Shown: positions 1 through 64,000 of the stretch, in pieces
Layout of the letters: each line of letters starts with the position of its first letter
How positions within the stretch are numbered: position 1 is the stretch's first letter
Source of the DNA: Candidatus Babeliales bacterium
GTDB taxonomy: Bacteria; Babelota; Babeliae; Babelales; JANWKD01
NCBI GenBank assembly: GCA_963762115.1
Contig: CAVXJH010000006.1
Coordinates: 192,001-256,000 of the forward strand
Direction of reading: 5' to 3'
Length of the DNA: 64,000 bases
Made by a program: the position numbers and the translations under genes
Notes under the pieces: generated by a model
What the model was told of the DNA's origin: nothing
What the model saw: only the letters and a program-made list of their open reading frames with translations
The model's database searches: none

Positions 1-822
1 ATAGTCATCTTCTAAAGTTTCTTTGGGTGTTTCTAGTATTTTTGGTATATCAATGAGTGCAGGATCGTTTATAAGGCATTCAAATCCTAATAACCCTATA
101 TGTCCTTTACCAATATCTTCATGCCTATCAAGATGTGAACCTAATTTTTGTTTTGAATCATTAAGATGAATTGCTTTTAGATGCTCTAGACCAATAGTGG
201 CATCAAAGGCTTTCCAAACATTTTGGTAAGATTCTTGTGTGCTGAGATCGTATCCTGCTGCAAATGCGTGACAAGTGTCAAAACAAAACCCAATTCTTTT
301 TTTATGGTGTATATTTGCTCTTATGAGCGCTAATTCTTCAAATGTTGATCCAATCGCTGACCCTTGGCCAGCCATATTTTCTAGAAGAATCATCGTTGAA
401 CTTGTTGTTTGCTCAAGTGCTTTATTTAAATTGGCACTAATTTGTTTGATACCTTCTTCTTTGGTGAGTGTTCCACAAGAGCCTGGATGCAACACAAGAC
501 TTTTAATGCCGAGCAATTCGCAACGTTCTAATTCATCAATAAGGGCTTTTATTGCTTTTTCTTCTGTTGCTTTTTGTGCAGATCCTACATTGATAAGGTA
601 ACTTGCATGAGCAATAACTGATTTAATGTTAGATTGTTCTAACGTCTTTTTAAAGAGAATAGCATCATCAATGTGTATTGGTTTTGCATACCATTGTCTG
701 TTGCTTTTGGTGAAAATTTGGATTGTGGTGCATCCTATTGATTCTCCACGAATAAGAGCTTGGTCATAGCCTCCAGCAACAGACATGTGTGCACCCAGTA
801 AGAGTGTTTTTTTAGAATTCAT
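1..822 (-). CDS. nfo: Endonuclease IV (deoxyribonuclease IV); 3' end runs off the window
   Basis: Absent from the ORF track. Manual translation from the ATG at 822 gives MNSKKTLLLGAHMSVAGGYDQALIRGESIGCTTIQIFTKSNRQW...HASYLIN...VLHPG...LENMAGQG...CFDTCH...HLNDSK...DRHEDIGKG, the Nfo zinc-ligand motifs. Confidence 0.95.
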   Translation of the reverse strand, partial: MNSKKTLLLGAHMSVAGGYDQALIRGESIGCTTIQIFTKSNRQWYAKPIHIDDAILFKKTLEQSNIKSVIAHASYLINVGSAQKATEEKAIKALIDELERCELLGIKSLVLHPGSCGTLTKEEGIKQISANLNKALEQTTSSTMILLENMAGQGSAIGSTFEELALIRANIHHKKRIGFCFDTCHAFAAGYDLSTQESYQNVWKAFDATIGLEHLKAIHLNDSKQKLGSHLDRHEDIGKGHIGLLGFECLINDPALIDIPKILETPKETLEDDY

Positions 823-1062
823 AAAAATACCTTTCATAATGTCATTGATTCTTTATTGTACTTGTCAGAGCGAGCAAATAGTAGCTCTTTTTAAGGTAAA
901 TAGTGGTTTTATTTGACAAATACAGAGAAAATAGTAACTTTTGTACATATATTTTATGACACAATTGGCCATAAAGAAGCAAAAAAAAATACTTTATTGT
1001 AGAGGCAATCTAAGAGTTTTTTTGCGTATTATTTCTTTCTTATTCATTAATGTTACCCTGAA

Positions 1063-3294
1063 ATGGATTTTTTTATGCAAAGTACAAAAAATGTTTTTTT
1101 ATTATTTGGTTTTTTTTTAATAGCTGAGATGCACGTATTAGCAGAACAACTTGTTCCTATGCCGTTGCACAAAGAAATGCAAGAAAAAGTACTTCTGTAT
1201 GCCGCTCAAGATGATGTGCAAGAAGATCAAGAAGATAGTGCTAAAGAAGCACCCTTTAAAACTGAACTAAATAATGATATTTATTCTATTACCGAAGAAC
1301 AAGAAGCTTTAGTAAAAAAAGAAAATATTGCCGGAGCTGGTGAAGAGGCTATTAATCAAGATTTTGAAAAAACCCTTTCAAAGGGTCCGTTATATTGGAG
1401 TGCTGGTAATTTGACGGGCAAGTTCCAAATAAAATATAAGCCTGAAACCTTTTATGCTAAAAACGCAAATTTGCTTAATAATGCAAATAAGTCTGATGAA
1501 ATATTCTTTAGCCGTTGCACTATTGATATCAACATGGGTCTTTATTACGGTAAAGAGTTTTATGGTTTTGATATTATGGATTTCTTTGTAACGCTGCGTA
1601 ACAAATCAAATTGGGGTAATCCTGATACTGTTGCACGTACAACATCAACACGTATAAAAACACTTGATAGTCTTGATGGCGGCCACTTACATTTTATATC
1701 GCGTCAAATTTTTTGGATGCGTGAAATGTGGCTTAAATTTTCAATTAATGAAACATTTGGTATTCCATTTACGAATCATCATTATTTCACCTTGGGAGCT
1801 TTCCCATTTGAGTTAGGACGTGGTATTGCCTTGGGCTCAGCATATGCGGTGAACCCGGGTGTATTAGGTTTTTTCTCTGATAACTCAATTGATCAGTATG
1901 CATTTGGTTATAAGTTGAATGGTGAACTTGTCCCTTCATGGCTTACCTATGATCTTTATTTGGCAATGTTGCAAAATAAAGCCGATACTTTTTTTGCAAC
2001 AGGAGAAAATATTTATGGTCAGGAATATGGTCGCATTTTAGATCAAGCACGTGGGCCATGGCATATTAATTATGTTTTTGCAGGTCGTGCAAAATGGATG
2101 CCGATAAAAACTGATTGTAATCTCATTACTATTGAGCCGTATTTTTTATATAACAGTGATCCAGAACAAGTCGTTGAATTTCCTGCTGATGCACGTACAA
2201 AATTAGGCACTTTTGGTTGTGCTGGTGAATTTACTTTTGGTGCACTTGATTTTGGTTTTGATACAGCAGTGAACATTGGGCATCAACATGTATTAGGATG
2301 GGATAGAAATCAAGTTGATCGTATTAACAATGTTGGTGTTTTCACGGTTGTTGATAGTCAAGTGGTGACCGCAGATCCAAACGTAAATGCTAAAGCGCCG
2401 AATGTTATTTATGCGCCTACCAATGCAAATGGACGTGAAGTACAAAATATTATTGATTCTGCGTCTGAAAGTGCTTCTCAAAATGGTAAATTTATAGGGT
2501 TAGCGCCAAATCCAACCAATCCTAGCGATCCAACTAAAAATGTTACTTTATTTAATAGTTTAAATCGTTTTAGAGATCCTTATAACAATAAATTTGAAGG
2601 ATGGATGATTGTTGGTGACGCAGCATATTGGTTTTGTCAAAGATCTATGCGTGTTGCTCTCGGTGCAGGTGTTGCTTCTGGTGATGAAGATCCTAATGTT
2701 GATTTTGAAAATCCTAATGATAGTAATGTTGATGGTAATTTTAAAGGATTCGTTGGGTTACAAGAAATTTATACTGGTGATCGTATACAAAGTGCATTCC
2801 TTCTTGGTGGTGCTGGCAGAATTCCTCGACCTCTTTCAACGCCAACCGGCTTGCAAGTGATCGATCGTATTCCAACAAATGTTTCCGGTTTTACTAACTT
2901 GTCTTTTGTTGGAGGCTCATTTCTATGGTCACCAAAACAATTTAAACATAATTTTAATTTCCGACCAAATATTCTTGCTTATTGGCAACAACATGCAACA
3001 AAGAAGTTTGATATTGTAACCAAGCAAAGTTCAGCAACTGAATTTGCTCGTAATTTTTTGGGTACAGAAATTAATACTTTCTTTGATCTTGAGTTAGTGC
3101 GTGATTTCAAATTCTTCTTGGTTGGCTCAATATTCTTCCCCGGCGGGCACTTTACTGATATTAAGGGTACGCCATTGAGTAAAGATCAACAGCGTATTTT
3201 AGACCGTGCTGATGTAACTGGCGTTGATACTATTCCGTTGCTTGGTGATAATACCGCGTATACATTGAACGTTGGACTTGAATATAGATTCTAA
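1063..3294 (+). CDS. Putative outer-membrane beta-barrel protein (alginate-export/porin-like)
   Basis: Signal peptide, acidic N-terminal region, amphipathic aromatic-rich strands, and C-terminal BAM-type beta signal LNVGLEYRF. ASGD and GTEIN motifs recall AlgE-like porins. Confidence 0.6.
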   Translation: MDFFMQSTKNVFLLFGFFLIAEMHVLAEQLVPMPLHKEMQEKVLLYAAQDDVQEDQEDSAKEAPFKTELNNDIYSITEEQEALVKKENIAGAGEEAINQDFEKTLSKGPLYWSAGNLTGKFQIKYKPETFYAKNANLLNNANKSDEIFFSRCTIDINMGLYYGKEFYGFDIMDFFVTLRNKSNWGNPDTVARTTSTRIKTLDSLDGGHLHFISRQIFWMREMWLKFSINETFGIPFTNHHYFTLGAFPFELGRGIALGSAYAVNPGVLGFFSDNSIDQYAFGYKLNGELVPSWLTYDLYLAMLQNKADTFFATGENIYGQEYGRILDQARGPWHINYVFAGRAKWMPIKTDCNLITIEPYFLYNSDPEQVVEFPADARTKLGTFGCAGEFTFGALDFGFDTAVNIGHQHVLGWDRNQVDRINNVGVFTVVDSQVVTADPNVNAKAPNVIYAPTNANGREVQNIIDSASESASQNGKFIGLAPNPTNPSDPTKNVTLFNSLNRFRDPYNNKFEGWMIVGDAAYWFCQRSMRVALGAGVASGDEDPNVDFENPNDSNVDGNFKGFVGLQEIYTGDRIQSAFLLGGAGRIPRPLSTPTGLQVIDRIPTNVSGFTNLSFVGGSFLWSPKQFKHNFNFRPNILAYWQQHATKKFDIVTKQSSATEFARNFLGTEINTFFDLELVRDFKFFLVGSIFFPGGHFTDIKGTPLSKDQQRILDRADVTGVDTIPLLGDNTAYTLNVGLEYRF

Positions 3295-4218
3295 ATGAAA
3301 AAGTTATTGTTATTTTTGTTGCTTAATTTAGTGACATGTGTTTCGGCAATGCAACTATTGAGACAGTGCATTTCACAGGTTGATGGAAAAAAAGTAGCAA
3401 TGACATCTTTGTCTGTAGGGTTAACGTGCCTTCATTATGTTTTGGCATATAATCCTTTGGGATTTATGATTGTTGAAATATGTCAGCCTGTCGATGAATC
3501 AAAAAAAGTTACTCCTGCGGTAGAAAACTTTGTAAAAGAAGAACTTACAAAGTGTGGTTATACCGCTTTCGATAGATTGAAAATAATTAAAAGTTTTGCT
3601 TTTTGCACAAAAGCGACTCCTTCACATGATTATTTATTTTTCAATAGCATGTATGAGCCACGATTGGAAACTGTCTTAAAAGGATCATGGTATAATCGTT
3701 TCTTAGATCGTATTGGCCCATATTTTATTAAGGATATGCAATCGAAACAAGAATATAAAAATACTGTTGCGGGTATAATTCAACATGAAGGTAGTCACCT
3801 TATTAATAAAGATTCTCAAAGATATGTTATAGCCCAGTTGGCAACCGTAGGTGCTCTTGAAATTTTTTCATTTTTTTTGAAAAAAAGAATGAGACCAATT
3901 AATAATTTCTGGATTAAGCAAAGTATGAAAATACCAACCGGAATGGTAAAATTTTCCCTTAATCTTGCAGGTTGTATGGCATTTCATCGTTATACAGAAC
4001 AAGAAGCTGATGATAGTATAAATGATGATATTGCATTGCTAACTGCGGTGAAGAAAGATTTGGAAAAAAAAATGTACTTTCCGTCTGGTGAACCATTTTA
4101 TAATTATATTTTCTTTCAAAATCATCCTTCAGATGGAGACCGTTTTGAACGGTTTACCAGACGTATAGGAAAATTAAAATTTGAAGAACAGCTAAAAAAA
4201 TCTAATAAAAAAATTTAA
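3295..4218 (+). CDS. M48-like zinc metallopeptidase, exported or membrane-bound
   Basis: HEGSH (HExxH), EQEADD (ExxAD) and NHPS...R motifs in M48 order; signal peptide ending SA-MQ. Confidence 0.65.
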   Translation: MKKLLLFLLLNLVTCVSAMQLLRQCISQVDGKKVAMTSLSVGLTCLHYVLAYNPLGFMIVEICQPVDESKKVTPAVENFVKEELTKCGYTAFDRLKIIKSFAFCTKATPSHDYLFFNSMYEPRLETVLKGSWYNRFLDRIGPYFIKDMQSKQEYKNTVAGIIQHEGSHLINKDSQRYVIAQLATVGALEIFSFFLKKRMRPINNFWIKQSMKIPTGMVKFSLNLAGCMAFHRYTEQEADDSINDDIALLTAVKKDLEKKMYFPSGEPFYNYIFFQNHPSDGDRFERFTRRIGKLKFEEQLKKSNKKI

Positions 4219-4277
4219 ATTTGTTGTATCTTCTTTAGAAAGAAGAAATTTTGTTATTAGGTAAGGAGATTTGAGTT

Positions 4278-4712
4278 ATGAAGCGTTTGTTATCTAGTTT
4301 TTTACTTTTGGTGTTATTTTCTACTCAAATATATGCACATGCACCAATAATTGATTATGAAAAAATTAATGCCTGGTGCAACTTTATCAAACTTTCAAAA
4401 GCAGAATTAACCTTATTTCAATCATATCTTCAAGATGGCAAGGAATTAGCCGAACAGTGCAGCAAAGATCCCCATTTTGTTGATTCGTCACAAGGCAAAG
4501 AGTTACAAAATCATATGGATAAATCGGTGCAAGAATTTATGCATGATAATGCTTTAAAAGAAGCGTTTCAGTATTTTGTGATTTTAGTGCGTGAAGAATT
4601 AGCTCAAAATATTCATGAACAAAACAGAAACAAAGTTAAACGTAATTATCGATTACTTGCCATGATATTTGGTGGTTGTTTACAGTGTGTTCAGGAAAAG
4701 TTAGTAAAATAA
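4278..4712 (+). CDS. Hypothetical exported protein
   Basis: AAGGAG RBS and a classical signal peptide ending IYA. Confidence 0.7.
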   Translation: MKRLLSSFLLLVLFSTQIYAHAPIIDYEKINAWCNFIKLSKAELTLFQSYLQDGKELAEQCSKDPHFVDSSQGKELQNHMDKSVQEFMHDNALKEAFQYFVILVREELAQNIHEQNRNKVKRNYRLLAMIFGGCLQCVQEKLVK

Positions 4713-4728
4713 AATTGAAGGAATTTCC

Positions 4729-4980
4729 ATGGATATCAGAAAATTATGTATGCTTTTTTGCGCCTGTACGCTTATTTTTGTGTCTTTTGCCGGTAAAAAA
4801 AATAAAGAAAGACGTCATTCTGCTCCTGTGACATTATCCCAAAATACTATGTATCACTATTTTGAGATGATTGAACATTGGGAGAATGAAAAAAAAACGA
4901 TTGTTTCTGCAGGATTTGCTGGTTATTTTCAACATTTGATAAGCGCAAGACTACAAAATAAAGAAAGAAAAAAAATATAA
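4729..4980 (+). CDS. Small hypothetical exported protein
   Basis: AAGGA RBS and a signal-peptide-like N-terminus followed by a basic patch. Confidence 0.55.
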   Translation: MDIRKLCMLFCACTLIFVSFAGKKNKERRHSAPVTLSQNTMYHYFEMIEHWENEKKTIVSAGFAGYFQHLISARLQNKERKKI

Positions 4981-5037
4981 TAATTATTATATTTTGGTAT
5001 ACTTATTAATACTAAAAATTGTAAATTTCTGTTCTTT

Positions 5038-6813
5038 ATGAGAAATGGTATGCAAAAAAATTATCTTCGCACTATTGGATGCGGTTCAGTTGATGAAAAA
5101 ATGCTCAATACGACAATTCATCTTTCAGGTTGGGTTGATGGACGTCGTGATCATGGCGGTCTTATTTTTATTGATTTGCGTGATCGTAGCGGTTTAATGC
5201 AACTTGTTTTTAACCCTGTATTTTCAGCCCAAGCACATAAAAAAGCGCATGAATTGCGTTCAGAATTTGTTATTTCTGTAACGGGTACCGTTGTTGCACG
5301 AAGTGCTGAAACGGTGAATGAAGAGTTGCCTACGGGCAGATGGGAATTGCAAGTAACTGAATTAATGGTGTTAAATACCTCAAAAGCTTTACCTTTTTCT
5401 CTTGATGCTGATGATATTGATGAAGAATTGCGTTTAAAGTATCGTTATCTTGATTTGCGTCGTCCTGCTATGCAGCGACGTCTTGCTTTGCGCAATGATA
5501 TTATTTTTGCTATGCGTTATTTTTTGCAACATAACGGTTTTTATGAAATTGAAACACCAATTTTAACGAAAAATACTCCTGAAGGTGCGCGAGAATTTAT
5601 CGTTCCTTCACGGCTGCACCAAGGCAGTTTTTATGCATTACCGCAATCACCACAACTTTATAAACAACTTTTGATGGCAAGTGGTTTTGAGCGTTATTTC
5701 CAAGTTGCGCGTTGTTTCAGAGATGAAGATTTACGAGCAGATCGTCAGCCTGAGTTTACGCAGCTTGACATAGAAATGTCGTTTGTAAAAGAAAATGATA
5801 TTATTGGTCTTATTGAAAATTTATTTCAATTTTTATTCAAAAAGATTTTTGATGTTGAGTTGACGTTACCATTGCCTCGCATGAACTATGATGAGGCTTT
5901 TGCTTTATATGGTTCTGATAAACCTGATTTGCGTTTTGATTTAAAAATTGTAGATTTTACCTCTGTTTTTCAAAACACAGAACTAAAATTTTTGCGTGCT
6001 GTGCTTGATAAAGGCGGTAAAATTGGCGGGTTGCAGGTTAAGAGTAAAAACTTTACGCGTTCTGAATTAGATGCCTATGTTGAATGGGCTCGTAAAGCGG
6101 GTTCCTCTGGTTTATTGTGGGTTCGTGTTGGTGAAAATAACACACTCGAAGCACCTGTTGCTAAATTTTTCCCACCTGATTTTTTTAATCAGTTGAAAAC
6201 AATATGTCCTTCACTTGAACAAGGTGACACCTTATTCCTGCTTGCAGGTCAATATGATGAAGCATGGGTTCATATTGGCAGATTGCGCCTTGAATTAGCG
6301 CGTGATTTGGGAATTATTCCTGTTGGAAAGCTACATTTATCATGGGTTACTGATTTCCCTCTTTTTGAATATGATAAAGAATCGAAACAATGGAATTCCA
6401 TGCATCATCCCTTTACTTCTCCGCAAGAAGGTTGGGAAAAACTTGAGCCTGGTCAAATGAAAGCACGTGCTTACGATATCATATTAAATGGCGTTGAACT
6501 TGGCGGTGGATCAATTCGTATTTTTAATAGTGAAGTTCAAAATAAAGTTTTCCAATTGCTTGGTCTTGATGAAAAAGCAATGCATGATAAATTTGGCTTT
6601 TTATTAGAAGCACAAGAATATGGTTTCCCACCGCATGGCGGCATTGCTTTAGGACTTGATCGTTTGCTTATGTTATTAACAAATGCTACCTCAATTCGTG
6701 AAGTTATTGCGTTCCCTAAAACGGCACGTGGTTATGATCCTATGATGCAATCGCCAACCGGTGTTGATGATAAGCAGCTTAAAGAATATGGTTTGCAGAA
6801 GATCAAGAAATAA
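5038..6813 (+). CDS. aspS: Aspartate-tRNA ligase (start may be 5050)
   Basis: RRDHGGLIFIDLRD, ALPQSPQLYKQLLM, CFRDEDLRADRQPEFTQLD and PPHGGIALGLDR motifs. Confidence 0.98.
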   Translation: MRNGMQKNYLRTIGCGSVDEKMLNTTIHLSGWVDGRRDHGGLIFIDLRDRSGLMQLVFNPVFSAQAHKKAHELRSEFVISVTGTVVARSAETVNEELPTGRWELQVTELMVLNTSKALPFSLDADDIDEELRLKYRYLDLRRPAMQRRLALRNDIIFAMRYFLQHNGFYEIETPILTKNTPEGAREFIVPSRLHQGSFYALPQSPQLYKQLLMASGFERYFQVARCFRDEDLRADRQPEFTQLDIEMSFVKENDIIGLIENLFQFLFKKIFDVELTLPLPRMNYDEAFALYGSDKPDLRFDLKIVDFTSVFQNTELKFLRAVLDKGGKIGGLQVKSKNFTRSELDAYVEWARKAGSSGLLWVRVGENNTLEAPVAKFFPPDFFNQLKTICPSLEQGDTLFLLAGQYDEAWVHIGRLRLELARDLGIIPVGKLHLSWVTDFPLFEYDKESKQWNSMHHPFTSPQEGWEKLEPGQMKARAYDIILNGVELGGGSIRIFNSEVQNKVFQLLGLDEKAMHDKFGFLLEAQEYGFPPHGGIALGLDRLLMLLTNATSIREVIAFPKTARGYDPMMQSPTGVDDKQLKEYGLQKIKK

Positions 6814-6831
6814 TTTTGAGAAATATGCAAA

Positions 6832-8196
6832 CTATTTTTTTAAATGTTCATTAAGTAATTCTTGTATTTCAGGATAAAAGCTTGCCCTCTGAAGAGCGTC
6901 TTTTGTTATTTTAGCGCCTTTGGCTAATAACAGTTTTACCATTTCAGAATTATTTTTTAGTATTGCAAGACTTAATGCATCGATACCCTTATGATCTTGA
7001 ACATTTGGATCACCACCAAATTTGAGAAATTTTTTCACTTCTTCTAAAGAATTTTGTTCAATGATATACGGTAATATAAAACTTCCGTTTTTGTCTGGAT
7101 CATTAGGATTAGCACCAGCCTTGATTAAATATTTTATTGCTTTTGGACTATATAATGCTGCATATAATAATGCAGTACCACCAACTTTATTTTCGATATT
7201 AATATTAGCACCAGCACCAATCAGAGATTTTATTGCTTTTTGATTATTTTTGATTACTGCATACATTAATGCAGTTCTGCCTTTATTGTCTTGTGCATCG
7301 ATATTTTTTAATATTGCATCATTTTGTAGAAGAATTTCCACAGAATCGGGATTGCTTTCTGCTGCAAACATTAATGGAGTTTTACCTTCTTTATCTTTAC
7401 TATTAACTAATTTTTCAGAATCAAATAATAATTTTTTTGAATCAGAATCAATAAAGGGTTGTATGAGAGATGGATTAAATTTAGCGGCAAACATGAGTGG
7501 ATTTTGGCGATATTTATTAGTTTGATGCATATAAGCACCTTGCTTTAAAAACTTTTTAGCCAGTTTTGGCATATAGGCAATGGCTAAAGTAAAGGCAGAC
7601 CGAGCTGTAGTATTAAAATTACTTATTTCGTTTCTTATCTCGGATGAATTTTGTTTCAAAATTTTAAAGATACTTTTGGCAAGTTTTTCATCTTCGTGTT
7701 CAATTGCATTTTGTAAAGGAGTAATGCCGAAAATATCTGGTGAAGTAACATCAAGATTTTTGCCTTCTTTTTCTATTAAATAAAGGGCTGCATTGAGGAA
7801 ACCTTTTTCAATAAGGGCATTAAGAACGGTTCTTCCTCTTCGATCTTTTAGATTTGGATTAACTCCTAATGTTAAAAGATTTTCAACTTCTTGTGCAGAT
7901 TTTGCATTATGAAGTCTTGTTTGATCGAATGGTAGTTTTTTTTGGGCTTCAGCTTTTATCTCTTGCCTTACTTCTTCTGCCGGAATTGATTCTAAAAGTT
8001 CAGGTACATTTTCAAGCTCGGGTATTACTTCAATAAATTTTTGTTTAGCAATTTCTTTTAATGTTTTGATTGGTATTATTTTTTTTTCTTCTAACTTTTG
8101 CTTTTTAGCGGGAGATTCTTTTTTTTCTTCCATAGAAAAAAGTTCAAAAGATATAAAAAATAAGGGTAACGTGATATAGAAAATATTTTTTTTCAT
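6832..8196 (-). CDS. Exported ankyrin-repeat protein with NLS-like and BC-box-like N-terminal motifs
   Basis: Signal peptide, PAKKQKLE, KTLKEIAKQKF...IPAEEVRQEI, then multiple GxTPLMxAA...GAxxN repeats. Confidence 0.9.
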   Translation of the reverse strand: MKKNIFYITLPLFFISFELFSMEEKKESPAKKQKLEEKKIIPIKTLKEIAKQKFIEVIPELENVPELLESIPAEEVRQEIKAEAQKKLPFDQTRLHNAKSAQEVENLLTLGVNPNLKDRRGRTVLNALIEKGFLNAALYLIEKEGKNLDVTSPDIFGITPLQNAIEHEDEKLAKSIFKILKQNSSEIRNEISNFNTTARSAFTLAIAYMPKLAKKFLKQGAYMHQTNKYRQNPLMFAAKFNPSLIQPFIDSDSKKLLFDSEKLVNSKDKEGKTPLMFAAESNPDSVEILLQNDAILKNIDAQDNKGRTALMYAVIKNNQKAIKSLIGAGANINIENKVGGTALLYAALYSPKAIKYLIKAGANPNDPDKNGSFILPYIIEQNSLEEVKKFLKFGGDPNVQDHKGIDALSLAILKNNSEMVKLLLAKGAKITKDALQRASFYPEIQELLNEHLKK

Positions 8197-8225
8197 TGTT
8201 AATCCTTTTTAAGTTTTTTAATTAA

Positions 8226-9920
8226 TCAATCAAATGCTGATGCAAAGTTCTGAGCAATTAAATTGAATATTTCGACATTGCCTTGAGCTTTTTCAATTGA
8301 TTGATCAGTAATTTCTGCTCCACCTTCTAATAATGCCTTTATTATTTCTGGTTCATTTTTTTCTATAGCAATCTCTAAGGGAGTTTCGCTGCTTATTTTA
8401 TCTCTGAAGTTAGGATTTGCGCCAACTTTTAACATGTTTTTAATTATCTCTACATTATTTTCTCTAACAGCTTTTATCAAATAACTTCCCAAGAAAGGGA
8501 TTATCAATTCTTTGATTTCACGGTTACGGGCAGCAAGTGCAAGTGTTTTTTCAGTTATTTCTGCTCCATGTTCTAATAAAACTTTTACTATATTAGATTG
8601 ATCCTGGGCTATTGCCATAGTTAATGCATCAAGACCTTCATTATTTTTGCCATTAGGATCAGCACCAAATTCAAGAAGTTTTTTTACTGCTTCTGATGAA
8701 CCTTGAGATACAGCAGCTAATAAAGGAGTTTCGCCATTTGTACCTTTTTCATTAGGGTTGACACCAGCTTTAATGAGTGGTTCTATTGTATTAGGATTAA
8801 ATCGAGCAGCATGATATAACGCTGTTTCATTATCAAGATCTTTAATGTTAATATTGGCACCAGCATCAATGAGTAATTGTACTGCTTCAGTATTATTTTG
8901 TGCTGCTAACATCAATGCAGTTTCCCCCTTTTTGTTTTTAGCATGGATGTTAGCTCTAGCTTTAATAAGGGTTGGAATGAGGGATGGATTATATGTTGCT
9001 GCAAACATCAAGGGCGCTTCACCATATTGATTTTTTTCATTTACTGAAGCTCCTAAGCTAATAAAGTTATCAATAAGTTCAGGCATATAACGAATTGCTA
9101 GGGTAAATGCTGACCATTCAATTTTATTAGTGGTATTTAATGCAGCAGGTAATTTGATATTTTTTGCTTCTTGAGGAAGAAAAAGATAATAGCCTTTTGC
9201 CTCATCTTTCTTTGCTTTTAATTTTTTTTGTTCTTGTAGAATTTCAATGATAAGATTAACAAGATCTAGATCTTGTTTTTGTATTGCACGTTGTAAAGGT
9301 GTGACGGCATATTCATCAGGAGAACTTACATCAAGTCCATTTCCTTGTGTTGCTAGTAAATATGATTTTATTAAATGATGAATATTTTCTTCTGTTAGCT
9401 TCTCTAAAGGAATTGTCTGATAAGGTATTGCTGTAAGAGCAATTGATACTAAATGAAATGCTGCATTAAGATGGCCTTTATCAATAAGTGCATTTAAAGC
9501 AGTTTTGCCGCTTCGATCTTTTAAATTTGGGTCAACGCCAAGCGTCAAAAGATTTTCAACTTCTTGTTCAGACGTTGCATTATGAAGTCTGGTTTCTTCA
9601 AAGCACAATTTTTTTTGAGCTTCAGCTTTTATCGCTTGCCTTACTTCTTCTGCCGGAATTGATTCTAAAAGTTCTGGTACATTTTCAAGCTCGGGTATTA
9701 CTTCAATAAATTTTTGTTTAGCAATTTCTTTTAATGTTTTAATCTGAGGTGGTTTTGTTGATACCCTTCTTCGTTTAATGGGAGGTTGTTGAGGTTGTTT
9801 TTGTAGTAGGCATCCCTTTTCTTCTTCTTCAGGTTGTTTCCGTTTTCGAGACTCTTCCATTGAACAAAGTTCAAAAGATATAAAAAAGAGAAATAAAAGA
9901 ATAAAAAATAGTTTTTTCAT
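8226..9920 (-). CDS. Exported ankyrin-repeat protein, paralog of 6832-8196
   Basis: Signal peptide, RKRK and PPIKRRRV, a near-identical BC-box-like segment, and many ankyrin repeats. Confidence 0.9.
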   Translation of the reverse strand: MKKLFFILLFLFFISFELCSMEESRKRKQPEEEEKGCLLQKQPQQPPIKRRRVSTKPPQIKTLKEIAKQKFIEVIPELENVPELLESIPAEEVRQAIKAEAQKKLCFEETRLHNATSEQEVENLLTLGVDPNLKDRSGKTALNALIDKGHLNAAFHLVSIALTAIPYQTIPLEKLTEENIHHLIKSYLLATQGNGLDVSSPDEYAVTPLQRAIQKQDLDLVNLIIEILQEQKKLKAKKDEAKGYYLFLPQEAKNIKLPAALNTTNKIEWSAFTLAIRYMPELIDNFISLGASVNEKNQYGEAPLMFAATYNPSLIPTLIKARANIHAKNKKGETALMLAAQNNTEAVQLLIDAGANINIKDLDNETALYHAARFNPNTIEPLIKAGVNPNEKGTNGETPLLAAVSQGSSEAVKKLLEFGADPNGKNNEGLDALTMAIAQDQSNIVKVLLEHGAEITEKTLALAARNREIKELIIPFLGSYLIKAVRENNVEIIKNMLKVGANPNFRDKISSETPLEIAIEKNEPEIIKALLEGGAEITDQSIEKAQGNVEIFNLIAQNFASAFD

Positions 9921-10018
9921 GATGCGATACCTATTAAATTAATGATTTATTAAATTTTTTCTTTATAAATAATCTATAGGTATAATTTTAACAAATACGC
10001 TATTCAAATTGCAATAAT
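9866..10018. repeat. About 150-bp direct repeat (signal-peptide coding start plus upstream region), also at about 11091-11243
   Basis: aaagttcaaaagatataaaaaagag...ctataggtataattttaacaaat...tattcaaattgcaataat occurs in both places with few mismatches. Confidence 0.9.
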
Positions 10019-10048
10019 TAACTTTTTTATAATTAAATTATATGCGCC

Positions 10049-10140
10049 GTACTTTAATTTTTTCTATTTTCTTAACATATACTCTGTTATAATCTTTGCG
10101 TTATCATAGCTTTTTTAGAGAAAAAACAAGTCTGATTAAA
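10049..10140. repeat. Copy of the eno upstream spacer (about 11669-11760)
   Basis: tagcttttttagagaaaaaacaagt[c/a]tgattaaa and flanking similarity are shared. Confidence 0.85.
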
Positions 10141-10179
10141 CAACTTAAAGAATATGGTTTGCAGAAGATAAAGAAGTAA
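10137..10179 (+). repeat. Duplicated 3' end of aspS (KQLKEYGLQKIKK*)
   Basis: 39 of 43 nt identical to 6771-6813; all 4 differences are synonymous third-codon changes. Confidence 0.92.
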
Positions 10180-10182
10180 AAA

Positions 10183-11145
10183 TTACTTCTTTCTTTGTAT
10201 GTATTCATTAACTATTTCCCATAGTTCGGGATATTTATCTTTTTCGCGCATTACTCTATTTCTTGATCCAAGTGGTATTATAGCTCCTGCATTTATTAAG
10301 AGTTTTAGAGCGTTAGCATTGTTATTATTTATTGCTATTGCTGCAGCCTGAGAAGTTGTAATACTATTAATTTTTTTTGAATAAGGACATGTCCAGTATG
10401 AAGTTGTATTGGGATTAGCACCTAACTTAATTAAAAGTTCAACTAATTCTGGTAAATGTTGTATTGCTAAAGTAAGAGCAGATTCTTTTTGATTATTAAT
10501 ATTATTTATTGAATCAAGTTTATTTTGCTTTTGTAAAATAGATATAATTCTTTTTGCAAGTTCTAAATTTTTATGTAAAATTGCTCTTTGCAAAGGAGTA
10601 AAAACATCATTATCTGGTGTACTAACGTCTAAATTTAATAGACCACCTTTTTCATTTATTAAGTTAATTAAATGAAGAGCTTCATTATCATGTTCATTAT
10701 ATATAAGTGAATTTATAGCTGTTTTACCAGATCGATCTTTAATATTTGGATCAAAGCCTAAAGTAAGTGCAGTTTCAATTTCTTTCTCAGTTTGAGCATT
10801 ATGTAATCTTGTTGGAGCAAAAGGAAGTTCTTGTTGTGCTGCTTCTCTTATTTCATGTTTTAGTTCTTCTTCTGGAATTGATTCAATAAATTCTGATAAT
10901 TCTTCTATTTCAGGAGCTATCTCTGCAATCTTTTCAGCAGCAATTTGACGTAATGAAGGAACAGTTGTTCTTCTTCGTTTAATTCGAAGTTGTTGGCAGA
11001 CATTCTCTTGTTCTTGCTCTTTTTCTTTTTCAGGCTCTTTTCGCTTTCGAGATTCTTTTTGGTATTCTTCTTGCTGGCCTTCCATTGCACAAAGTTCAAA
11101 AGATATAAAAAAGAGGGATAAAAGAATAAAAAATAGTTTTTTCAT
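10183..11145 (-). CDS. Exported ankyrin-repeat protein, third paralog of the cluster
   Basis: Same signal peptide, RKRK/KRRR, VPSLRQIAAEKIA, TRLHNA and ankyrin repeats. Confidence 0.88.
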   Translation of the reverse strand: MKKLFFILLSLFFISFELCAMEGQQEEYQKESRKRKEPEKEKEQEQENVCQQLRIKRRRTTVPSLRQIAAEKIAEIAPEIEELSEFIESIPEEELKHEIREAAQQELPFAPTRLHNAQTEKEIETALTLGFDPNIKDRSGKTAINSLIYNEHDNEALHLINLINEKGGLLNLDVSTPDNDVFTPLQRAILHKNLELAKRIISILQKQNKLDSINNINNQKESALTLAIQHLPELVELLIKLGANPNTTSYWTCPYSKKINSITTSQAAAIAINNNNANALKLLINAGAIIPLGSRNRVMREKDKYPELWEIVNEYIQRKK

Positions 11146-11258
11146 GATACGATACCTATTAAATTAATGATTGATTTAATTTTTTCTTTATAAATAATCT
11201 ATAGGTATAATTTTAACAAATTTATTATTCAAATTGCAATAATATATTCTTTTTAGAA

Positions 11259-11648
11259 TTATTGAGAAGATTTAGATAAGGTTTTTAGTTTTTTCAAATA
11301 ATGCAAATGTTTGTTGTAATATTCATTATTTTGATTTGTTAATTGATGATACTCTTGAGCAAGGCATGAATTTAAAATGATCATGGCTGGAAGAGTAAGA
11401 GAATTATATTCTTCATGTTCTAAGTCATTCCTTCTTTTCTGATTGAGTTGTGTATATTCGTTGAATTTTTTAATGTTGCTTTTCGATAACGTATAGCATG
11501 ATAAAAATTGTTCATTATTATTGTTAATTTCTTGAAGGGTAGCAATAAGAGCTCGTTGAATAGATGTATTTTGATTTTGAATATGTATCTGTTCCATTGC
11601 GGTGCATAGCATAAAGCAAAAAAACACAATAAACATATTTCTTTTCAT
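11259..11648 (-). CDS. Hypothetical exported protein
   Basis: AAGGGA RBS; signal peptide ending TA-ME. Confidence 0.65.
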   Translation of the reverse strand: MKRNMFIVFFCFMLCTAMEQIHIQNQNTSIQRALIATLQEINNNNEQFLSCYTLSKSNIKKFNEYTQLNQKRRNDLEHEEYNSLTLPAMIILNSCLAQEYHQLTNQNNEYYNKHLHYLKKLKTLSKSSQ

Positions 11649-11793
11649 TGTTTTATCCCTTAAGTAGTGTACGTTAGTTTTTTCTAGTTGCTTAGCATAT
11701 ATTCTTTTATAATTTTTACATTATCTTAGCTTTTTTAGAGAAAAAACAAGTATGATTAAATAAAGTAAATGTGATGATATAAAGGGGTTCTTA

Positions 11794-13047
11794 ATGAAAA
11801 TAATAAAAATACAGGGAAGAGAAATTTTTGATTCTCGAGGATTTCCAACACTCGAATGTGAACTCACGTTAGATGACGGTTGTTCATTTATAGCATCAGT
11901 TCCTTCAGGAGCTTCAACGGGAATTCATGAAGCAATTGAATTGCGTGATAATGATGCGCAGCGATTATTTGGTAAGGGAGTATTAAAGTCGATTGATATT
12001 CTTGAAAATGTTATAGCTCCTGCCTTGATTGGTAATGCCCCACAAGTTTGTAGCATAGATCGATTTATGATTGATCTTGATGGAACGCCAAACAAAGCAC
12101 GATTGGGTGCAAACACCATTCTATCAGCAAGTATTGCGGTTCTAAAAGCGCAGGCGCATCTTGAACAGGTTGAGCTCTATGAATGTATCGCACACCTTTA
12201 TAATGCTGAAGCGGTTATGCTGCCTATTCCTCTTTTTAATATGATCAATGGTGGTGCACATGCAGATAATAATTTGCGTATACAAGAATTTATGGTTGCT
12301 CCTCTGGGTGCTAAAAATTTTAGGCATGCATTAGAACAAGCTTCGCTCGTATTCCATCATTTAAAACGATTACTTAAAGAAGCTGGCAAAACTGTTTCTG
12401 TTGGTGATGAGGGCGGATTTGCACCTCATTTTGAACATGAAGTAGAAGCGATCGATTTTCTCTTGAAAGCAATTGATGAGGTTGGTGATCAAGATATGTT
12501 TAGAATTGCCCTTGATGTTGCAGCATCAGAATTTTATAATGCACAATCTCGCACTTATTTGTGGCATAACAAAGAATATTCATCAACTGATATGATCGCT
12601 TTTTATCAAGAATTGCTTGCGTATTATCCAATTTATTCAATTGAAGATGGTCTTGCACAAGATGATTGGGATGGTTGGATGACATTGAATCGTACACTTG
12701 GTGAAACAACACAAATTGTTGGTGATGACCTTTTTGTTACTTCAAGTTCGCGCATAATTCACGGTGTAAAAACACATGCAGCAAATGCAGCAATAATCAA
12801 ACCCAATCAAGTTGGCACGGTTACTGAAACATTGCAAGCAATTCAAACGTGCCAAGAATATGGTATGGGCACGATTATTTCGCATCGTTCAGGAGAAACT
12901 GAAGATTCGTTTATTGCTGATCTTGCTGTTGGCACGAGTGCAGGTCAAATCAAAGCAGGAAGTTGCTCACGTGGTGAACGAATGGCAAAATATAATCGTC
13001 TTTTGCGCATTGAAGATCAACTCATTTATGGATTACTTGAGGGCTAA
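11794..13047 (+). CDS. eno: Enolase
   Basis: DSRGFPT, VPSGASTG, GDEGGFAP, SHRSGETED and GQIKAG...RGERMAKYN motifs. Confidence 0.98.
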   Translation: MKIIKIQGREIFDSRGFPTLECELTLDDGCSFIASVPSGASTGIHEAIELRDNDAQRLFGKGVLKSIDILENVIAPALIGNAPQVCSIDRFMIDLDGTPNKARLGANTILSASIAVLKAQAHLEQVELYECIAHLYNAEAVMLPIPLFNMINGGAHADNNLRIQEFMVAPLGAKNFRHALEQASLVFHHLKRLLKEAGKTVSVGDEGGFAPHFEHEVEAIDFLLKAIDEVGDQDMFRIALDVAASEFYNAQSRTYLWHNKEYSSTDMIAFYQELLAYYPIYSIEDGLAQDDWDGWMTLNRTLGETTQIVGDDLFVTSSSRIIHGVKTHAANAAIIKPNQVGTVTETLQAIQTCQEYGMGTIISHRSGETEDSFIADLAVGTSAGQIKAGSCSRGERMAKYNRLLRIEDQLIYGLLEG

Positions 13048-15789
13048 CAACGGATTATTTGAATCCTGCATAAGTTGTTTTAATCGTTCAGCACGATATT
13101 GCATAGCATTATTTACTTGCTGCATCCCATTTTTTTCGGGTATCGCGTTTTCATATTCTTTATAATCATGTTGTATTCCCGATTTAATAACTTTTTCTTG
13201 CGCATTTTCATTCTCAGGAATAGCATTTTCATATTCTGTGAAATCATGTTTAATGTTAGCTTGATTGAATTCTTGCTCTGGAACGGCAATTTCATCTTTG
13301 CATGTTGCAGCTTCTTCACAATCATAGGTGACAGGAATAGTCTTATTTGTTGCATTACATGTTGGTTTTATGATGCTGCAATAGCCAGGATCATTACACA
13401 TATCACGTTTATCACTGCAACGTGAGCCACGCGCTTTACTCTCAGAGTGAACGTTCCATTCATTTTTCATTTCATGATTAACAAAATTGCCAATAACGGT
13501 ATCTGCATAGGTGAGATTTGGTTTAAAGAACCAACGAGTGACAGGATCGCGTAATGTTTCAAAAGCAAGTTCTTCAGTAAGTTCATTTTTTGCATAACAT
13601 AATTTGTCTTTTGTATAGCTGCCAATGCCGCCTTTCACCTTTGGATACATGATGCGTGGTGAAATAAAAATCATCAGATTATTTTTTGTTTTATTATCTC
13701 CTTTTCGTTTGAAGAACCAACCAAAGATAGGAATTCTACTCAATAATGGTGTTTCATTTTCACTGATTGAATCATTGAGGCTAATTAAACCACCTAACGC
13801 TAAAACTTCTCCGTTACCCACATTGGCGTTTGTTTGTACTAAACGTGTTCTTCTATTATTATTTTCGGCAAGAAATTGTTCAACTTTTACAATAATATTT
13901 AAATTAATATTATTATTATCAACACTGATACGTGGCAAAATATCAATTGAGGTAGCCGCAACAACATCATCTTTTTGGACTTTAATACCACCAGTTTGAC
14001 TTACTGCATCACCATCAACCAATCGTTGTTCGGCGATGGTGATTGAAGCTTGTCGATTATCTGCAGTCGTTATGAATGGTTGTGCAAGTAAGGTGCTGTT
14101 GGTATAAGCATCGAGAACCTGCCAAACACTCCAAATGCCGCTGTTATCAGGATCATTGAATGAGATTACCATTGATCCAACACCGCCTTCGGTGGCAAGA
14201 TTGAAGTTGCCGGTTTCGCCTTCTTGAATGCGCAATAAGTTTGCCATAAGTGCATGATTTGGATAGAACGGAATACTACCATTTGCAGTGTCTATACTGC
14301 CATTACCAGGACGAAGCACCGGAGAATCGATCATTGCTGTTTGAAAATCAACATTATCTGACCCTACGTTAAATAAACTACCTTTATTTCTCATTTGGCT
14401 GCCAAGGATTTTATCATTATTGAGCGTTAAGTCGACAACAAGAACTTCAATGGCAACTTGTGGTTGCGGTTTATCAAGGTCTTCAATGAGTGCCTTAATA
14501 CGAATCCAATCTTGTTTGCGCGCAGCAACAATAAGACGATTACCCGCTTGTTCAATACCTTGCGTTTCACCACTCACCGATTCACTACCATGAACTGCAG
14601 AAGGCGTCTCGCTTGGCGTGATTTGTGTGGCTTCGCTTTTTTTCGGTGCTTTTATGCTAAGCGTTGATTTTTCTGCAACAATGATGACATCTTGGAAATC
14701 TCGCTTTGGTCCTACTGTTTGACCTTGTGTTTGTGCTTGTCCTGTTACTGATTTGCTGATTAAATCTTGTAATATTCCTTGGAAATCTTCCGCATTAAGA
14801 TATTGCAAATCATAAATATGTAAGATTGATTCACCTGTTTCTAAGGGATGATCAATATATTTTATAATAAAATCTTTTACTGTTCTGATTGCCTTTATTG
14901 ATCCCATCACGACGATGGCATTTGTGCGTCCGAGTGCTAAGACTTTGGTGTTAGGGGGAAAGTAAGAAACTTGTTTGGTTGTTTCTCGGGTAGGGGTTGC
15001 ACTTGGTGTTGCTACAAATAATTTATTTTTAAAAAGATCTTCAACAAATGCGGCTTCTGTATAAAAAAGTGGAACAACTTCAATAGCATCGGGAATACCC
15101 TCTAAATCAAGTTCTTTGATAATAATCATTGCTGCACGAATATTGTCGGCTTTATCAGTTATAATAAGTGCATTTGTTTTATCATCACGTTTTATATCAG
15201 CCATAGGAGAAAGCATTGATTTTAAGATCGCTTCAATATTGGTACGTGTTGAATCATTGCTTAATTTTAGATTAGCAAGATAAAAAATTGTTTGTATGAC
15301 AGTGCCATCATTTGGCAAATCTTCAATTTGTGGATTTTTATAAACAGTAAGGGGTTCACGTTTAATATCATTGCTTATTTTAGTGAGTATCAGAAGATCA
15401 TCGTGGGGAATCCAAGAATAACCAAGAAATTCGAGAATTTTATTAACTTCTCGCCATGCTTGATTAAGAGTGACTTTTTTGGGTAGTTGATACGTTAACT
15501 TGGTGGTTAATGCATTGGGACTTTGTGGTTGGGGTAAAATAATATTAACTTTTTTTTCAGCTGCATATTCATTAATGACATCAGAAAGGGGAATATCTTT
15601 ATAGTTAAAAGAATATAGTTTTTTGGGTGCTTCTTGTGGAGCATCAGCTTTTGATTCGCTCGTATTTGGTTGATTTAATTTTTGTTCAAGAACTTTTTTT
15701 ACTGCCGTTAGCTCTTCAGTTGCTTTAGCATATATCGCACTATGTGCTAGCAGAATAAATAATGCTTGATAGATTATTTTAGTTTTCAT
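13033..15789 (-). CDS. gspD: Type II secretion secretin GspD (second copy) with Cys-rich C-terminal extension
   Basis: N-domain repeats (TNALII, NRLIV), LDKPQPQVAIEVLVV, and LGGLI...PLLSRIPIFGWFF...LMIFISPRI. Confidence 0.9.
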   Translation of the reverse strand: MKTKIIYQALFILLAHSAIYAKATEELTAVKKVLEQKLNQPNTSESKADAPQEAPKKLYSFNYKDIPLSDVINEYAAEKKVNIILPQPQSPNALTTKLTYQLPKKVTLNQAWREVNKILEFLGYSWIPHDDLLILTKISNDIKREPLTVYKNPQIEDLPNDGTVIQTIFYLANLKLSNDSTRTNIEAILKSMLSPMADIKRDDKTNALIITDKADNIRAAMIIIKELDLEGIPDAIEVVPLFYTEAAFVEDLFKNKLFVATPSATPTRETTKQVSYFPPNTKVLALGRTNAIVVMGSIKAIRTVKDFIIKYIDHPLETGESILHIYDLQYLNAEDFQGILQDLISKSVTGQAQTQGQTVGPKRDFQDVIIVAEKSTLSIKAPKKSEATQITPSETPSAVHGSESVSGETQGIEQAGNRLIVAARKQDWIRIKALIEDLDKPQPQVAIEVLVVDLTLNNDKILGSQMRNKGSLFNVGSDNVDFQTAMIDSPVLRPGNGSIDTANGSIPFYPNHALMANLLRIQEGETGNFNLATEGGVGSMVISFNDPDNSGIWSVWQVLDAYTNSTLLAQPFITTADNRQASITIAEQRLVDGDAVSQTGGIKVQKDDVVAATSIDILPRISVDNNNINLNIIVKVEQFLAENNNRRTRLVQTNANVGNGEVLALGGLISLNDSISENETPLLSRIPIFGWFFKRKGDNKTKNNLMIFISPRIMYPKVKGGIGSYTKDKLCYAKNELTEELAFETLRDPVTRWFFKPNLTYADTVIGNFVNHEMKNEWNVHSESKARGSRCSDKRDMCNDPGYCSIIKPTCNATNKTIPVTYDCEEAATCKDEIAVPEQEFNQANIKHDFTEYENAIPENENAQEKVIKSGIQHDYKEYENAIPEKNGMQQVNNAMQYRAERLKQLMQDSNNPLLALK

Positions 15790-15800
15790 TATTTAATTCC

Positions 15801-16379
15801 TTAGCTCTCAATTTCTTTTGGTGTTTCTACTTTTGGTTCAAGGGTCGCAATAGTTAGTTTTACATTGATAGCATTTGGATTTGTTGTTGAGCGTTCAACT
15901 TCAACATCCTTTGTATAAATTCTTTCTTCAAGTTCAATAGCATGGAGCAATTCGCTCATTTTTTTTGTATTCATATTGGTAAGATTAGCATACAATGTCC
16001 ACTCAGTATAATATCCATCCAGAACTTCTTGTGACATAGTTTCAACGTCTTGTGTTTTATTACTCATGAGTCCTAATTTTTGGAGTAGTTGATCGAAATA
16101 TTGAGAAATTTTGAAGTCTTTCTCTTTTGCTAATATCGCATCAACACCTACTTGTAGTTTTTTGACCAAATCATAACGACTGACCAATTCGCGTACGGCA
16201 ACGCGATGTTTATTCACTATAGCTATGCGAGAACGTAATGAGGAAATATTTCTATAATAAAGAAATACAATGAGTCCCATAAGAGCAATCAAAACACCAA
16301 AAGCAATAAGAATGTAATTTCTAAATTCTTTTTGATCCCAGTTATCGATATAGTTCTTTAACGAAGTTAAGATATTCAT
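15801..16379 (-). CDS. gspM: GspM/PilO-like inner-membrane platform protein
   Basis: Single N-terminal TM segment, coiled coil and ferredoxin-like C-terminus; lies between the gspL-like gene and gspD. Confidence 0.65.
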   Translation of the reverse strand: MNILTSLKNYIDNWDQKEFRNYILIAFGVLIALMGLIVFLYYRNISSLRSRIAIVNKHRVAVRELVSRYDLVKKLQVGVDAILAKEKDFKISQYFDQLLQKLGLMSNKTQDVETMSQEVLDGYYTEWTLYANLTNMNTKKMSELLHAIELEERIYTKDVEVERSTTNPNAINVKLTIATLEPKVETPKEIES

Positions 16380-18013
16380 TGAGTAACACCATTTTTCTTT
16401 AAAGGCATTTGCAAGGTGAATTTTGTAGTTTGTAAACTTGGTATAGTGAGGAATAAGTTAGTATTTTTTAACTCTCTTTCAAGTATTTTGAGTGCGTCAA
16501 AATCTTTTACTTCACCTTCAAGAGTAAGACTACTTGGTTCTTGTTGACTAATGATTAATTTTGTTATTTTAAGCCCAAGAGCATTTCTATCAATCGCAGC
16601 ACTGAGTTTTTCTAAATACTTTAAGAACGATACTCTTGTTTGCTGTGAGAATGCAAACCAAATAGCTTCTTCTTCGGTAACTTTTTCTTCTGCTTCGCGT
16701 ATGCCAACAGCTACTGATTTTGCATTAGTAAGCCCAAGTTTTTTTAAAGTTGAAAGTACTTCTTGCTCGGATGCTGCTACTTCTTTTTTTACCGTTTTGG
16801 TACGGAGAAAATTATTAACAAGCAGACCGATAAAAATACAACCAATAAGGAAAAAGCTCGTAATAATTTGTTTATTAAAAAGAGAATTTTCTGATGGTGC
16901 GAATTCTTGCCTGAGTAGATTGAACTCTTGCATGCGAGGTGTTATGAGTGCCGTACTTAAGCTTACTATGGTAGATTGCGGTATTTTTTTGCCATTTTTA
17001 ACAGAAAATCCCGGAACGTCCAAAAGAGCATTTATAGCGAATAATTCAGTTGAAATACCCAATTGTTCATTAAAAAATGAAACCATGTTGGGTAATTCTG
17101 CACCATCACCTAATAATAAAATGTTATCAAGTTTTTTATGGTTTGGATTTTGTGCAATAAATGAATCTAAAGTAAATCGAATTTCATTAAGATATGAGGT
17201 TACAACAGTATGAATAGCCTTACTATAAGGATCTTCAGTGTTTTTTTCCAAACCAAATCGAATAATTTTTTCTAACGTATCTTGTGGTGTTGCCGACAAA
17301 GATTGAGCAATTGTTTTTGCCCAGTTGGTGATTCCTTTTGGCAAGGTGCGAAGTAAGGTGAGTTGTCCATCAATGACGTAGGCAATGCTGGTAAAGTTAT
17401 AGCCGAGGTCAATAATTGCTGTTGCGCCTTTTGATGATGCATAACGAGGAATTATTGTGTAGAGGCCATATAAATCAAAAAGATCAATGGTAATAGTGTT
17501 TGGCGTAACTCCTGCAGCTTGAAAATAACTTACATGCTCAATAATATGTTGTTTTTGCAGAGCACACACAAGAACTTCAGAAGTATGTTGTTCAGGATTA
17601 CTTTTTGTAATAATAAAATCAATGATTGCATCTGAGGTAGGAAATGGCAAATATGGTTCAATTTCATAATTAAGAACCATGCTAATTTTATCACTCTCTA
17701 AAAAAGGTAGTGTTAACCCTTTAAAAATAGCATTTGAGCTTGCAAGTGAAGTGCGTATTAAATCATAACGATCAGCAGTTGCAAGAATTTTTTTTATGGC
17801 CTGTGCTACACGATCAGCAAAGGGAATAGACATATCTGTTGTTAATGATTCAGTAAAAAAACGTTCTAAAGTAACTTTATTTCCGTGCATCAGTACTTGT
17901 GTAGCATGTACCGATGATTTGTTAATAGAAAATCCTATTATTCTTTGTGAAATAAGATAATTGGTACCGAATTTTTCAGGAATAAAAATATTTTTTACAA
18001 GATTAGCTATCAT
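16376..18013 (-). CDS. gspL: GspL / PilM-PilN-like fused assembly protein
   Basis: Actin-like N-domain (IIDLG, ILLLGDGA), FNLL motif before a TM segment, and periplasmic domain with LTLEG. Confidence 0.75.
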   Translation of the reverse strand: MIANLVKNIFIPEKFGTNYLISQRIIGFSINKSSVHATQVLMHGNKVTLERFFTESLTTDMSIPFADRVAQAIKKILATADRYDLIRTSLASSNAIFKGLTLPFLESDKISMVLNYEIEPYLPFPTSDAIIDFIITKSNPEQHTSEVLVCALQKQHIIEHVSYFQAAGVTPNTITIDLFDLYGLYTIIPRYASSKGATAIIDLGYNFTSIAYVIDGQLTLLRTLPKGITNWAKTIAQSLSATPQDTLEKIIRFGLEKNTEDPYSKAIHTVVTSYLNEIRFTLDSFIAQNPNHKKLDNILLLGDGAELPNMVSFFNEQLGISTELFAINALLDVPGFSVKNGKKIPQSTIVSLSTALITPRMQEFNLLRQEFAPSENSLFNKQIITSFFLIGCIFIGLLVNNFLRTKTVKKEVAASEQEVLSTLKKLGLTNAKSVAVGIREAEEKVTEEEAIWFAFSQQTRVSFLKYLEKLSAAIDRNALGLKITKLIISQQEPSSLTLEGEVKDFDALKILERELKNTNLFLTIPSLQTTKFTLQMPLKKNGVTQ

Positions 18014-20829
18014 GTTCTCACCTCGTTATCTTTAGCGTTATCGATGGGTAAGAACTCCATAATCGATTTTCGTTTTTTTTGTTGAACAGAAGGCCGTTCT
18101 CTTTGTTCATTTTGCGTTATCGCGACCGCATGGGATGACACTGCTGCAGCTTCTTCATCAGCTTCAAGTGCTTTTACGGCACGTGGTTTTTCTTGTTGCA
18201 CAAATTCAATATCTTCTTGTTCAGGTTTTTTTTGTGCTTGTTGTGCTTCTAATTTTTCTTTTTTTGCTTCTTGTTCAACGGCTAATGCATTTACATCTTC
18301 TTCATCTTCTAAATCTTCTTGTTCAAGAGGTTCTTCTAATGGGGCTTGTTCTTCATCTTCTAAGAGTGCGTTTAATTTGTCTATCGAAGACACACAATTT
18401 GATTTAGCCAGACAACGTGGCTCTCGAGCGCAGGTATATTTATCTTTGCACGTTTGACCAGTGCAACGACAACGATAAAGATCACTATCAAAAACATCAT
18501 TTATGCGACAATCAATAACCTTTCCTGGTTCCAAGCAAGGGCTTTGTGGATGCAGGAAGAATTCAACTTTTTCTGTATCTTCATCGGGTCTATCTTTGAA
18601 GAACCAACGATGAATTGGGTCACGTTGTTCATAAGGTTGTCTCATATCACGTAAAGCATTTTTAGAATAATCGGCTTTTTTCACGGTGTAATTGCCAATA
18701 CCGCCTTGAGCCATTGGTTGTACGATTTGTGGTGAAATAAAGACTAATAAATTACTCTTATTTTTTGCTTTATTTTTATTTTTAAAAAACCAACCAAGAA
18801 TGGGAACTTTGCCAAGCAAAGGAACTTCAAAAGTTGCATCACTATTTTGATTTTGTAATAAGCCGCCGATGGCAAGAATTTCTTTATTAGCAACATTTGC
18901 ACTTGTTTTAATTGTTTTAGTATTTCTTGTTGCACTTGTTGCTAGAGCATCAGTAAAGGTATCAACGTCAATTCTAATTTCAAGATTAATTATGCCATCA
19001 TTATTAATTTGTGGGGTAATTTCCACCGTTAAATTTGCTGATAAATCAGCTTGTGTTGCGACCGTAGCATTACTTTGAACCGTACCCGTTGATACACGTC
19101 TCGTTTCACCAAGCGAAACACGTGCGGTAAACTTGTTGGTTGTTGTTAAAAATGGGTATGAGACAAGACTTGAATAGGTATAGGTTTCAAGCATTTTAAA
19201 GAGGGCCCAAACACCACCAGCAATGTTGCCGCCAATAGAAAGTAATGTTGTGCCGGGGTTTTGACCTTGTGCTAATGAAATTAAATCTCCCATAAGTCCA
19301 CCACTTGCATTTGTTATTATTCCTGATGTGCCGCCGCCAGTGATGCCAGAATTTTGAAATTCAACATTTCTTGTTCCTAAGCTGCCACCAAAACCGGGAG
19401 TTTTTGTTCGTATTTGTGATCCTAATGATTTAAGTTTGGTGGTATTAACGTTAACGACCAATACTTCAATAGCAATTTGTGGCTGTTTTACATCGAGTTG
19501 TTCAATGATAGTGCGAACCTTTAAATAATCTTCTTTTTCAGCACGAATAAGCAATCTGTTGCCGGAGGGCTCAGAAATGAATTGCATTTGTCTAAAAAAT
19601 TTATTGCCATCGCGAACGCCGCCATATATTGCAGCTTTTGAGTTAGGAGCAAATGCGGTGACTTGATTGAGAATTTGTGCAATATTATCCGAATTGGCAT
19701 ATTGCAAATCATAAACATAGAGAGGTGAATATGGTTGTTGTAGTTCTGTATCAACATAATTAAGAATAAAATCTTCAACTTTTTCTATGCTTGCGCGGGT
19801 ACCAAGAATAATAAGTGCATTGGTGCGCGGTTCGGCAATAAGTTTTGTATCTTCAGGAAAATAAGCTGTTGTTGATTGTTTTTTTGCGCCGAATAATCGT
19901 GCTGCTATGCCAGTTTTTTGCTCTTCTCGCGCAACAAGATTTTCATAAAGTGATACAACATCTTCGGCATTAGCATGTTTTAATTTTAACACTGAAAGTG
20001 CTTCGGGCATACTAACATTATCAAGTTCGCTGAGTATTGCCATTATTGAACGAATGTTTGATGATTTATCTGAAAAAATTAAAGCATTTAAGTCTTCAAA
20101 AGGTTGTACGATACCACTTTTGCTTTTGAAATCTTGCGCTATGGTGTTAAGTGTTGCCAATTGACTGTTTTCAACAAAATACACAAAACGAATTTTAGTA
20201 TCGTTGTCGGGTAAATCGCGCCACTTAACCCCAATAAAAACGGGAAGTGGTGCTTGATTGGCAACATCAGCAGGTAAAACAGTATAAGAAATAGGATGAC
20301 CATCAAGATATTGATTTGGCACGAGGGTTACACCAAAAAGATCGAGAAAACTTAAAAACAAATCCCAAACTTGACGTTTAGTCATTGATTTTTGTGTTTT
20401 ATAGGTAATAAGATTGCCGGCAACTTTACCTATGGCAGGGGGGGTAAAAGCATCGCCCGTTAAAAAATTAATTTTGAATATTTTTTTTATCCAATCTAAA
20501 AGATTGAGAATATCGGTTTTATCAAGATTAACTTCAATCGTATCATTGATGTTATGTATTGCTTCTCGTGGCATAAGTGAATTTAAATCTTTTTGAAGAT
20601 GAGCTTCATCATGATCATCAATCGTGCCATCTTTTAATTTTTGTACTTCTTTTTCTTCTTTTTTTGCTATTCGTTTTTTTTGTTTTCTTTTTTTTTGACT
20701 CTCAAGAGAATCATGATCAACTTTTTGTTTATTAGTTTCAATTGCACCATGCATGGTAAAGAATGAATGCCACATGATACTATGAAAATAAAGAGTGATT
20801 AAACAAATGAGTAAGGATCTTTTTTTCAT
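18010..20829 (-). CDS. gspD: Type II secretion secretin GspD with Cys-rich and acidic C-terminal extension
   Basis: LKHANAED, EPRTNALIILG, LDVKQPQIAIEVLVV, and IGGLL...VPLLGKVPILGWFF...LLVFISPQIV. Confidence 0.92.
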   Translation of the reverse strand: MKKRSLLICLITLYFHSIMWHSFFTMHGAIETNKQKVDHDSLESQKKRKQKKRIAKKEEKEVQKLKDGTIDDHDEAHLQKDLNSLMPREAIHNINDTIEVNLDKTDILNLLDWIKKIFKINFLTGDAFTPPAIGKVAGNLITYKTQKSMTKRQVWDLFLSFLDLFGVTLVPNQYLDGHPISYTVLPADVANQAPLPVFIGVKWRDLPDNDTKIRFVYFVENSQLATLNTIAQDFKSKSGIVQPFEDLNALIFSDKSSNIRSIMAILSELDNVSMPEALSVLKLKHANAEDVVSLYENLVAREEQKTGIAARLFGAKKQSTTAYFPEDTKLIAEPRTNALIILGTRASIEKVEDFILNYVDTELQQPYSPLYVYDLQYANSDNIAQILNQVTAFAPNSKAAIYGGVRDGNKFFRQMQFISEPSGNRLLIRAEKEDYLKVRTIIEQLDVKQPQIAIEVLVVNVNTTKLKSLGSQIRTKTPGFGGSLGTRNVEFQNSGITGGGTSGIITNASGGLMGDLISLAQGQNPGTTLLSIGGNIAGGVWALFKMLETYTYSSLVSYPFLTTTNKFTARVSLGETRRVSTGTVQSNATVATQADLSANLTVEITPQINNDGIINLEIRIDVDTFTDALATSATRNTKTIKTSANVANKEILAIGGLLQNQNSDATFEVPLLGKVPILGWFFKNKNKAKNKSNLLVFISPQIVQPMAQGGIGNYTVKKADYSKNALRDMRQPYEQRDPIHRWFFKDRPDEDTEKVEFFLHPQSPCLEPGKVIDCRINDVFDSDLYRCRCTGQTCKDKYTCAREPRCLAKSNCVSSIDKLNALLEDEEQAPLEEPLEQEDLEDEEDVNALAVEQEAKKEKLEAQQAQKKPEQEDIEFVQQEKPRAVKALEADEEAAAVSSHAVAITQNEQRERPSVQQKKRKSIMEFLPIDNAKDNEVRT

Positions 20830-20842
20830 TTTTATAATCCGT

Positions 20843-21982
20843 TTAAGTTCTAAGTGGTACAGAATTCATAAGCATATTTCTTTGTCTATCACCGGTTGAT
20901 CCGTACTGTACAATATCGCGCTTTTGTCTCATGCGTAACTCGTCTAAAGTTGGTGCAAATTGTTGCCGTTGACGTAAAATTTCGATTCTTTCTGCTTCAA
21001 TCTGCTCGGCTGATTTTATTGGAAGGCCAGAAGTTTCTTTTCCTGGCGTCGTTGCCGTTTTTTCAATTGATTGTAACGTGTAGTGTAGCATAATTTCTTG
21101 ATTATTTCTCATGAGAGTAATGTTGATAGTATCGCCATTATTCATAGCAATTATTTTTTGATAGATTTCGAATCGCGAATCGGTTGTAGTAGAAGGAATA
21201 TTGTTAATTGAGGTAATAATATCACCTTGTTGTAATCCTAAGGCAAGACCTATTGATTTGGGCTGCAAAGCGCCAACGCGGCAACCAATACTTTTACCTT
21301 GCTTATACACAGTAATTAAATTAAATGAGTCAATACACTGACTTAAATTCGAAATGTGTTTTATAAAACTCATTGGATCAACTGCATAGGAATTTTCTCC
21401 CGTTTTTTGTACAACTGAGGTCCAATCATTTGGAGCAAGTAATTGTTGATCAAGTTCTGCATCATATTGATTAACATATAGTGTTTCTTGTTGACCATTT
21501 GAACGGATGAGGATTATTTTATTTCTTAAAATTCTAATTAATTGAGCATCTTCAATTTTATCGCCAATCATATAATTTTTTGCCGTAGTTGATTTTGTGT
21601 CTTGAATAATGGCGATATTTTCTGTTTCATTATTCAAGGTAATGATTCCCTTAAGCGTGATTTGAAGGGGTTCTAGAAATTTTGGTGGCGATGCAATAGG
21701 CACTCTTACCGGTTGTGGCATTGGTGGTTCAGGAATGGCGATTCTTGTTTCAACGGGAGCAAGTATAGGAGAAGGTTGTTGATACGTGCCAAAAAGATCA
21801 TTCATATAAATCTTACTTAAATCAAGTCCTGAAACATCTTTTTTAGGAGGTTTAACCTCGGATTCTGGTTTTAAGCCTGCACGCTTTGGCATTGTTGGCG
21901 CAGACAACATTATAAAGCCTATAACGATAAAAAATAACAATAATAATGCGTCATTAAGCAGCCAAAAGGGATGTTTCATCAA
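20843..21982 (-). CDS. gspC: Type II secretion protein GspC (HR plus PDZ domains)
   Basis: N-terminal TM segment, Pro-rich linker, LKGI...AII...GDKI HR domain, PDZ motif LGLQQGDIITSIN; first gene before gspD. Confidence 0.85.
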   Translation of the reverse strand: MMKHPFWLLNDALLLLFFIVIGFIMLSAPTMPKRAGLKPESEVKPPKKDVSGLDLSKIYMNDLFGTYQQPSPILAPVETRIAIPEPPMPQPVRVPIASPPKFLEPLQITLKGIITLNNETENIAIIQDTKSTTAKNYMIGDKIEDAQLIRILRNKIILIRSNGQQETLYVNQYDAELDQQLLAPNDWTSVVQKTGENSYAVDPMSFIKHISNLSQCIDSFNLITVYKQGKSIGCRVGALQPKSIGLALGLQQGDIITSINNIPSTTTDSRFEIYQKIIAMNNGDTINITLMRNNQEIMLHYTLQSIEKTATTPGKETSGLPIKSAEQIEAERIEILRQRQQFAPTLDELRMRQKRDIVQYGSTGDRQRNMLMNSVPLRT

Positions 21983-22109
21983 ACTTTCCTTTTTTTGATT
22001 TTATTCTCAAACAATAACCCTGTTGTCTTAATCTTGTCAAGCGGAAATTTGGTGTTTGATTTTTGGCGATTAATTCTTGCGAATGATTTCATAAAATGTA
22101 TCCCAATAT

Positions 22110-23096
22110 CTATGGTACCGGAATAGTATTGAGAATGCTTTTAATAATATCATCAGAACTTATTGATTGCATATCTGCTTCATACGTTAAAATGATTCTA
22201 TGTCGTAACGCAGGTATCGCAACGGCTTTTACATCGTCAGGAGTTACAAAATGTCGATTTTTTAAATAAGCATGTGCTTGAGCGGCAGCATATAAAGTGA
22301 GACTTGCTCGGGGAGAAACACCATAAGAAATAAGTGGTTTTATATGCATTAAATCAAATTTTTCTGGTGATCGTGTTGCAAAAATTATGGCAACAATATA
22401 ATCAACAATTTTTTCATCAACATAGATTTGTTTCACTAATGCTTGTTGGGCAAGAATTTCTTCTTTTGATAGTTGTTGCACAATAGCAGTAAGTAGTGAT
22501 GATTTTTTTATAATTTCTTTTTCTTGCGCCATCGTTGGATACGTGACTAAGAGTTTGAACATGAATCTATCAATTTGTGCTTCTGGCAAACGATACGTGC
22601 CTTCTTGTTCAAGAGGATTTTGTGTTGCAAACACCAAAAATGGTTTATCAAGATGAAAGGTTGTTGAACCAATAGTTACTTGCTGTTCTTGCATTGCTTC
22701 AAGTAGCGCAGCTTGCACCTTTGCAGGCGCACGATTAATTTCATCGGCCAAAATTAAGTTTGCAAAAATTGGCCCCTTTTTAATTTCAAAATCTTGTAAT
22801 TTAGGATTATAAATTAAAGTTCCAATAAGATCTGCTGGTAATAAGTCTGGGGTGAATTGAATGCGTTGGAATGATAACCCAAGTGCTTTGGTAATTGCTT
22901 TGATCATCGTTGTTTTTGCAACACCAGGAACGCCTTCTAAGAGGACATGTCCTTCGCATAACATACTAATAATGATAAACGTAATTATATCAGTATGACC
23001 TACAACAACTTTTGCAACTTCATTAATCAAATGATTAAATCGTGGTTCTTGTTTTATTTGTTCGGCAATGGTAACGGGTGTAATATAAGTTTCCAT
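22110..23096 (-). CDS. moxR: MoxR-family AAA+ ATPase
   Basis: HVLLEGVPGVAKT, RIQFTPDLLPAD, LADEINRA and ATQNPLEQEGTYRLPEAQ motifs. Confidence 0.95.
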   Translation of the reverse strand: METYITPVTIAEQIKQEPRFNHLINEVAKVVVGHTDIITFIIISMLCEGHVLLEGVPGVAKTTMIKAITKALGLSFQRIQFTPDLLPADLIGTLIYNPKLQDFEIKKGPIFANLILADEINRAPAKVQAALLEAMQEQQVTIGSTTFHLDKPFLVFATQNPLEQEGTYRLPEAQIDRFMFKLLVTYPTMAQEKEIIKKSSLLTAIVQQLSKEEILAQQALVKQIYVDEKIVDYIVAIIFATRSPEKFDLMHIKPLISYGVSPRASLTLYAAAQAHAYLKNRHFVTPDDVKAVAIPALRHRIILTYEADMQSISSDDIIKSILNTIPVP

Positions 23097-23248
23097 TGTT
23101 GATACCCTTATTAAAAAAAGTTATGCATAAAATAGATTAAATAAGTGTATCAAGGTTAACTAATTCTTACAAGACGGGTTTTTCATGCATAGAAAATGAT
23201 ATTTCGATGCACTATCAGTTATTTGTTATTGCTAAATTTCTAACTTTT

Positions 23249-26155
23249 TTATTGAATTTTTGTTAGCTGTTCTTTTAAAGATGCAATCTTTGATTTAATG
23301 AATCCTACTTCTTGCTTTTTGTTATCTTTAAGCTGTTTTAAAAGAGTTTTGATTGTTGCTTTAACTTTAGCAGTTAATTGTGTATTTTTTTCATCGTCTT
23401 CTAAAACTGTTTCATATATATGAGTAACTTTTTTAATTAATGTATCCCATAATTTTTTAATGTTTTTTAATAAGGTAATTTCTGCTGTTGCAAAATCTTT
23501 ATTGGAACGAGGTAATTTTTTTCTGAAATCTTCTGACATATTTTTAAACAACATAATCTCGTCAACAAATTCTTTGTTCGTGCTTTCAGTAGGTTTTTTC
23601 AATAATGTTCTGAAAGTTTTTTTTAATTTTTTTTGAACTTCAGAGAGTTGGGTTACTTGTTTTTGAGCTGAAAAAACTTTTTTTAATTTTTTTTGCATTG
23701 CATGAGGTAATTCTGGCTCTAATTGTTCCACAAGGGGGTATAATTCAGCGCGTCTTTTTTGCATAATTTTTTTTATAAGTTGTAATTGCTCTTCCTGATT
23801 TAATAACAAAATATCTTTTTGAATGAGTGGATAAAAAATTTTCGAATCAAATTTAATTATTAGTTTAAAAAAACTAAATACTTTTTTCTTATTTTTGGGG
23901 TTATAGGATTTTTCTAGTACGAAAAAAAGATCATTATTAGCATTCTTTAAAATATATTTTGATAAAATTTGGCTAAAATTTGGAAATTCTTTTTGTACTA
24001 AGGGGTAAAATTCAGAAACTTTAAAATTGATACTATCTTGTAAAACTAATTGCTGATTTTCTTTTGAAAGTTTAGAGAATGAATTTTGTGCAACATCATA
24101 AAGCTCTTGAACATGGTTTTCTAATATTAATTTAAATAACGCTGGAGAATTTGATGCGATATTTTTTTGTATAAATTCTTCAATAATAGCATAAAGTTTT
24201 TTTCTTTTATTAAGGATAATTTTTTTTGCAAATAACAAAGTATCTTCAATGCCAAGAAATGGTGTTATAGCTTTTAATAAGGGGTGTATTTTTGAGGTGA
24301 ATAGTGGGTCTTGCGATAAAGTAATAAGCCAAATCTGTGCTTCTTCAATGTTGAATAAAAGTATATTTGTTATTTTATTATTATTGATAAAATCTTGATA
24401 ATGAGATGGATTAGGTTCGAAATTGCTTATCAGAGATGAAAAGTTTATTTGATATTGTTTAATAATTTTTAACAATGAGGTAAGATAACAGTGTGCAGGT
24501 TCAAAAGCTAATGAAAATATTGGGTTATGGTTGTGTTTGAAGGTAATAATCACATTATTTAAATTTTTAGTATCCAACGAAGCACTTGGTTCCCAAGTGA
24601 GATTTAATTGTTGTGCGCAAGAGCATAGAGTATCAAATTTCTCTTCGAGTGAAAGATTTTCAAAAGTCGAAGCATTGCCAAACATGCAGTAACTAATAAC
24701 GTTCATAACATTGTCAGCACTTGTTGTCATTTCACAAATAGGTTTTTCCTCAGGTTTATTATATATGACTCCTGAGCGTTCAGATACAACTTTATTCCAA
24801 GCATTATGCACTTTTAGAAATTGTGCTTTTAAAGGATCAGAATGTTGAAGATAAAAATTATTGAATTTTTTATCAAAAACGACCCCTTTTTTAATAAGAT
24901 CTTCATTAAGCGTAAGTTTAAAATTAAATAAATTTGGATTAAACATAATACTATTAATAAGGTTTCGTATTGCTGTTTCGACACAATCAGGAAATTTTAT
25001 ATTTTTATACTTTGATTCTGCAACACTATCAATTAAAGGTGGTAGTAGGTTATCCCAAATAGTTGATGCAAAGAGAAAAAAGACCGTTTTCTCGTAATCT
25101 TGCAAAACATTCTTTATCGTGATATCAGGTGAAAATGATGTTTTTAAGTATTCAAAATCATTTCGTGTATATGGAAGTAATGTTAAATAGGTTTGAAGTG
25201 CTTTTTCATCAAAAACTTCAGTATCAATTTGATAATGATCTTTAAAATTTTTTATAAAAAGAATAAGAGGGTCTTTAGATTCCATAATTTTCCATAAAAA
25301 TGATAAAAAAATCTGTTGGATGGTAAATGGTGGATATTGGTTTTTCTTTGATAAATTTTCATCGAAAGCATTAATGATGTGATGTATGAGATCATGTAGA
25401 TTTTTCTTTGATAAATCTTCTTTATAAAGTTGTTCATGTATTTTTTTTATGTCTGGTTTTTTTTCTAGCTGAATCAATGAACCATATTGCTTGGTTAATT
25501 TTTTTTGTTTCTTATATTTTTTTGTTAATTTTGCAGCAATACTCATAAATATATTTTTTGGAGCATCTTTTTGTTGTTCTTTAAGTGTTATTATATTGTT
25601 ATTTATTTTTTTTAAACGTATTAGATGAGCAAAATCTTCTGAAGAATTTATTGCACTTTTTACTATTTCTTCTTTTGTTATTTTAGCTGCATAATATAAA
25701 TCTTTAAAATGAATATCGCTTTTTATGCTTGTTTTAAGTTTCATAAAAAGCTCTTTTTTTATTTCTTCAGTTAATGAACTATCTTTTGTGTAAGGCTCCA
25801 AAATCGCCAGAATAATACCAATTGTTGACTCTTTAAAATAACGCGCTGGGTTTCTGTTTAAGGTCGTTATATCAAAGGTAACAAGATCTCTTTGTAAATA
25901 AAAAAGATTTCTTAAAAGTTGTATGGTGGCATGTTGCTTATTGCCATTTTTATATAAATTTTCAATAACATGATTATCCCACCAAAGAGCACCTTGTACT
26001 AAAGAAAGATGTTTATAATTTTCATGCACAATTGCATCAAGCCCATGAATGTCGGTGATTGAAAGTTCAGATTTAACACTTGTAACGTTGATTAAAAAAC
26101 AAAGGAAAAATATTTTTAATATGTTTTTTTGTGTGGTGATTTGAATGTTTTTCAT
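23249..26155 (-). CDS. Large exported hypothetical protein with a possible Cys-His catalytic domain
   Basis: 968-aa ORF with GAGG RBS and signal peptide; central FPDCVE...HNAWNKVVS...AHC; helical, Lys-rich C-terminus. Confidence 0.75.
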   Translation of the reverse strand: MKNIQITTQKNILKIFFLCFLINVTSVKSELSITDIHGLDAIVHENYKHLSLVQGALWWDNHVIENLYKNGNKQHATIQLLRNLFYLQRDLVTFDITTLNRNPARYFKESTIGIILAILEPYTKDSSLTEEIKKELFMKLKTSIKSDIHFKDLYYAAKITKEEIVKSAINSSEDFAHLIRLKKINNNIITLKEQQKDAPKNIFMSIAAKLTKKYKKQKKLTKQYGSLIQLEKKPDIKKIHEQLYKEDLSKKNLHDLIHHIINAFDENLSKKNQYPPFTIQQIFLSFLWKIMESKDPLILFIKNFKDHYQIDTEVFDEKALQTYLTLLPYTRNDFEYLKTSFSPDITIKNVLQDYEKTVFFLFASTIWDNLLPPLIDSVAESKYKNIKFPDCVETAIRNLINSIMFNPNLFNFKLTLNEDLIKKGVVFDKKFNNFYLQHSDPLKAQFLKVHNAWNKVVSERSGVIYNKPEEKPICEMTTSADNVMNVISYCMFGNASTFENLSLEEKFDTLCSCAQQLNLTWEPSASLDTKNLNNVIITFKHNHNPIFSLAFEPAHCYLTSLLKIIKQYQINFSSLISNFEPNPSHYQDFINNNKITNILLFNIEEAQIWLITLSQDPLFTSKIHPLLKAITPFLGIEDTLLFAKKIILNKRKKLYAIIEEFIQKNIASNSPALFKLILENHVQELYDVAQNSFSKLSKENQQLVLQDSINFKVSEFYPLVQKEFPNFSQILSKYILKNANNDLFFVLEKSYNPKNKKKVFSFFKLIIKFDSKIFYPLIQKDILLLNQEEQLQLIKKIMQKRRAELYPLVEQLEPELPHAMQKKLKKVFSAQKQVTQLSEVQKKLKKTFRTLLKKPTESTNKEFVDEIMLFKNMSEDFRKKLPRSNKDFATAEITLLKNIKKLWDTLIKKVTHIYETVLEDDEKNTQLTAKVKATIKTLLKQLKDNKKQEVGFIKSKIASLKEQLTKIQ

Positions 26156-26254
26156 TGCAAAATAACCTCTTTGATAAAAAAAATAATATTTTGTAATGAA
26201 TATATCTAAAATATAAAAATAAAATCAATAAAAACAATTAACGCTAATGCATCA

Positions 26255-27325
26255 TCAATGAGATAGTAAACAATACGCTGCGCCATATAAACTAATCTTT
26301 GGTTCAGTGATAACAAATATTGGCATATCGAGCAGCATTGCTTTCATAAAAGGATGTTGACAACCAAAAAGCTGTTCAAAGAATTCAGGTGTTGCAAACA
26401 ATGAACTATGCTTTATAGCAATTGCATTCGTAATATAAATGCCGCCATGAGGCAGAACTGCATATGCCATATTTCTGATTAATCGAGCATATAGTTTCAA
26501 ATAAAAATCAACAGCATCTTTGCATTGCTCGTCACTCGATGCATGAGTAAAAATCGCATCAGCATTTTTTGTCTCAAGCGTTGAATTATACTCTTTTTTG
26601 GTGTCGACAAAATCATAGGCTGCAACAATACCGCCTGTTGAACCAAGAATTTTTCCCCAAGTAATGATGTTTTCATCGATTCTTTTTTTCAAGAATGCAA
26701 TATATTCGAGTTCTTTAAGTGTTTGCGGGGCAAAATCCATATAACAAGCACCTAAAGGGAGAATGGTAGAGCTGCTTTGTTGTGGATTTTGAGTAAGTAA
26801 AGCAGACCCTAACCCTGCGCCTGCACCAATAATAAGTTTTGGTGCATTATTGCGCATAATGCCTTTGTTGATTTGAATGAGATTGCTTTCGTCAAGGGCA
26901 TTAATCCCATATGCTTGCACTTCAAAATCATTAATAACTAACACATGTTTTATTATATTTTTTTCAATAAGTTCATGACCATCAACAGCAAAAGTTAAAT
27001 GGGGTGATTGAATGAACATACGATCTTCTGAGGTGTTACCGGGGACGCCAAAACAGGCACGAGTGATGGTAATATCATTTTCATTTTTAAGACCTTCAAG
27101 GATATGTTGCATAAAATCACTAAAATGAGTGATCGAGGCTGTAGGATAGTATAAAGTCATAACATGCTCAGCTTTATTTTCATTAATTTGAAAAATACCA
27201 AGCTCAGTTTCATAGCGGCCAATATTTCCACCCATGATATATTCAGATTTAACTAAGTTGGCGTTAGTTAGTATGCCTAAAAGACTGAATACAAAAACTT
27301 TCCAGTTCATATTTTTTTCTTTCAT
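26255..27325 (-). CDS. Glucokinase-family protein, degenerate, with signal-peptide-like N-terminus (start may be 27310)
   Basis: ACFGVPG, INDFE, GAGAGLG, DFAP, GGIYI and LYGAA match Glk; the phosphate-1 loop and ExGH motif are altered. Confidence 0.8.
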   Translation of the reverse strand: MKEKNMNWKVFVFSLLGILTNANLVKSEYIMGGNIGRYETELGIFQINENKAEHVMTLYYPTASITHFSDFMQHILEGLKNENDITITRACFGVPGNTSEDRMFIQSPHLTFAVDGHELIEKNIIKHVLVINDFEVQAYGINALDESNLIQINKGIMRNNAPKLIIGAGAGLGSALLTQNPQQSSSTILPLGACYMDFAPQTLKELEYIAFLKKRIDENIITWGKILGSTGGIVAAYDFVDTKKEYNSTLETKNADAIFTHASSDEQCKDAVDFYLKLYARLIRNMAYAVLPHGGIYITNAIAIKHSSLFATPEFFEQLFGCQHPFMKAMLLDMPIFVITEPKISLYGAAYCLLSH

Positions 27326-27410
27326 TAAAATTGCATGAAATGTTCTTGAAAAGAGTAGCTTGAAACAAGCGAATTGTATACTCTATTGTTATAAAGTTAA
27401 TGGTGAATAA

Positions 27411-27839
27411 GTGAAAAACTATAGGGGTAAAATAGTGAATTTTCGTGCATTTAAACAAAATAAATTATGGAGAGATAAAGCAGTTGATATGACTGAAGCA
27501 AATGGCTCTAGAGTTCATTGGGAAAGGTTAAATGATGTTGAATTTTCTGAGCAATTAAAAATAAAATTTATGGAAGAAGCGCATGAGGTTTGTGCAGCAA
27601 AAACTAAAGAAGCATTGGTCGAAGAGCTTGCTGATATTTTAGAAGTTATTGGCTCACTATGTGAAGCTCATGATTTTACTTTACAGGATATTATGAATGC
27701 GCAATCCAAAAAACATCAAGAACGTGGTGGATTTGGTGGTCGAAAGTTTGTTACTCATGCAGAACATGAAGTTGGTAGTTTTGGAGAAAAATATTGTTTA
27801 GCTGATCCTGAAAAATATCCAGAAATTGAAAGTTATTAA
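27411..27839 (+). CDS. MazG-like / all-alpha NTP pyrophosphohydrolase
   Basis: NKLWRD, EEAHE, EELADILEV and K...RGGF motifs. Confidence 0.8.
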   Translation: MKNYRGKIVNFRAFKQNKLWRDKAVDMTEANGSRVHWERLNDVEFSEQLKIKFMEEAHEVCAAKTKEALVEELADILEVIGSLCEAHDFTLQDIMNAQSKKHQERGGFGGRKFVTHAEHEVGSFGEKYCLADPEKYPEIESY

Positions 27840-27848
27840 AATAATGAA
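27811..27848 (+). repeat. 38-bp perfect direct repeat, left copy (right copy 29243-29280)
   Basis: aaaaatatccagaaattgaaagttattaaaataatgaa is identical on both sides of the serine hydrolase gene. Confidence 0.95.
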
Positions 27849-27857
27849 TCGGACTTC

Positions 27858-29243
27858 ATGTTAAAGAAAATTAGTATAAAAAATTTATTTTTAATGGTGA
27901 GTTTTATATCTGCGATGACGAATGGCTCTACTGAAATAGCAGGTAAGCCAGATAATATTAAGACTATGAGCAAACAATTAGATGTATACATGGATGCATT
28001 AACAAAGCTAAATCGTTTTAGTGGTACGGTTATTGTTACAAAAGGAAATGAAATATTACTCAACAAAGGCTATGGATTTGCAAGTTTAGAATTTGAAGTT
28101 CCTAATACAGAACATACACTCTTTAGAATATGTTCAATTACTAAAATGGTTACTGCCGCAGCTCTTATGCAATTGCAAGAAAGAGGTTTGTTAAATGTTC
28201 ATGATGTTGTAAATAAATATATTCCTGATTTTCCTAGAGGTAATGAGATAACGATTCACCAATTGCTTTCGCATACTTCTGGAGTATCCTCTGAGAATTT
28301 TCCGCTTGAGATGGTTGTTCAACCAGCACATTTCGATCAAATAATCTCTTTTATTAAAAGTAAACCACTAGAATATGATCCTGGTTCAGATTATCGTTAT
28401 AGTAATGGCGGTTATTATGTGCTTTCACATATTATTGAAAAAGTTTCTGGAAAAACGTATGAATCATTTGTTAAAGAAAATATTTTAGTACCGAGTGGCA
28501 TGAAAGAGAGCTTTTTTCGTGAGCAAGAGTATGCAATTTTAAAAAATTGTGCTGTTGGCTATTGCTTGAATGAAAAAAATGAAATAGTAAATGGTCATTA
28601 TATTTATGAAAATTTTAAAGGCGGTGGCGGATTATTTTGTACAGCGCTTGATCTTTATAAATTTGCTCGATCATTGAATGCATTGGCATTGATTAATCAA
28701 AAATCTTTGAAAGCTATGGTTACGCCTTATCACCATCAAGAGAATTATGGGTACGGCTGTCACATTCAAGAGTTAATGAAAAAAAGATATATAGAACATG
28801 GTGGTATGTTATCAAGTGGATTTAAATCAAATGTAACTATATTTATCGATGATGAAATTTATATCGTGCTTTTAAGCAACCTTTTTTCTTCATGGGTTAA
28901 TGAAGCGCGTAATTCGCTTGCAGCAATCGTCTTAGGATTACCATATGACATTCCAAGTTTGCAAGTTATCAAGCTAAGTTCAGATGCCTATAATGATTAT
29001 GTAGGTTTGTATGACCATCCAGCTTTTAAGTTGGGTTATAAAATTGAAAGAAAAGGAGATTCACTCTATTTACCAGATAACATAGAACTTTCGGCCGTTG
29101 CAAAAGATCAGTTTATGACTTTAAATCGAAATGCAAACAATGTAGTTTATAGGTTTGCAAGAGATGAAACTGGATTAATAATACAATTGAGAATTATAGG
29201 TGGCGCACCTTATTTTGAAATACGATGTGATAAAATTAGATAA
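27858..29243 (+). CDS. Serine hydrolase, beta-lactamase class C / PBP-like family
   Basis: SITK (SxxK), LLSHTSG, YSN and HGG motifs; signal peptide. Confidence 0.92.
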   Translation: MLKKISIKNLFLMVSFISAMTNGSTEIAGKPDNIKTMSKQLDVYMDALTKLNRFSGTVIVTKGNEILLNKGYGFASLEFEVPNTEHTLFRICSITKMVTAAALMQLQERGLLNVHDVVNKYIPDFPRGNEITIHQLLSHTSGVSSENFPLEMVVQPAHFDQIISFIKSKPLEYDPGSDYRYSNGGYYVLSHIIEKVSGKTYESFVKENILVPSGMKESFFREQEYAILKNCAVGYCLNEKNEIVNGHYIYENFKGGGGLFCTALDLYKFARSLNALALINQKSLKAMVTPYHHQENYGYGCHIQELMKKRYIEHGGMLSSGFKSNVTIFIDDEIYIVLLSNLFSSWVNEARNSLAAIVLGLPYDIPSLQVIKLSSDAYNDYVGLYDHPAFKLGYKIERKGDSLYLPDNIELSAVAKDQFMTLNRNANNVVYRFARDETGLIIQLRIIGGAPYFEIRCDKIR

Positions 29244-29280
29244 AAAATATCCAGAAATTGAAAGTTATTAAAATAATGAA
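29243..29280 (+). repeat. 38-bp perfect direct repeat, right copy
   Basis: Identical to 27811-27848; supplies the ATG of the peptidase E gene. Confidence 0.95.
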
Positions 29281-29956
29281 ACAAATAATTGCAATTGGTG
29301 GCGGTGGTTTCACCAAAAAAGGTTGTTCATTAGCATTGGAAAGATATATCCTTGCGCAAACAAAAAAAGAGAATCCTAAGATATGCTTTTTGCCGCAAGC
29401 AAGCAATGAATCGCCTACTTACATTCTTAAATTTTTTGAATCCTTTCTCAGTTTGGATGCACAGCCTTCTTGGATTTCATTGTTTGGCAGTGTAAAAGAT
29501 TCTTGGAAAGAAAAGTTATTACAAGCCGATATTGTCTATGTTGGCGGTGGCAACACAAAAAGCATGATTGCATTATGGAAAGCATGGGGCGTTGATCATG
29601 TGTTGAAAGAAGCATATAACAAAGGTGTTGTAATGGCAGGATTAAGTGCCGGCATGATTTGTTGGTTTGAACAAGGTATTACTGATTCTATGTGGCCTTT
29701 GGGGTTTGTTGAAGGACTAGGCTTTTTGAAAGGAAGTGGTTGTCCGCATTTTGATTCTGAAGTTGAGCGTCAAGATGTGTATAAAAATTTGGTTGCATCT
29801 GGGCAAGTGAGTCCCGGTATTGCCTTGGAAGATGGGGTAGCAGCTCATTTTATTGATGGAAAATTATTCAAGATTGTTACTGAAATACAACATAAAAAAG
29901 CATTTCAAATTACTGCAACTGGGCAAGAAGCATTAAAAGCAGAGTTTATTTTGTAA
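29276..29956 (+). CDS. pepE: Peptidase E (S51 family)
   Basis: MKQIIAIGGGGF, YVGGGNT, GLSAG nucleophile and CPHFD; start placed at the internal ATG. Confidence 0.85.
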   Translation: MKQIIAIGGGGFTKKGCSLALERYILAQTKKENPKICFLPQASNESPTYILKFFESFLSLDAQPSWISLFGSVKDSWKEKLLQADIVYVGGGNTKSMIALWKAWGVDHVLKEAYNKGVVMAGLSAGMICWFEQGITDSMWPLGFVEGLGFLKGSGCPHFDSEVERQDVYKNLVASGQVSPGIALEDGVAAHFIDGKLFKIVTEIQHKKAFQITATGQEALKAEFIL

Positions 29957-29995
29957 AAATCAACGAGATAAATTGGTTTATATCAGGAAAATTGT

Positions 29996-30361
29996 ATGTA
30001 TTACATTCCTATAAATGATGGTTCTACTATTTCAATACATGAACATGAACTCAAGGATAATGTTAACATTGCAGAGTACGAAAAAGAAGTAGCAGATACC
30101 TTAAAAAATTTGAAAGTGCCAGGTTTACTGCATGCATATTTACTTAAAGGTTTTAAAGGTGAACGAACGAATAGCTATTCAGTTGTGTGGGTTTGGAAAA
30201 ATAAGCAAGTAATTAAAGAGAATTTTGGAACTCTTGATAATCCCAAATGGCCTGAAGATTGGCTTTATTATGAAAATGAAATATTGGCAAAATATTTGAC
30301 GTGTCATCCTGATAAAATTAATTTTACTTGTTATGACATTATTGATGTGATTAATTTTTAA
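29996..30361 (+). CDS. Hypothetical protein (possible dimeric alpha-beta barrel)
   Basis: AGGA RBS; 121 aa with LLKGFKGER and YxVVWVW; family uncertain. Confidence 0.55.
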   Translation: MYYIPINDGSTISIHEHELKDNVNIAEYEKEVADTLKNLKVPGLLHAYLLKGFKGERTNSYSVVWVWKNKQVIKENFGTLDNPKWPEDWLYYENEILAKYLTCHPDKINFTCYDIIDVINF

Positions 30362-30467
30362 TGAAAATACGTGAAAAATATAGCAGTTGTTGAGTTGTCG
30401 ACAATTTGTCGATAACTGAAATTAATCGCTTTAACAAACAAAAAAGACAATAGAAAAATCAAAGAAG

Positions 30468-31007
30468 ATGTTTAAATCTAAAAACTTTTTACTCCTATTT
30501 TTGTTCATATCAACCATAAGTTATGGTGTTGATAAGCCTCTATTTTCAACTAACCAAAAAAAATGTACTGGATGCGCATTATTAAATCGTGAAATTGAAA
30601 GCGTCGGTGGAATTATTGCTTCAACCCTATACTTTGAAGCACAACAAGATTGCTTCATTCCTATTCCAGGATTTATTACTATAAACTCAAGACGACATGT
30701 TCAAAGCATTGATGATTTTACTCAAGAAGAACGAGCTGATTTTATTGAATTTTTGTATAAAGTGAGAAAAAATATGCGAGAGACATTGAACATTGAAACA
30801 ATATACATGATACAAGAAGAAGATGCTTCACATTTTCATGTGTGGTTATTTCCACACTATGATTGGATGGAAAAGTTTGAAAAGAAGGTTTCTTCAATTA
30901 TTTCTATTATGAGGTGGGCAAAAGAACATTTAAAAACAGAAGAAAATTTGGAACATGTTCTTATGTCTGCCCAAATTTTGAAACAATCATTTGCCATATT
31001 TCATTAA
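30468..31007 (+). CDS. HIT-family protein with signal peptide
   Basis: CxxC, PIPG...RRHV and HFHVWLFP (variant HIT motif). Confidence 0.8.
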   Translation: MFKSKNFLLLFLFISTISYGVDKPLFSTNQKKCTGCALLNREIESVGGIIASTLYFEAQQDCFIPIPGFITINSRRHVQSIDDFTQEERADFIEFLYKVRKNMRETLNIETIYMIQEEDASHFHVWLFPHYDWMEKFEKKVSSIISIMRWAKEHLKTEENLEHVLMSAQILKQSFAIFH

Positions 31008-31013
31008 AGATCT

Positions 31014-31583
31014 TTATTTATAAAAAATGTTTAAATTTTCTGGCCCAAAACGGAACGGCAATAAATCTTCAATAGTGGCACAGGCAACAATACCATTACC
31101 TTCAAGGTTGAGAATTTTTACTTTGGTATCATTGCAACAATTTTCCCAAATAATTTGTAAGCAATGTCCGCAAGTAACGTTAGAAATAGCAATATTGCTT
31201 GGTTCTGTTAAGGAGATCTTAACATCTTTAAGCGCTCCTACCACGGCAATTTTTTCAATTTTTGATGGTCCGATCGTTGCAATCATACTATCAATAGCGT
31301 TTTGTTCTGCGTGAGTGGTTTGTGTATAAGTGCAACGTTCAACATTGCATCCAACATGAATTGTCCCTTTATCACTTAAGATGGCAACACCAACATGATA
31401 GTTTGAATAAGGTGCTTGAGCATTATTGCGCACTTTAAGTGCTTCTTGAAATAGATTTTTTTCATCTTCTGGTAATTGATCAAAAGGTATTTTTTGAATA
31501 CGAACTGTTTTTTCGATTTTGTGCACTTTGATTTCTTTGAGCGTTGTTTTTGTATAAAGAAATTTTTTTACTATAATTACCAC
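31014..31583 (-). CDS. cdd: Cytidine deaminase (start uncertain)
   Basis: APYSNYHVG, GCNVE, HAE, CGHC and LLPFRF motifs. Confidence 0.9.
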   Translation of the reverse strand: MVIIVKKFLYTKTTLKEIKVHKIEKTVRIQKIPFDQLPEDEKNLFQEALKVRNNAQAPYSNYHVGVAILSDKGTIHVGCNVERCTYTQTTHAEQNAIDSMIATIGPSKIEKIAVVGALKDVKISLTEPSNIAISNVTCGHCLQIIWENCCNDTKVKILNLEGNGIVACATIEDLLPFRFGPENLNIFYK

Positions 31584-31651
31584 AATAATTAAAAATAGTT
31601 AAAAAAATCTGTATATTTATAGAAATAGCACAATTATGAGAAGGAAATAGT

Positions 31652-32167
31652 ATGTATAATGCAATTGAGTTGAATAAAAATGCGTATATAAATCAAATGA
31701 TTATTGCATGGCAAACGTACATACATACAAAAGCAAATTGGCATGAATTAGTTAATAGTGTTGTGCCAAAATATACAGGCAACGGCGCAATTTATGAACT
31801 GCCTAATTTTTTGAATCGGCCAAACGAAAGTTTTGCTGTTTGTGATATGCGAGAACTACTTTTTAGTGAACCGCATTATCATCCTGATAATGATATCGAA
31901 ATTTATTTTGTTCTTGAGGGAAGTGCCCTTGTTGTAGTTGGCAATAATGAACAGCATGCACATAAAGGGGATGTGATAATTATTCCTTCAAATACGGCAC
32001 ATTTTACTATTCCAAACAATGAATTTATCATGGCCATAGTTAACACGCCGCTATTTAAATTTGAAAGTTATATCGTTGTTAATCAAACTAATCCAGATGT
32101 TATTTTTGATCATGAATATTTTATTGAGTTAACCACGAAATGTAATGTGAAAGGAAAAACATGGTAA
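31652..32167 (+). CDS. Cupin-domain protein
   Basis: PHYH...EIYFVLEG...GDVIIIP...H cupin signature. Confidence 0.85.
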   Translation: MYNAIELNKNAYINQMIIAWQTYIHTKANWHELVNSVVPKYTGNGAIYELPNFLNRPNESFAVCDMRELLFSEPHYHPDNDIEIYFVLEGSALVVVGNNEQHAHKGDVIIIPSNTAHFTIPNNEFIMAIVNTPLFKFESYIVVNQTNPDVIFDHEYFIELTTKCNVKGKTW

Positions 32168-32745
32168 TACCAATTTTATTAACAGTCTTATTGGGAAATC
32201 AAATTACTGATATTATTCCAACGATTGCAAAACTTAGAATCAAATCATTCAAAGGATATCCTTATCTTTATAATGGCACATTAGAAAGTGAACTTGAATA
32301 TCTTGAATTGTATAAAAATAATGAACATGCGTTAGTGGTCCAAGAAAGCGAATCAGCTGAAACAGTAATGCTTATTGGAGCGCCATTAATTGATATTTTC
32401 CCTGAAGCAAAAACAATCTTTGAATCTGCGCAGTATAATGCAGATGAATGTTATTATGCTGAAGAAGTTGTTTTGCCATTGGCAAATATGCCACTTATTC
32501 TTGAAGCATTTGAAGCGCAGGTGATCAAATGGAACTATAAAAATCTCTGTTTAATTACCGTAAAAGAAGAAGAAAATCATCCTTTAAAGCCAGAAAACTA
32601 TCAAAGTATTGAGCCATTGTTTGAAGAGCTGGGTTTTTCAAAAACAGATCTTTCAATTTCCGCGGCATATTCTACTTTTTGTGCTGGTGGTTCTGTGCAA
32701 CAACGCGGGCATGAATTTGTGTTTTGGATAAAAAAATTGAATTAA
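32161..32745 (+). CDS. GNAT-like acetyltransferase with eroded motif A
   Basis: FKGYPYLY, HPLKP, LGFSKT and FWIKKL are shared with the 32822 and 48901 paralogs; QxxGxG is absent. Confidence 0.7.
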   Translation: MVIPILLTVLLGNQITDIIPTIAKLRIKSFKGYPYLYNGTLESELEYLELYKNNEHALVVQESESAETVMLIGAPLIDIFPEAKTIFESAQYNADECYYAEEVVLPLANMPLILEAFEAQVIKWNYKNLCLITVKEEENHPLKPENYQSIEPLFEELGFSKTDLSISAAYSTFCAGGSVQQRGHEFVFWIKKLN

Positions 32746-32821
32746 TTATTACATTACTCTAAAAGTGAAAATTGTTATTCAAGAAATTTAATAGCAACGT
32801 ATTTAGTTGGTTCAAAATGTC

Positions 32822-33430
32822 TTACTTATTTAATTCTTTAGTCCAAAAAGTAAGAGTATTTTCGTGCATTTCTACTGTTCCTTGTTCATCCATAATAGTT
32901 GGCCATGATTCTTTAATTGTTAAAGAAGTTTTTGAAAAACCTAAGCGTTGCCAAAATATTGCAGGATCTTTGAAGTTTGTAGGTTTTAAAGGATGATCTT
33001 CTTTGCGTTCAACAGTACAAAGACAAATTTTTTTATATCCCCAAAATCGAGCTTTCTTTTCTAGTTTTTTATAAAGTTTTGAACCGATTCCTTTATTTTG
33101 ATACTGAGATAAAACAATGACATCATTAATATGAAAAAAATCAGATGGGTCTAGATTGTTTTTTTCAAAAAGTTCAGCTTCATATGAATATGCTAATAAT
33201 GGAATGCCAGTTGCAATAGCTATTACGGTATGATCATTAGTCTGTGCAATTAAAAATGTACAATGTGGTTCTTGTGAAAACTTTTTGAAATTATCTTTTA
33301 CGCCCTCAAAGGTTCCTTGGTTTAAGATAGGATATTCTTTAAAAATATTAAGCCATCCGGGTAGTATACTTTCTGGAATATTTAATATTTGTAGTCCAAT
33401 ATACATAGTGATTATTAAAGAAGATGTCAT
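32822..33430 (-). CDS. GNAT acetyltransferase
   Basis: VIVLSQYQNKGIG motif A, HPLKP and WQRLGF. Confidence 0.88.
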   Translation of the reverse strand: MTSSLIITMYIGLQILNIPESILPGWLNIFKEYPILNQGTFEGVKDNFKKFSQEPHCTFLIAQTNDHTVIAIATGIPLLAYSYEAELFEKNNLDPSDFFHINDVIVLSQYQNKGIGSKLYKKLEKKARFWGYKKICLCTVERKEDHPLKPTNFKDPAIFWQRLGFSKTSLTIKESWPTIMDEQGTVEMHENTLTFWTKELNK

Positions 33431-33508
33431 AGGTTAATCCTATTGTGTTAGATAATGGTTTTTAATAATAGTATAGAATTATGCTAAATTTCTGCTATAT
33501 ATCCTCTG

Positions 33509-34417
33509 TTAATGGCTATGCAGGCGACTTAAATTCTGTTTGGAATGTACTATTTTCTTCTCTTCGCGATAATACAAAAACAAGCTAATGTTTATGATCA
33601 AAAATGCGCAATAATAATGCCAGGAAATAGCTTTATTGAAAAAAAGAGCTCCATAAAATGTAGTAAAGAACGGGCATAACAAGCTGCCAAGTACTATAAA
33701 TGTTTGGCTATATTTTTTGAGTAACAGTGCATACCAATTGTGGCACACAATATTGCTTACCAAAATAATAACACTTATCAAAGTAACAAAGGGAAAAAAC
33801 TCAGTAACAAAAGGAGTTTTTTCGATAGAGAGACTTGTAAACAATGCTAACAATCCACCGCATGTCATGGTAATGCTATTAATTAAGAATGGGTGATAGT
33901 GAAGTTCAGTTATTAATTTTCTAATAAGAAGCCAACCATAACTAAAACTTATCACTGAACAAAGTAGTGCAAAATCTGGCAACCCAAAGGAAGTTAGTGC
34001 AAGCGATTGCTGTCGTAACACCATTGGGCTAATAAGAAGAATTGCACCGTAACTGATGCACAATAAGCTCATTTTGCGTGCATTGAATTTTTCAATAGCA
34101 AAAAACAGAACACAAAAATAGGTGATTAACGGTCCAGAATTATAGAGCATAAATGCGCGTGATTCAGGGCAATAAAGTAGTCCGTAATAACGCAAAATGT
34201 AGGGGAAATATAAAGCAAAGAGGATTATCTGAATGAAATAAAAAATATGACGCTGAGGAATTTTGAATTTTTTTTGATAAAAGAAACAATAACCAAACAA
34301 AATAATGCCTGCAATGCTCATACGAATGCCAATTAAAAAAAATGGTTGTGTATGCTGTAAAAGCATTTTAGTTAAAGAGAAAGTACTTAAAGCATGAAGA
34401 AGTACTACTGAAATCAT
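33509..34417 (-). CDS. DMT/EamA-family transporter
   Basis: About 10 hydrophobic segments in two EamA-like halves; PFFLIGIRM motif. Confidence 0.85.
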   Translation of the reverse strand: MISVVLLHALSTFSLTKMLLQHTQPFFLIGIRMSIAGIILFGYCFFYQKKFKIPQRHIFYFIQIILFALYFPYILRYYGLLYCPESRAFMLYNSGPLITYFCVLFFAIEKFNARKMSLLCISYGAILLISPMVLRQQSLALTSFGLPDFALLCSVISFSYGWLLIRKLITELHYHPFLINSITMTCGGLLALFTSLSIEKTPFVTEFFPFVTLISVIILVSNIVCHNWYALLLKKYSQTFIVLGSLLCPFFTTFYGALFFNKAISWHYYCAFLIINISLFLYYREEKKIVHSKQNLSRLHSH

Positions 34418-34432
34418 TACATTCCTTGGGAA

Positions 34433-35098
34433 TTAGTCTTGCTCTTTTGTATCAATTGGACAAGCATGATAATTTAAAACAGTAGTCTGTAATTCTTGTG
34501 CTGCTTGAACTAATATTTCCTCTTTATAACTGTCTGATCGATCGTTTAAAGTAACTAAAAATGAAGAACAGTTTTTATCATTTATACAACGTCTAAAGCT
34601 TGTTCTTTTTGCAAGGAAATCAAATTTTAGGCATAACGATGATTGATTTAATCTATAAAGAGCATCATGATTATCATCTCGACGAGACTTCGCCTTTTTT
34701 TTCTTAAAATGTAATAAAAAAGATCTTTTTTTGAGATGTCGATATTCTTTGGCGCCACGTTCAAATTCTTTGGCAAGTTCTTCTGCTTTTTTCAAAACTT
34801 GTGGACATTCTTGCTGACGTAGGTGTGTTAATTTTTCTGTGGTATCAACCAATCTTGTGCAAGCATTATCATCAAGGCTTTCTCCGCATTGAGTAGCCAG
34901 ATCTGCTACTTCAAAAAAATTATCTAATGGAAAGTCATGTAATTTTTTTAAAAAAACGGCTGTTTCGACCCAGCATGCATATTTTAGTTGCCCTTTTTCA
35001 GTTTTTTGTAATAAATAGGGTATTTTAGGATTTTCCATTGAATAACAGGTGTTGATAGAGATTGTTAAAAGAATTAATGCAAAATATTTTGTTAACAT
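34433..35098 (-). CDS. Hypothetical exported protein with basic NLS-like patch
   Basis: Signal peptide ending YS-ME; KKRSFLLHFKKKKAKSRR. Confidence 0.7.
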   Translation of the reverse strand: MLTKYFALILLTISINTCYSMENPKIPYLLQKTEKGQLKYACWVETAVFLKKLHDFPLDNFFEVADLATQCGESLDDNACTRLVDTTEKLTHLRQQECPQVLKKAEELAKEFERGAKEYRHLKKRSFLLHFKKKKAKSRRDDNHDALYRLNQSSLCLKFDFLAKRTSFRRCINDKNCSSFLVTLNDRSDSYKEEILVQAAQELQTTVLNYHACPIDTKEQD

Positions 35099-35256
35099 AT
35101 TTCCCTTCTTTTTTTGTGATCAGTATTCTTATGATAAAAGCTATTGCAGTATAGTAATCTTTTTTAAGAAAGTTAATTTTTTGGAAAGAAATCAATAAGT
35201 ATATTTTTTTAAGAAAAGAGACAAATTGCTGAAATTTAAAGATGGCAGAAATAATA

Positions 35257-35988
35257 TTAATTTGCTTCCTTTTCTTTTTCTGCATGCTCTTGTTTTAGGA
35301 GTTGTAAAATTTCTTGAGTGTTTTTGAGGGCTCTTTCTCTATGCTCCTGATCTTTATCTTTATCATCATTCCAAAAGATAATTTCATGATTATAGAGCTG
35401 TTTATAGCGTTTTTTAATAAAATCAAGAGTGTTAGATTCATTAACAATTAATTCAGGGTCGCCATCATGTTCTAACAATTTTTTGAAAAGAACGAGAGCT
35501 GGTCGGTAACCATATGAAGCTGATTCTGTTGTGAATCTCAATAATGAGATTTTTTTTTGATCAAAAGAGTTGATTATAAAGCTGTTTGGTGTAAATTTGG
35601 TTGCTTCAAAATAGGTATTCAATACTTGATCTAAAATACCAAGTTCATTATATTTTTCTGCCCAAAAAAGAATATGTGATCTAAAGAATTGAAATGATTC
35701 TTTTTGGATGTTTGGATTTTCTAAATAAGATGTGAAATAGTCATAAAATTTTTCGGATTCAGATTTTTTAACAGTTAATATTTCTTGTGGGGAAACATAT
35801 TCTTTTTTTCTTGCTTTAGCGCGTTTTCTTTGCAAGCCTCTTCTTTGACCCTTGGTTATTTTTGGTGCTGTACTACTTTCTTGAATGATAGAAGTTGCTG
35901 AAAGTGCAGAAGCACCTTCTTCCATGGCAATTAATAAATAAGAACTTGATATGGTTAACAAGAACATTGAATATTTTAAAAACTTCAT
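35257..35988 (-). CDS. Exported protein of a local paralog family (SASYGY domain)
   Basis: AAGGAG RBS before the ATG at 35988; signal peptide; domain shared with 36118 and 41053. Confidence 0.8.
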   Translation of the reverse strand: MKFLKYSMFLLTISSSYLLIAMEEGASALSATSIIQESSTAPKITKGQRRGLQRKRAKARKKEYVSPQEILTVKKSESEKFYDYFTSYLENPNIQKESFQFFRSHILFWAEKYNELGILDQVLNTYFEATKFTPNSFIINSFDQKKISLLRFTTESASYGYRPALVLFKKLLEHDGDPELIVNESNTLDFIKKRYKQLYNHEIIFWNDDKDKDQEHRERALKNTQEILQLLKQEHAEKEKEAN

Positions 35989-36061
35989 AGAAAACTCCTT
36001 TTTTTCTTGAAAAATTTTTTTAAGATTCTTGCTTACTCTAATAGAGATTGAGATTTGATGC

Positions 36062-36092
36062 AAAAAAAGGCAGAGAAAATTCTCTGCCTTTT
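36062..36092 (-). terminator. Rho-independent terminator
   Basis: 12-bp stem aaaaggcagaga/tctctgcctttt followed by a U-run on the minus strand, downstream of 36118-37464. Confidence 0.8.
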
Positions 36093-36117
36093 ATATTTAC
36101 AAAATGTTGGAAAAAAA

Positions 36118-37464
36118 TTAGTCAGCTTTTTGTTGCGCTTTTTCTTTTTTTTCTTGTTCTTCTTTAATGCGTTGCGCAATATATTTCGATGCTTCACAAC
36201 GTTTTTCTGCTATAGCCGTTTTTGCTATTCTCGTATACTCGGTAGAATAATTGCCTTTGCGTGGGGTATGAATTTGCTGTTTAATAAAATGAGAAGCATG
36301 ATTACAATAATAATCACATTCATTGTTAACATCTTCTTCGAGGTTGGTTTTTCTGTCGCTATGAATATAATCGTCTTCTGTAACAACTGCTGCATCACCA
36401 CCACGGAGTAGTAATTTTTCAAAAAGAATTCGATGCTTTTTTTTGCCGGAATTCGCTGCTTTAACGGCGATATATTGGAATAGAGTATTTCTATCTGTTG
36501 AATATTCAGGGAAATTAGTAAAGCCAAAAAACGTAGTCTCTCTTCCTCTATGCTTCATCCATTTTTCAATAACTGAATTTGGATTCTTTTTCGTTTTTTT
36601 AAAAAAATAATCAAGAGCTTTATCTAAGATGTCTAATTTTTCAAATTTTTCGGCATTTTTGATTAGAGGGTTAAGTTGATAAACTATATTATTATGAGTT
36701 TGATGTCCTCTTACTTTTTCTTTAAGATCTTTTTTGAAATCACTGAGGGCTTTTTTACCTTCTTTAACGTTTTTAAGGCGCTGCAAAATTCCTTTTATTT
36801 TTTTACATCCTTGGGTATTATTTCCGTTATATCCGTGACATAAAAATTGATCATATCTTTTTTCAATACAATCAATGGTATTAGATCCATTGATTACTAG
36901 TTCGGGATCACCGCCACGCTCTAACAATTTTTTAAAAAGAATTTCGGCTGGTTCATAACCATATGAAGCAGAATCAGTTATGAATTGAAAGAAAGAAGTT
37001 TTTTCTTTATCAACAGTACCGATAAGTTTTATCATTGTGTTTGGCGTTGTCTTTGTGATTTCAAAATAGGTATCCAATACTTCATCAAGAATGCCAAGTC
37101 TATCATATTTTTCTGCCCAGAAAAGTATATCGCTATTAAAGAAATCGTAAATAGGGGAACTTATTTCTCTGTTGTACACTTCCCCCAATGATTCTCGGGC
37201 ATCTTTTTTATTTAACAATAGATTAAGCGCATAATTTTCTTGGTTTATTAATGCATCGAGTTTAGATTTGAAAGCATTTAATACGGTTACAGATTCAGGT
37301 TCAACAGCTTCAACTTTTGGCGGCGTGCATTCATCAGGAGTAACAGAACCAAAAGAATCGATGGTTTCAGGACCTATTTTGGGCGATGGAACTTCCCATG
37401 CTGCAAGTGCATGAGCGTTGTACCCAGCGAGCAATGCAATAAAAAGTATTTTTTGTATTTTCAT
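36118..37464 (-). CDS. Exported protein with two copies of the SASYGY-family domain
   Basis: Signal peptide from MKIQKILF; AEK..LGILD..LD.YF..TK..PN...LF.KLL.RGGD occurs twice. Confidence 0.8.
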   Translation of the reverse strand: MKIQKILFIALLAGYNAHALAAWEVPSPKIGPETIDSFGSVTPDECTPPKVEAVEPESVTVLNAFKSKLDALINQENYALNLLLNKKDARESLGEVYNREISSPIYDFFNSDILFWAEKYDRLGILDEVLDTYFEITKTTPNTMIKLIGTVDKEKTSFFQFITDSASYGYEPAEILFKKLLERGGDPELVINGSNTIDCIEKRYDQFLCHGYNGNNTQGCKKIKGILQRLKNVKEGKKALSDFKKDLKEKVRGHQTHNNIVYQLNPLIKNAEKFEKLDILDKALDYFFKKTKKNPNSVIEKWMKHRGRETTFFGFTNFPEYSTDRNTLFQYIAVKAANSGKKKHRILFEKLLLRGGDAAVVTEDDYIHSDRKTNLEEDVNNECDYYCNHASHFIKQQIHTPRKGNYSTEYTRIAKTAIAEKRCEASKYIAQRIKEEQEKKEKAQQKAD

Positions 37465-37618
37465 GAAATTATTTCTTCCATTCATTTTTAAAATAGTAAC
37501 ATTAATAAATAGTATATAGTAATTATGGCTACTTTCAAGCAAACTAAAAACAATTTATAATTTCAGTCAGAAATTATCATTCTGTACAAAGTGTTACTTG
37601 AAATTATCAAATTTGTTT

Positions 37619-38677
37619 TTACGGTGCTTTTTCTTGTTGCGCAGCTTTTTGTTTTGTTCTAAAAAGCTCTCTTGTTTTCTTATTGGTGCGAATATAACCT
37701 TCTTCATTTTTTCTTTGTGTTTTTGCTAATCTGAGAGGGGTTATAGATCCAATTTTGCTTTCTTTATGTCTGCAGATTGCATATTTGTTAGCACCACATT
37801 CAAGTAATATTCTTGCTTTTTTATACCGTTTAAATTTTACCGCTTCATGCAAGGGGGTTCCATATTCATTTTCACAAATATTTATGTCTGCACCATGATT
37901 GATAAGAATTCTTGCATTTTTGTGTGACGCAAAATGTAAAGGCGTTCTGCCATATTTATCTTGAACATTAATGTCATCAAGTGCTCCATTATTAAGAAGT
38001 ACTTTTATGAATTTTTTACTTTTTGCTCGTTGTGCAGTTGTTTCATCATAGTGCCATACAGCTCTATGCAAAGGTGTTTGTCCTGCAAGGTTGCTCCTGC
38101 CCCATGTTCTTGCATGAACATCAGCACCATTTTTGATCAAAATTTTTGCAACTTTTGGTGATGTTGCATTATGTAAAGGGGTGTCGCCAAACTCAGTTTT
38201 TGTGTTTACATTAGCTCCGAGTTGTATTAAAAGCTTTACACTTTTAGGTTGTTTTAATATTTCTTGGCAATTCAATGGTGTATAGCCACCGCGTGTTCTT
38301 GCATGAATATTAGCACCTCGATTTATTAGAAGCTTGACGCATTCCGGTGTTGCGGCACGATGTAAAGGGGTATCATTAATTTCTCCTTTTAAATGCACAT
38401 CAGCTCCTTTATTGAGGAGTAATTCCATTATTTTTGCATTTCCTGCTTCCGCTATTTTATGTAATAAAGTATCGCCACATTTATCTTGTGTGTTTATGTC
38501 AGAACTATCACATTTTTCAATGAAAGTAGTTAATTTTGTATCTTTTTCTTCTTGCGTTAAGTTTTTATATTCTTTACTATTTATAAAATCAATTATTTCT
38601 GTGACGGTTGAAGCGGCAATGTTACTACAAGTAAGCATCGTGAAAAAAGTTAGATTTAATAAAATTTTTTTGTTCAT
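37619..38677 (-). CDS. Exported ankyrin-repeat protein
   Basis: Signal peptide; repeated G(D/Q/R)TPLH...L...GAD(V/I) units. Confidence 0.92.
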   Translation of the reverse strand: MNKKILLNLTFFTMLTCSNIAASTVTEIIDFINSKEYKNLTQEEKDTKLTTFIEKCDSSDINTQDKCGDTLLHKIAEAGNAKIMELLLNKGADVHLKGEINDTPLHRAATPECVKLLINRGANIHARTRGGYTPLNCQEILKQPKSVKLLIQLGANVNTKTEFGDTPLHNATSPKVAKILIKNGADVHARTWGRSNLAGQTPLHRAVWHYDETTAQRAKSKKFIKVLLNNGALDDINVQDKYGRTPLHFASHKNARILINHGADINICENEYGTPLHEAVKFKRYKKARILLECGANKYAICRHKESKIGSITPLRLAKTQRKNEEGYIRTNKKTRELFRTKQKAAQQEKAP

Positions 38678-38915
38678 GATTATTACCTTATGTTATAAAA
38701 TTAATCTTACATAATAGTGTATTCTCTTTTTAGCTATAATCAATTCAAAATTCTTACTATAAAAAATCTCTATTATGCAACTTATATTAAGGCAAATTGA
38801 GATAATCGTTTTTGCCAAAAATATGAAAAACTTTTATTGTTATAAATAATATTATTTAAATAAATTAAAACTATAAAAATTCAGTTATGAAATTTTATAG
38901 GGGTGGGGATATTTC

Positions 38916-39293
38916 ATGAATAAGAAACTCAAAGCTTTTTTACTATTTCTTGTTTCTGCAGGACAAAGTGCTGCCTTACAGAATGGTTTAGATATTTATG
39001 TTGAGCAAAATCAAGGGGAAATTAATAAACAAAAATTAGCTCAACAGATAAAAAGTCTCATTCGTGAGGAAAAAGTATATGAAGTATATGTACTTATTAA
39101 TTCTGAAACATTGCATCATTATTCACAAGGAAATAAAGAGCTTGGAGAAGATATAATCGATCTTCATGATGCATTTATAGACAGAGACGAGGCACAAATA
39201 AAACTTGATGAATTTTGCAGAAAATGGGACTTAGAGAATATAAATATATCAGAAGTAATTCGTCTAGAGCACGTTAAAATTAAGAAAAAGTGA
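38916..39293 (+). CDS. Hypothetical exported protein
   Basis: GGGGA RBS and signal-peptide-like N-terminus. Confidence 0.6.
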   Translation: MNKKLKAFLLFLVSAGQSAALQNGLDIYVEQNQGEINKQKLAQQIKSLIREEKVYEVYVLINSETLHHYSQGNKELGEDIIDLHDAFIDRDEAQIKLDEFCRKWDLENINISEVIRLEHVKIKKK

Positions 39294-39325
39294 TAGTTTT
39301 TACTTTTGTGAAGTATGTTTTTTTA

Positions 39326-39409
39326 TTAGAATCTAAATATTACGCAAGTGTCTTTATGTGCTTTTAATAAACAAGTAAAGGTAATGAACAGTAGAAGAAA
39401 TTTTTTCAT
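39326..39409 (-). pseudogene. Truncated exported-protein remnant (signal peptide only)
   Basis: ATGA-coupled to the stop of the upstream gene; MKKFLLLFITFTCLLKAHKDTCVIFRF*. Confidence 0.4.
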
Positions 39410-39918
39410 TGTATCTCTCTAAATGATTTCAAAATATAAACCTGTTTTTCATCTTTAAATGTATCAAGTTCACGGATTATTGCTTCTCGATAACATTTAT
39501 TGAAGGTCCAAACCCAGTGCAAAAACTCTAAATATTTGAAACTAAAAAGTTGTTGTTTACACTCTTTTGGGCTTCCTGGAATTATCTTACCAAAATTTAA
39601 TATCGATCGTTTTATGACGTACCAAATACATTTATAGCGAGGAACATCAAGAAAAATAATCACGTCTGCATGACAAGCTCGCCAGTAAAATAATCTATAA
39701 TAAGAGCCCTCCATAATCCATTCATCTTGTTCACAAAGATCTGCATGAATTTTGCTGAACTCTTCAAATTCAGCTCGTTGCCAACCTGGTTTCCAATAAT
39801 ATTGATCCAAATGATAAAGGGGTAACTTAAGTTTTTCTTGTAAGTGAAATGCAAGTGTTGTTTTTCCTGATCCGGCACAACCAATGATTGCTATTTTTTT
39901 ATGATGAGGTTTAATCAT
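39406..39918 (-). CDS. Adenylate-kinase-like P-loop protein (topology modulation protein/FlaR family)
   Basis: IIGCAGSGKTT, HLDQYYWKPGW, WIMEG and ADVIIFLD motifs. Confidence 0.88.
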   Translation of the reverse strand: MIKPHHKKIAIIGCAGSGKTTLAFHLQEKLKLPLYHLDQYYWKPGWQRAEFEEFSKIHADLCEQDEWIMEGSYYRLFYWRACHADVIIFLDVPRYKCIWYVIKRSILNFGKIIPGSPKECKQQLFSFKYLEFLHWVWTFNKCYREAIIRELDTFKDEKQVYILKSFREIQ

Positions 39919-40016
39919 AGAGTTCCATTATTAATCATTATTTGGAAAAAACTGAAAATAGTATATCTTTTTTAGGTATTTTAATTTTAACCATTTAGAA
40001 GATTGCTGTAAAAAAT

Positions 40017-41012
40017 ATGAAATTGAGACTATTTTTTTTCATTGGCATTTTTAGCTTTTGTTATGCTCAATCTGATCGTATTGTTTTTACGCCGCGCTTG
40101 CAAATATTACTTGATGATATGAAACTTTATAAACTTGATGCAGAAGGTGAGCTTTATTTGCATGCAGGCGATCTCTATGAGCATTCTGTTTGGGCATATA
40201 ACGCTGCGTGGGAAATTCTTGATGATAGTTCGCCGTATATGCAAGGTTTTTTTCTAACTGAGCGTCAAAAAGAGATTGTTGCTTTAGCAGCATTATTGCA
40301 TGATATAGGGAAAGCTGGTCGCTTTGAACTTTTTGAACATACACATCCCACATTGCGTTATGATGTTATAAAACATGAAGATAATACTGTTGATTATGTT
40401 GTGTACTTTGTTGATTATCAAACGCATCCACATATTGGATTTGAATATTCAGGAAAACATTTTTTTGCACCGGATGTTAAAGGATTTGTTCCGCAATATT
40501 ATTACTTAATACATAAACGAACGGGTCAGTTAGAAGAGTTTGATTTTGCACAGCTATTTTGCGAGATTGGATTAACGAAAGAAGAGCAGAAAATAGTCGC
40601 AATTTTGATTGGTATCCATTATGAATTTGGTAATTTAAAATATGCTAAAATTACGCAAGAAGAATTTCTGTCGCTTATTGAAGATCTTGTCAAAGTAGTT
40701 GATTATAATCATGGAGAACTTGATGAACTCATTGTGCGATTATCAATCTTGATACAGGTGATTGATGTGAAAGGATTAATACTCGTGCCAGCAAAAAATA
40801 GCTCATTGTTTCCCGAAGGAATTCATAGTGATGTTACTCATTTTGATTTGAAATTTGAAGATCCATTTTTAGCTTTTGAATATGCAACAAGGGATCAATC
40901 TACTCCTTTTGCCATTAATCTCATGTTGCGTATTTTGGATACTTATTATTCAAAAACGGCAGAGAAGGATATAAAGAATTATTTTATTGAAAACAATTTT
41001 TTGATCGCTTGA
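40017..41012 (+). CDS. HD-domain protein with signal peptide
   Basis: EHS...AALLHDIGK...HPHIG...IH...D HD-superfamily motifs. Confidence 0.8.
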   Translation: MKLRLFFFIGIFSFCYAQSDRIVFTPRLQILLDDMKLYKLDAEGELYLHAGDLYEHSVWAYNAAWEILDDSSPYMQGFFLTERQKEIVALAALLHDIGKAGRFELFEHTHPTLRYDVIKHEDNTVDYVVYFVDYQTHPHIGFEYSGKHFFAPDVKGFVPQYYYLIHKRTGQLEEFDFAQLFCEIGLTKEEQKIVAILIGIHYEFGNLKYAKITQEEFLSLIEDLVKVVDYNHGELDELIVRLSILIQVIDVKGLILVPAKNSSLFPEGIHSDVTHFDLKFEDPFLAFEYATRDQSTPFAINLMLRILDTYYSKTAEKDIKNYFIENNFLIA

Positions 41013-41052
41013 AAATATCAAATTGTTGCTAATCCTGCGCATCGGCATGTTC

Positions 41053-41730
41053 TTATTTCAAGCGTTGCAAGACTAGTTGAGAACTTTTTGTAACTTGGTC
41101 TGTGTATTTTTTATTTTTTTCGTTCATGTGTATAGCTAAAGGATCTTGACTAGAAAAATAATTATATCTTTTTTCAACAATTTCAATGGTGCTAGAACCA
41201 TCAATGATTAACCGAGGATTGCCGCCACGCTCTAATAATTTCTCAAAAAGAATTTGAGCTGGTTTATAACCATAAGAAGCAGAATCAGTTATAAATTTGA
41301 ATAATGAAGTTTCTTTTTTATCAAGGGGGTCAATTATAAGAGTATTTGGTGTAATTTTGTTAGCTTTAAAGTAAGCATCCAACACTTTATCTAAAATACC
41401 AAATTCATTATATTTTTCTGCCCCATAAAAAACATATTTTCTAAAAAATTGAAATGATTCTTTTGAGATATTCTGATCATTAAGTTGAGATTCGAAATAA
41501 TCATAAATGGCCTTGGAATGGGATTGTTTCACCGCTAATTCTTTTTTTCTTTCCGCAGCGCGTTTTCTTTGCAAGCCTCTTCTTTGGCCTGTTGTTATTC
41601 TGGATGTTTTATTACTTTCTTTAACAACGTAAGTTTTATGTGCAAGTATTGATGCATTTTCTTGCATTGCAACTAATAAAAAAGAATGGGATATCGTTAA
41701 TAAAGATAATAAGGATTTAAAGAAAACCAT
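41053..41730 (-). CDS. Exported SASYGY-family paralog
   Basis: AAGGA RBS before the ATG at 41730; GQRRGLQRKRA and the downstream domain are shared with 35257. Confidence 0.8.
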   Translation of the reverse strand: MVFFKSLLSLLTISHSFLLVAMQENASILAHKTYVVKESNKTSRITTGQRRGLQRKRAAERKKELAVKQSHSKAIYDYFESQLNDQNISKESFQFFRKYVFYGAEKYNEFGILDKVLDAYFKANKITPNTLIIDPLDKKETSLFKFITDSASYGYKPAQILFEKLLERGGNPRLIIDGSSTIEIVEKRYNYFSSQDPLAIHMNEKNKKYTDQVTKSSQLVLQRLK

Positions 41731-41840
41731 AAAGAATTCCTTTAACAGTTTTTTTGAACAATAATTTTTCATAGGCAGTAAAACTAAAGCACGCTAGGTT
41801 TTTTGTCAATTAAAACCTAATGCATAGCATTTAATTTTTA

Positions 41841-41861
41841 TGGAGGGCATTGTGCCCTCCA
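41841..41861 (-). terminator. Hairpin, probable terminator of the ABC operon
   Basis: tggagggca-ttg-tgccctcca, a 9-bp stem just after the permease stop; U-tract is weak. Confidence 0.55.
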
Positions 41862-41873
41862 CTATTAATGTTT

Positions 41874-42659
41874 TTAAACAAAATCAAGTCGTTTTTGCAG
41901 ATTTCGCATGCCAACTGCAAGACATAGTGCAGAAAAAAATGTTATGGCAAGTAAGCATAACCAAAAGTTAATATAGTCTGATTGTCCTAATATTGATGCT
42001 CGTGCTGCTTCAGTGATATAGATCATTGGATTAAACAAATTGATATAACTAATAATAGGCATCACTTTATGTAATGCAATCCAAGAGAACTGAAAACCAC
42101 CCATGAACCACATAGGGAAAATATAGCGTGCCCAGACGCTGCCAAGTCTGCTCATATTGGCGATGATACTTGTGATCCATAAAACAAAACAGGCATAAAA
42201 TATGTTTTGAAAGATCATACTAAGAAAAAATTTGAAATAATTAATGTGAGTAAGATCAAGTTGATTCCATAAGGTAAATTTTCCAATGGGAAGCATGAGC
42301 AATGAAAGTATAAAATAGATTATAAAGTAATATACTCCTTTGCTGACAATTGCCATCCAGGAAGGAATTGGTAATGTTAAGCTGTAGTTAATAACACGAT
42401 CGCCTTCAAAGTCTGAAACAAGCTCTATCACGCTTGCATAGAGTTCAAATAATCCAATTGCTGCAATAACGCCACCGAGTTGAAAGACTCCAAAATCACT
42501 CGATAACCCAAAATAGGGCATAATATAACTCGTAACGATCATAGTTAAAGCAACCCATATAGTGATATCGATAAATTTATCAAAAAATGTTTGTTTAAAA
42601 ACAAGAAGATCCGCGTGAATAAGTTCTTTGCAGATTTTAAGATATGACCAAGTATTCAT
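41874..42659 (-). CDS. ABC-2 type transporter permease
   Basis: About 6 TM segments, NPMIYITEAAR motif, adjacent to an ABC ATPase. Confidence 0.88.
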   Translation of the reverse strand: MNTWSYLKICKELIHADLLVFKQTFFDKFIDITIWVALTMIVTSYIMPYFGLSSDFGVFQLGGVIAAIGLFELYASVIELVSDFEGDRVINYSLTLPIPSWMAIVSKGVYYFIIYFILSLLMLPIGKFTLWNQLDLTHINYFKFFLSMIFQNIFYACFVLWITSIIANMSRLGSVWARYIFPMWFMGGFQFSWIALHKVMPIISYINLFNPMIYITEAARASILGQSDYINFWLCLLAITFFSALCLAVGMRNLQKRLDFV

Positions 42660-42687
42660 AAAAATTCTTTCATTAAAATAATGGTTA

Positions 42688-43425
42688 TTATTGTTGACCG
42701 GCTTTTAATAATTCAATAAACACATCTTCAAGATTTTTTTGCTTGAAATCGGTTAATAGCTTATCAGGTGTATCGATGAGCTTTATTTGCCCGGCATCTA
42801 AAATACAAACGCGATCAGATAGTTTCTCCGCTTCATCAAGATAATGGGTAGTGAGCAAAACGGTGATGCCATCCTTTTTGAGATTTTTGATCATTTCCCA
42901 CAGATTTCTTCTGATGTGTGGATCAAGACCAACAGTAGGCTCATCTAAAATAACAAATTCAGGTTTGTGAATTAAACTACGTGCAATCATAAAGCGTTGT
43001 TGATAGCCGCCGGATAACACTGATGCTTTTTGATGAAGATATTTTTGTAACTCAAATTGATGAACTAATTCATCAATGCGTGTTTTAATTTCAGTTGCCG
43101 AAAGGCCATAAAATTTGCCGGCAAAAATGAGATTTTGTTCCAAGGTGAGCATCGTATTAAGATTTGGTTTTTGTGGGCAATATCCTAATCGTCGACGAAA
43201 AGCAGGAATGTTTTTAAAAATTGAGATGCCGTTATATTCAATATCACCTTCACTTGCAGGATGCAAAGTCGCAATAATTGACGATAAGGTTGTTTTTCCG
43301 GCGCCATTTACACCCAGAAGGCTGAGGATTTCTCCTTTGAAAATTTCTAAATTGATGCCTTTCAGGACTTGGCTGTTGCCATAGTTTTTTTTGATATTTT
43401 TTATGGTAAGTAAAATTTGGTTCAT
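42688..43425 (-). CDS. ABC transporter ATP-binding protein (DrrA/NodI-like)
   Basis: GVNGAGKTT, LSGG, ILDEPTVGLDP and TTHY motifs. Confidence 0.95.
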   Translation of the reverse strand: MNQILLTIKNIKKNYGNSQVLKGINLEIFKGEILSLLGVNGAGKTTLSSIIATLHPASEGDIEYNGISIFKNIPAFRRRLGYCPQKPNLNTMLTLEQNLIFAGKFYGLSATEIKTRIDELVHQFELQKYLHQKASVLSGGYQQRFMIARSLIHKPEFVILDEPTVGLDPHIRRNLWEMIKNLKKDGITVLLTTHYLDEAEKLSDRVCILDAGQIKLIDTPDKLLTDFKQKNLEDVFIELLKAGQQ

Positions 43426-43637
43426 AAAGCCTCATGAGTGTGCTTTTTTGTGTGAGCGCACCGTTAAAAGAGTGTTGTTAAAAAATACGATAAAGATTAT
43501 GAGTATAAAAACAGTAAACGAATGTGTTTTGTTTAATGAAGTAATAATGAAAAAAAATAAGGCAATAAAAAAGAGCAAATACAAAATATTGTATTTTATT
43601 TTTGGAACAAAATCTGCCTCACTAAACGAAAATTAGT

Positions 43638-43673
43638 TTAATGTGTGGGGGCAATGTGTACAGTGGTTTTCAT
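43638..43673 (-). other. Short upstream ORF / possible leader peptide MKTTVHIAPTH
   Basis: Strong AAGGAG RBS, 11 codons, upstream of the ABC exporter. Confidence 0.3.
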
Positions 43674-43772
43674 GTTTTTCTCTCCTTTGAGAGTTTTTTT
43701 GAAAGTATGCGATAGACAAAATGTCTAATTTCAAAAATAGTATTTGTGTGATAAAAAGTCAAATAAAATAAT

Positions 43773-44570
43773 TTAATTATTCAGCATATATTCAAGATTT
43801 TGTAATTTTCCAATAAGTAAATCTAGCTCATGAACCAACAATTTTTCAGTGGATTTTTTTGCCAAGATTGGTATGTTCGGCTTTTGCGTAGCAATAGGTA
43901 ACGGTTTTTTAATACAAGGTTGAGATGGTTCGATAGTTGGTTTTTCTATTGTTGCTTTTTGGGCAGCAGCATTAATTAATTGTTTAATTTCATAATTTGT
44001 TCCGGCGTAATCTGCTGCAGACTGGTTACCAAAATTTTTTATCGTTGTATCAGCATCGTAATAGAGTAATAATTTTACGATGTCGACAAAACCACCTTTT
44101 GCAGCATACATTAAAGGGGTAACACGTGTGTCTGACATGCCACTTGGATCGGATTTATTAAGTTCATTAATCCATGCAGGTGCTTTTGGTAAATTATATT
44201 GTTCAGCTCCATCAAATTTTGGGTAAAACTCTGCGCTTGCCGTATTAGGGTTTGCACCATGTTTCAAAAGTAATTTTACAATTTCGGTATTACCTTGTGT
44301 AACGGCAGCTTGCAAGGCAAAAAATGCTGGGCCTTCTCGCCACCAAGTATGCTGTTCGTCAACATTGGGTTTATCGGCAAGAAATTCTTTTACTTTTTCG
44401 ATGTTTCCTGCATAAGCTGCTATAGGCAACCAATATTCTGCCTTTTGTTTCGCATCTTTAAATGCTCCGGTACCATCAAGGCGTTCATCGCCATATAAGT
44501 TTTCTGAATAGAGGCTAGCGTTGTTGCTTAGGCAAAGTAATAATAGCATCCATTTACAAGATATATTCAT
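43773..44570 (-). CDS. Exported ankyrin-repeat protein
   Basis: Signal peptide; GNTEIVKLLLKHGANPN and TPLMYAAKGG. Confidence 0.88.
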   Translation of the reverse strand: MNISCKWMLLLLCLSNNASLYSENLYGDERLDGTGAFKDAKQKAEYWLPIAAYAGNIEKVKEFLADKPNVDEQHTWWREGPAFFALQAAVTQGNTEIVKLLLKHGANPNTASAEFYPKFDGAEQYNLPKAPAWINELNKSDPSGMSDTRVTPLMYAAKGGFVDIVKLLLYYDADTTIKNFGNQSAADYAGTNYEIKQLINAAAQKATIEKPTIEPSQPCIKKPLPIATQKPNIPILAKKSTEKLLVHELDLLIGKLQNLEYMLNN

Positions 44571-44715
44571 TATTTCCTAACAAAATAAAATAGTTATATT
44601 TGAACGTTAGAAAAAAATCATTATGAAAATCAAGAATTGTAAAAATAATATGTTTTATGATGTATTATTTAGAAGAGTATGTTCTTATAAAAATTGTTAT
44701 TATTTTTTATATTCT

Positions 44716-44876
44716 TCGGCCCTATGCGGGCAGCACAAAGGTATTGTTTGCCCAATACCTTTGATACAAGGGCACCAACGTTCCGTTGGATCGTCTCTCC
44801 CGCGCGAATATGCACCATTCCATTGTTGATGCCTTCAGCATCAAAATTCCAGGTGCACGTCGCACTACCGGACTAA
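44716..44876 (-). ncRNA. ssrS: Probable 6S RNA
   Basis: GC-rich intergenic segment of about 160 nt. The minus strand folds into a rod: closing stem GUCC..UGCG..GCAC/GUGC..CGCA..GGGC, a central bubble with a 3' hairpin, and inner stem UUUGAUGC..GGCAUCAAC/GUUGGUGCC..GUAUCAAA with G-U pairs. Confidence 0.6.
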
Positions 44877-44943
44877 CTTATTTATAAAAAAATTTCACCA
44901 TGCAATATATTCATGCCTTGCCGGCATAAGGCAAGTTTTGATG

Positions 44944-45966
44944 CTATTTTTTGCTTTCAATATCAATAATTTTTTGCTTATTTTTCATAGAAATTATCAC
45001 GGGTTCTTTTGCCTGTAAATTATGTTTCATTAAATCAACACTATATATTTGTGGATTTTCATAGGTATGAAAATAATATCGTTTATTACGTAAATCGCTT
45101 GCACTGGTCCATTGGGTATAATCATAAAGTTCTTTATTATTTTCCAGATGTCGTACAACGCCAAGGGGAATATTAAAGAGGTTGAGAAGATGAAAAGCAG
45201 CATCTAAAGCTTCATTTTCATTGTTGCCAACAACAATGCTTTGACTAAAAGCAACGGCGCGTATAAAGCGAGATGGCGGTGTGAAATCTCCTGGTAAACC
45301 AAGCATACCCGATCCTTGACCAAGGGAAGGTACGGTAACACCATTTTTAAGCTGAATATTTTGTGTATTGGTTGGTTTAAGATTTAAATAATTACCTAAA
45401 TTAATCATGTGCCAATCGAAGGGAGGAGAGTTAGTGAATGCGCCAAGTGGATTATCATACACAAATAAATTTTCGTTAACATATTCGATGACTAAACTTT
45501 TTCCTGTCGTGTCATGCACAATTGCATGTACGGGGGGAACAAATCCCCAAGGGCCAAACGTTGTGCTGCCAACAAAAATGCTTGTTAATGCTTTTTTGAC
45601 TTCATCAACTGTAGAAAAGTTGGTTAAAATCCATGTTATCAGTTCCCAAGGGGCAAGAGATTTTTTGTAGTTTTCTTGCGCAATTTCTTGATAATGAGCA
45701 AAATCAACAAAATAAAAAAGACCGCCTGCTAATCCTTTTTCGTTAACGCCATCAATAATATGATTAATATTTAATGCATTTGCACCAACAACAGCATAGT
45801 GCGACTGCCATTGCAGACCTTCTGCTTTCCCTGATGGTGCTGTGCCGGTAAATGTATAATTACGGGGAATGATAATGATGTTAGAGGCGATATCTTGTCC
45901 AAATTCTAGTGTGCGTGCATATACTGCTGCACCATTATCAGCGATTAATCTAATTCCTGTGCACAT
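44944..45966 (-). CDS. Choloylglycine hydrolase / penicillin V acylase family Ntn hydrolase
   Basis: N-terminal MCT nucleophile, DGVNEKGL, TNSP, GLPGDFTPPSRF and YTQWT motifs. Confidence 0.93.
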   Translation of the reverse strand: MCTGIRLIADNGAAVYARTLEFGQDIASNIIIIPRNYTFTGTAPSGKAEGLQWQSHYAVVGANALNINHIIDGVNEKGLAGGLFYFVDFAHYQEIAQENYKKSLAPWELITWILTNFSTVDEVKKALTSIFVGSTTFGPWGFVPPVHAIVHDTTGKSLVIEYVNENLFVYDNPLGAFTNSPPFDWHMINLGNYLNLKPTNTQNIQLKNGVTVPSLGQGSGMLGLPGDFTPPSRFIRAVAFSQSIVVGNNENEALDAAFHLLNLFNIPLGVVRHLENNKELYDYTQWTSASDLRNKRYYFHTYENPQIYSVDLMKHNLQAKEPVIISMKNKQKIIDIESKK

Positions 45967-46041
45967 ATGTTGTATCCCTTTTTCTAAAAAACTACTTTTG
46001 TTTGAATGTACAAAGGATTTTTGGAAAATTGATATATTTTT

Positions 46042-46809
46042 TTAGAAATTATGAGATTCTTGGGGGATTTCTGATTGAATCGGGCCTTCAGCTAATCCAC
46101 GAATGAATTGATAAATATAAGGATTATCAGATTCCCAAATGGTTTTAGCGTCACCAAAGAAGCGAATTTTTCCTTCATGCAGCAAGGCAACATAGTCGGC
46201 ATATTTAAAGATTTCTACATCATGAGAAATAATAATAGAAGTGATTTGAAATTGTTTTTGCATATCATACATGAGTTCATGTATCACGCGTGAGGTGATT
46301 GGATCAAGACCAGTTGTTGGTTCATCATAAAGAATAATTTTTGGTTGTGTCATGAGCGTGCGAGCAAGGCCAACACGTTTTCTCATACCACCCGAAATTT
46401 CAGAGGGATATTTGTTGAGAACATCTGAGTTAAGATTGACTATACTCAGTTTTTGAGTAACTAAGGGTAAAACTTCTTTCTCAGAAACATCATTTTCAAG
46501 AAGAGTGATTCCTACATTTTGAAATATTGTTAATGAATCAAGAAGTGCAGCGAATTGGAAAACATAGCCAAATTGTTTGAAAACTGCTTGGTGATCTTTT
46601 TTGCCTAATTCGGTGATATTGACATCATCAATAAAAACAGCTCCTGATGTTGGGTCAATGAGGCCAATAATCTGTTTGAGAAGAACTGATTTTCCTTCAC
46701 CAGATCTTCCGACAATGACGGTCATTTTTCCTTCAGGAATATCAAGTGAAACGCCATTAGTCACCCAACGCTCACCAAACTGTTTTTTTAAATCAACTAA
46801 TTTAATCAT
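46042..46809 (-). CDS. mlaF: MlaF/Mkl-like ABC ATPase
   Basis: GRSGEGKS, FQFAALLDSL, ISGGMRKRVGLAR and YDEPTTGLDP; adjacent to mlaE. Confidence 0.9.
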   Translation of the reverse strand: MIKLVDLKKQFGERWVTNGVSLDIPEGKMTVIVGRSGEGKSVLLKQIIGLIDPTSGAVFIDDVNITELGKKDHQAVFKQFGYVFQFAALLDSLTIFQNVGITLLENDVSEKEVLPLVTQKLSIVNLNSDVLNKYPSEISGGMRKRVGLARTLMTQPKIILYDEPTTGLDPITSRVIHELMYDMQKQFQITSIIISHDVEIFKYADYVALLHEGKIRFFGDAKTIWESDNPYIYQFIRGLAEGPIQSEIPQESHNF

Positions 46810-46816
46810 ACTACTC

Positions 46817-47605
46817 TTAAAATAAAATTGCAGTGAGAAAGTAATTTGCCAAAATTAATAAAATTGAACCCATAACAACGCTTTGTGTTGTTGCAATACC
46901 AACACCGCGAGCGCCGCCGTTCGCAATATATCCTTTAAAGCAGCCAACCCAAGTGAGAATAAAGCCAAACCAAGCTGCTTTAATTAATCCGCTCGTGATG
47001 TCGGAAAATTCAAGATATTTTTTAATACCATGAATATATTGTTCACCGTTTAAGCCTAAAGCGTGAACGGCGATAAAATAACCACCCATAACACCAAACA
47101 TCATAGAAAAAACCGTCAGGAATGGCATAACAATGATGCCAGCAATCATGCGAGGAATGACAAGGTATTGGATGGGATTAATTGCTAGAGTTTGCAGTGC
47201 ATCAATTTGTTCGGTGATGCGCATAGTGCCGATTTCAGCAGCAATTGCCGATCCAGCGCGTCCGGTGACCATGAGGCCTGTAATAACTGGGCCTAATTCC
47301 CGTGCCATACTTAAGGCAACAACAGGGCCCACAAATTCTTGTCCGCCATAGCGCTTAAAGCCTATATAACTTTGTAATGCTAATACGGCACCAGCAAAGG
47401 TGCCCGTTAAAATAGCAATGATCCAAGAATCAACGCCAATTTCTTCTATTTGAACAAATGTTTTTCGTATCTTGAGCCGTGTTGAAAATAATGTTTTTAT
47501 CACCTGAAATAAAAAGAGAACTAATGCCCCCATTGTTACACAAAGATGCAGGATAAAACCACCTAAATAAGCAAAAAAACCCTCAATTATTGAGATTGTT
47601 TTCAT
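46817..47605 (-). CDS. mlaE: MlaE-family permease
   Basis: RELGPV...GRAGSAIAAEIGTMRITEQIDAL and GARGVG motifs. Confidence 0.95.
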   Translation of the reverse strand: MKTISIIEGFFAYLGGFILHLCVTMGALVLFLFQVIKTLFSTRLKIRKTFVQIEEIGVDSWIIAILTGTFAGAVLALQSYIGFKRYGGQEFVGPVVALSMARELGPVITGLMVTGRAGSAIAAEIGTMRITEQIDALQTLAINPIQYLVIPRMIAGIIVMPFLTVFSMMFGVMGGYFIAVHALGLNGEQYIHGIKKYLEFSDITSGLIKAAWFGFILTWVGCFKGYIANGGARGVGIATTQSVVMGSILLILANYFLTAILF

Positions 47606-47619
47606 TACTACAGCCTATT

Positions 47620-47937
47620 TTATTGCGGGGTTTGGGTTTTTATTGGATTCATTGGTTGTTGTATTGGGTTAGGTCGTGCTTGTGAAACATAACGTGATGA
47701 TTGATAATTATTGGTTTTCATAATTGAAAGTAACAATGATCCACCAATAAAAATCACGCCGAGTCCCCAGGTGATTTTTTGAAAAAGATCTTGGCCACCG
47801 GAACCACCAAAAAGCATTTGTGTGCCACCACCCAAATTACCGATACCCATGCTGCCTTTACCTTTTTGAACAAGAATCAGTAAAACAAGCAAAATGCATA
47901 CAAAAACATATACAGAAAGTAGCAATCCAAATAACAT
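47620..47937 (-). CDS. secG: Preprotein translocase subunit SecG
   Basis: ILVQKGKG...LFGGSG...KIT; follows tpiA; GGAG RBS before the ATG at 47937. Confidence 0.92.
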   Translation of the reverse strand: MLFGLLLSVYVFVCILLVLLILVQKGKGSMGIGNLGGGTQMLFGGSGGQDLFQKITWGLGVIFIGGSLLLSIMKTNNYQSSRYVSQARPNPIQQPMNPIKTQTPQ

Positions 47938-47974
47938 TTTTTCTCCAGAAATTTTATAGTGAAATAACAATTAC

Positions 47975-48736
47975 TTACTCATGCAATAATGATACAACTT
48001 TTTTTAGTTCTTGGAAATCGGTACTTGCTTTCCCTAATAAAAATCCATCCAATAAGGGTATTTTTTTTAACGGTATAATTGTTTCAGATGAAACGCTGCC
48101 GCCATAGATCATAGTTGCATCAATACCATGTTCAAGGGCAATTTTCTTGACCAAATTGAGGATGTTTTCTAAGTTTTTTTCGGTGGGAATATTTCCTGAT
48201 CCAATGGCCCATCGAGGTTCATAGGCAAATAGTGCTTGTGTAGTATAATTTTTTTTTAATGTTGAGCAAAAAAGCGTAATCTGTTTGGCGATGCTGATTT
48301 CTGTTAAATTTTGTTCATATTCTTGCTTGCTTTCACCAAAACATATAATTGGTACAAGAGTATATTTTAATAAAATGGTAATTTTTTTGAGCATTGTTTC
48401 CTGATAGAGATTCCAATTTTCGTATGTTTCACTGTGGCCAATTATACAATAATGACAGCCAATTTGTTGCAATGATTGCGCACAAACTTGTCCCGTGAAT
48501 GGTCCGGATTCATGTTCAGAACAATCCTGTGCGCCCAAAAAAATAGGAAGCTCTGAGAGAATTGTTTTGCATGCCGAAAGGGACTCAAAAGAGGGGCAGA
48601 GTACAAGGGAAATATCTTTTTGTTGTAAACAATACTGGGTTAAAGATTCTTTATTGGTTTCTAGCCAGGTTATCGCTTGATTGAATGAAAAGTACATTTT
48701 CCAATTTGCTATAAGCATGTATTTTTTGTGTTGCAT
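47975..48736 (-). CDS. tpiA: Triosephosphate isomerase
   Basis: ANWKM, GPFTG, IIGHSE, AYEPRWAIG, YGGSV and DGFLLGKAS motifs. Confidence 0.96.
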   Translation of the reverse strand: MQHKKYMLIANWKMYFSFNQAITWLETNKESLTQYCLQQKDISLVLCPSFESLSACKTILSELPIFLGAQDCSEHESGPFTGQVCAQSLQQIGCHYCIIGHSETYENWNLYQETMLKKITILLKYTLVPIICFGESKQEYEQNLTEISIAKQITLFCSTLKKNYTTQALFAYEPRWAIGSGNIPTEKNLENILNLVKKIALEHGIDATMIYGGSVSSETIIPLKKIPLLDGFLLGKASTDFQELKKVVSLLHE

Positions 48737-48900
48737 TCTAAGCTCCTTTTTTAGTAATTAAGGTAAGTGTGCAATAAAATGCAATAAGATGCCAGTTTCC
48801 CTTTTTTATTTTTATCGTATTGCAAGAACTATTGAAAAATTGATCACTATTTTCACAGTATTGATATCATAGGTCTACTTTAAAAAGGGGGAAAGTTGTT

Positions 48901-49512
48901 ATGATTTCAATGCCTATTGCATGCATTCTTGGTATGCAAATTTTGAATTTTATACATACGGCACCAGAAATTATTTTAAACACCTTTAAAGAATATCCTT
49001 ATTTGCATAGTCCTAGTCTTGAAGAAAAAAAAACGTATCTTACTTGGTTTGCAGAAAATAAAGAAGGCATACTTATTGTGGCGCATGATCAAGATGAGTT
49101 GGCTGGTTTGATCACGGGTATTCCTATGGAAGCAGTGAAAGAATATATTCCTGAAATTGATGAATTGTTTAAACAAAATAATTTGTATTTAAAAGATTGT
49201 TATTATTGTGGGGATGTTATTGTTTTGCCCGGTTATCAAAGGCAAGGCCTCTGTAGTAAAATGTTTTCTGCCTTTGAACAAAAAGTAAAAGCTTTGGGTT
49301 ATAAAACAATATCCTTGATCACCTCAGTGCGAGAAGAAGATCATCCATTAAAACCTGCACAGTATGTTGATCCAGGAAGTATTTGGCAACATTATGGTTT
49401 TAACAAAACTTCAATTATCATAAAAAATATGCAGCCAACCGTTATTGATGATTTGGGCGCTGTTGAAGAGCAAGAAAATTCCTTTGTTTTTTGGATTAAA
49501 AAATTAGAGTGA
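48901..49512 (+). CDS. GNAT acetyltransferase
   Basis: VIVLPGYQRQGL motif A, HPLKP and FWIKKLE; paralog of 32161 and 32822. Confidence 0.88.
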   Translation: MISMPIACILGMQILNFIHTAPEIILNTFKEYPYLHSPSLEEKKTYLTWFAENKEGILIVAHDQDELAGLITGIPMEAVKEYIPEIDELFKQNNLYLKDCYYCGDVIVLPGYQRQGLCSKMFSAFEQKVKALGYKTISLITSVREEDHPLKPAQYVDPGSIWQHYGFNKTSIIIKNMQPTVIDDLGAVEEQENSFVFWIKKLE

Positions 49513-49543
49513 TGTTTTAAATTATACTACATAAAGGGAAATT

Positions 49544-50737
49544 ATGAATTTTTATCAACTATGTATGATTGTTGTTTTTATTTTTTATCCAATTGGTTTT
49601 TTATTTGGGGTTAATGAAGAGCTAAAAAAAAATCTGTTGCAATTAGAAAATGCCCTAGATCAATTACATACATCATTGAACATACAAAGTTATAAAAAAG
49701 AATCTGTTCAAAAAACAATACAGAAAACAGATACAGAAAAAAGTATTGAAGAATTAATTATACCATTTAATGAATCAGATTTTGAATTATTGCCTCTAGA
49801 ACTAAAAGAAAAAGTTTTATTAGAATTGGTGCCGACATCAGTAATTCAGAATGCAGACCAGTTGATTGACAAATTACAAAAATTTACGAATATTGGCCAG
49901 CCTAATAAGGCCATTAGGGATGTCTTGTCCGATGAACATTTTATGAAAAATATAATCAAAGTAATGTTTTCTAAAATTGAAAATAATAAAATAATAGAAG
50001 ATGCAATAAAAAAGATTAGAGACTTTAGAAATCCTTATGATCCAAGTTTTAGAATAAGAATACTGCCGGTTTTTCAACAAGCCCTTAAAAACGTTATGAA
50101 TAAAATTGAAATGTATAAAAAAGCGGTAGATTCGAATAGAAAAGAGGTAGAAAATCTTACAAAAGAACTTATTGAAAAAAACTATTTGAATCCTAATTTT
50201 TTTATTGATGACAATGCGTTTTTGCATAATGCTGTTAAGAAGGATTTTTCAGGATTGATAGATTATTTAATAGAAAAAGGTGCAAATATCCATGCTAAAA
50301 ATAAAAAATTTGAAACACCTTTATTAATTGCTTTAAAAAATGACCCTCAATTAGCATTAGAATTAATGAAAAAATATAAAAATGTTAGGCTTACTGATGA
50401 AAGTAGTTTTATTATTAGGCTATTGTATTTCAATAAAGATACTTATATGGAAGCAATCAAAAAATTAATTAAGAAATCAGTTAAGAGAGGTTTAAGTCCT
50501 AATGCTGACAACTTAAAGTCTGCGCAATTTCGCACTCCCCTATTGATATGGGCAATTGATATAGCTGAATCAACAGGGTCCTTAAGGGGGAATTTGGATT
50601 TAATTGAATTTTTATTAAAACGCGGTGCAGATCCTGAACTTGAGTATGTAGATCATAGTGAAAATATAGATACGCCCTTAAATTATGCTAAAGATTATCC
50701 TGATATTATTGCATTGATGAATATTTATAAAAAATAA
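49544..50737 (+). CDS. Exported F-box-like plus ankyrin-repeat protein
   Basis: Signal peptide; FELLPLELKEKVLLEL; ankyrin motifs EKGANIH, ETPLLIAL and KRGADP. Confidence 0.8.
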   Translation: MNFYQLCMIVVFIFYPIGFLFGVNEELKKNLLQLENALDQLHTSLNIQSYKKESVQKTIQKTDTEKSIEELIIPFNESDFELLPLELKEKVLLELVPTSVIQNADQLIDKLQKFTNIGQPNKAIRDVLSDEHFMKNIIKVMFSKIENNKIIEDAIKKIRDFRNPYDPSFRIRILPVFQQALKNVMNKIEMYKKAVDSNRKEVENLTKELIEKNYLNPNFFIDDNAFLHNAVKKDFSGLIDYLIEKGANIHAKNKKFETPLLIALKNDPQLALELMKKYKNVRLTDESSFIIRLLYFNKDTYMEAIKKLIKKSVKRGLSPNADNLKSAQFRTPLLIWAIDIAESTGSLRGNLDLIEFLLKRGADPELEYVDHSENIDTPLNYAKDYPDIIALMNIYKK

Positions 50738-50779
50738 TTTTTTTTTAAAAAAGATGAGGATTTTGCTTTTTTATGCCTA

Positions 50780-50930
50780 ACTTTTGGCATACATTTTTTA
50801 GCATTTTTACTTTCAACTGCATGATAGACTTGACGAATTGAAACAGTGCCAAATTTGTTGTGTGCAGAAAGGCCGAGTTGTTGCCAAGGCTGAAGAATCA
50901 CGTTTCTGCCCATAATTTTTGAATGATGCA
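50780..50930 (-). pseudogene. Decayed gene remnant, homologous to 52468-52620
   Basis: With frameshifts it encodes ...KNY...HAVESKNAKKMYAKS, versus ...KNY...HAMESLKAKKMYAESRS* in the second copy. Confidence 0.5.
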
Positions 50931-50953
50931 AGATTTTATTGTTTTAAATTTTT

Positions 50954-51019
50954 TTGGATTAAAGATTTGAAGTAAGCCTTTGATTATTGGATTAAAGATT
51001 TGAAGTAAGCCTTTGATTA
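50954..51019 (+). repeat. 33-bp perfect tandem duplication containing a GNAT-like 3' end
   Basis: ttggattaaagatttgaagtaagcctttgatta twice; encodes (F)WIKDLK*. Confidence 0.9.
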
Positions 51020-51058
51020 TAAGCTCATTTTAGATAGTTATTGGCTTTTTATAGTAAT

Positions 51059-51087
51059 TTGACAGTATTTTCTTTTTGTATTATTAT
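51059..51087 (+). promoter_or_regulatory. Candidate sigma70 promoter for 51158
   Basis: TTGACA-17 bp-TATTAT. Confidence 0.5.
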
Positions 51088-51157
51088 GAAAAATAAAATA
51101 TATTTTTCATATATGGTTATTTTTAAATAATATACAATAAGGGTAAAAATATAAATC

Positions 51158-52462
51158 ATGAATTACTTTAAGATACATTATATGCTTCGGTTGCATATTT
51201 TATTTTTGATATGCATATCATTCTTTTCTGACATAATGCAGGCAGTAAATATTGAACATAAAAAATTTTTTGATAGTTCATCAATGGAAAAACAGGATCA
51301 ACTATTAAAAAAAGTTGAAAATATTGCGTCAAATCAGGATTATTCAGACGATGATTATGAAAAATGTGTTAGATTGGCACATACAGTGAATAAAAAATAT
51401 TCTGCAAATGTTCCTGCGAATTTTATTAATCAACCTACTCAAAATCAACAAGATTATCAGAGAATTATCGCACTAGGTCATGACGTCAATAAAAGATATT
51501 CTGCAAAGCATAAAAATTTATTTTTTCCAAAGGTAATTAACGTTGAGGAAAAGATAAAGGAGAGTATCAAAGAAAAGGATAAAAAAGGGCCTCAAGCAAT
51601 TGATTATTTCTCCGTAATTCCCTATAAAAAACCCAATGCAATAGCGCTTTCATTAATACCACAATCAATTCACAATGGGGATGAACTTCTATCTGTGTTG
51701 GGAGCGATTAATAATTTTGTAACTAATCATAAGCATCGCGAATTATTTGAATCGGAAGAATTTTTAAAATTATTCAAAGCAAAATTATCGCATGCCATTG
51801 CTGCAGATACAATATTTAATGATGCTTTAGAAAAGCTAAAAAAGACTCAAGTTTTAAAGTGCCTTAAAATAGTGGAAGCGCTACAAGAGATTGAAAATAA
51901 AATTGCAAACCATATTGTAGAAATAAAAGAAGGAAAATCAGAGAATATAAGACAATTCATTAAAGATGGTTTTGATCCTAATTTTATTATCAATCATAAA
52001 GATCCTTATCTTCCCATAGTATTTCAGAATAATTTATTAAGTTATGTTGATTTTAAAAACAATCCTGAGCTGGCAATAGAATTATTAGAAAAGGGTGTTA
52101 ATCCTAATGGTGCAAATTTATTGCGTAAACAATTTTTTATGCCGCCACCAACGTGGGAGCTTTTTAACGGCTCACGATATATTATTTACAAAAAATTATT
52201 TAAACTTCTTATAGAAAAAGGCTTAGATCCAAATCACAAGTTTAAATTGTGTGAGAATTTCTATCCCACGTTATTAGGAATTGTCGGCTTTTATTTTGAT
52301 TATGATATGGAATTACTTGAAATACTTTTAAAAAAAGGTGCTGATCCTCAATTAGAATATTATATAGAGAGCAGCATAAAAACAACTCCGTGGAAAAATG
52401 CTGAATTGAATAAACGTGAAAAAGTTTTAGCATTATTTAGAAAATATCAAAAATCAGAGTAA
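51158..52462 (+). CDS. Exported degenerate F-box-like plus ankyrin protein with internal repeat
   Basis: Signal peptide; DY....L.H.VNK.YSA twice; EKGVNPN, EKGLDPN and KKGADP. Confidence 0.78.
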   Translation: MNYFKIHYMLRLHILFLICISFFSDIMQAVNIEHKKFFDSSSMEKQDQLLKKVENIASNQDYSDDDYEKCVRLAHTVNKKYSANVPANFINQPTQNQQDYQRIIALGHDVNKRYSAKHKNLFFPKVINVEEKIKESIKEKDKKGPQAIDYFSVIPYKKPNAIALSLIPQSIHNGDELLSVLGAINNFVTNHKHRELFESEEFLKLFKAKLSHAIAADTIFNDALEKLKKTQVLKCLKIVEALQEIENKIANHIVEIKEGKSENIRQFIKDGFDPNFIINHKDPYLPIVFQNNLLSYVDFKNNPELAIELLEKGVNPNGANLLRKQFFMPPPTWELFNGSRYIIYKKLFKLLIEKGLDPNHKFKLCENFYPTLLGIVGFYFDYDMELLEILLKKGADPQLEYYIESSIKTTPWKNAELNKREKVLALFRKYQKSE

Positions 52463-52467
52463 TTTTT

Positions 52468-52620
52468 TTAAGATCGACTTTCAGCATACATTTTTTTAGC
52501 TTTTAGGCTTTCCATTGCATGATCGACAATAGGTTTTTGATATTTTGTAGTAGTTTTTTGTGCAAACCAAGTGTGAATAGTTGATGGAGCATAATTTTTA
52601 AGCTGTGGAATCCATTTTTT
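52468..52620 (-). pseudogene. Decayed gene remnant, second copy
   Basis: KKWIPQLKNYAPSTIHTWFAQKTTTKYQKPIVDHAMESLKAKKMYAESRS*, with an in-frame stop upstream. Confidence 0.5.
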
Positions 52621-52646
52621 GATATAGATATACTATTGGAAAGAAT

Positions 52647-54119
52647 ATGCCCATTTTATTTTTTATGATTATTAGTTTTTTGTTTTTTCATTCTGTCGCC
52701 TTACATGGTATGGATCAATCTAACAAAAACCGCGCAGGTTTATCTTTTAAAGATAGGCGAGTGATAGAGCTCGAGAAAAAAATTGAAGGTATAAGTTTTC
52801 TTGCTTTGGTCGGAATTAATAAGCTTCCAAAATCAAGTTTTAGTAAAGAGCAAAAATACTTTGTTAGAGTTATGCTTGAAAAAGAAGACAAAGAAAATTT
52901 AAAATTATTTCAAGCAGAATTGAAAGAAAAGATGGCACAAAGAGACAGCAATTATGCCGGGCTCTCTTTAGAGGATAGAAATAATAATGAGATTAAAGAA
53001 AAGATTGAAGGTGTAAGCTTTCTTGCCTCAGCCGGCATTAAAAATTCATCAAAAGCATATTTTACTAAAGAGCAAAAATATTTTATCAATTGTAAATTTG
53101 CAGAATTAAATAGATGTTGGTTCAATGAATTACCGATGGAATTACAAGAAAAAGTTATAGAAGGATTAATTCCTTCTAAGGTTACTCCAGATGGGCTATT
53201 ATTCTTATTAAAAGATCTTGCGCATTTTGGCGCAACAAATAAACAAGCTAGAGATTTGATGTGTGCGGAGCTTAAAAAGTATTTTTATAAATGGCCAGAA
53301 TATGGCTTAAATGCACAACATCATTGTATGAGGAATATAATAAAGAGGGTATTTTTGTCTGTGGATTCTGATGTTGCAATAGTTGGAGCTTTAGAATTTA
53401 TTAAAAAATATAAGGGCTTAAAGAATTCTCTTTTGATTTTATTTAAAACAAATTTTAAATCCGTAGATACTTTGATAAGGAAATATAAAATTGCCCTTGA
53501 GCAAAAAAAATTGCATCAGGAATATGACAATCATGCAAGTGCTGATTATGAAAAAAATATAAAAGAAAAAAATAAAGAAATCAAAAAAAATTTAGAGGTC
53601 TTGTTGAGAATAGTTAATCCCAATATTTTAATTGATGATAAAACGTTTTTAGAAAAAGCCCTTGAAGATAATGATTTAGAAATGCTTGATTTTCTTTTAG
53701 ATAAAGGTGCGGACATTAATTTTTTACATGAAGTTACTGAGAGGCTAGTTTTTGTGGGGCTTTCTCAAGAAGATTATTGGGAGATGTTTGTAAAAGCAAA
53801 TCTGCCTTCTTTCATGTTATCAAGATATGAGCAAACTCTTCTTAATGCAGCGGTGCATTCTAATCCACAGTTTGCTCTTGAATTGCTAAAGAGAGATAAC
53901 ATAAATCCCACATTGGGAAGGTATGAAGTTGATTTAGATACTTTTAGAAAAGATTATGGCATTTATAAAGAATTATTTGAAAAACTCATGGAAAAAGGTT
54001 TAGATCCTCAAACAACTTGTAAAATGCCAGGTTATTTTAATGGTATACATACTCTTAAAGCCTTATATAATGAAGCTTGCGTTGGTGTAGATGCAGAAAA
54101 TTATTTAGCAAAAAATTAG
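52647..54119 (+). CDS. Exported F-box-like plus ankyrin protein with duplicated N-terminal module
   Basis: AGLS..DR...E...KIEG.SFLA..GI......F.KEQKYF twice; FNELPMELQEKVIEGL; DKGADIN. Confidence 0.8.
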   Translation: MPILFFMIISFLFFHSVALHGMDQSNKNRAGLSFKDRRVIELEKKIEGISFLALVGINKLPKSSFSKEQKYFVRVMLEKEDKENLKLFQAELKEKMAQRDSNYAGLSLEDRNNNEIKEKIEGVSFLASAGIKNSSKAYFTKEQKYFINCKFAELNRCWFNELPMELQEKVIEGLIPSKVTPDGLLFLLKDLAHFGATNKQARDLMCAELKKYFYKWPEYGLNAQHHCMRNIIKRVFLSVDSDVAIVGALEFIKKYKGLKNSLLILFKTNFKSVDTLIRKYKIALEQKKLHQEYDNHASADYEKNIKEKNKEIKKNLEVLLRIVNPNILIDDKTFLEKALEDNDLEMLDFLLDKGADINFLHEVTERLVFVGLSQEDYWEMFVKANLPSFMLSRYEQTLLNAAVHSNPQFALELLKRDNINPTLGRYEVDLDTFRKDYGIYKELFEKLMEKGLDPQTTCKMPGYFNGIHTLKALYNEACVGVDAENYLAKN

Positions 54120-54172
54120 TAACATAAAAATAGTAATAACTCTCTTAAGATAAATCTGCACGATCAATTTTT

Positions 54173-54493
54173 TTAGTTTAACAATTTAATAATTTCTGAA
54201 GAGCTTGTTATCTCTCTAGGCATTTTTTGTGCTTTATTGCGCTTGTTTTTTAAGGTGGGTGCTAAATGCACTAATTCTCGAATCATATCAACATTATTAT
54301 TTTCAACTGCTTTGTGCAGCAATGTGTTTCCGTGTTCATCAGTAATGTGCGCAAGAACACGTTTTTTTTCTTGTAATAGTTTTGGATTATTTTGCTGTAT
54401 TGCTCTAAAGAGTTGTGCAACAAGTTCCGTATCCATACTTTTTATGGGATGCAATGATGTTAAAAAAAAGCATAATAAATAAATTTTTTTCAT
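54173..54493 (-). CDS. Small exported ankyrin protein
   Basis: Signal peptide ending KS-MD; DEHGNTLLHKAV. Confidence 0.8.
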   Translation of the reverse strand: MKKIYLLCFFLTSLHPIKSMDTELVAQLFRAIQQNNPKLLQEKKRVLAHITDEHGNTLLHKAVENNNVDMIRELVHLAPTLKNKRNKAQKMPREITSSSEIIKLLN

Positions 54494-54664
54494 CGTGTTG
54501 GATCCATTTTTTAATACATGGTAATACTTAAAATGATCATATATAAAAAAATAATAATCGTAAAATTAGATAAACTATTTTTTATTCCGTAATCTATTTG
54601 TTACTCTTCGCATTATAAATGGGATCTTATAAGCGGGGATTATAATTATGTTGAAAAATACATT

Positions 54665-55918
54665 ATGAAGGTTGGTATAATAGGGGCAGGTGCAGCAGGA
54701 TTAACAACGGCATGGTTGCTCGATCAAGATTGCGAAGTTGTTCTTTTTGAGCAACAAAATCGTTTGGGCGGTCATGCTCATACTGTTTTTATTGTGCAAG
54801 ATGGTGAAAATATTCCTATAGAGATTGGCTTTGAATTTTTTAATGCGTGGCTCTTTCCAAAATTTAATTGTTTGCTTAAAATTTTAGAAGTCCCTGTTGT
54901 TTCTTTTCCTTTAACCTATTGTTTTTATACTCATGAAAGCATGTTAACGTTATCTTCATTGCAACCAAGTAAAATGCTCAGACAACTTTTTCATCCTTCA
55001 CTTGTATCAACGTTATTGCAATTTAATTATGTCTTGCAACAAGGTAGAAAATTTGTCAAAAATCCTGATTATAAACTGAGTATTAAGCAATTTGCTGATA
55101 CTTTGTTTATAACACAAACATTTAAAGATGCTTTTTTATATCCATTTTTAACGGCAGGATGGGGGTGTGGTATTGATGAATTTAAGTTGTTTTCAGCGTA
55201 TGATGTGCTTTCATGGATAACGCAAAAAGCGGTTACTATTAAACCTCAAGAATGGTATGAAATTGTTGGCGGAATTTCTGTTTATATTGATGCGCTTGTT
55301 GCACAATTAACAAAAACAGTTATTAGGCAGGATTCTGCTATTGAGGCGGTTCTCTATGAACAAAATAAGTATGTTATTATTGAAAAAAATGGCAGGAAAA
55401 CTGAAGTTGATCATTTGATTATTTCGACTAATCCTCAACAAGCAGCAGAGTTTTTGAAAGATGTTACCTCAAGCCAAGAGGTTTATAAAAAATTATTATA
55501 CTTTGAATCATTTCCTGCCACCGTTGCGATTCATGGTGATCAGCGATTTATGCCAAAAAATAGAGTAGATTGGTCAGTTGCGAATGTTCGTTATGACGGT
55601 GTACAAAGTGCATTAACCGTGTATAAGCCATGGAAATCAAAAAAAATTTTTCGTAGTTGGTTAGTAAGAGATGACATTCAAATGCCAAACCCTCTTTATG
55701 CACTAGAGCAATTTAACCATCAAAAAGTAACGCCGCGCTATTTTGAAGCACAAAAATATTTAAAAAATGTTCAAGGCACCAATAATCTATGGCTTGCTGG
55801 CTGTTATATGGATAATCTTGACTCACATGAGAGTGCTATTGTTTCTGCAATAAACATAGCAGAAAAATTAGCACCACATGCCAAACGATTAGTGCATCTA
55901 AAAAATATTATTTCTTAG
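54665..55918 (+). CDS. FAD-dependent oxidoreductase (amine-oxidase/COG2907-like)
   Basis: GAGAAG, RLGGHAHT and LAGCY...SHESAIVSA motifs. Confidence 0.88.
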   Translation: MKVGIIGAGAAGLTTAWLLDQDCEVVLFEQQNRLGGHAHTVFIVQDGENIPIEIGFEFFNAWLFPKFNCLLKILEVPVVSFPLTYCFYTHESMLTLSSLQPSKMLRQLFHPSLVSTLLQFNYVLQQGRKFVKNPDYKLSIKQFADTLFITQTFKDAFLYPFLTAGWGCGIDEFKLFSAYDVLSWITQKAVTIKPQEWYEIVGGISVYIDALVAQLTKTVIRQDSAIEAVLYEQNKYVIIEKNGRKTEVDHLIISTNPQQAAEFLKDVTSSQEVYKKLLYFESFPATVAIHGDQRFMPKNRVDWSVANVRYDGVQSALTVYKPWKSKKIFRSWLVRDDIQMPNPLYALEQFNHQKVTPRYFEAQKYLKNVQGTNNLWLAGCYMDNLDSHESAIVSAINIAEKLAPHAKRLVHLKNIIS

Positions 55919-56189
55919 GCGAATTTTTGTGATTTTTGTGATCGGTGTGATGGTGATTTCCTTTATCAATATCTCTACCGGAAATTTTACTATTCGAGCC
56001 ACCACGAGAACGAATTGCTCGGGAAAATTCTGAAGCACCTTCAGATAATTTTTTATGGGTAGAATGCATAAGTTTTGACCACGATTCCTGAAGATTCATC
56101 TTCATGCCCGATTGCTTTGAAGGATCGGTGTGATTTGTTGTTTTTTTACTTGAAAATGTGTTTTTTAGCCAATTATTCAATTTTTTCAT
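55908..56189 (-). CDS. Small basic, His-rich hypothetical protein
   Basis: AAGGAG RBS before the ATG at 56189; hydrophilic 93 aa. Confidence 0.55.
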   Translation of the reverse strand: MKKLNNWLKNTFSSKKTTNHTDPSKQSGMKMNLQESWSKLMHSTHKKLSEGASEFSRAIRSRGGSNSKISGRDIDKGNHHHTDHKNHKNSPKK

Positions 56190-56369
56190 TATAAAAACTC
56201 CTTTGTTTATAGTATAAGTATAGTAAAAAGTAATAATAGAATGCAATAGTTTGAAAAATTTGATTTTTTTTGTTAATTGTTGCTATTAGAAATAAAGATC
56301 TGATAAAATGATATTAAAGATATAAAAATCTTAAAGATAAAATTTTTTGATTGTATTGAGGAGATTGCT

Positions 56370-56918
56370 ATGAAGAATATGCGTTATTTTATGATACTAT
56401 TTTTAATCACGAGTTCAGTTTCTTTGTTTGCTAAAATTGCTGATCCTGAAGATTTTTCGCTTGAAGGTGGTTCTAAGGAAGTTGAGCAAGCAAGATTTAT
56501 TAATGATTCAGTAGTAAATATGAGTGATCAAAATATTCTTGTTCAGATACAATTTCATAAAGTATTTAATATAAGTCTTACTCAAGCGCGAGCAGATCTT
56601 AAGAAATATGCTTCTTATAAACAAGTAAGTAGAGTTGTTAATTACGTTCTAGCGCCAAAAAAAGCAATAAAAATGTATGAAATTTTTTTGAAGTCTAATC
56701 CTCTTAGCGATAAGTCATATTGGATGCCAGTAGGGGTGAATATATCAGCACCTGTAGAGCTTTTATCAAAGAGTGGTGAAGTACAACAAAAATTAAGTAT
56801 ACACCTTGATGTAGGTGTTTATACCATTATTGATGGCGTTGTACAATCGAAAAAATATGTTGTTAACATGGTTAATAATGAGTTGCAAGTTGAAACAGAA
56901 AATACGTTAAAACCATAA
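56370..56918 (+). CDS. Hypothetical exported protein
   Basis: GAGGAG RBS and signal peptide ending LFA. Confidence 0.7.
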   Translation: MKNMRYFMILFLITSSVSLFAKIADPEDFSLEGGSKEVEQARFINDSVVNMSDQNILVQIQFHKVFNISLTQARADLKKYASYKQVSRVVNYVLAPKKAIKMYEIFLKSNPLSDKSYWMPVGVNISAPVELLSKSGEVQQKLSIHLDVGVYTIIDGVVQSKKYVVNMVNNELQVETENTLKP

Positions 56919-56941
56919 TATGATTACGGTGAGATGAAGCT

Positions 56942-57436
56942 ATGAATAAAAAATATGTTGCGTTAATTTTTATATTAAGTTTTTTGTATGTGCCCTGTGT
57001 GCAGACAATTACCTATATTCAAAATATGTCCCAAGTATGGGGCCTGAGTGTGCAGAATAAATCAAAAATTCCTTTGGCTATTGTTGATGAAATTTATTAT
57101 CCACAGCATACCAAAGTACGAAAAGAAATTATTAATCCGGGAGGTTTTTATCGTTCTGCGTGGATTAATGCTGCTGTTGGTCGTGATTATAAAACTCAAC
57201 AAACAAGAAACTTTTCGTGGGTATTATCCAATGAGCCTCCTCGAGGACGTATTATTTTTATTTGGGGAGATTGCAAAGGATCAGTTGGTTCAACAAATAT
57301 GATTACTATTGGCAATGCTGAAGGTGTTACTTATCAAGCTGTTCCTTCAGGCACTTACACAGTGATAAATCCACCAAATGGTTCACGATGTGAAATTACG
57401 CTTGCAAATCCAATAGATACTCAATTTACACAATAA
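56942..57436 (+). CDS. Hypothetical exported beta-rich protein
   Basis: Signal peptide; two Cys in the mature part. Confidence 0.65.
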   Translation: MNKKYVALIFILSFLYVPCVQTITYIQNMSQVWGLSVQNKSKIPLAIVDEIYYPQHTKVRKEIINPGGFYRSAWINAAVGRDYKTQQTRNFSWVLSNEPPRGRIIFIWGDCKGSVGSTNMITIGNAEGVTYQAVPSGTYTVINPPNGSRCEITLANPIDTQFTQ

Positions 57437-57440
57437 AAAA

Positions 57441-58796
57441 TTAACTTTTTTTGTCACGAACATCAACGCCCATTTTGTGCAAAATGTCACGCAGCTCATC
57501 AGATTTTTTCCAATCTTTGTCAATGCGTGCTTGATTTCTTTCATCAATAAGTTTTTGTATTTCAGGGGTGATAGTAACTTCTTTTTCTTTTAAAGAGAGT
57601 AAGGTTAATCCAAGTATTTGTTGCAAGAAAGCTTTTACTAAACATGCTTCATGTTTATTTTCAGCAAGATACGTGAGATTTTCAAAAACAACACCAAACA
57701 TTCCTGGCGTATTAAGATCATCGCATAAAAACGTGAGCATTTTTTTTACAATCACCGATTCTTTGATTGCATGTTGGTCTTCTTTTTGGCATTCAAAGCG
57801 TGCAAAGAAGAGGCACAGTTTTTGGTAACTTTTTTGTAGCATTGCCAGATCTTCATGAGAAAAATCAAGAGGAGCACGATAATAGTGATTCAGGATAAAA
57901 AAACGCAAAACCATTGGATCAAATTGTTTGCAGGTGTCACGAATAGTGAAAAAATTACCCAAAGATTTAGACATTTTTTCTTTATCAATACGCACAAAAG
58001 CATTATGCATCCAATAGGTTGAAAATGGTTTTCCGTATAAAGATTCTGACTGTGCAATTTCATTTTCATGATGAGGAAACATGAGGTCCATGCCGCCGCC
58101 ATGAATATCAATATGTTCTCCCAAATATTTTTTTGCTAAGGCAGAACATTCTATGTGCCATCCGGGCCTTCCCCATCCCCAAGGACTTTCCCAAAAAGTT
58201 CCTTTTTCTTCATTTTTCCATAAAGCAAAATCAAGAGGGTTTTTTTTAATAGTATTGATTTCTACGCGAGTGCCTGCTTCAAGATCGTTTATTTTTTGTT
58301 TTGAAAGTTTGCCGTAATCAGGAAAGCTATCAATGCTAAAGTAAACATCGCCGTCAACAACATAGGCATTGCCTTGTTTAACAAGATTTTTAATAAAGGT
58401 AATTATTTCTTGCATGTTATCAGTAACGCGTGGTTCAAACGTAGGCACCAAGCAATTAAGAGCGTTCATATCTTCTTGAAATGTTTCAATAAACGTTGAA
58501 GCAACTTGGTGATAGAGCGTTTTGTCGCCATATTCTTTCTGAGCTCGTAGTAGCAATTTGTCATCAATATCGGTAAAGTTACGACAATAATTGACTGAAT
58601 AGCCAAGAAACATAAGAAGTCGATACATCACGTCAAAAGTTATGTATACTCGTGCATGACCAATATGAGCATAATCATACGGAGTAATACCACAAACATA
58701 TATTTTTAATGGGTGGTTTGGTTGAGGAGTAAAAAGTTCTTTTTTATTACTGAGTGTGTTGGTGATAGTTATCATTTGCATTCTCGAGGGTTTCAA
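57441..58796 (-). CDS. cysS: Cysteine-tRNA ligase
   Basis: YVCGITPY, HIGH, DFALWK, GRPGWHIECS and KMSKSLGN motifs. Confidence 0.98.
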   Translation of the reverse strand: MKPSRMQMITITNTLSNKKELFTPQPNHPLKIYVCGITPYDYAHIGHARVYITFDVMYRLLMFLGYSVNYCRNFTDIDDKLLLRAQKEYGDKTLYHQVASTFIETFQEDMNALNCLVPTFEPRVTDNMQEIITFIKNLVKQGNAYVVDGDVYFSIDSFPDYGKLSKQKINDLEAGTRVEINTIKKNPLDFALWKNEEKGTFWESPWGWGRPGWHIECSALAKKYLGEHIDIHGGGMDLMFPHHENEIAQSESLYGKPFSTYWMHNAFVRIDKEKMSKSLGNFFTIRDTCKQFDPMVLRFFILNHYYRAPLDFSHEDLAMLQKSYQKLCLFFARFECQKEDQHAIKESVIVKKMLTFLCDDLNTPGMFGVVFENLTYLAENKHEACLVKAFLQQILGLTLLSLKEKEVTITPEIQKLIDERNQARIDKDWKKSDELRDILHKMGVDVRDKKS

Positions 58797-58949
58797 AAAA
58801 TTTAATTCCTGTTACGTTATGATTATTAGTGTAAAGGAGATCTTGGTCTCTGGTCAATTTTAAAAAAAAAGGTATTCTATTTTATTACTTTGTCACTCTG
58901 TTAACTGCATGCAAAAAAAAACTGCAGTGTTATGTCTCAGGAGCATTAG

Positions 58950-61418
58950 ATGACAGCATCGTCTATCAAAAAAATTAACTCTACAACGGTATTATTTATT
59001 TCTTGTGCTTTTTTCTTGGTACAATCTACCTTTTTGTTTGCAATGCAACCAACAGAAGAATTGTCTCAAGATGTTGAGCAGAATGAGGTTTTTGATGATG
59101 ATATTTCTATTATCAAGCAACGACGAATTCATGATATTATTGTTGAAGGTAACCATCATGTGAGCACTGAAGCAATTTTTAATAAGATTCCTTATCATAA
59201 GGGTGAGATATTTTCTCCGTTGAAATCTAGATCACTTATTAATAATGTGATGCAATTAGGTTATTTTAAAAATGTACAAATCTTTGGCAAGAACGTTGAT
59301 GATGGTATTGATTTGTATGTTGTCGTTGTTGAAAAAAAACTATTAAAAGAGGTTATTTTTAAAGGTAATAAACACTTAACCGAAAAAGAAATTACCGCCA
59401 AAATTCCCTTTGCTGATATTCCGGCCTTGGATGAATCAGATTTAAAAAAATATTGTATCGCGATAAAAAAACTGTATCGAGATAAAGATTATCATCAGGC
59501 AACTGTTGAAGCTACTCTTGAAGATCATGATGAAAAAGTTACCGCGATCTTTACTATTAATGAACAAAAGAAAACAGCAGTAAAGCGCGTATTTTTTGAA
59601 GGCAATAAGGCTTTTGATAGCAAAAAATTACGCAGTATAATTTTCACTCGTGAAGATTGGGCTTTTGGTTTCTTAGATCGAGCGGGAAGTTATCAACCTG
59701 AAGCAATTGAATCAGATAAACATGTGTTAGAAAATTTTTATCAAAGTAATGGTTATCTTAATGCAAAAGTGACTAAAGTTGACATTGTTCCTGATGAAGA
59801 TCCTCATTATGTACAAGTTACTTTTCATATTGATGAAGGCGATCTTTATACGCTGAGTTCAATAACGGTGCAAGGCAATGACGCTGTTTCAGAAGAACAA
59901 ATTCTTGTGCGTTTGCCCATTGCTGTTGGCGATCTCTATTCAAAAGATAAAATACGGCAAGCAATTGAAACAATCAGATTAATCTTGGGCGAGTTTGGTT
60001 ATATTTATGCCGATGTTGAGCCATCAATTGAGCCCGATGATGAAAATAAAACAGTAAGTTTGTCTTTCTTTACTGAGTTAGGTGATAAAGTCTTTTTGGA
60101 AAGAATTAAGATTATTGGTAATGAAAAAACGCGCGATAAAGTAATTCGTCGTCAGTTACTCTTTGATGAAGGCGATTTATTAACTACGCAAAAACTTGAA
60201 GAATCAAAGACGCGTGTTGAAAATCTTGGTTTCTTTGATCAACAAGGTGGTGTCAGCTGGAAATATGACCGTACAACAAAGGATTCTGCCGATTTAAAAC
60301 TCTATGTTAAAGAAATCAAAACAGGAAGACTTGATGCACAAGTTGGGTTTGGTGGTTCGCCAAAAGATTTACAAAATCCAACTGAATCATTAAGAGTTGG
60401 AGGATCTCTTTCTGATACTAATCTTTTTGGTCTTGGTATCGGCTTTAATTTAAGTGGTGAAATTTCCAAACAAGAGCGTCAATTACTCTTTAATATAACT
60501 GAACCGTGGCTTTTCGATCGACCAATTTATGCAGCGTTTGATGTTGCATTCAAAAAATCTGTCTACGATGATTTTCAGTTGACCAAAGATGAAGTTAAAG
60601 AGCAACTTGCAAGCGGATCATTAAGTTTAGGTTTTGTTGCAGCAAGTTTAAATCAAACAAGATTTGTGTGCCAAGCTGGCTACGAAGGATTGCATTATAA
60701 AAAGCAACCTGTTGCTGATCTTGGTGCCAATGCTGACCCTAAAGAACAGGCAGAATTTCAACGAATTTTAGATAAGCGTTTCCCACAAGGTAATTTTCCA
60801 TGGCTTGGTAGTCAGGCAGCACAAGATTTTAGAAATCATCCATTGCATCCAAGTCGTGGGTATCAGTGGCAAGTTACGACCAGAATTGGTATTCCCAATG
60901 ATGCATTTGGTTTTTGGAAATTTGATTGTGATGCAAGTTATTATACACCAATTATAGGTGAACGAGATTTAGTGTTTTATCTTCACTCACATTTTGGTTG
61001 GGTAACTGCTTTTATGGATAAATTAATTCCATTCAGAGAGTTGTATCATATTGGTGGTCCGTCAAGTGTGCGCGGCTTCCTGTTTGGTGAAATAGGGCCA
61101 ACATTCAAAGGTGTTGATTCAATTGGTGGTAAAAAAGCATTTTGGTTAAATGCTGAACTTATCTTTCCTGTAGCGCCAGATTTTTCGATAAAAGGTGTTC
61201 TTTTCTATGATGGTGGTGCGGGATGGGATACGCCCGACGCAGATCAAATTGCAAAAAAACGACTCAAGAATAATCATTTTAGTTATAGGCATTCAGTTGG
61301 GTTTGGTGTGCGTATTTATCGTCCAACACCTATTCGTATTGATTGGGGTTTTAAGCTTGATCGTAGAAAAGGTGAGAAAGCGAGTGAAGTTCACTTAAGT
61401 TCTTCCTATGATTTCTAA
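58950..61418 (+). CDS. bamA: Outer membrane protein assembly factor BamA
   Basis: POTRA repeats (GNxxT.D.VIRR), VRGF loop-6 motif, and C-terminal barrel ending in F. Confidence 0.96.
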   Translation: MTASSIKKINSTTVLFISCAFFLVQSTFLFAMQPTEELSQDVEQNEVFDDDISIIKQRRIHDIIVEGNHHVSTEAIFNKIPYHKGEIFSPLKSRSLINNVMQLGYFKNVQIFGKNVDDGIDLYVVVVEKKLLKEVIFKGNKHLTEKEITAKIPFADIPALDESDLKKYCIAIKKLYRDKDYHQATVEATLEDHDEKVTAIFTINEQKKTAVKRVFFEGNKAFDSKKLRSIIFTREDWAFGFLDRAGSYQPEAIESDKHVLENFYQSNGYLNAKVTKVDIVPDEDPHYVQVTFHIDEGDLYTLSSITVQGNDAVSEEQILVRLPIAVGDLYSKDKIRQAIETIRLILGEFGYIYADVEPSIEPDDENKTVSLSFFTELGDKVFLERIKIIGNEKTRDKVIRRQLLFDEGDLLTTQKLEESKTRVENLGFFDQQGGVSWKYDRTTKDSADLKLYVKEIKTGRLDAQVGFGGSPKDLQNPTESLRVGGSLSDTNLFGLGIGFNLSGEISKQERQLLFNITEPWLFDRPIYAAFDVAFKKSVYDDFQLTKDEVKEQLASGSLSLGFVAASLNQTRFVCQAGYEGLHYKKQPVADLGANADPKEQAEFQRILDKRFPQGNFPWLGSQAAQDFRNHPLHPSRGYQWQVTTRIGIPNDAFGFWKFDCDASYYTPIIGERDLVFYLHSHFGWVTAFMDKLIPFRELYHIGGPSSVRGFLFGEIGPTFKGVDSIGGKKAFWLNAELIFPVAPDFSIKGVLFYDGGAGWDTPDADQIAKKRLKNNHFSYRHSVGFGVRIYRPTPIRIDWGFKLDRRKGEKASEVHLSSSYDF

Positions 61419-61594
61419 AGATAAAGTAATTCTAAAGTGAATTTGATGAGTAGGAACACGTGAAGTAAAAAATATTTTCATGAGAAAAAAAGCATTAATA
61501 ACAGAAATGTCATTGCTGTATGTGTTCAGAGTTTCGGTGAATAATTTTTTACACAAAGTGGCAATCAAAGTTGAATTGTAAGTTTTTTAATTCC

Positions 61595-61966
61595 TTAAAC
61601 GGGTATGCCGGTTTCTTTCAACAATTCGGATGGTACTTTGCCATTCAAACCTTGATGCGGCCGATGTTCATTGTGATAGAAATTATATCCAAGAACAGCA
61701 TCTTTTAATTCATCGATTGTGTTAAAGATGGATCCTTCAATAACTTCATCATCAAAAGAACGCCAAAATCTTTCAATTTTTCCATTTGTTTGTGGTCTAT
61801 AAGGCAAAGTTCTTCGATGTTTAATCGCAAAATGAAGTAGCAATCGTTCAAAAGGATGATTTTTTAATTTTTCTGGCGTTGAACAAAACTCAGCACCATT
61901 ATCTGTCAGAGCTTCATCAAAGGTGATATTATATCGTTGGTTCATATGTAAAATAATATCCATCAT
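61595..61966 (-). pseudogene. IS481 transposase, C-terminal part
   Basis: LTDNGAEF, PYRPQTNGKIERF and HNEHRPHQGL (integrase core); in frame with the N-part once IS110 is removed. Confidence 0.92.
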
Positions 61967-62013
61967 AGTGATTGTGTTAAAAGTCAAATATTTTTTAATA
62001 AAGCTAAACAATA

Positions 62014-62955
62014 TTAAGCTTTACATAATTCACCTTTTTTTAGTAAAGAATTAGCAATCACAATAAGTTTATGCATAATAGCTACGATAGCTATTTTAAA
62101 AGGTTTTTTAGAAGTTATTAAACGATCGTAAAGTTCCTTTAATGGGAGATGATATTTAATAGTTGTTAATGCACACATATAAAGCATATTTCTTGGAATA
62201 GTTCTTCCACCTCTGATGAATTTTTTACCCTTATAACTTCCACTTTCATTCTCATAAGGACAAACACCAATGAGTGCTGATACTTTTTTATTACTTATTT
62301 GACCAAGTTCAGGAACGAATGATAATAATGTTGCAGCTGAAGTTTTGCCTATTCCTGGAATTGACTCCAAAATTTTTGATTTTGTATTTAATTTTTCATC
62401 TTGCTGAATTAAATCTTGTATCTTTAAATCAATTGATTTGATTTCGCACTCTAAGATTTTGATAAATTTCTTTATACTTGATGCATATAATGCATGAGAT
62501 GGATGTTTAGATCTTGTTTTTTCGGCAACTAAAAATTTTACCAAGTCATTTTTACGATTGACCAAAGCTTGTAATTTTTCTTGATTTTCGCTTTTGTTCA
62601 TTATCTCATAATCAGGAGAATTTTTAGAAGCAAATTCAGCAATTTTTCGAGCATCAATTTTATCCGTTTTGCTTTTGCAGCCACTAGCAACAATATAGCC
62701 TTTTATTCTTCTTGGATCGATGATCCAAAGATAATAACAATTTTTTTTTAATATTCGAGCAAGTAATTTTTCATACCCACCAGTTGCTTCGCATGCAATT
62801 TGTTCGATATCATATTTAACTAATTCTTTAATGATCTCCGTTATTCCAACTTCTGAGTTTGATACTTTTAAAGATTTTCCTATTGGATGGATATAAACAT
62901 CTAAAGTGTTTTTTGAAATATCGACACCTATAAATACTTTTGATATATTTTTCAT
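62014..62955 (-). CDS. IS110-family DEDD recombinase (bridge recombinase), 313 aa
   Basis: GVDISK, CEATG and KTDKIDA (DEDD); IPGIG; ESG catalytic Ser; GGR..R..LYM. Confidence 0.96.
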   Translation of the reverse strand: MKNISKVFIGVDISKNTLDVYIHPIGKSLKVSNSEVGITEIIKELVKYDIEQIACEATGGYEKLLARILKKNCYYLWIIDPRRIKGYIVASGCKSKTDKIDARKIAEFASKNSPDYEIMNKSENQEKLQALVNRKNDLVKFLVAEKTRSKHPSHALYASSIKKFIKILECEIKSIDLKIQDLIQQDEKLNTKSKILESIPGIGKTSAATLLSFVPELGQISNKKVSALIGVCPYENESGSYKGKKFIRGGRTIPRNMLYMCALTTIKYHLPLKELYDRLITSKKPFKIAIVAIMHKLIVIANSLLKKGELCKA

Positions 62956-62959
62956 AAAT

Positions 62960-63163
62960 ACCTCTGGCTTGTAGACATGCGAGATCGTATGTACTTGATA
63001 CGTCTCTAGTGATTGTTCGAGGTCATTTTTGTATAAGCTGATAGTCTCAAACTATGACACGGTCCTTTGAGACCAAGCTTGACACGAGATCTATCAGCTT
63101 CTCAAACAATTAATTTCAAAACAACTGATCATAAATTAACAAAATTTAGCTTTAAAATCATTT
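62960..63163 (-). ncRNA. Bridge RNA with target-binding and donor-binding loops
   Basis: Target loop closed by aagctgatag/ctatcagctt; donor loop closed by acctc/gaggt. Donor guides ACAAUCACU and UACAAG match the element's own circle junction. Right target guide GUCAUAG matches the insertion site. Confidence 0.88.
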
Positions 63164-63177
63164 TGATTTAACATACA

Positions 63178-63801
63178 AGCAAAGGCAACATCAATTGCCT
63201 TTAAAGATTCAATTACTTCGACCCAAACTATTCTCGAAAAATCATCAATTACACCCAATACAAAATATTTCTTTTTAGGTTCAGATTGTACAATTCCCTT
63301 AGGTAGGTAATGGCAATCTATATGAGCTAATGATCCTGCAAATGTTCTCACAATCTTTCTTTTTTCCTCTTGCACTAATTTAGTTAATTTAGAAACACCA
63401 TATTTTCGTAAAGTTCGATACACTGAACTTGCAGAAAAACCCTTTTTAATCAAAGGATTTTTTTTGAGGGCCGCAGCGATAACATACCTATTTAAACCTG
63501 ATTTTCGGTATTCCAAAATTTTTTTTACAAGGCTATCATCTGCAAGTGGAAGTTCCTCAAATTTAGGTTTAGGACCACGCCTTATAGGCAGTAGAAGTTC
63601 GGGAATTCCCTGGGCCGCTTTATAGCGCCCATAAAGTTTATAAAAATTCTGGAAACAGAGCTCCCTGGCTTCAAAAAATTCTCGAACAAACCTAAATTGT
63701 GGATGCTTTTTTGCCTTAACAAGCTCATATTCTTCTACATATTTTAGCATGTACTTTATTGAATTACTAACCAAAGTAGGATACGATGTATTTATACTCA
63801 C
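63178..63801 (-). pseudogene. IS481 transposase, N-terminal part
   Basis: AGGAG RBS and GTG start; HTH-like region, RRGPKP, SVYRTLRKYG, AHIDCH and VIDDFSR. Confidence 0.92.
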
Positions 63802-64000
63802 AAAAGAACTCCTGTGTTAAAATTGTTAATATTTGCGTATTCTAATTCTAACTCTGATTTACTTTTGTGGGTATTTTTTTATTCACCGAAATTATGAACT
63901 TTTACAATTGCGAGCCAACATTGTTGGCGTGGCAACCCAGCATATAAAATGCTATTAATTTTTTCCTATAAAGTGAATTAAAAAATATTTGTTAATGTAA

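Follow-up and report, generated by a model that had tools for sequence, protein, structure and literature searches.

Repeated gene ends behind probably inserted genes at a GNAT–ankyrin locus of a Babeliales genome, and their relation to long target duplications

Insertion with long target duplication was reportedly described by Nobusato et al. in 2000. In the available sections of a later survey, long target duplications are treated around restriction–modification genes, with few cases per species, and a link to restriction breaks is proposed; those sections hold no experiment on the invasion step (Furuta, Abe and Kobayashi 2010, PMC2853133). The features given there include a small insert lacking mobility genes, long direct repeats flanking it, an empty site in a relative, repeats that often cover a start or stop site with the target left intact, and hosts that are mostly naturally competent species. 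In Vibrio T6SS effector–immunity arrays and rhs/CDI loci, a conserved upstream gene serves as the anchor for DNA arriving from relatives and old parts are displaced downstream, giving polar arrays with no known integrase; the mechanism named in the excerpted text is sequential displacement by homology-facilitated illegitimate recombination (PMC5361080). Recircularised DNA integrated into the Escherichia coli chromosome by a single crossover leaves, in the part of that account available, gene-end duplications of 109–950 bp rather than deletions, with 56 of 60 clones positive (PMC3240628).

The tail-scar pattern described here, in which the end of an upstream gene is repeated behind new cargo, amounts to a variant form of insertion with long target duplication. 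Inserts fall below the 20 kb used in the survey (1.5 kb at the GNAT locus and 0.5–6.4 kb in all 28 listed pairs), and one contig from a relative carries the empty site. The repeat at the GNAT locus is 26 nt (14 identical), below the 30 bp of that survey, while those of the 16 other cases in this genome, at 31–174 nt, all lie above it. The survey as available screened for restriction–modification cargo, whereas the cargo here is an ankyrin gene and a photolyase piece; it differs further in that this genome holds 14 or more scars at unrelated genes, with copies that differ like coding alleles (PMC2853133). The Vibrio arrays, so far as the excerpts go, involve toxin loci only and replace the effector domain, whereas here many housekeeping gene ends are used and the anchor protein is nearly unchanged (PMC5361080). 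The E. coli system, in the part available, relied on plasmid conjugation and an identical homology arm, in contrast to natural, diverged alleles and shorter repeats (26–204 nt) here (PMC3240628). Prophage e14 at icd, which left icdC, likewise shows a displaced 3' end downstream, synonymous-biased differences and likeness ending at the stop codon, but there an integrase lies beside the site and the element is 15 kb; neither is seen here. Literature searches covering papers outside subscription listed no account of the pattern in Babeliae, and the words 'tandem', 'recombination' and 'competence' do not occur in PMC4776705.

The features of the window, meaning the whole 64-kb stretch that was analysed, are collected in Table 1; gene calls are our own prediction, not annotation (1416 genes in the genome).

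Table 1. Features of the window that bear on repeated gene ends (positions within the window).
Feature	Position	Strand	Basis or comparison
aspS 3' end, anchor of second case	6771..6813	+	91% to 10137-10179
Orphan aspS end (10137-10179) fused to a copy of the enolase upstream region (10049-10149, 85% to 11669-11769)	10049..10179	+	Sequence comparison
Left copy of perfect 38-nt repeat, comprising mazG-like 3' end and 9 further nt	27811..27848	+	100% to 29243-29280
Single beta-lactamase-fold gene between the 38-nt copies	27858..29243	+	Pfam PF00144; no paralog within 10 kb
Right copy of 38-nt repeat, extending into start of peptidase S51 gene	29243..29280	+	Sequence
GNAT acetyltransferase, anchor gene, 203 aa	48901..49512	+	Pfam PF00583 (Acetyltransf_1) E 4e-9; 56% identical ortholog at syntenic place in sister genome
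Resident GNAT end: 14-nt core in common with orphan (49487-49500), then KLE*	49487..49512	+	Sequence; relative's contig agrees to 49500, differs beyond
Ankyrin-repeat protein 1, 397 aa, hydrophobic N-terminus, cargo	49544..50737	+	Pfam Ank_4 E 1e-8; missing from relative's contig
Photolyase remnant 1, frameshifted: internal piece 50811-50936 (about residues 216-257 of L135 photolyase) plus C-terminal codons 50767-50829	50767..50936	-	nhmmer E 1.7e-24; tblastn
Orphan GNAT end FWIKDLK*	50950..50975	+	Non-coding; relative's GNAT ends with same sequence; P0002 ends FWVKDLK*
Exact tandem duplication, 2 x 33 nt	50954..51020	+	Relative has single copy
Predicted sigma-70-like promoter before gene 51158	51059..51087	+	11/12 consensus matches; best of 24 sites; site number equals shuffle mean
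Ankyrin-like protein 2, 434 aa	51158..52462	+	28% (E 6e-18) to sister genome's single ankyrin-like gene behind GNAT, vs 23% (E 8e-4) for protein 1
Photolyase remnant 2: 52 C-terminal codons, open frame	52468..52630	-	Pfam FAD_binding_7 E 3.4e-7; nhmmer E 6e-21; 52% to L135 photolyase
Ankyrin-like protein 3, 490 aa, third paralog	52647..54119	+	26% to protein 1; Ank_3 E 8e-4

A sequence-only reading of this DNA had placed a GNAT end FWIKKLE* before the first ankyrin gene and an orphan FWIKDLK* at 50952–50975, and both are borne out: the GNAT gene terminates as read, and the orphan is non-coding and lies within the 33-nt tandem duplication. The two ends match at 21 of 26 nt. As DNA this match scores 24.7 bits, a value reached by 12 of 2428 control scores (0.5 per cent of genes), and on its own it is marginal for a scan of about 60 genes. 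As protein, FWIKDLK* scores above all 710 intergenic controls against a profile of GNAT ends; the nearest GNAT homolog is P0002 (75 per cent identical), and a further homolog, P0006, ends FWVKDLT*. The orphan is likely the displaced original GNAT end, and the KLE* end of the resident gene is likely donor-derived.

In a relative 92–95 per cent alike, the GNAT gene ends in the orphan sequence and runs directly into the spacer before gene 51158, a form 1,497 nt shorter in which ankyrin gene 49544 is skipped. The evidence is one contig of 237 nt and depth 2.7 from run X2, in which the DLK* end stands between 49405–49500 (5 of 96 nt differ) and 51012–51136 (10 of 125 differ), with the joint at 49500→51012. 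The right joint of the block sits in a T run (50949–50955). Up to 49500 the GNAT gene is 95–96 per cent alike between the two, no lower than other genes (94–97 per cent), and no long diverged donor tract is visible in it, a point against capture.

With moderate confidence, we favour a reading in which the 1.5-kb block, made up of an ankyrin gene, part of a photolyase gene and a second GNAT end, was acquired from a related bacterium by recombination within the final codons of the resident GNAT gene, whose own end it replaced and pushed downstream. The donor would have had the same neighbourhood, with a GNAT gene, its own ankyrin gene and a convergent photolyase. A fragment of it may have been taken up and closed into a circle that entered by a single crossover in the common gene end; alternatively, homology may have held one end of the fragment while microhomology served for the joint at the other. 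Insertions would survive only where the anchor gene stays whole, and because it must, tails would be repeated downstream and heads upstream. Repeated rounds would place each new block directly behind the stop codon, with stacks as the outcome. No dedicated integrase would be needed, given that none is present in the cargo.

An assembly artefact from mixed strains in the metagenome is barely credible. Both this genome and its sister were assembled from communities, strain mixtures are expected to give allele-like differences, and no junction-spanning read was seen in runs X1 and X2, which hold small shares (0.15 and 0.05), such that uncovered regions carry no weight as absence. Yet a tail behind cargo requires a junction found in neither strain, the copies are marked by stops and indels of their own and by a tandem duplication, and the pattern is seen again in an independent single-contig genome. 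In addition, 164 nt of ankyrin gene 1 were recovered from run X1 without any difference, as were pieces of ankyrin gene 3.

Both antisense remnants derive from the 3' part of a gene for DNA photolyase (PF00875 and PF03441). The sequence-only reading had noted that they exist and are homologous, which stands (50767–50829 and 52464–52527 are 77 per cent alike over 64 nt, E 1.6e-4 within the window), but their extents are those of Table 1 and their identity as photolyase was absent from it. In remnant 1 the internal piece and the C-terminal codons are joined by a deletion; a protein search returns photolyases at 72–78 per cent, and photolyase likeness over 50819–50937 is at the 88 per cent level. 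Searches of the remnants against this genome, the sister genome and 280 kb of G003 gave no match, and identification came only via L135, where a convergent photolyase pair lies behind a GNAT relative. No intact photolyase was found in this genome or its sister, and a 222-aa antisense gene of the sister, tried as the source of the remnants, gave no match.

Ankyrin-like protein 3 occupies the place expected for the remainder of the photolyase. Gene 51158, earlier read as an ankyrin gene, is a 25 per cent identical paralog of 49544 at the protein level, but its Pfam ankyrin matches are weak (best E 0.036). In the sister genome the GNAT gene is followed by a single ankyrin-like gene, and judging by sequence, protein 2 is likely the older resident of the slot behind GNAT. 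The claim that these are F-box proteins was not confirmed, as no Pfam F-box family was matched at E≤2 in any of the three window proteins; only by eye can an F-box-like motif be made out.

It is possible, at the GNAT locus only, that FWIKDLK* is the opposite strand of a photolyase remnant reaching 51059; the window would then be the older form, from which the relative would have lost the DNA lying between 14 bases that are identical by chance. The shorter form of the X2 contig is also what a deletion through the 14-nt core would leave, which speaks against capture. Residues 117–139 of photolyase P0016 align ungapped to 51059–50991 at 11 of 23 positions, above all 1656 controls (fixed-register p 6e-5), and this segment, the best genome match of its P0016 counterpart (E 0.11), lies 188 nt from the LSAHNKFG motif where 186 are expected. 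A family profile is equalled by 0–1 of 710 controls, 8 of 41 photolyases give p≤0.01, and chance DNA matches as strong as that of the GNAT end occur in 0.5 per cent of genes. However, P0016 belongs to the references with the lowest likeness to remnant 1 (14 of 41 residues), and three of the six closest references give no signal (p 0.16, 0.19 and 0.52). The nhmmer match ends at 50936, and an intact-frame photolyase contig in X2 no longer matches past 50937. The spacing is right only if both 33-nt copies are counted, whereas the relative has one, and the antisense strand would have to spell by coincidence how the nearest GNAT homolog ends, down to its stop codon. On this balance the antisense origin is improbable.

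The sequence-only reading had proposed a genome-wide search for repeated gene tails, and once run, it passed. The last codons of each gene were searched for orphan non-coding copies downstream at a cut-off of at least 35 bits; genes shorter than 300 nt or lying less than 8 kb from a contig end were dropped, leaving 1214 of 1416, matches that fell in paralogs or in coding DNA were removed before counting, and the count fell from 18 to 14 after removal of four rows from a paralog array at C6:349–361 kb. Among the 1214 genes, tail copies number 14 downstream, 2 upstream (p 0.004) and none mid-gene, far away or on the opposite strand; gene heads have 6 copies upstream and none downstream. The sister genome (1119 genes) has 10 tails downstream, 2 upstream, 1 mid-gene and none far or opposite, with 4 heads upstream and none downstream. 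Tail scars look concentrated in this genus, at 24 of 2333 genes against 3 of 1136 in G003, G020 (two other Babeliales genomes) and E. coli together (p 0.013, from partial samples and kin that are not independent). These samples were 680 kb, 400 kb and, for E. coli K-12, 300 kb; the last gave 0 of 224 genes, which against this genome alone is not significant (p 0.09, on the uncorrected 18). The E. coli icd gene, removed by the contig-edge filter, was counted by hand as a positive control.

The scar is genome-wide and directional, but not specific to ankyrin arrays. Ankyrin cargo amounts to 2 of 28 genes by a local profile that finds 27 genes in total (p 0.10), and 3 of 28 by Pfam; cargo is mostly signal-peptide-like by a crude rule that flags 528 of the 1416 genes, is not ankyrin-enriched, and ranges over ankyrin, WD40, DnaJ and enzymes. 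The anchors are unrelated (aspS, maf, rodA, murB, truA and sbcD here; secA and gatB in the sister). Where the anchor has an ortholog in the other genome, empty sites were found in 5 of 12 and 3 of 10 cases.

The way in which the copies differ may be informative about their origin. Nineteen of 28 end 0–10 nt past the stop codon, while only 21 per cent of intergenic gaps are that short. Across 28 pairs (670 codons) 112 differences are synonymous and 81 are not, the 81 being an observation against capture; the synonymous share exceeds the 0.42 predicted for a neutral local duplicate (p 7e-6; 0.003 for this genome alone; 0.002 without secA), and the secA copy of the sister genome has 21 synonymous differences and 2 others in 67 codons. 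In all three stacks identity drops with distance, and the copies are about equally different from one another. Since the copies mostly stop at the stop codon and are biased to synonymous change, the orphan tails are likely alleles from other lineages rather than decayed local duplicates.

Local tandem duplication, with the segment from anchor end to next gene doubled in place, the ankyrin copies diverged and the remainder trimmed by deletions, would produce an identical topology. In its favour, the three ankyrin genes are paralogous to one another, tail, ankyrin gene and enolase upstream region all recur in the aspS unit, a paralog lies within 10 kb for 9 of 28 cargo genes, and 37 tandem duplications are given for Babela in the accessible part of PMC4378268. 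Nevertheless, the other 19 cargo genes have no paralog nearby, the synonymous bias and the usual end of likeness at the stop codon are contrary to it, and the 25 per cent identity of ankyrin proteins 1 and 2 clashes with the 77 per cent DNA identity of two dead photolyase pieces. Such a duplication is an unlikely explanation, and it probably accounts for a minority of cases.

The tail repeats earlier read at aspS and mazG are both real (91 and 100 per cent identity). All four differences between the orphan aspS end and aspS are synonymous; aspS, gpsA, murB and G1_951737 fit plain tandem duplication equally, which tells against capture. At mazG the repeat copies are identical, so no foreign allele is needed there. 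An empty site was not found for it, the peptidase S51 gene occurring in none and mazG in two of four relatives of the family.

With about 1 per cent of genes affected, no restriction cargo and allele-like copies, recombination with relatives is indicated here as the origin of long target duplications. A wider version is doubtful, if conceivable: a genus-wide, integron-like capture in which DNA of co-infecting relatives would be taken up, its ends would be joined into circles with the help of Ku and an ATP-dependent ligase, and the circles would enter via 14–200 nt of homology at any conserved gene end. Dozens of core-gene ends would then carry polar, self-renewing arrays of exported host-interaction genes able to pop out and move on, and long target duplications in general would be swapped alleles, not target copies. 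Genes for ComEC, DprA and RecA, a predicted DNA-uptake and recombination machinery, are present, as is one for Ku. Ku is found in 23 of 101 genomes of the order, including G003 and G020, where scars are rarer, and is therefore insufficient as the cause of the high scar rate. Reverse transcription was considered as a route and rejected, as this genome (95 per cent complete) has no PF00078 match. Allele-like copies offer a test applicable to any strain set, orphan ends may date and order lateral gains, and some of the supposed tandem duplications may in fact be lateral gains stacked on one another. The pattern also suggests how reduced protist parasites with few mobile elements still gain exported proteins.

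The earlier description of the process as transposase-free applies to the cargo, where no integrase or transposase family scores above cut-off for any of the 28 genes of this genome, but not to the genome, which has IS110 and integrase-core genes (61595–62955). A restriction-type domain occurs in 1 of 28 cargo genes, and the cargo of the sister genome, scanned for all genes but two, has one IS200 fragment. It is very unlikely that the scars are displaced ends left by decayed integrase islands, that is, by site-specific elements that brought a replacement gene end, as e14 did at icd, and later lost their integrase. The icd–icdC pair does show the same signature (10 synonymous and 2 other differences, likeness ending at the stop), and this genome has two large serine recombinases. 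Against this, no cargo gene is a recombinase, inserts are short, with a single match in the 8–20 kb range that comes from a paralog array, and the GNAT insert brings the donor's ordinary neighbour, photolyase. Moreover, a separate integrase would be required for each of the 14 or more unrelated targets, while the genome has two PF00589 (tyrosine) and three PF00239 matches (two full serine recombinases), none at scar loci. Both tyrosine recombinases, which by size we take to be XerC and XerD, are on C3, away from the stacks, and thus no integron integrase lies beside the arrays. A repeat of the first 160 nt of one of the large serine recombinases lies 7 kb upstream of it.

Repetition of gene ends behind intervening cargo genes is a real feature of this genome. 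The sequence-only reading had proposed it from three loci, and the pattern held when the last 45 nt + 10 nt of each gene were aligned genome-wide with the 8 kb downstream and with seven controls (source genome G000, 1.53 Mb, 34 per cent G+C, in which the window is C6:192001-256000; 1214 of 1416 called genes tested; at least 35 bits; matches within paralogs or coding DNA and four rows of one paralog array dropped). Downstream copies were found for 14 genes versus two upstream, and the mid-gene, far and opposite-strand controls gave none; gene heads recurred upstream six times and downstream never (p = 0.004 and 1e-4). The sister genome G001, of the same genus, yielded 10 of 1119 downstream versus two, and copies numbered 1/573 in G003 (680 kb) and 2/339 in G020 (400 kb), both other Babeliales, and 0/224 in Escherichia coli (300 kb). 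Genes with a repeated end (anchors) include maf, rodA, murB, sbcD, truA, gpsA and aspS in G000 and secA, gatB and valS in G001. Comparison of G000 with G001, for anchors that have an ortholog in the other genome, showed an empty site there for 5 of 12 and 3 of 10; other cases have different cargo or the appearance of a tandem duplication.

Babeliae are described as protist parasites with many exported ankyrin proteins (PMC4378268, PMC4776705). At the GNAT locus the coordinates first reported agreed with the sequence on re-checking, as did the tandem duplication around the orphan end, which is exact, and the homology of the two remnants (77 per cent identity over 64 nt). The companion repeats at aspS (91 per cent over 43 nt) and mazG (100 per cent over 38 nt) are strong; the DNA match between GNAT end and orphan is marginal at 24.7 bits, equalled or exceeded by 12 of 2428 control scores. 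The supposed F-box/ankyrin cassettes retain their ankyrin part, which Pfam finds clearly in gene 49544 and weakly in 51158 and 52647, and lose the F-box, for which there was no Pfam match. The three proteins are paralogs, 25–26 per cent identical.

Features of the GNAT locus and of other sites (bare coordinates are window positions)
Feature	Position	Remark
GNAT gene (anchor)	48901-49512	C-terminal end FWIKKLE*
Remnant 1	50767-50936	antisense
Orphan end FWIKDLK*	50952-50975	inside tandem duplication, 2 x 33 nt
Remnant 2	52468-52630	antisense
Convergent pair, GNAT paralogs of the anchor	32161-33430	ends FWIKKLN* and FWTKELN*
Three paralogs without Pfam family	35257-37542; 41053-41772	DNA 70-75% alike
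Secretion or pilus cluster	13033-21982	two secretins, PilM, GspC-like protein; could serve export or DNA uptake
Integrase-core (rve) gene adjoining IS110-family transposase	61595-62955	
Ku and two ATP-dependent ligase domains	G000:C3:255590-256405; C3:76282-76884; C6:1627-2646	1.5-Mb parasite genome
Large serine recombinase	G000:C5:155652-164195	first 160 nt repeated 7 kb upstream, 95%; possibly an integrative element
Gene-poor region	G000:C5:166500-177300	many short dispersed direct repeats
Stack L113	G000:C6:76729-84053	901-aa gene (end presumably like an outer-membrane protein) followed by three orphan ends, separated by MntA/HepT pair, unknown gene, beta-propeller gene
Array L132	G000:C6:349268-361607	~13 genes; ends overlap conserved 70-nt junction with next start; excluded from counts
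secA orphan (L038, L039)	G001:C1:117074-122100	last 67 codons, open frame, intact zinc-binding motif
Orphan end in another family of the order	G020:C1:338575-343900	4.8 kb downstream of anchor, whose end we take to resemble ribosomal protein S1

Both remnants match the photolyase of a metagenome locus where a GNAT relative (62 per cent) and a convergent photolyase pair are present. A codon profile from 30 photolyases matched 50811-50936 (E = 1.7e-24) and 52481-52630 (E = 6e-21), with Pfam backing for remnant 2; remnant 1 is an internal photolyase piece fused to the last codons, with a deletion between. Within the order, 137 of 201 genomes contain an intact photolyase, and none was found in G000 or G001.

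The orphan FWIKDLK* is very probably a GNAT end, as originally read. The peptide outscores all 710 controls against a GNAT-end profile, and the nearest GNAT homolog (P0002) terminates in FWVKDLK*. A single contig from sequencing run X2, of a relative 92–95 per cent identical, passes from GNAT (to 49500) to a DLK* end and on to the spacer from 51012, and is 1,497 nt shorter than the window over this locus; this empty-site contig is the only one and is shallow, and a deletion would produce the identical form. In G001 one ankyrin-like gene lies behind GNAT, nearer to 51158 than to 49544. A competing reading takes the peptide as the opposite strand of the photolyase remnant running on: the opposite strand of 50991-51059 looks like the segment due next after remnant 1, matching photolyase P0016 ungapped at 11 of 23 residues (above all 1656 controls), the repeat-overlapping part has a fixed-register p of 6e-5, and 8 of 41 photolyases give p ≤ 0.01. 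However, P0016 ranks among the photolyases least similar to remnant 1, and the signal is absent for three of the six closest to it.

The likely explanation is that the donor was a relative holding its own ankyrin gene in the GNAT–photolyase slot, and that the donated fragment began in the GNAT end, spanned this ankyrin gene and reached into photolyase. Entry at the 14-nt core encoding FWIK would have made the donor KLE* the working GNAT end and displaced DLK* together with the spacer and ankyrin 2; DNA uptake, circularisation and Ku may each have played a part. A crossover within the short core and a long donor tract are both possible, but the former would fit better, because the part of GNAT that precedes the core is no less similar to X2 than other genes are. 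In E. coli, a single crossover of recircularised DNA yielded gene-end duplications (PMC3240628). A fresh target duplication or a tandem duplication may instead account for some of the scars, for example the identical mazG repeat.

Anchor and orphan differ at 112 synonymous and 81 other positions (28 pairs, 670 codons), and pN/pS, by simple counting with alignment ends picked by score, is 0.18–0.26, against the ∼0.5 that our own calculation predicts for a neutral local duplicate beside a conserved gene (p = 7e-6). The copy ends at most 10 nt past the stop codon in 19 of 28 pairs, the closest copy in a stack is the most similar one (3/3), and in G001 the secA copy differs at 21 synonymous and two other positions and is stop-free over 67 codons. 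Given this synonymous bias, the open secA copy, the ends near the stop and the stack order, many orphans were likely functional ends until recently and stem from a different lineage than the present end. The secA orphan has a methionine 37 codons ahead of its stop and might be translated.

In how they work, the scars resemble both insertion with long target duplication (PMC2853133) and the sequential displacement described for T6SS and rhs loci (PMC5361080). The other 16 G000 cases have the length expected of the former, whereas the GNAT locus lacks both its 30 bp and its restriction gene and is therefore not so classed. Literature searches found no account of such repeated gene ends in Babeliae; the new features are how densely scars occur at housekeeping genes within a single parasite genus, and that anchor end and orphan copy diverge like alleles.

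The signature of the orphan copies, synonymous bias with similarity ending at the stop, exists also at E. coli icd/icdC, but there it is integrase-made. No recombinase was found among the cargo genes; G000 carries two tyrosine recombinases and two full serine ones, and its IS110-family transposase marks it as a genome with insertion sequences. No reverse transcriptase was found in G000. Besides Ku and the ligase domains, G000 has ComEC, DprA and RecA genes; in the order, Ku is patchy across families and occurs in 23 of 101 genomes.

Cargo kinds include ankyrin, WD40, DnaJ, MavL-like, GNAT, hydrolase and unknown genes. The anticipated enrichment beside ankyrin or exported genes holds for the latter, 19 of 28 cargo genes looking exported by a crude rule versus 528 of all 1416 (p = 0.001); ankyrin genes show no excess among the 28. 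Conservation in G001 at 50 per cent or more is seen for 4/28 versus 738/1416. Genes at G001:C1:1030304-1032457 and G000:C6:76833-79385 are reciprocal best hits (35 per cent) and cargo behind differing anchors; these may be cassettes moving between anchors, or else paralogs.

Follow-up and report, generated by a model that had tools for sequence, protein, structure and literature searches.

IS621 from Escherichia coli (PMC11208160, PMC11208158; PDB 8WT6) is the bridge-RNA system against which the element described here was mainly compared. Its promoter is described as being arranged across the junction of the circular form, as in the joined ends of the present element, and thousands of IS110 orthologues were used in the same study (PMC11208160). 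The handshake bases of bridge RNAs are defined in PMC11208158 and in the report on ISCro4 (10.1101/2025.05.14.653916). As to target choice, half-match insertion has been reported for IS621, with matches to one arm driving insertion in vitro, and in the genome data of that preprint right-target-only events are described as unscorable, as the right guide of IS621 has just 4 nt (10.64898/2026.08.31.748434). For ISPpu10 from Pseudomonas putida, the right guide is reported to be strict, the distal left guide lax and the core-adjacent base again strict, and a 5' hairpin in the target is reported to raise efficiency (10.64898/2026.03.19.712850).

Sequence analysis of a 64,000-nucleotide stretch of DNA, hereafter the window, identified on its minus strand (63179-61967) an intact insertion sequence of the IS110 family, with the bridge-RNA layout of IS621, composed of a 224-nt left end, a single ORF and a 47-nt right end, with CT closing both ends (Table 1). 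With a probability that we put at roughly 88%, this is an intact IS110 element of IS621 layout, likely guided by a bridge RNA, whose window copy is likely a recent off-target insertion into the transposase gene of an IS481-family element. The neighbouring genes, encoding cysteinyl-tRNA synthetase (57441-58796, minus strand) and BamA/Omp85 (58950-61418, plus strand), are housekeeping genes unrelated to the element.

Table 1. Features of the IS110 element and of its insertion site (positions are those of the window)
Feature	Position	Strand	Basis or remark
Host IS481-family element	61517..63906	-	28-nt terminal inverted repeats 61517-61544 and 63879-63906
Left flank: mismatched left target 63186-63180, also 3' arm of inverted repeat	63180..63202	-	
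IS110 element with both CT cores	61967..63179	-	Repeat unit 1211 bp; 5 copies at least 99.9% identical, distinct flanks
Left CT core	63178..63179	-	Copy comparison
Right donor arm 63177-63173, overlapping predicted -10 box 63175-63170 (circle-junction promoter)	63170..63177	-	Sequence
Predicted bridge RNA, ~208 nt	62956..63163	-	Start inferred from -10 box; folds, covariation
Predicted target-binding loop: outer stem, internal loop, inner hairpin	63035..63100	-	Fold z -4.07; covariation
Left target guide TGTCAAGCT	63076..63084	-	Repeat target 8/9, flank of window copy 3/9 (core included)
Right target guide GTCATAG	63052..63058	-	6 Watson-Crick + 1 wobble with repeat target and window flank alike
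Target-loop handshake bases	63050..63051	-	First U complementary to donor position 7
Predicted donor-binding loop	62961..63023	-	Folds, compensatory changes
Left donor guide ACAATCACT	63008..63016	-	9/9 identical to left donor arm + core
Right donor guide TACAAG	62968..62973	-	6 contiguous pairs
Donor-loop handshake bases	62966..62967	-	First C complementary to target position 7
Putative ribosome-binding site in closing stem of donor loop	62961..62965	-	Sequence, folds; function inferred
IS110 recombinase, 313 aa, D12/E56/D98/D101 + S238	62014..62955	-	PF01548, PF02371, NF033542, IS621 alignment
Right end: predicted -35 box 61987-61982, left donor arm 61975-61969, right CT core 61968-61967	61967..62013	-	
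Right flank: right target arm, full pairing with right target guide	61962..61966	-	

Element ends, recombinase and predicted bridge RNA

The genome (1.53 Mb in 7 contigs, 34% GC) holds five near-identical copies of the IS110 element, two of them identical to the window copy and two differing from it by one base. All five part from their flanks at the same CT. Moreover, the empty site with a single CT is present in three intact IS481 copies, and CT stands at both ends of the five filled sites. The ends of the element are thus fixed by direct comparison, exactly where the sequence-only reading had drawn them, and insertion is scarless at a 2-nt core, as in the IS110 family. When the two ends are joined, a -35 box and a -10 box come to lie on either side of the core with 17 bp between them, a motif-based sigma-70 promoter prediction that is absent as such from the integrated form. 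The motif combining the -10 box and the right donor arm is also present in homologs, where it served to call element ends. None of the sequencing runs listed as carrying the element is an RNA run. In contigs from five DNA runs, one run's contig skips the 1211 bp, as the intact IS481 copies predict, and this run may come from the source sample; at a depth of 2-7, no contig contained a circle joint, which is too low a depth to count either way, and none crossed the IS110/IS481 junction, which is no evidence for or against it.

The DEDD RuvC-like and Tnp20 domains of the IS110 family (PF01548, 65.7 bits; PF02371, 56.4 bits) lie together in the single ORF, and the protein matches NCBIfam NF033542 at 190 bits, above the cut-off of 140. 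Its residues D12, E56, D98, D101 and S238 align with the catalytic residues D11, E60, D102, D105 and S241 of IS621, and are kept in 119-120 of 120 proteins among the matches listed, query included. The recombinase had been described from the sequence as intact and compact; the first holds, as the whole ORF was found with its catalytic residues, and the second is hardly a distinction, as 313 aa is only 13 aa below the 326 aa given for IS621 (PMC11208158).

Folding predictions agree with the earlier proposal that the non-coding left end forms two internal-loop hairpins, as in the IS621 group: the predicted fold of this end is better than that of 200 out of 200 shuffled sequences (z -3.28). Taken by itself, the target loop reached z -4.07 against shuffles, and the donor loop z -1.55, with 13 of 200 shuffles equally good; a 5' hairpin predicted ahead of the two loops scored z -0.51, with 64 of 200 shuffles folding as well. 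An IS621-like structure, written from the window element's own fold, was then scored across 22 related left ends (22 of the 23 elements defined below, L033 being left out). In this alignment 88% of cells were paired, as opposed to 31-39% in slid controls, and 25 of 34 pairs had changed on both sides, compared with a shuffled mean of 13.1; the outer stem of the target loop contributed 11 such pairs out of 15. RNAalifold independently returned 19 pairs, 14 of them with compensatory changes, and did not recover the inner target hairpin in the related left ends. A search of the window against Rfam gave no match.

The putative ribosome-binding site of the recombinase coincides with the 3' strand of the stem closing the donor loop (62965-62961), an overlap shared by most of the 22 left ends in the alignment. 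On read-through transcripts, folding of the predicted bridge RNA could damp recombinase translation. Weak expression from integrated copies of IS621 has been reported (PMC13626964).

Guides and their covariation with the flanks

All four guide strings of the sequence-only reading were recovered from the minus strand at the positions it gives, and the pairing of GUCAUAG with the insertion site CT-ATGAT, by 6 Watson-Crick pairs and 1 wobble, is as it had been described. Target position 7, which is complementary to the donor-loop handshake base, is G at all five insertion sites.

To place these guides in a wider context, homologous loci were collected by tblastn at E<=1e-40. Out of 38 loci, 36 were kept and grouped into 23 elements; L016, which duplicates L003, and L031, for which a left end was looked for in vain, were dropped, L006-L008 fell below the threshold, and one match in G073 came without a locus. 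Element ends in this set were called by motif, rather than from empty sites, with a manual choice between candidates in four loci. Guide-flank matches were evaluated with 5000 permutations; each element contributed a single site, and the best register was sought in shuffled pairs just as in true ones. With kinship ignored, 21 elements gave a total of 111 left-target matches (null 64.4+/-5.4, maximum 84), and the right-target total, again over 21 elements, was 78 (null 46.9+/-4.3, maximum 67). Also with kinship ignored, 21 of 23 elements have a donor-loop handshake base that is complementary to target position 7, the null being 9.3+/-2.2. None of the 5000 permutations reached the observed left-target, right-target or handshake value, a significance that is overstated, as related elements are not independent. 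Taking the window site in place of a repeat site (see below) to represent this genome barely alters these values. In addition, the donor guide mirrors donor variants: 14 of 21 elements match at 9/9, three at 8/9 and two at 7/9, and the remaining two match at 1/9 in the aligned register, with an 8-nt match one base over.

Overall, the relatives display target guides that covary with their targets, donor guides that follow the circle junction and a handshake at target position 7, as in the IS621 group. Domains, folds and guide covariation together bear out the earlier reading of an IS621-type bridge architecture with intact parts and readable guides, and the covariation of guide and target in nature supports, indirectly, that the system may be reprogrammable. 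By analogy with IS621, the right and left ends would join upon excision to form a circle, thereby building the promoter across the core; the left-end RNA would bind the recombinase and pair, through its donor loop, with the junction and, through its target loop, with a CT site; and strand exchange at the core, by S238 and the DEDD site, would be driven forward by the handshake bases.

A dominance of the right arm as a rule of the clade was not supported in the 20 other elements: left matches are at most 3/7 in four of the 20, and right matches at most 2/5 likewise in four of the 20. Several single features of the relatives were also recorded. In L018, L023 and L026 the right guide is perfectly complementary to the ATG-type repeat described below; in L026, moreover, a short sequence upstream of the element recurs directly downstream of it, and the right-guide match is poor. 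L021 carries an 18-nt tandem duplication of the start of its left end, and in L029, L030, L038 and L034 (~41% identity) the core departs from CT at one end or at both (AT/CT, TT/TT, CT/TT).

The repeat target and the insertion into IS481

Four of the five IS110 copies sit in an intergenic, GC-rich repeat of ~50 bp, at the site TGGCAAG-CT-ATGGC, and at all four the left target guide matches 6 of 7 non-core bases. The cognate target is this repeat, and not the window site. A profile search of the genome, whose assembly is 95% complete, returned 14 full-length copies at E<1e-3; the profile covered only the part left of the core and was seeded on the four filled copies. Occupancy follows the right arm: all 4 full-length repeats with ATG after the core are filled, as against none of the 10 others (Fisher p 0.001), and one partial copy is likewise empty. 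In 8 of the 10 empty repeats the left arm is identical to that of the filled copies, and in one a single base of the right arm is all that distinguishes it from the 14-nt site of the filled copies. That the empty repeats are spared for lying in genes was considered and rejected: no more than 2 of these 10 copies overlap ORFs of at least 100 aa, so that selection against gene disruption is no explanation. Between one filled repeat and another there are 1-5 differences in 45 nt, a greater divergence than among the IS copies (0-1 differences from the window copy), which favours separate insertions. In the proposed mechanism, the element would be programmed for this intergenic repeat, and only those copies with ATG after the core would be used.

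The repeat is palindromic and has ~13 shorter relatives besides the 14 full copies (flanks of L001, L009, L013, L015), and look-alike repeats flank elements in G164, G220, G243 and L019, which suggests a possible phylum-wide family of REP-like repeats serving as landing sites for IS110 elements. A related strain in run X3 (a single contig at a depth of ~4) shows one change in each target guide (63055 and 63083); these are two of the three differences listed in a 307-nt piece, the left flank being the same repeat. When the X3 right flank was examined for a change matching that of the guide, it showed 2 mismatches in 8 nt to both the ATG-type and an ACG-type repeat, and so fits either (single contigs, depth <5).

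The fifth copy, that of the window, interrupts the 314-aa transposase of an IS481-family element at codon 191, leaving the parts 63750-63180 and 61966-61595. The host element (~1179 bp) has four copies, in the window, twice in C3 and in C5, the last being near-identical to the interrupted one. At the window site, GCCTTTG-CT-ATGAT, one of the 7 non-core bases agrees with the left target guide, and there is one further wobble. The earlier reading, right in that the guide string ends in the core, had passed over this poor match to the copy's own left flank. Full pairing of the right arm (4 Watson-Crick pairs and 1 wobble), the core and the core-adjacent G, which serves left guide and handshake alike, are all kept. 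The IS481 site counts as a right-arm match since the U at 63057 in the right guide pairs with G or A.

How this copy came to lie where it does can be read in several ways. It might have been inserted without the target loop, by donor-loop-only recombination or a host pathway, the match to the right guide being due to chance; for IS621, off-target events through the donor loop alone have been reported, as have unassigned ones (10.64898/2026.08.31.748434), and the left guide is nearly unpaired here. Nevertheless, outside the core the site agrees with the donor at 0 of 7 left-arm and 2 of 5 right-arm positions, and each of its 5 right-target positions is paired by the right guide, as happens at only 778 of 148,302 CT sites, which makes a route of this kind very unlikely. 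Less likely still is that the junction, known from one assembly only, is a chimera of two repeats, with only the four repeat-borne copies being real: even though both elements are multicopy (five IS110, four IS481) and the left guide is mismatched, each of the two junctions lies exactly at one CT, the IS481 reading frame continues behind the insertion with nothing missing (191 + 123 = 314 aa), and a mis-join would exert no selection for right-guide pairing together with the handshake G, a combination found at only 203 of 148,302 CT sites. Finally, the sequence-only reading had taken the window site as the cognate target of the guide, which would imply a left guide that is degenerate or acts in another register. 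The right guide does fit the IS481 site as well as the repeat (4 Watson-Crick pairs and 1 wobble each), and a few homologs also have weak left matches; however, the left guide matches 6 of 7 bases at the repeat and 1 of 7 at the window flank, four of the five copies are in the repeat, and an identical IS481 site is empty in 3 of 4 copies, whereas none of the four ATG-type repeats is, leaving this as the least likely of the three. A slipped, bulged register of the left guide at the window site was also considered by eye, and dropped as post hoc. The window copy is thus likely an off-target insertion, a half-match through the right target as judged from the paired positions.

Guide pairing alone fails to explain the choice of site, as eight empty sites are better matched than the window site, with 5-6 of 7 left-guide positions and a paired right arm. 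Directly before the core, and ending one base short of it, lies a perfect inverted repeat whose two 8-bp arms are 63202-63195 and 63188-63181. Among 199 distinct right-arm-matched G-CT sites, the window-site hairpin is third by folding energy, and the window site is one of two with an 8-bp perfect stem, the joint-longest. The left arm is tied up in a hairpin at 12 of the 199 sites, all five insertion sites being among these 12; in turn, one of the eight better-matched empty sites has at least 5 left-arm bases in a predicted hairpin, a weak one (-1.9 kcal/mol). In the proposed mechanism, the insertion would be a right-arm half-match, possibly aided by a DNA hairpin that is placed in register with that of the repeat.

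A bolder reading, which we consider improbable, is that a hairpin tying up the left target arm can replace pairing of the left guide; with all cognate repeats filled, the element would then have jumped to a site offering the right arm, the core, the handshake base and a hairpin. The idea comes from a single event, noticed after the fact, and is called into question by its not being general in the clade and by weak right matches being as common as weak left ones. Across 21 elements, a clade-wide target hairpin was not supported (mean z -0.16, against -0.15 at random CT sites), and whole-site folding gave a mean z of -0.93 over 19 elements against -0.59. Moreover, in ISPpu10 a hairpin is reported to have failed to rescue lost left pairing, with 10 of 11 inversions inactive (10.64898/2026.03.19.712850); at the window site, by contrast, a hairpin is present and left pairing is nearly absent. 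If the idea were true, DNA structure would allow the off-targets of bridge recombinases to be predicted, in conflict with what was found for ISPpu10.

Insertion also brought the IS481 hairpin next to the T-rich start of the left end (63203-63170, minus strand), forming the only terminator-like site in 61900-63400. Judging from its sequence, this site could insulate the window copy from IS481 read-through.

Relatives and comparison with known systems

Relatives of the element occur in 19 of 261 genomes of the phylum (E<=1e-40), and 276 proteins match the window recombinase at E<=1e-60; the clade is therefore common, and the type of system is already known structurally. One 70%-identical protein is labelled Candidatus Dependentiae, which, together with the small genome of 34% GC, suggests a host in the Babelota, described as intracellular bacteria of protists (PMC12172432). 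None of eight candidate stretches in viral contigs encodes a relative. Literature searches returned no paper joining Dependentiae with IS110, nothing relevant on Babelota, palindromes and insertion sequences, and, for an IS110 inserted into an IS481 with a bridge RNA, only the half-match preprint (10.64898/2026.08.31.748434). In the searchable Durrant supplements neither the 14-nt donor nor the lineage names were found, and the clade may still be in the published data.

The architecture is ordinary; the value of the locus lies in a natural record of on- and off-target discrimination by a guide. It amounts to a built-in specificity experiment, in which 14 near-identical repeats have been sorted by the right guide and one natural off-target has been added; off-target insertion in general limits bridge editing in practice.

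Elements of the IS1111 group, which use seekRNAs, carry sub-terminal inverted repeats and a guide RNA in the right end. The window element shares the protein family with them (PF01548 + PF02371), but its guides are in the left end and its right end has 47 nt. An end-to-end inverted repeat was also searched for, and none was convincing among the 25 longest of 147 pairs, of which a single one, an AT-rich 20-mer at 70%, runs from end to end. Given the left-end guides, the short right end and the lack of a convincing inverted repeat, membership in this group was rejected.

With ISCro4/IS622 (10.1101/2025.05.14.653916; PDB 9T56; E 1.7e-32) the element shares the described architecture and the 14-nt recognition of target and donor; ISCro4 is reported as 88% identical to IS621, whereas the window element is a distant orthologue known from sequence. 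Compared by description, it resembles ISPpu10 in inserting into a palindromic repeat, with the left target arm in a 5' DNA stem-loop, and in the pattern of a strict right guide, a distal left guide that is lax and a core-adjacent base that is strict. As for IS621, both recombinases combine RuvC-DEDD and Tnp-serine parts (E 1.1e-32 over residues 8-308), at ~32% identity (98 identities, by hand count on the printed alignment), and both systems have a CT core, a left-end RNA with target and donor loops and a handshake at position 7. The IS621 donor quoted in the sequence-only reading was found in the Durrant supplement; it is identical to the window donor at 11 of 14 positions, including the whole right donor arm. 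On the other hand, the RNA predicted here has ~208 nt and that of IS621 177 nt, the left donor guide of the window element, unlike that of IS621, spans the whole core, and the repeat used as target is another one. The native right target guide pairs over 7 nt here and over 4 in IS621, a length that makes right-target-only half-matches testable. As a recently active orthologue with this long native right guide, the element is both a data point and a reagent alongside IS621.
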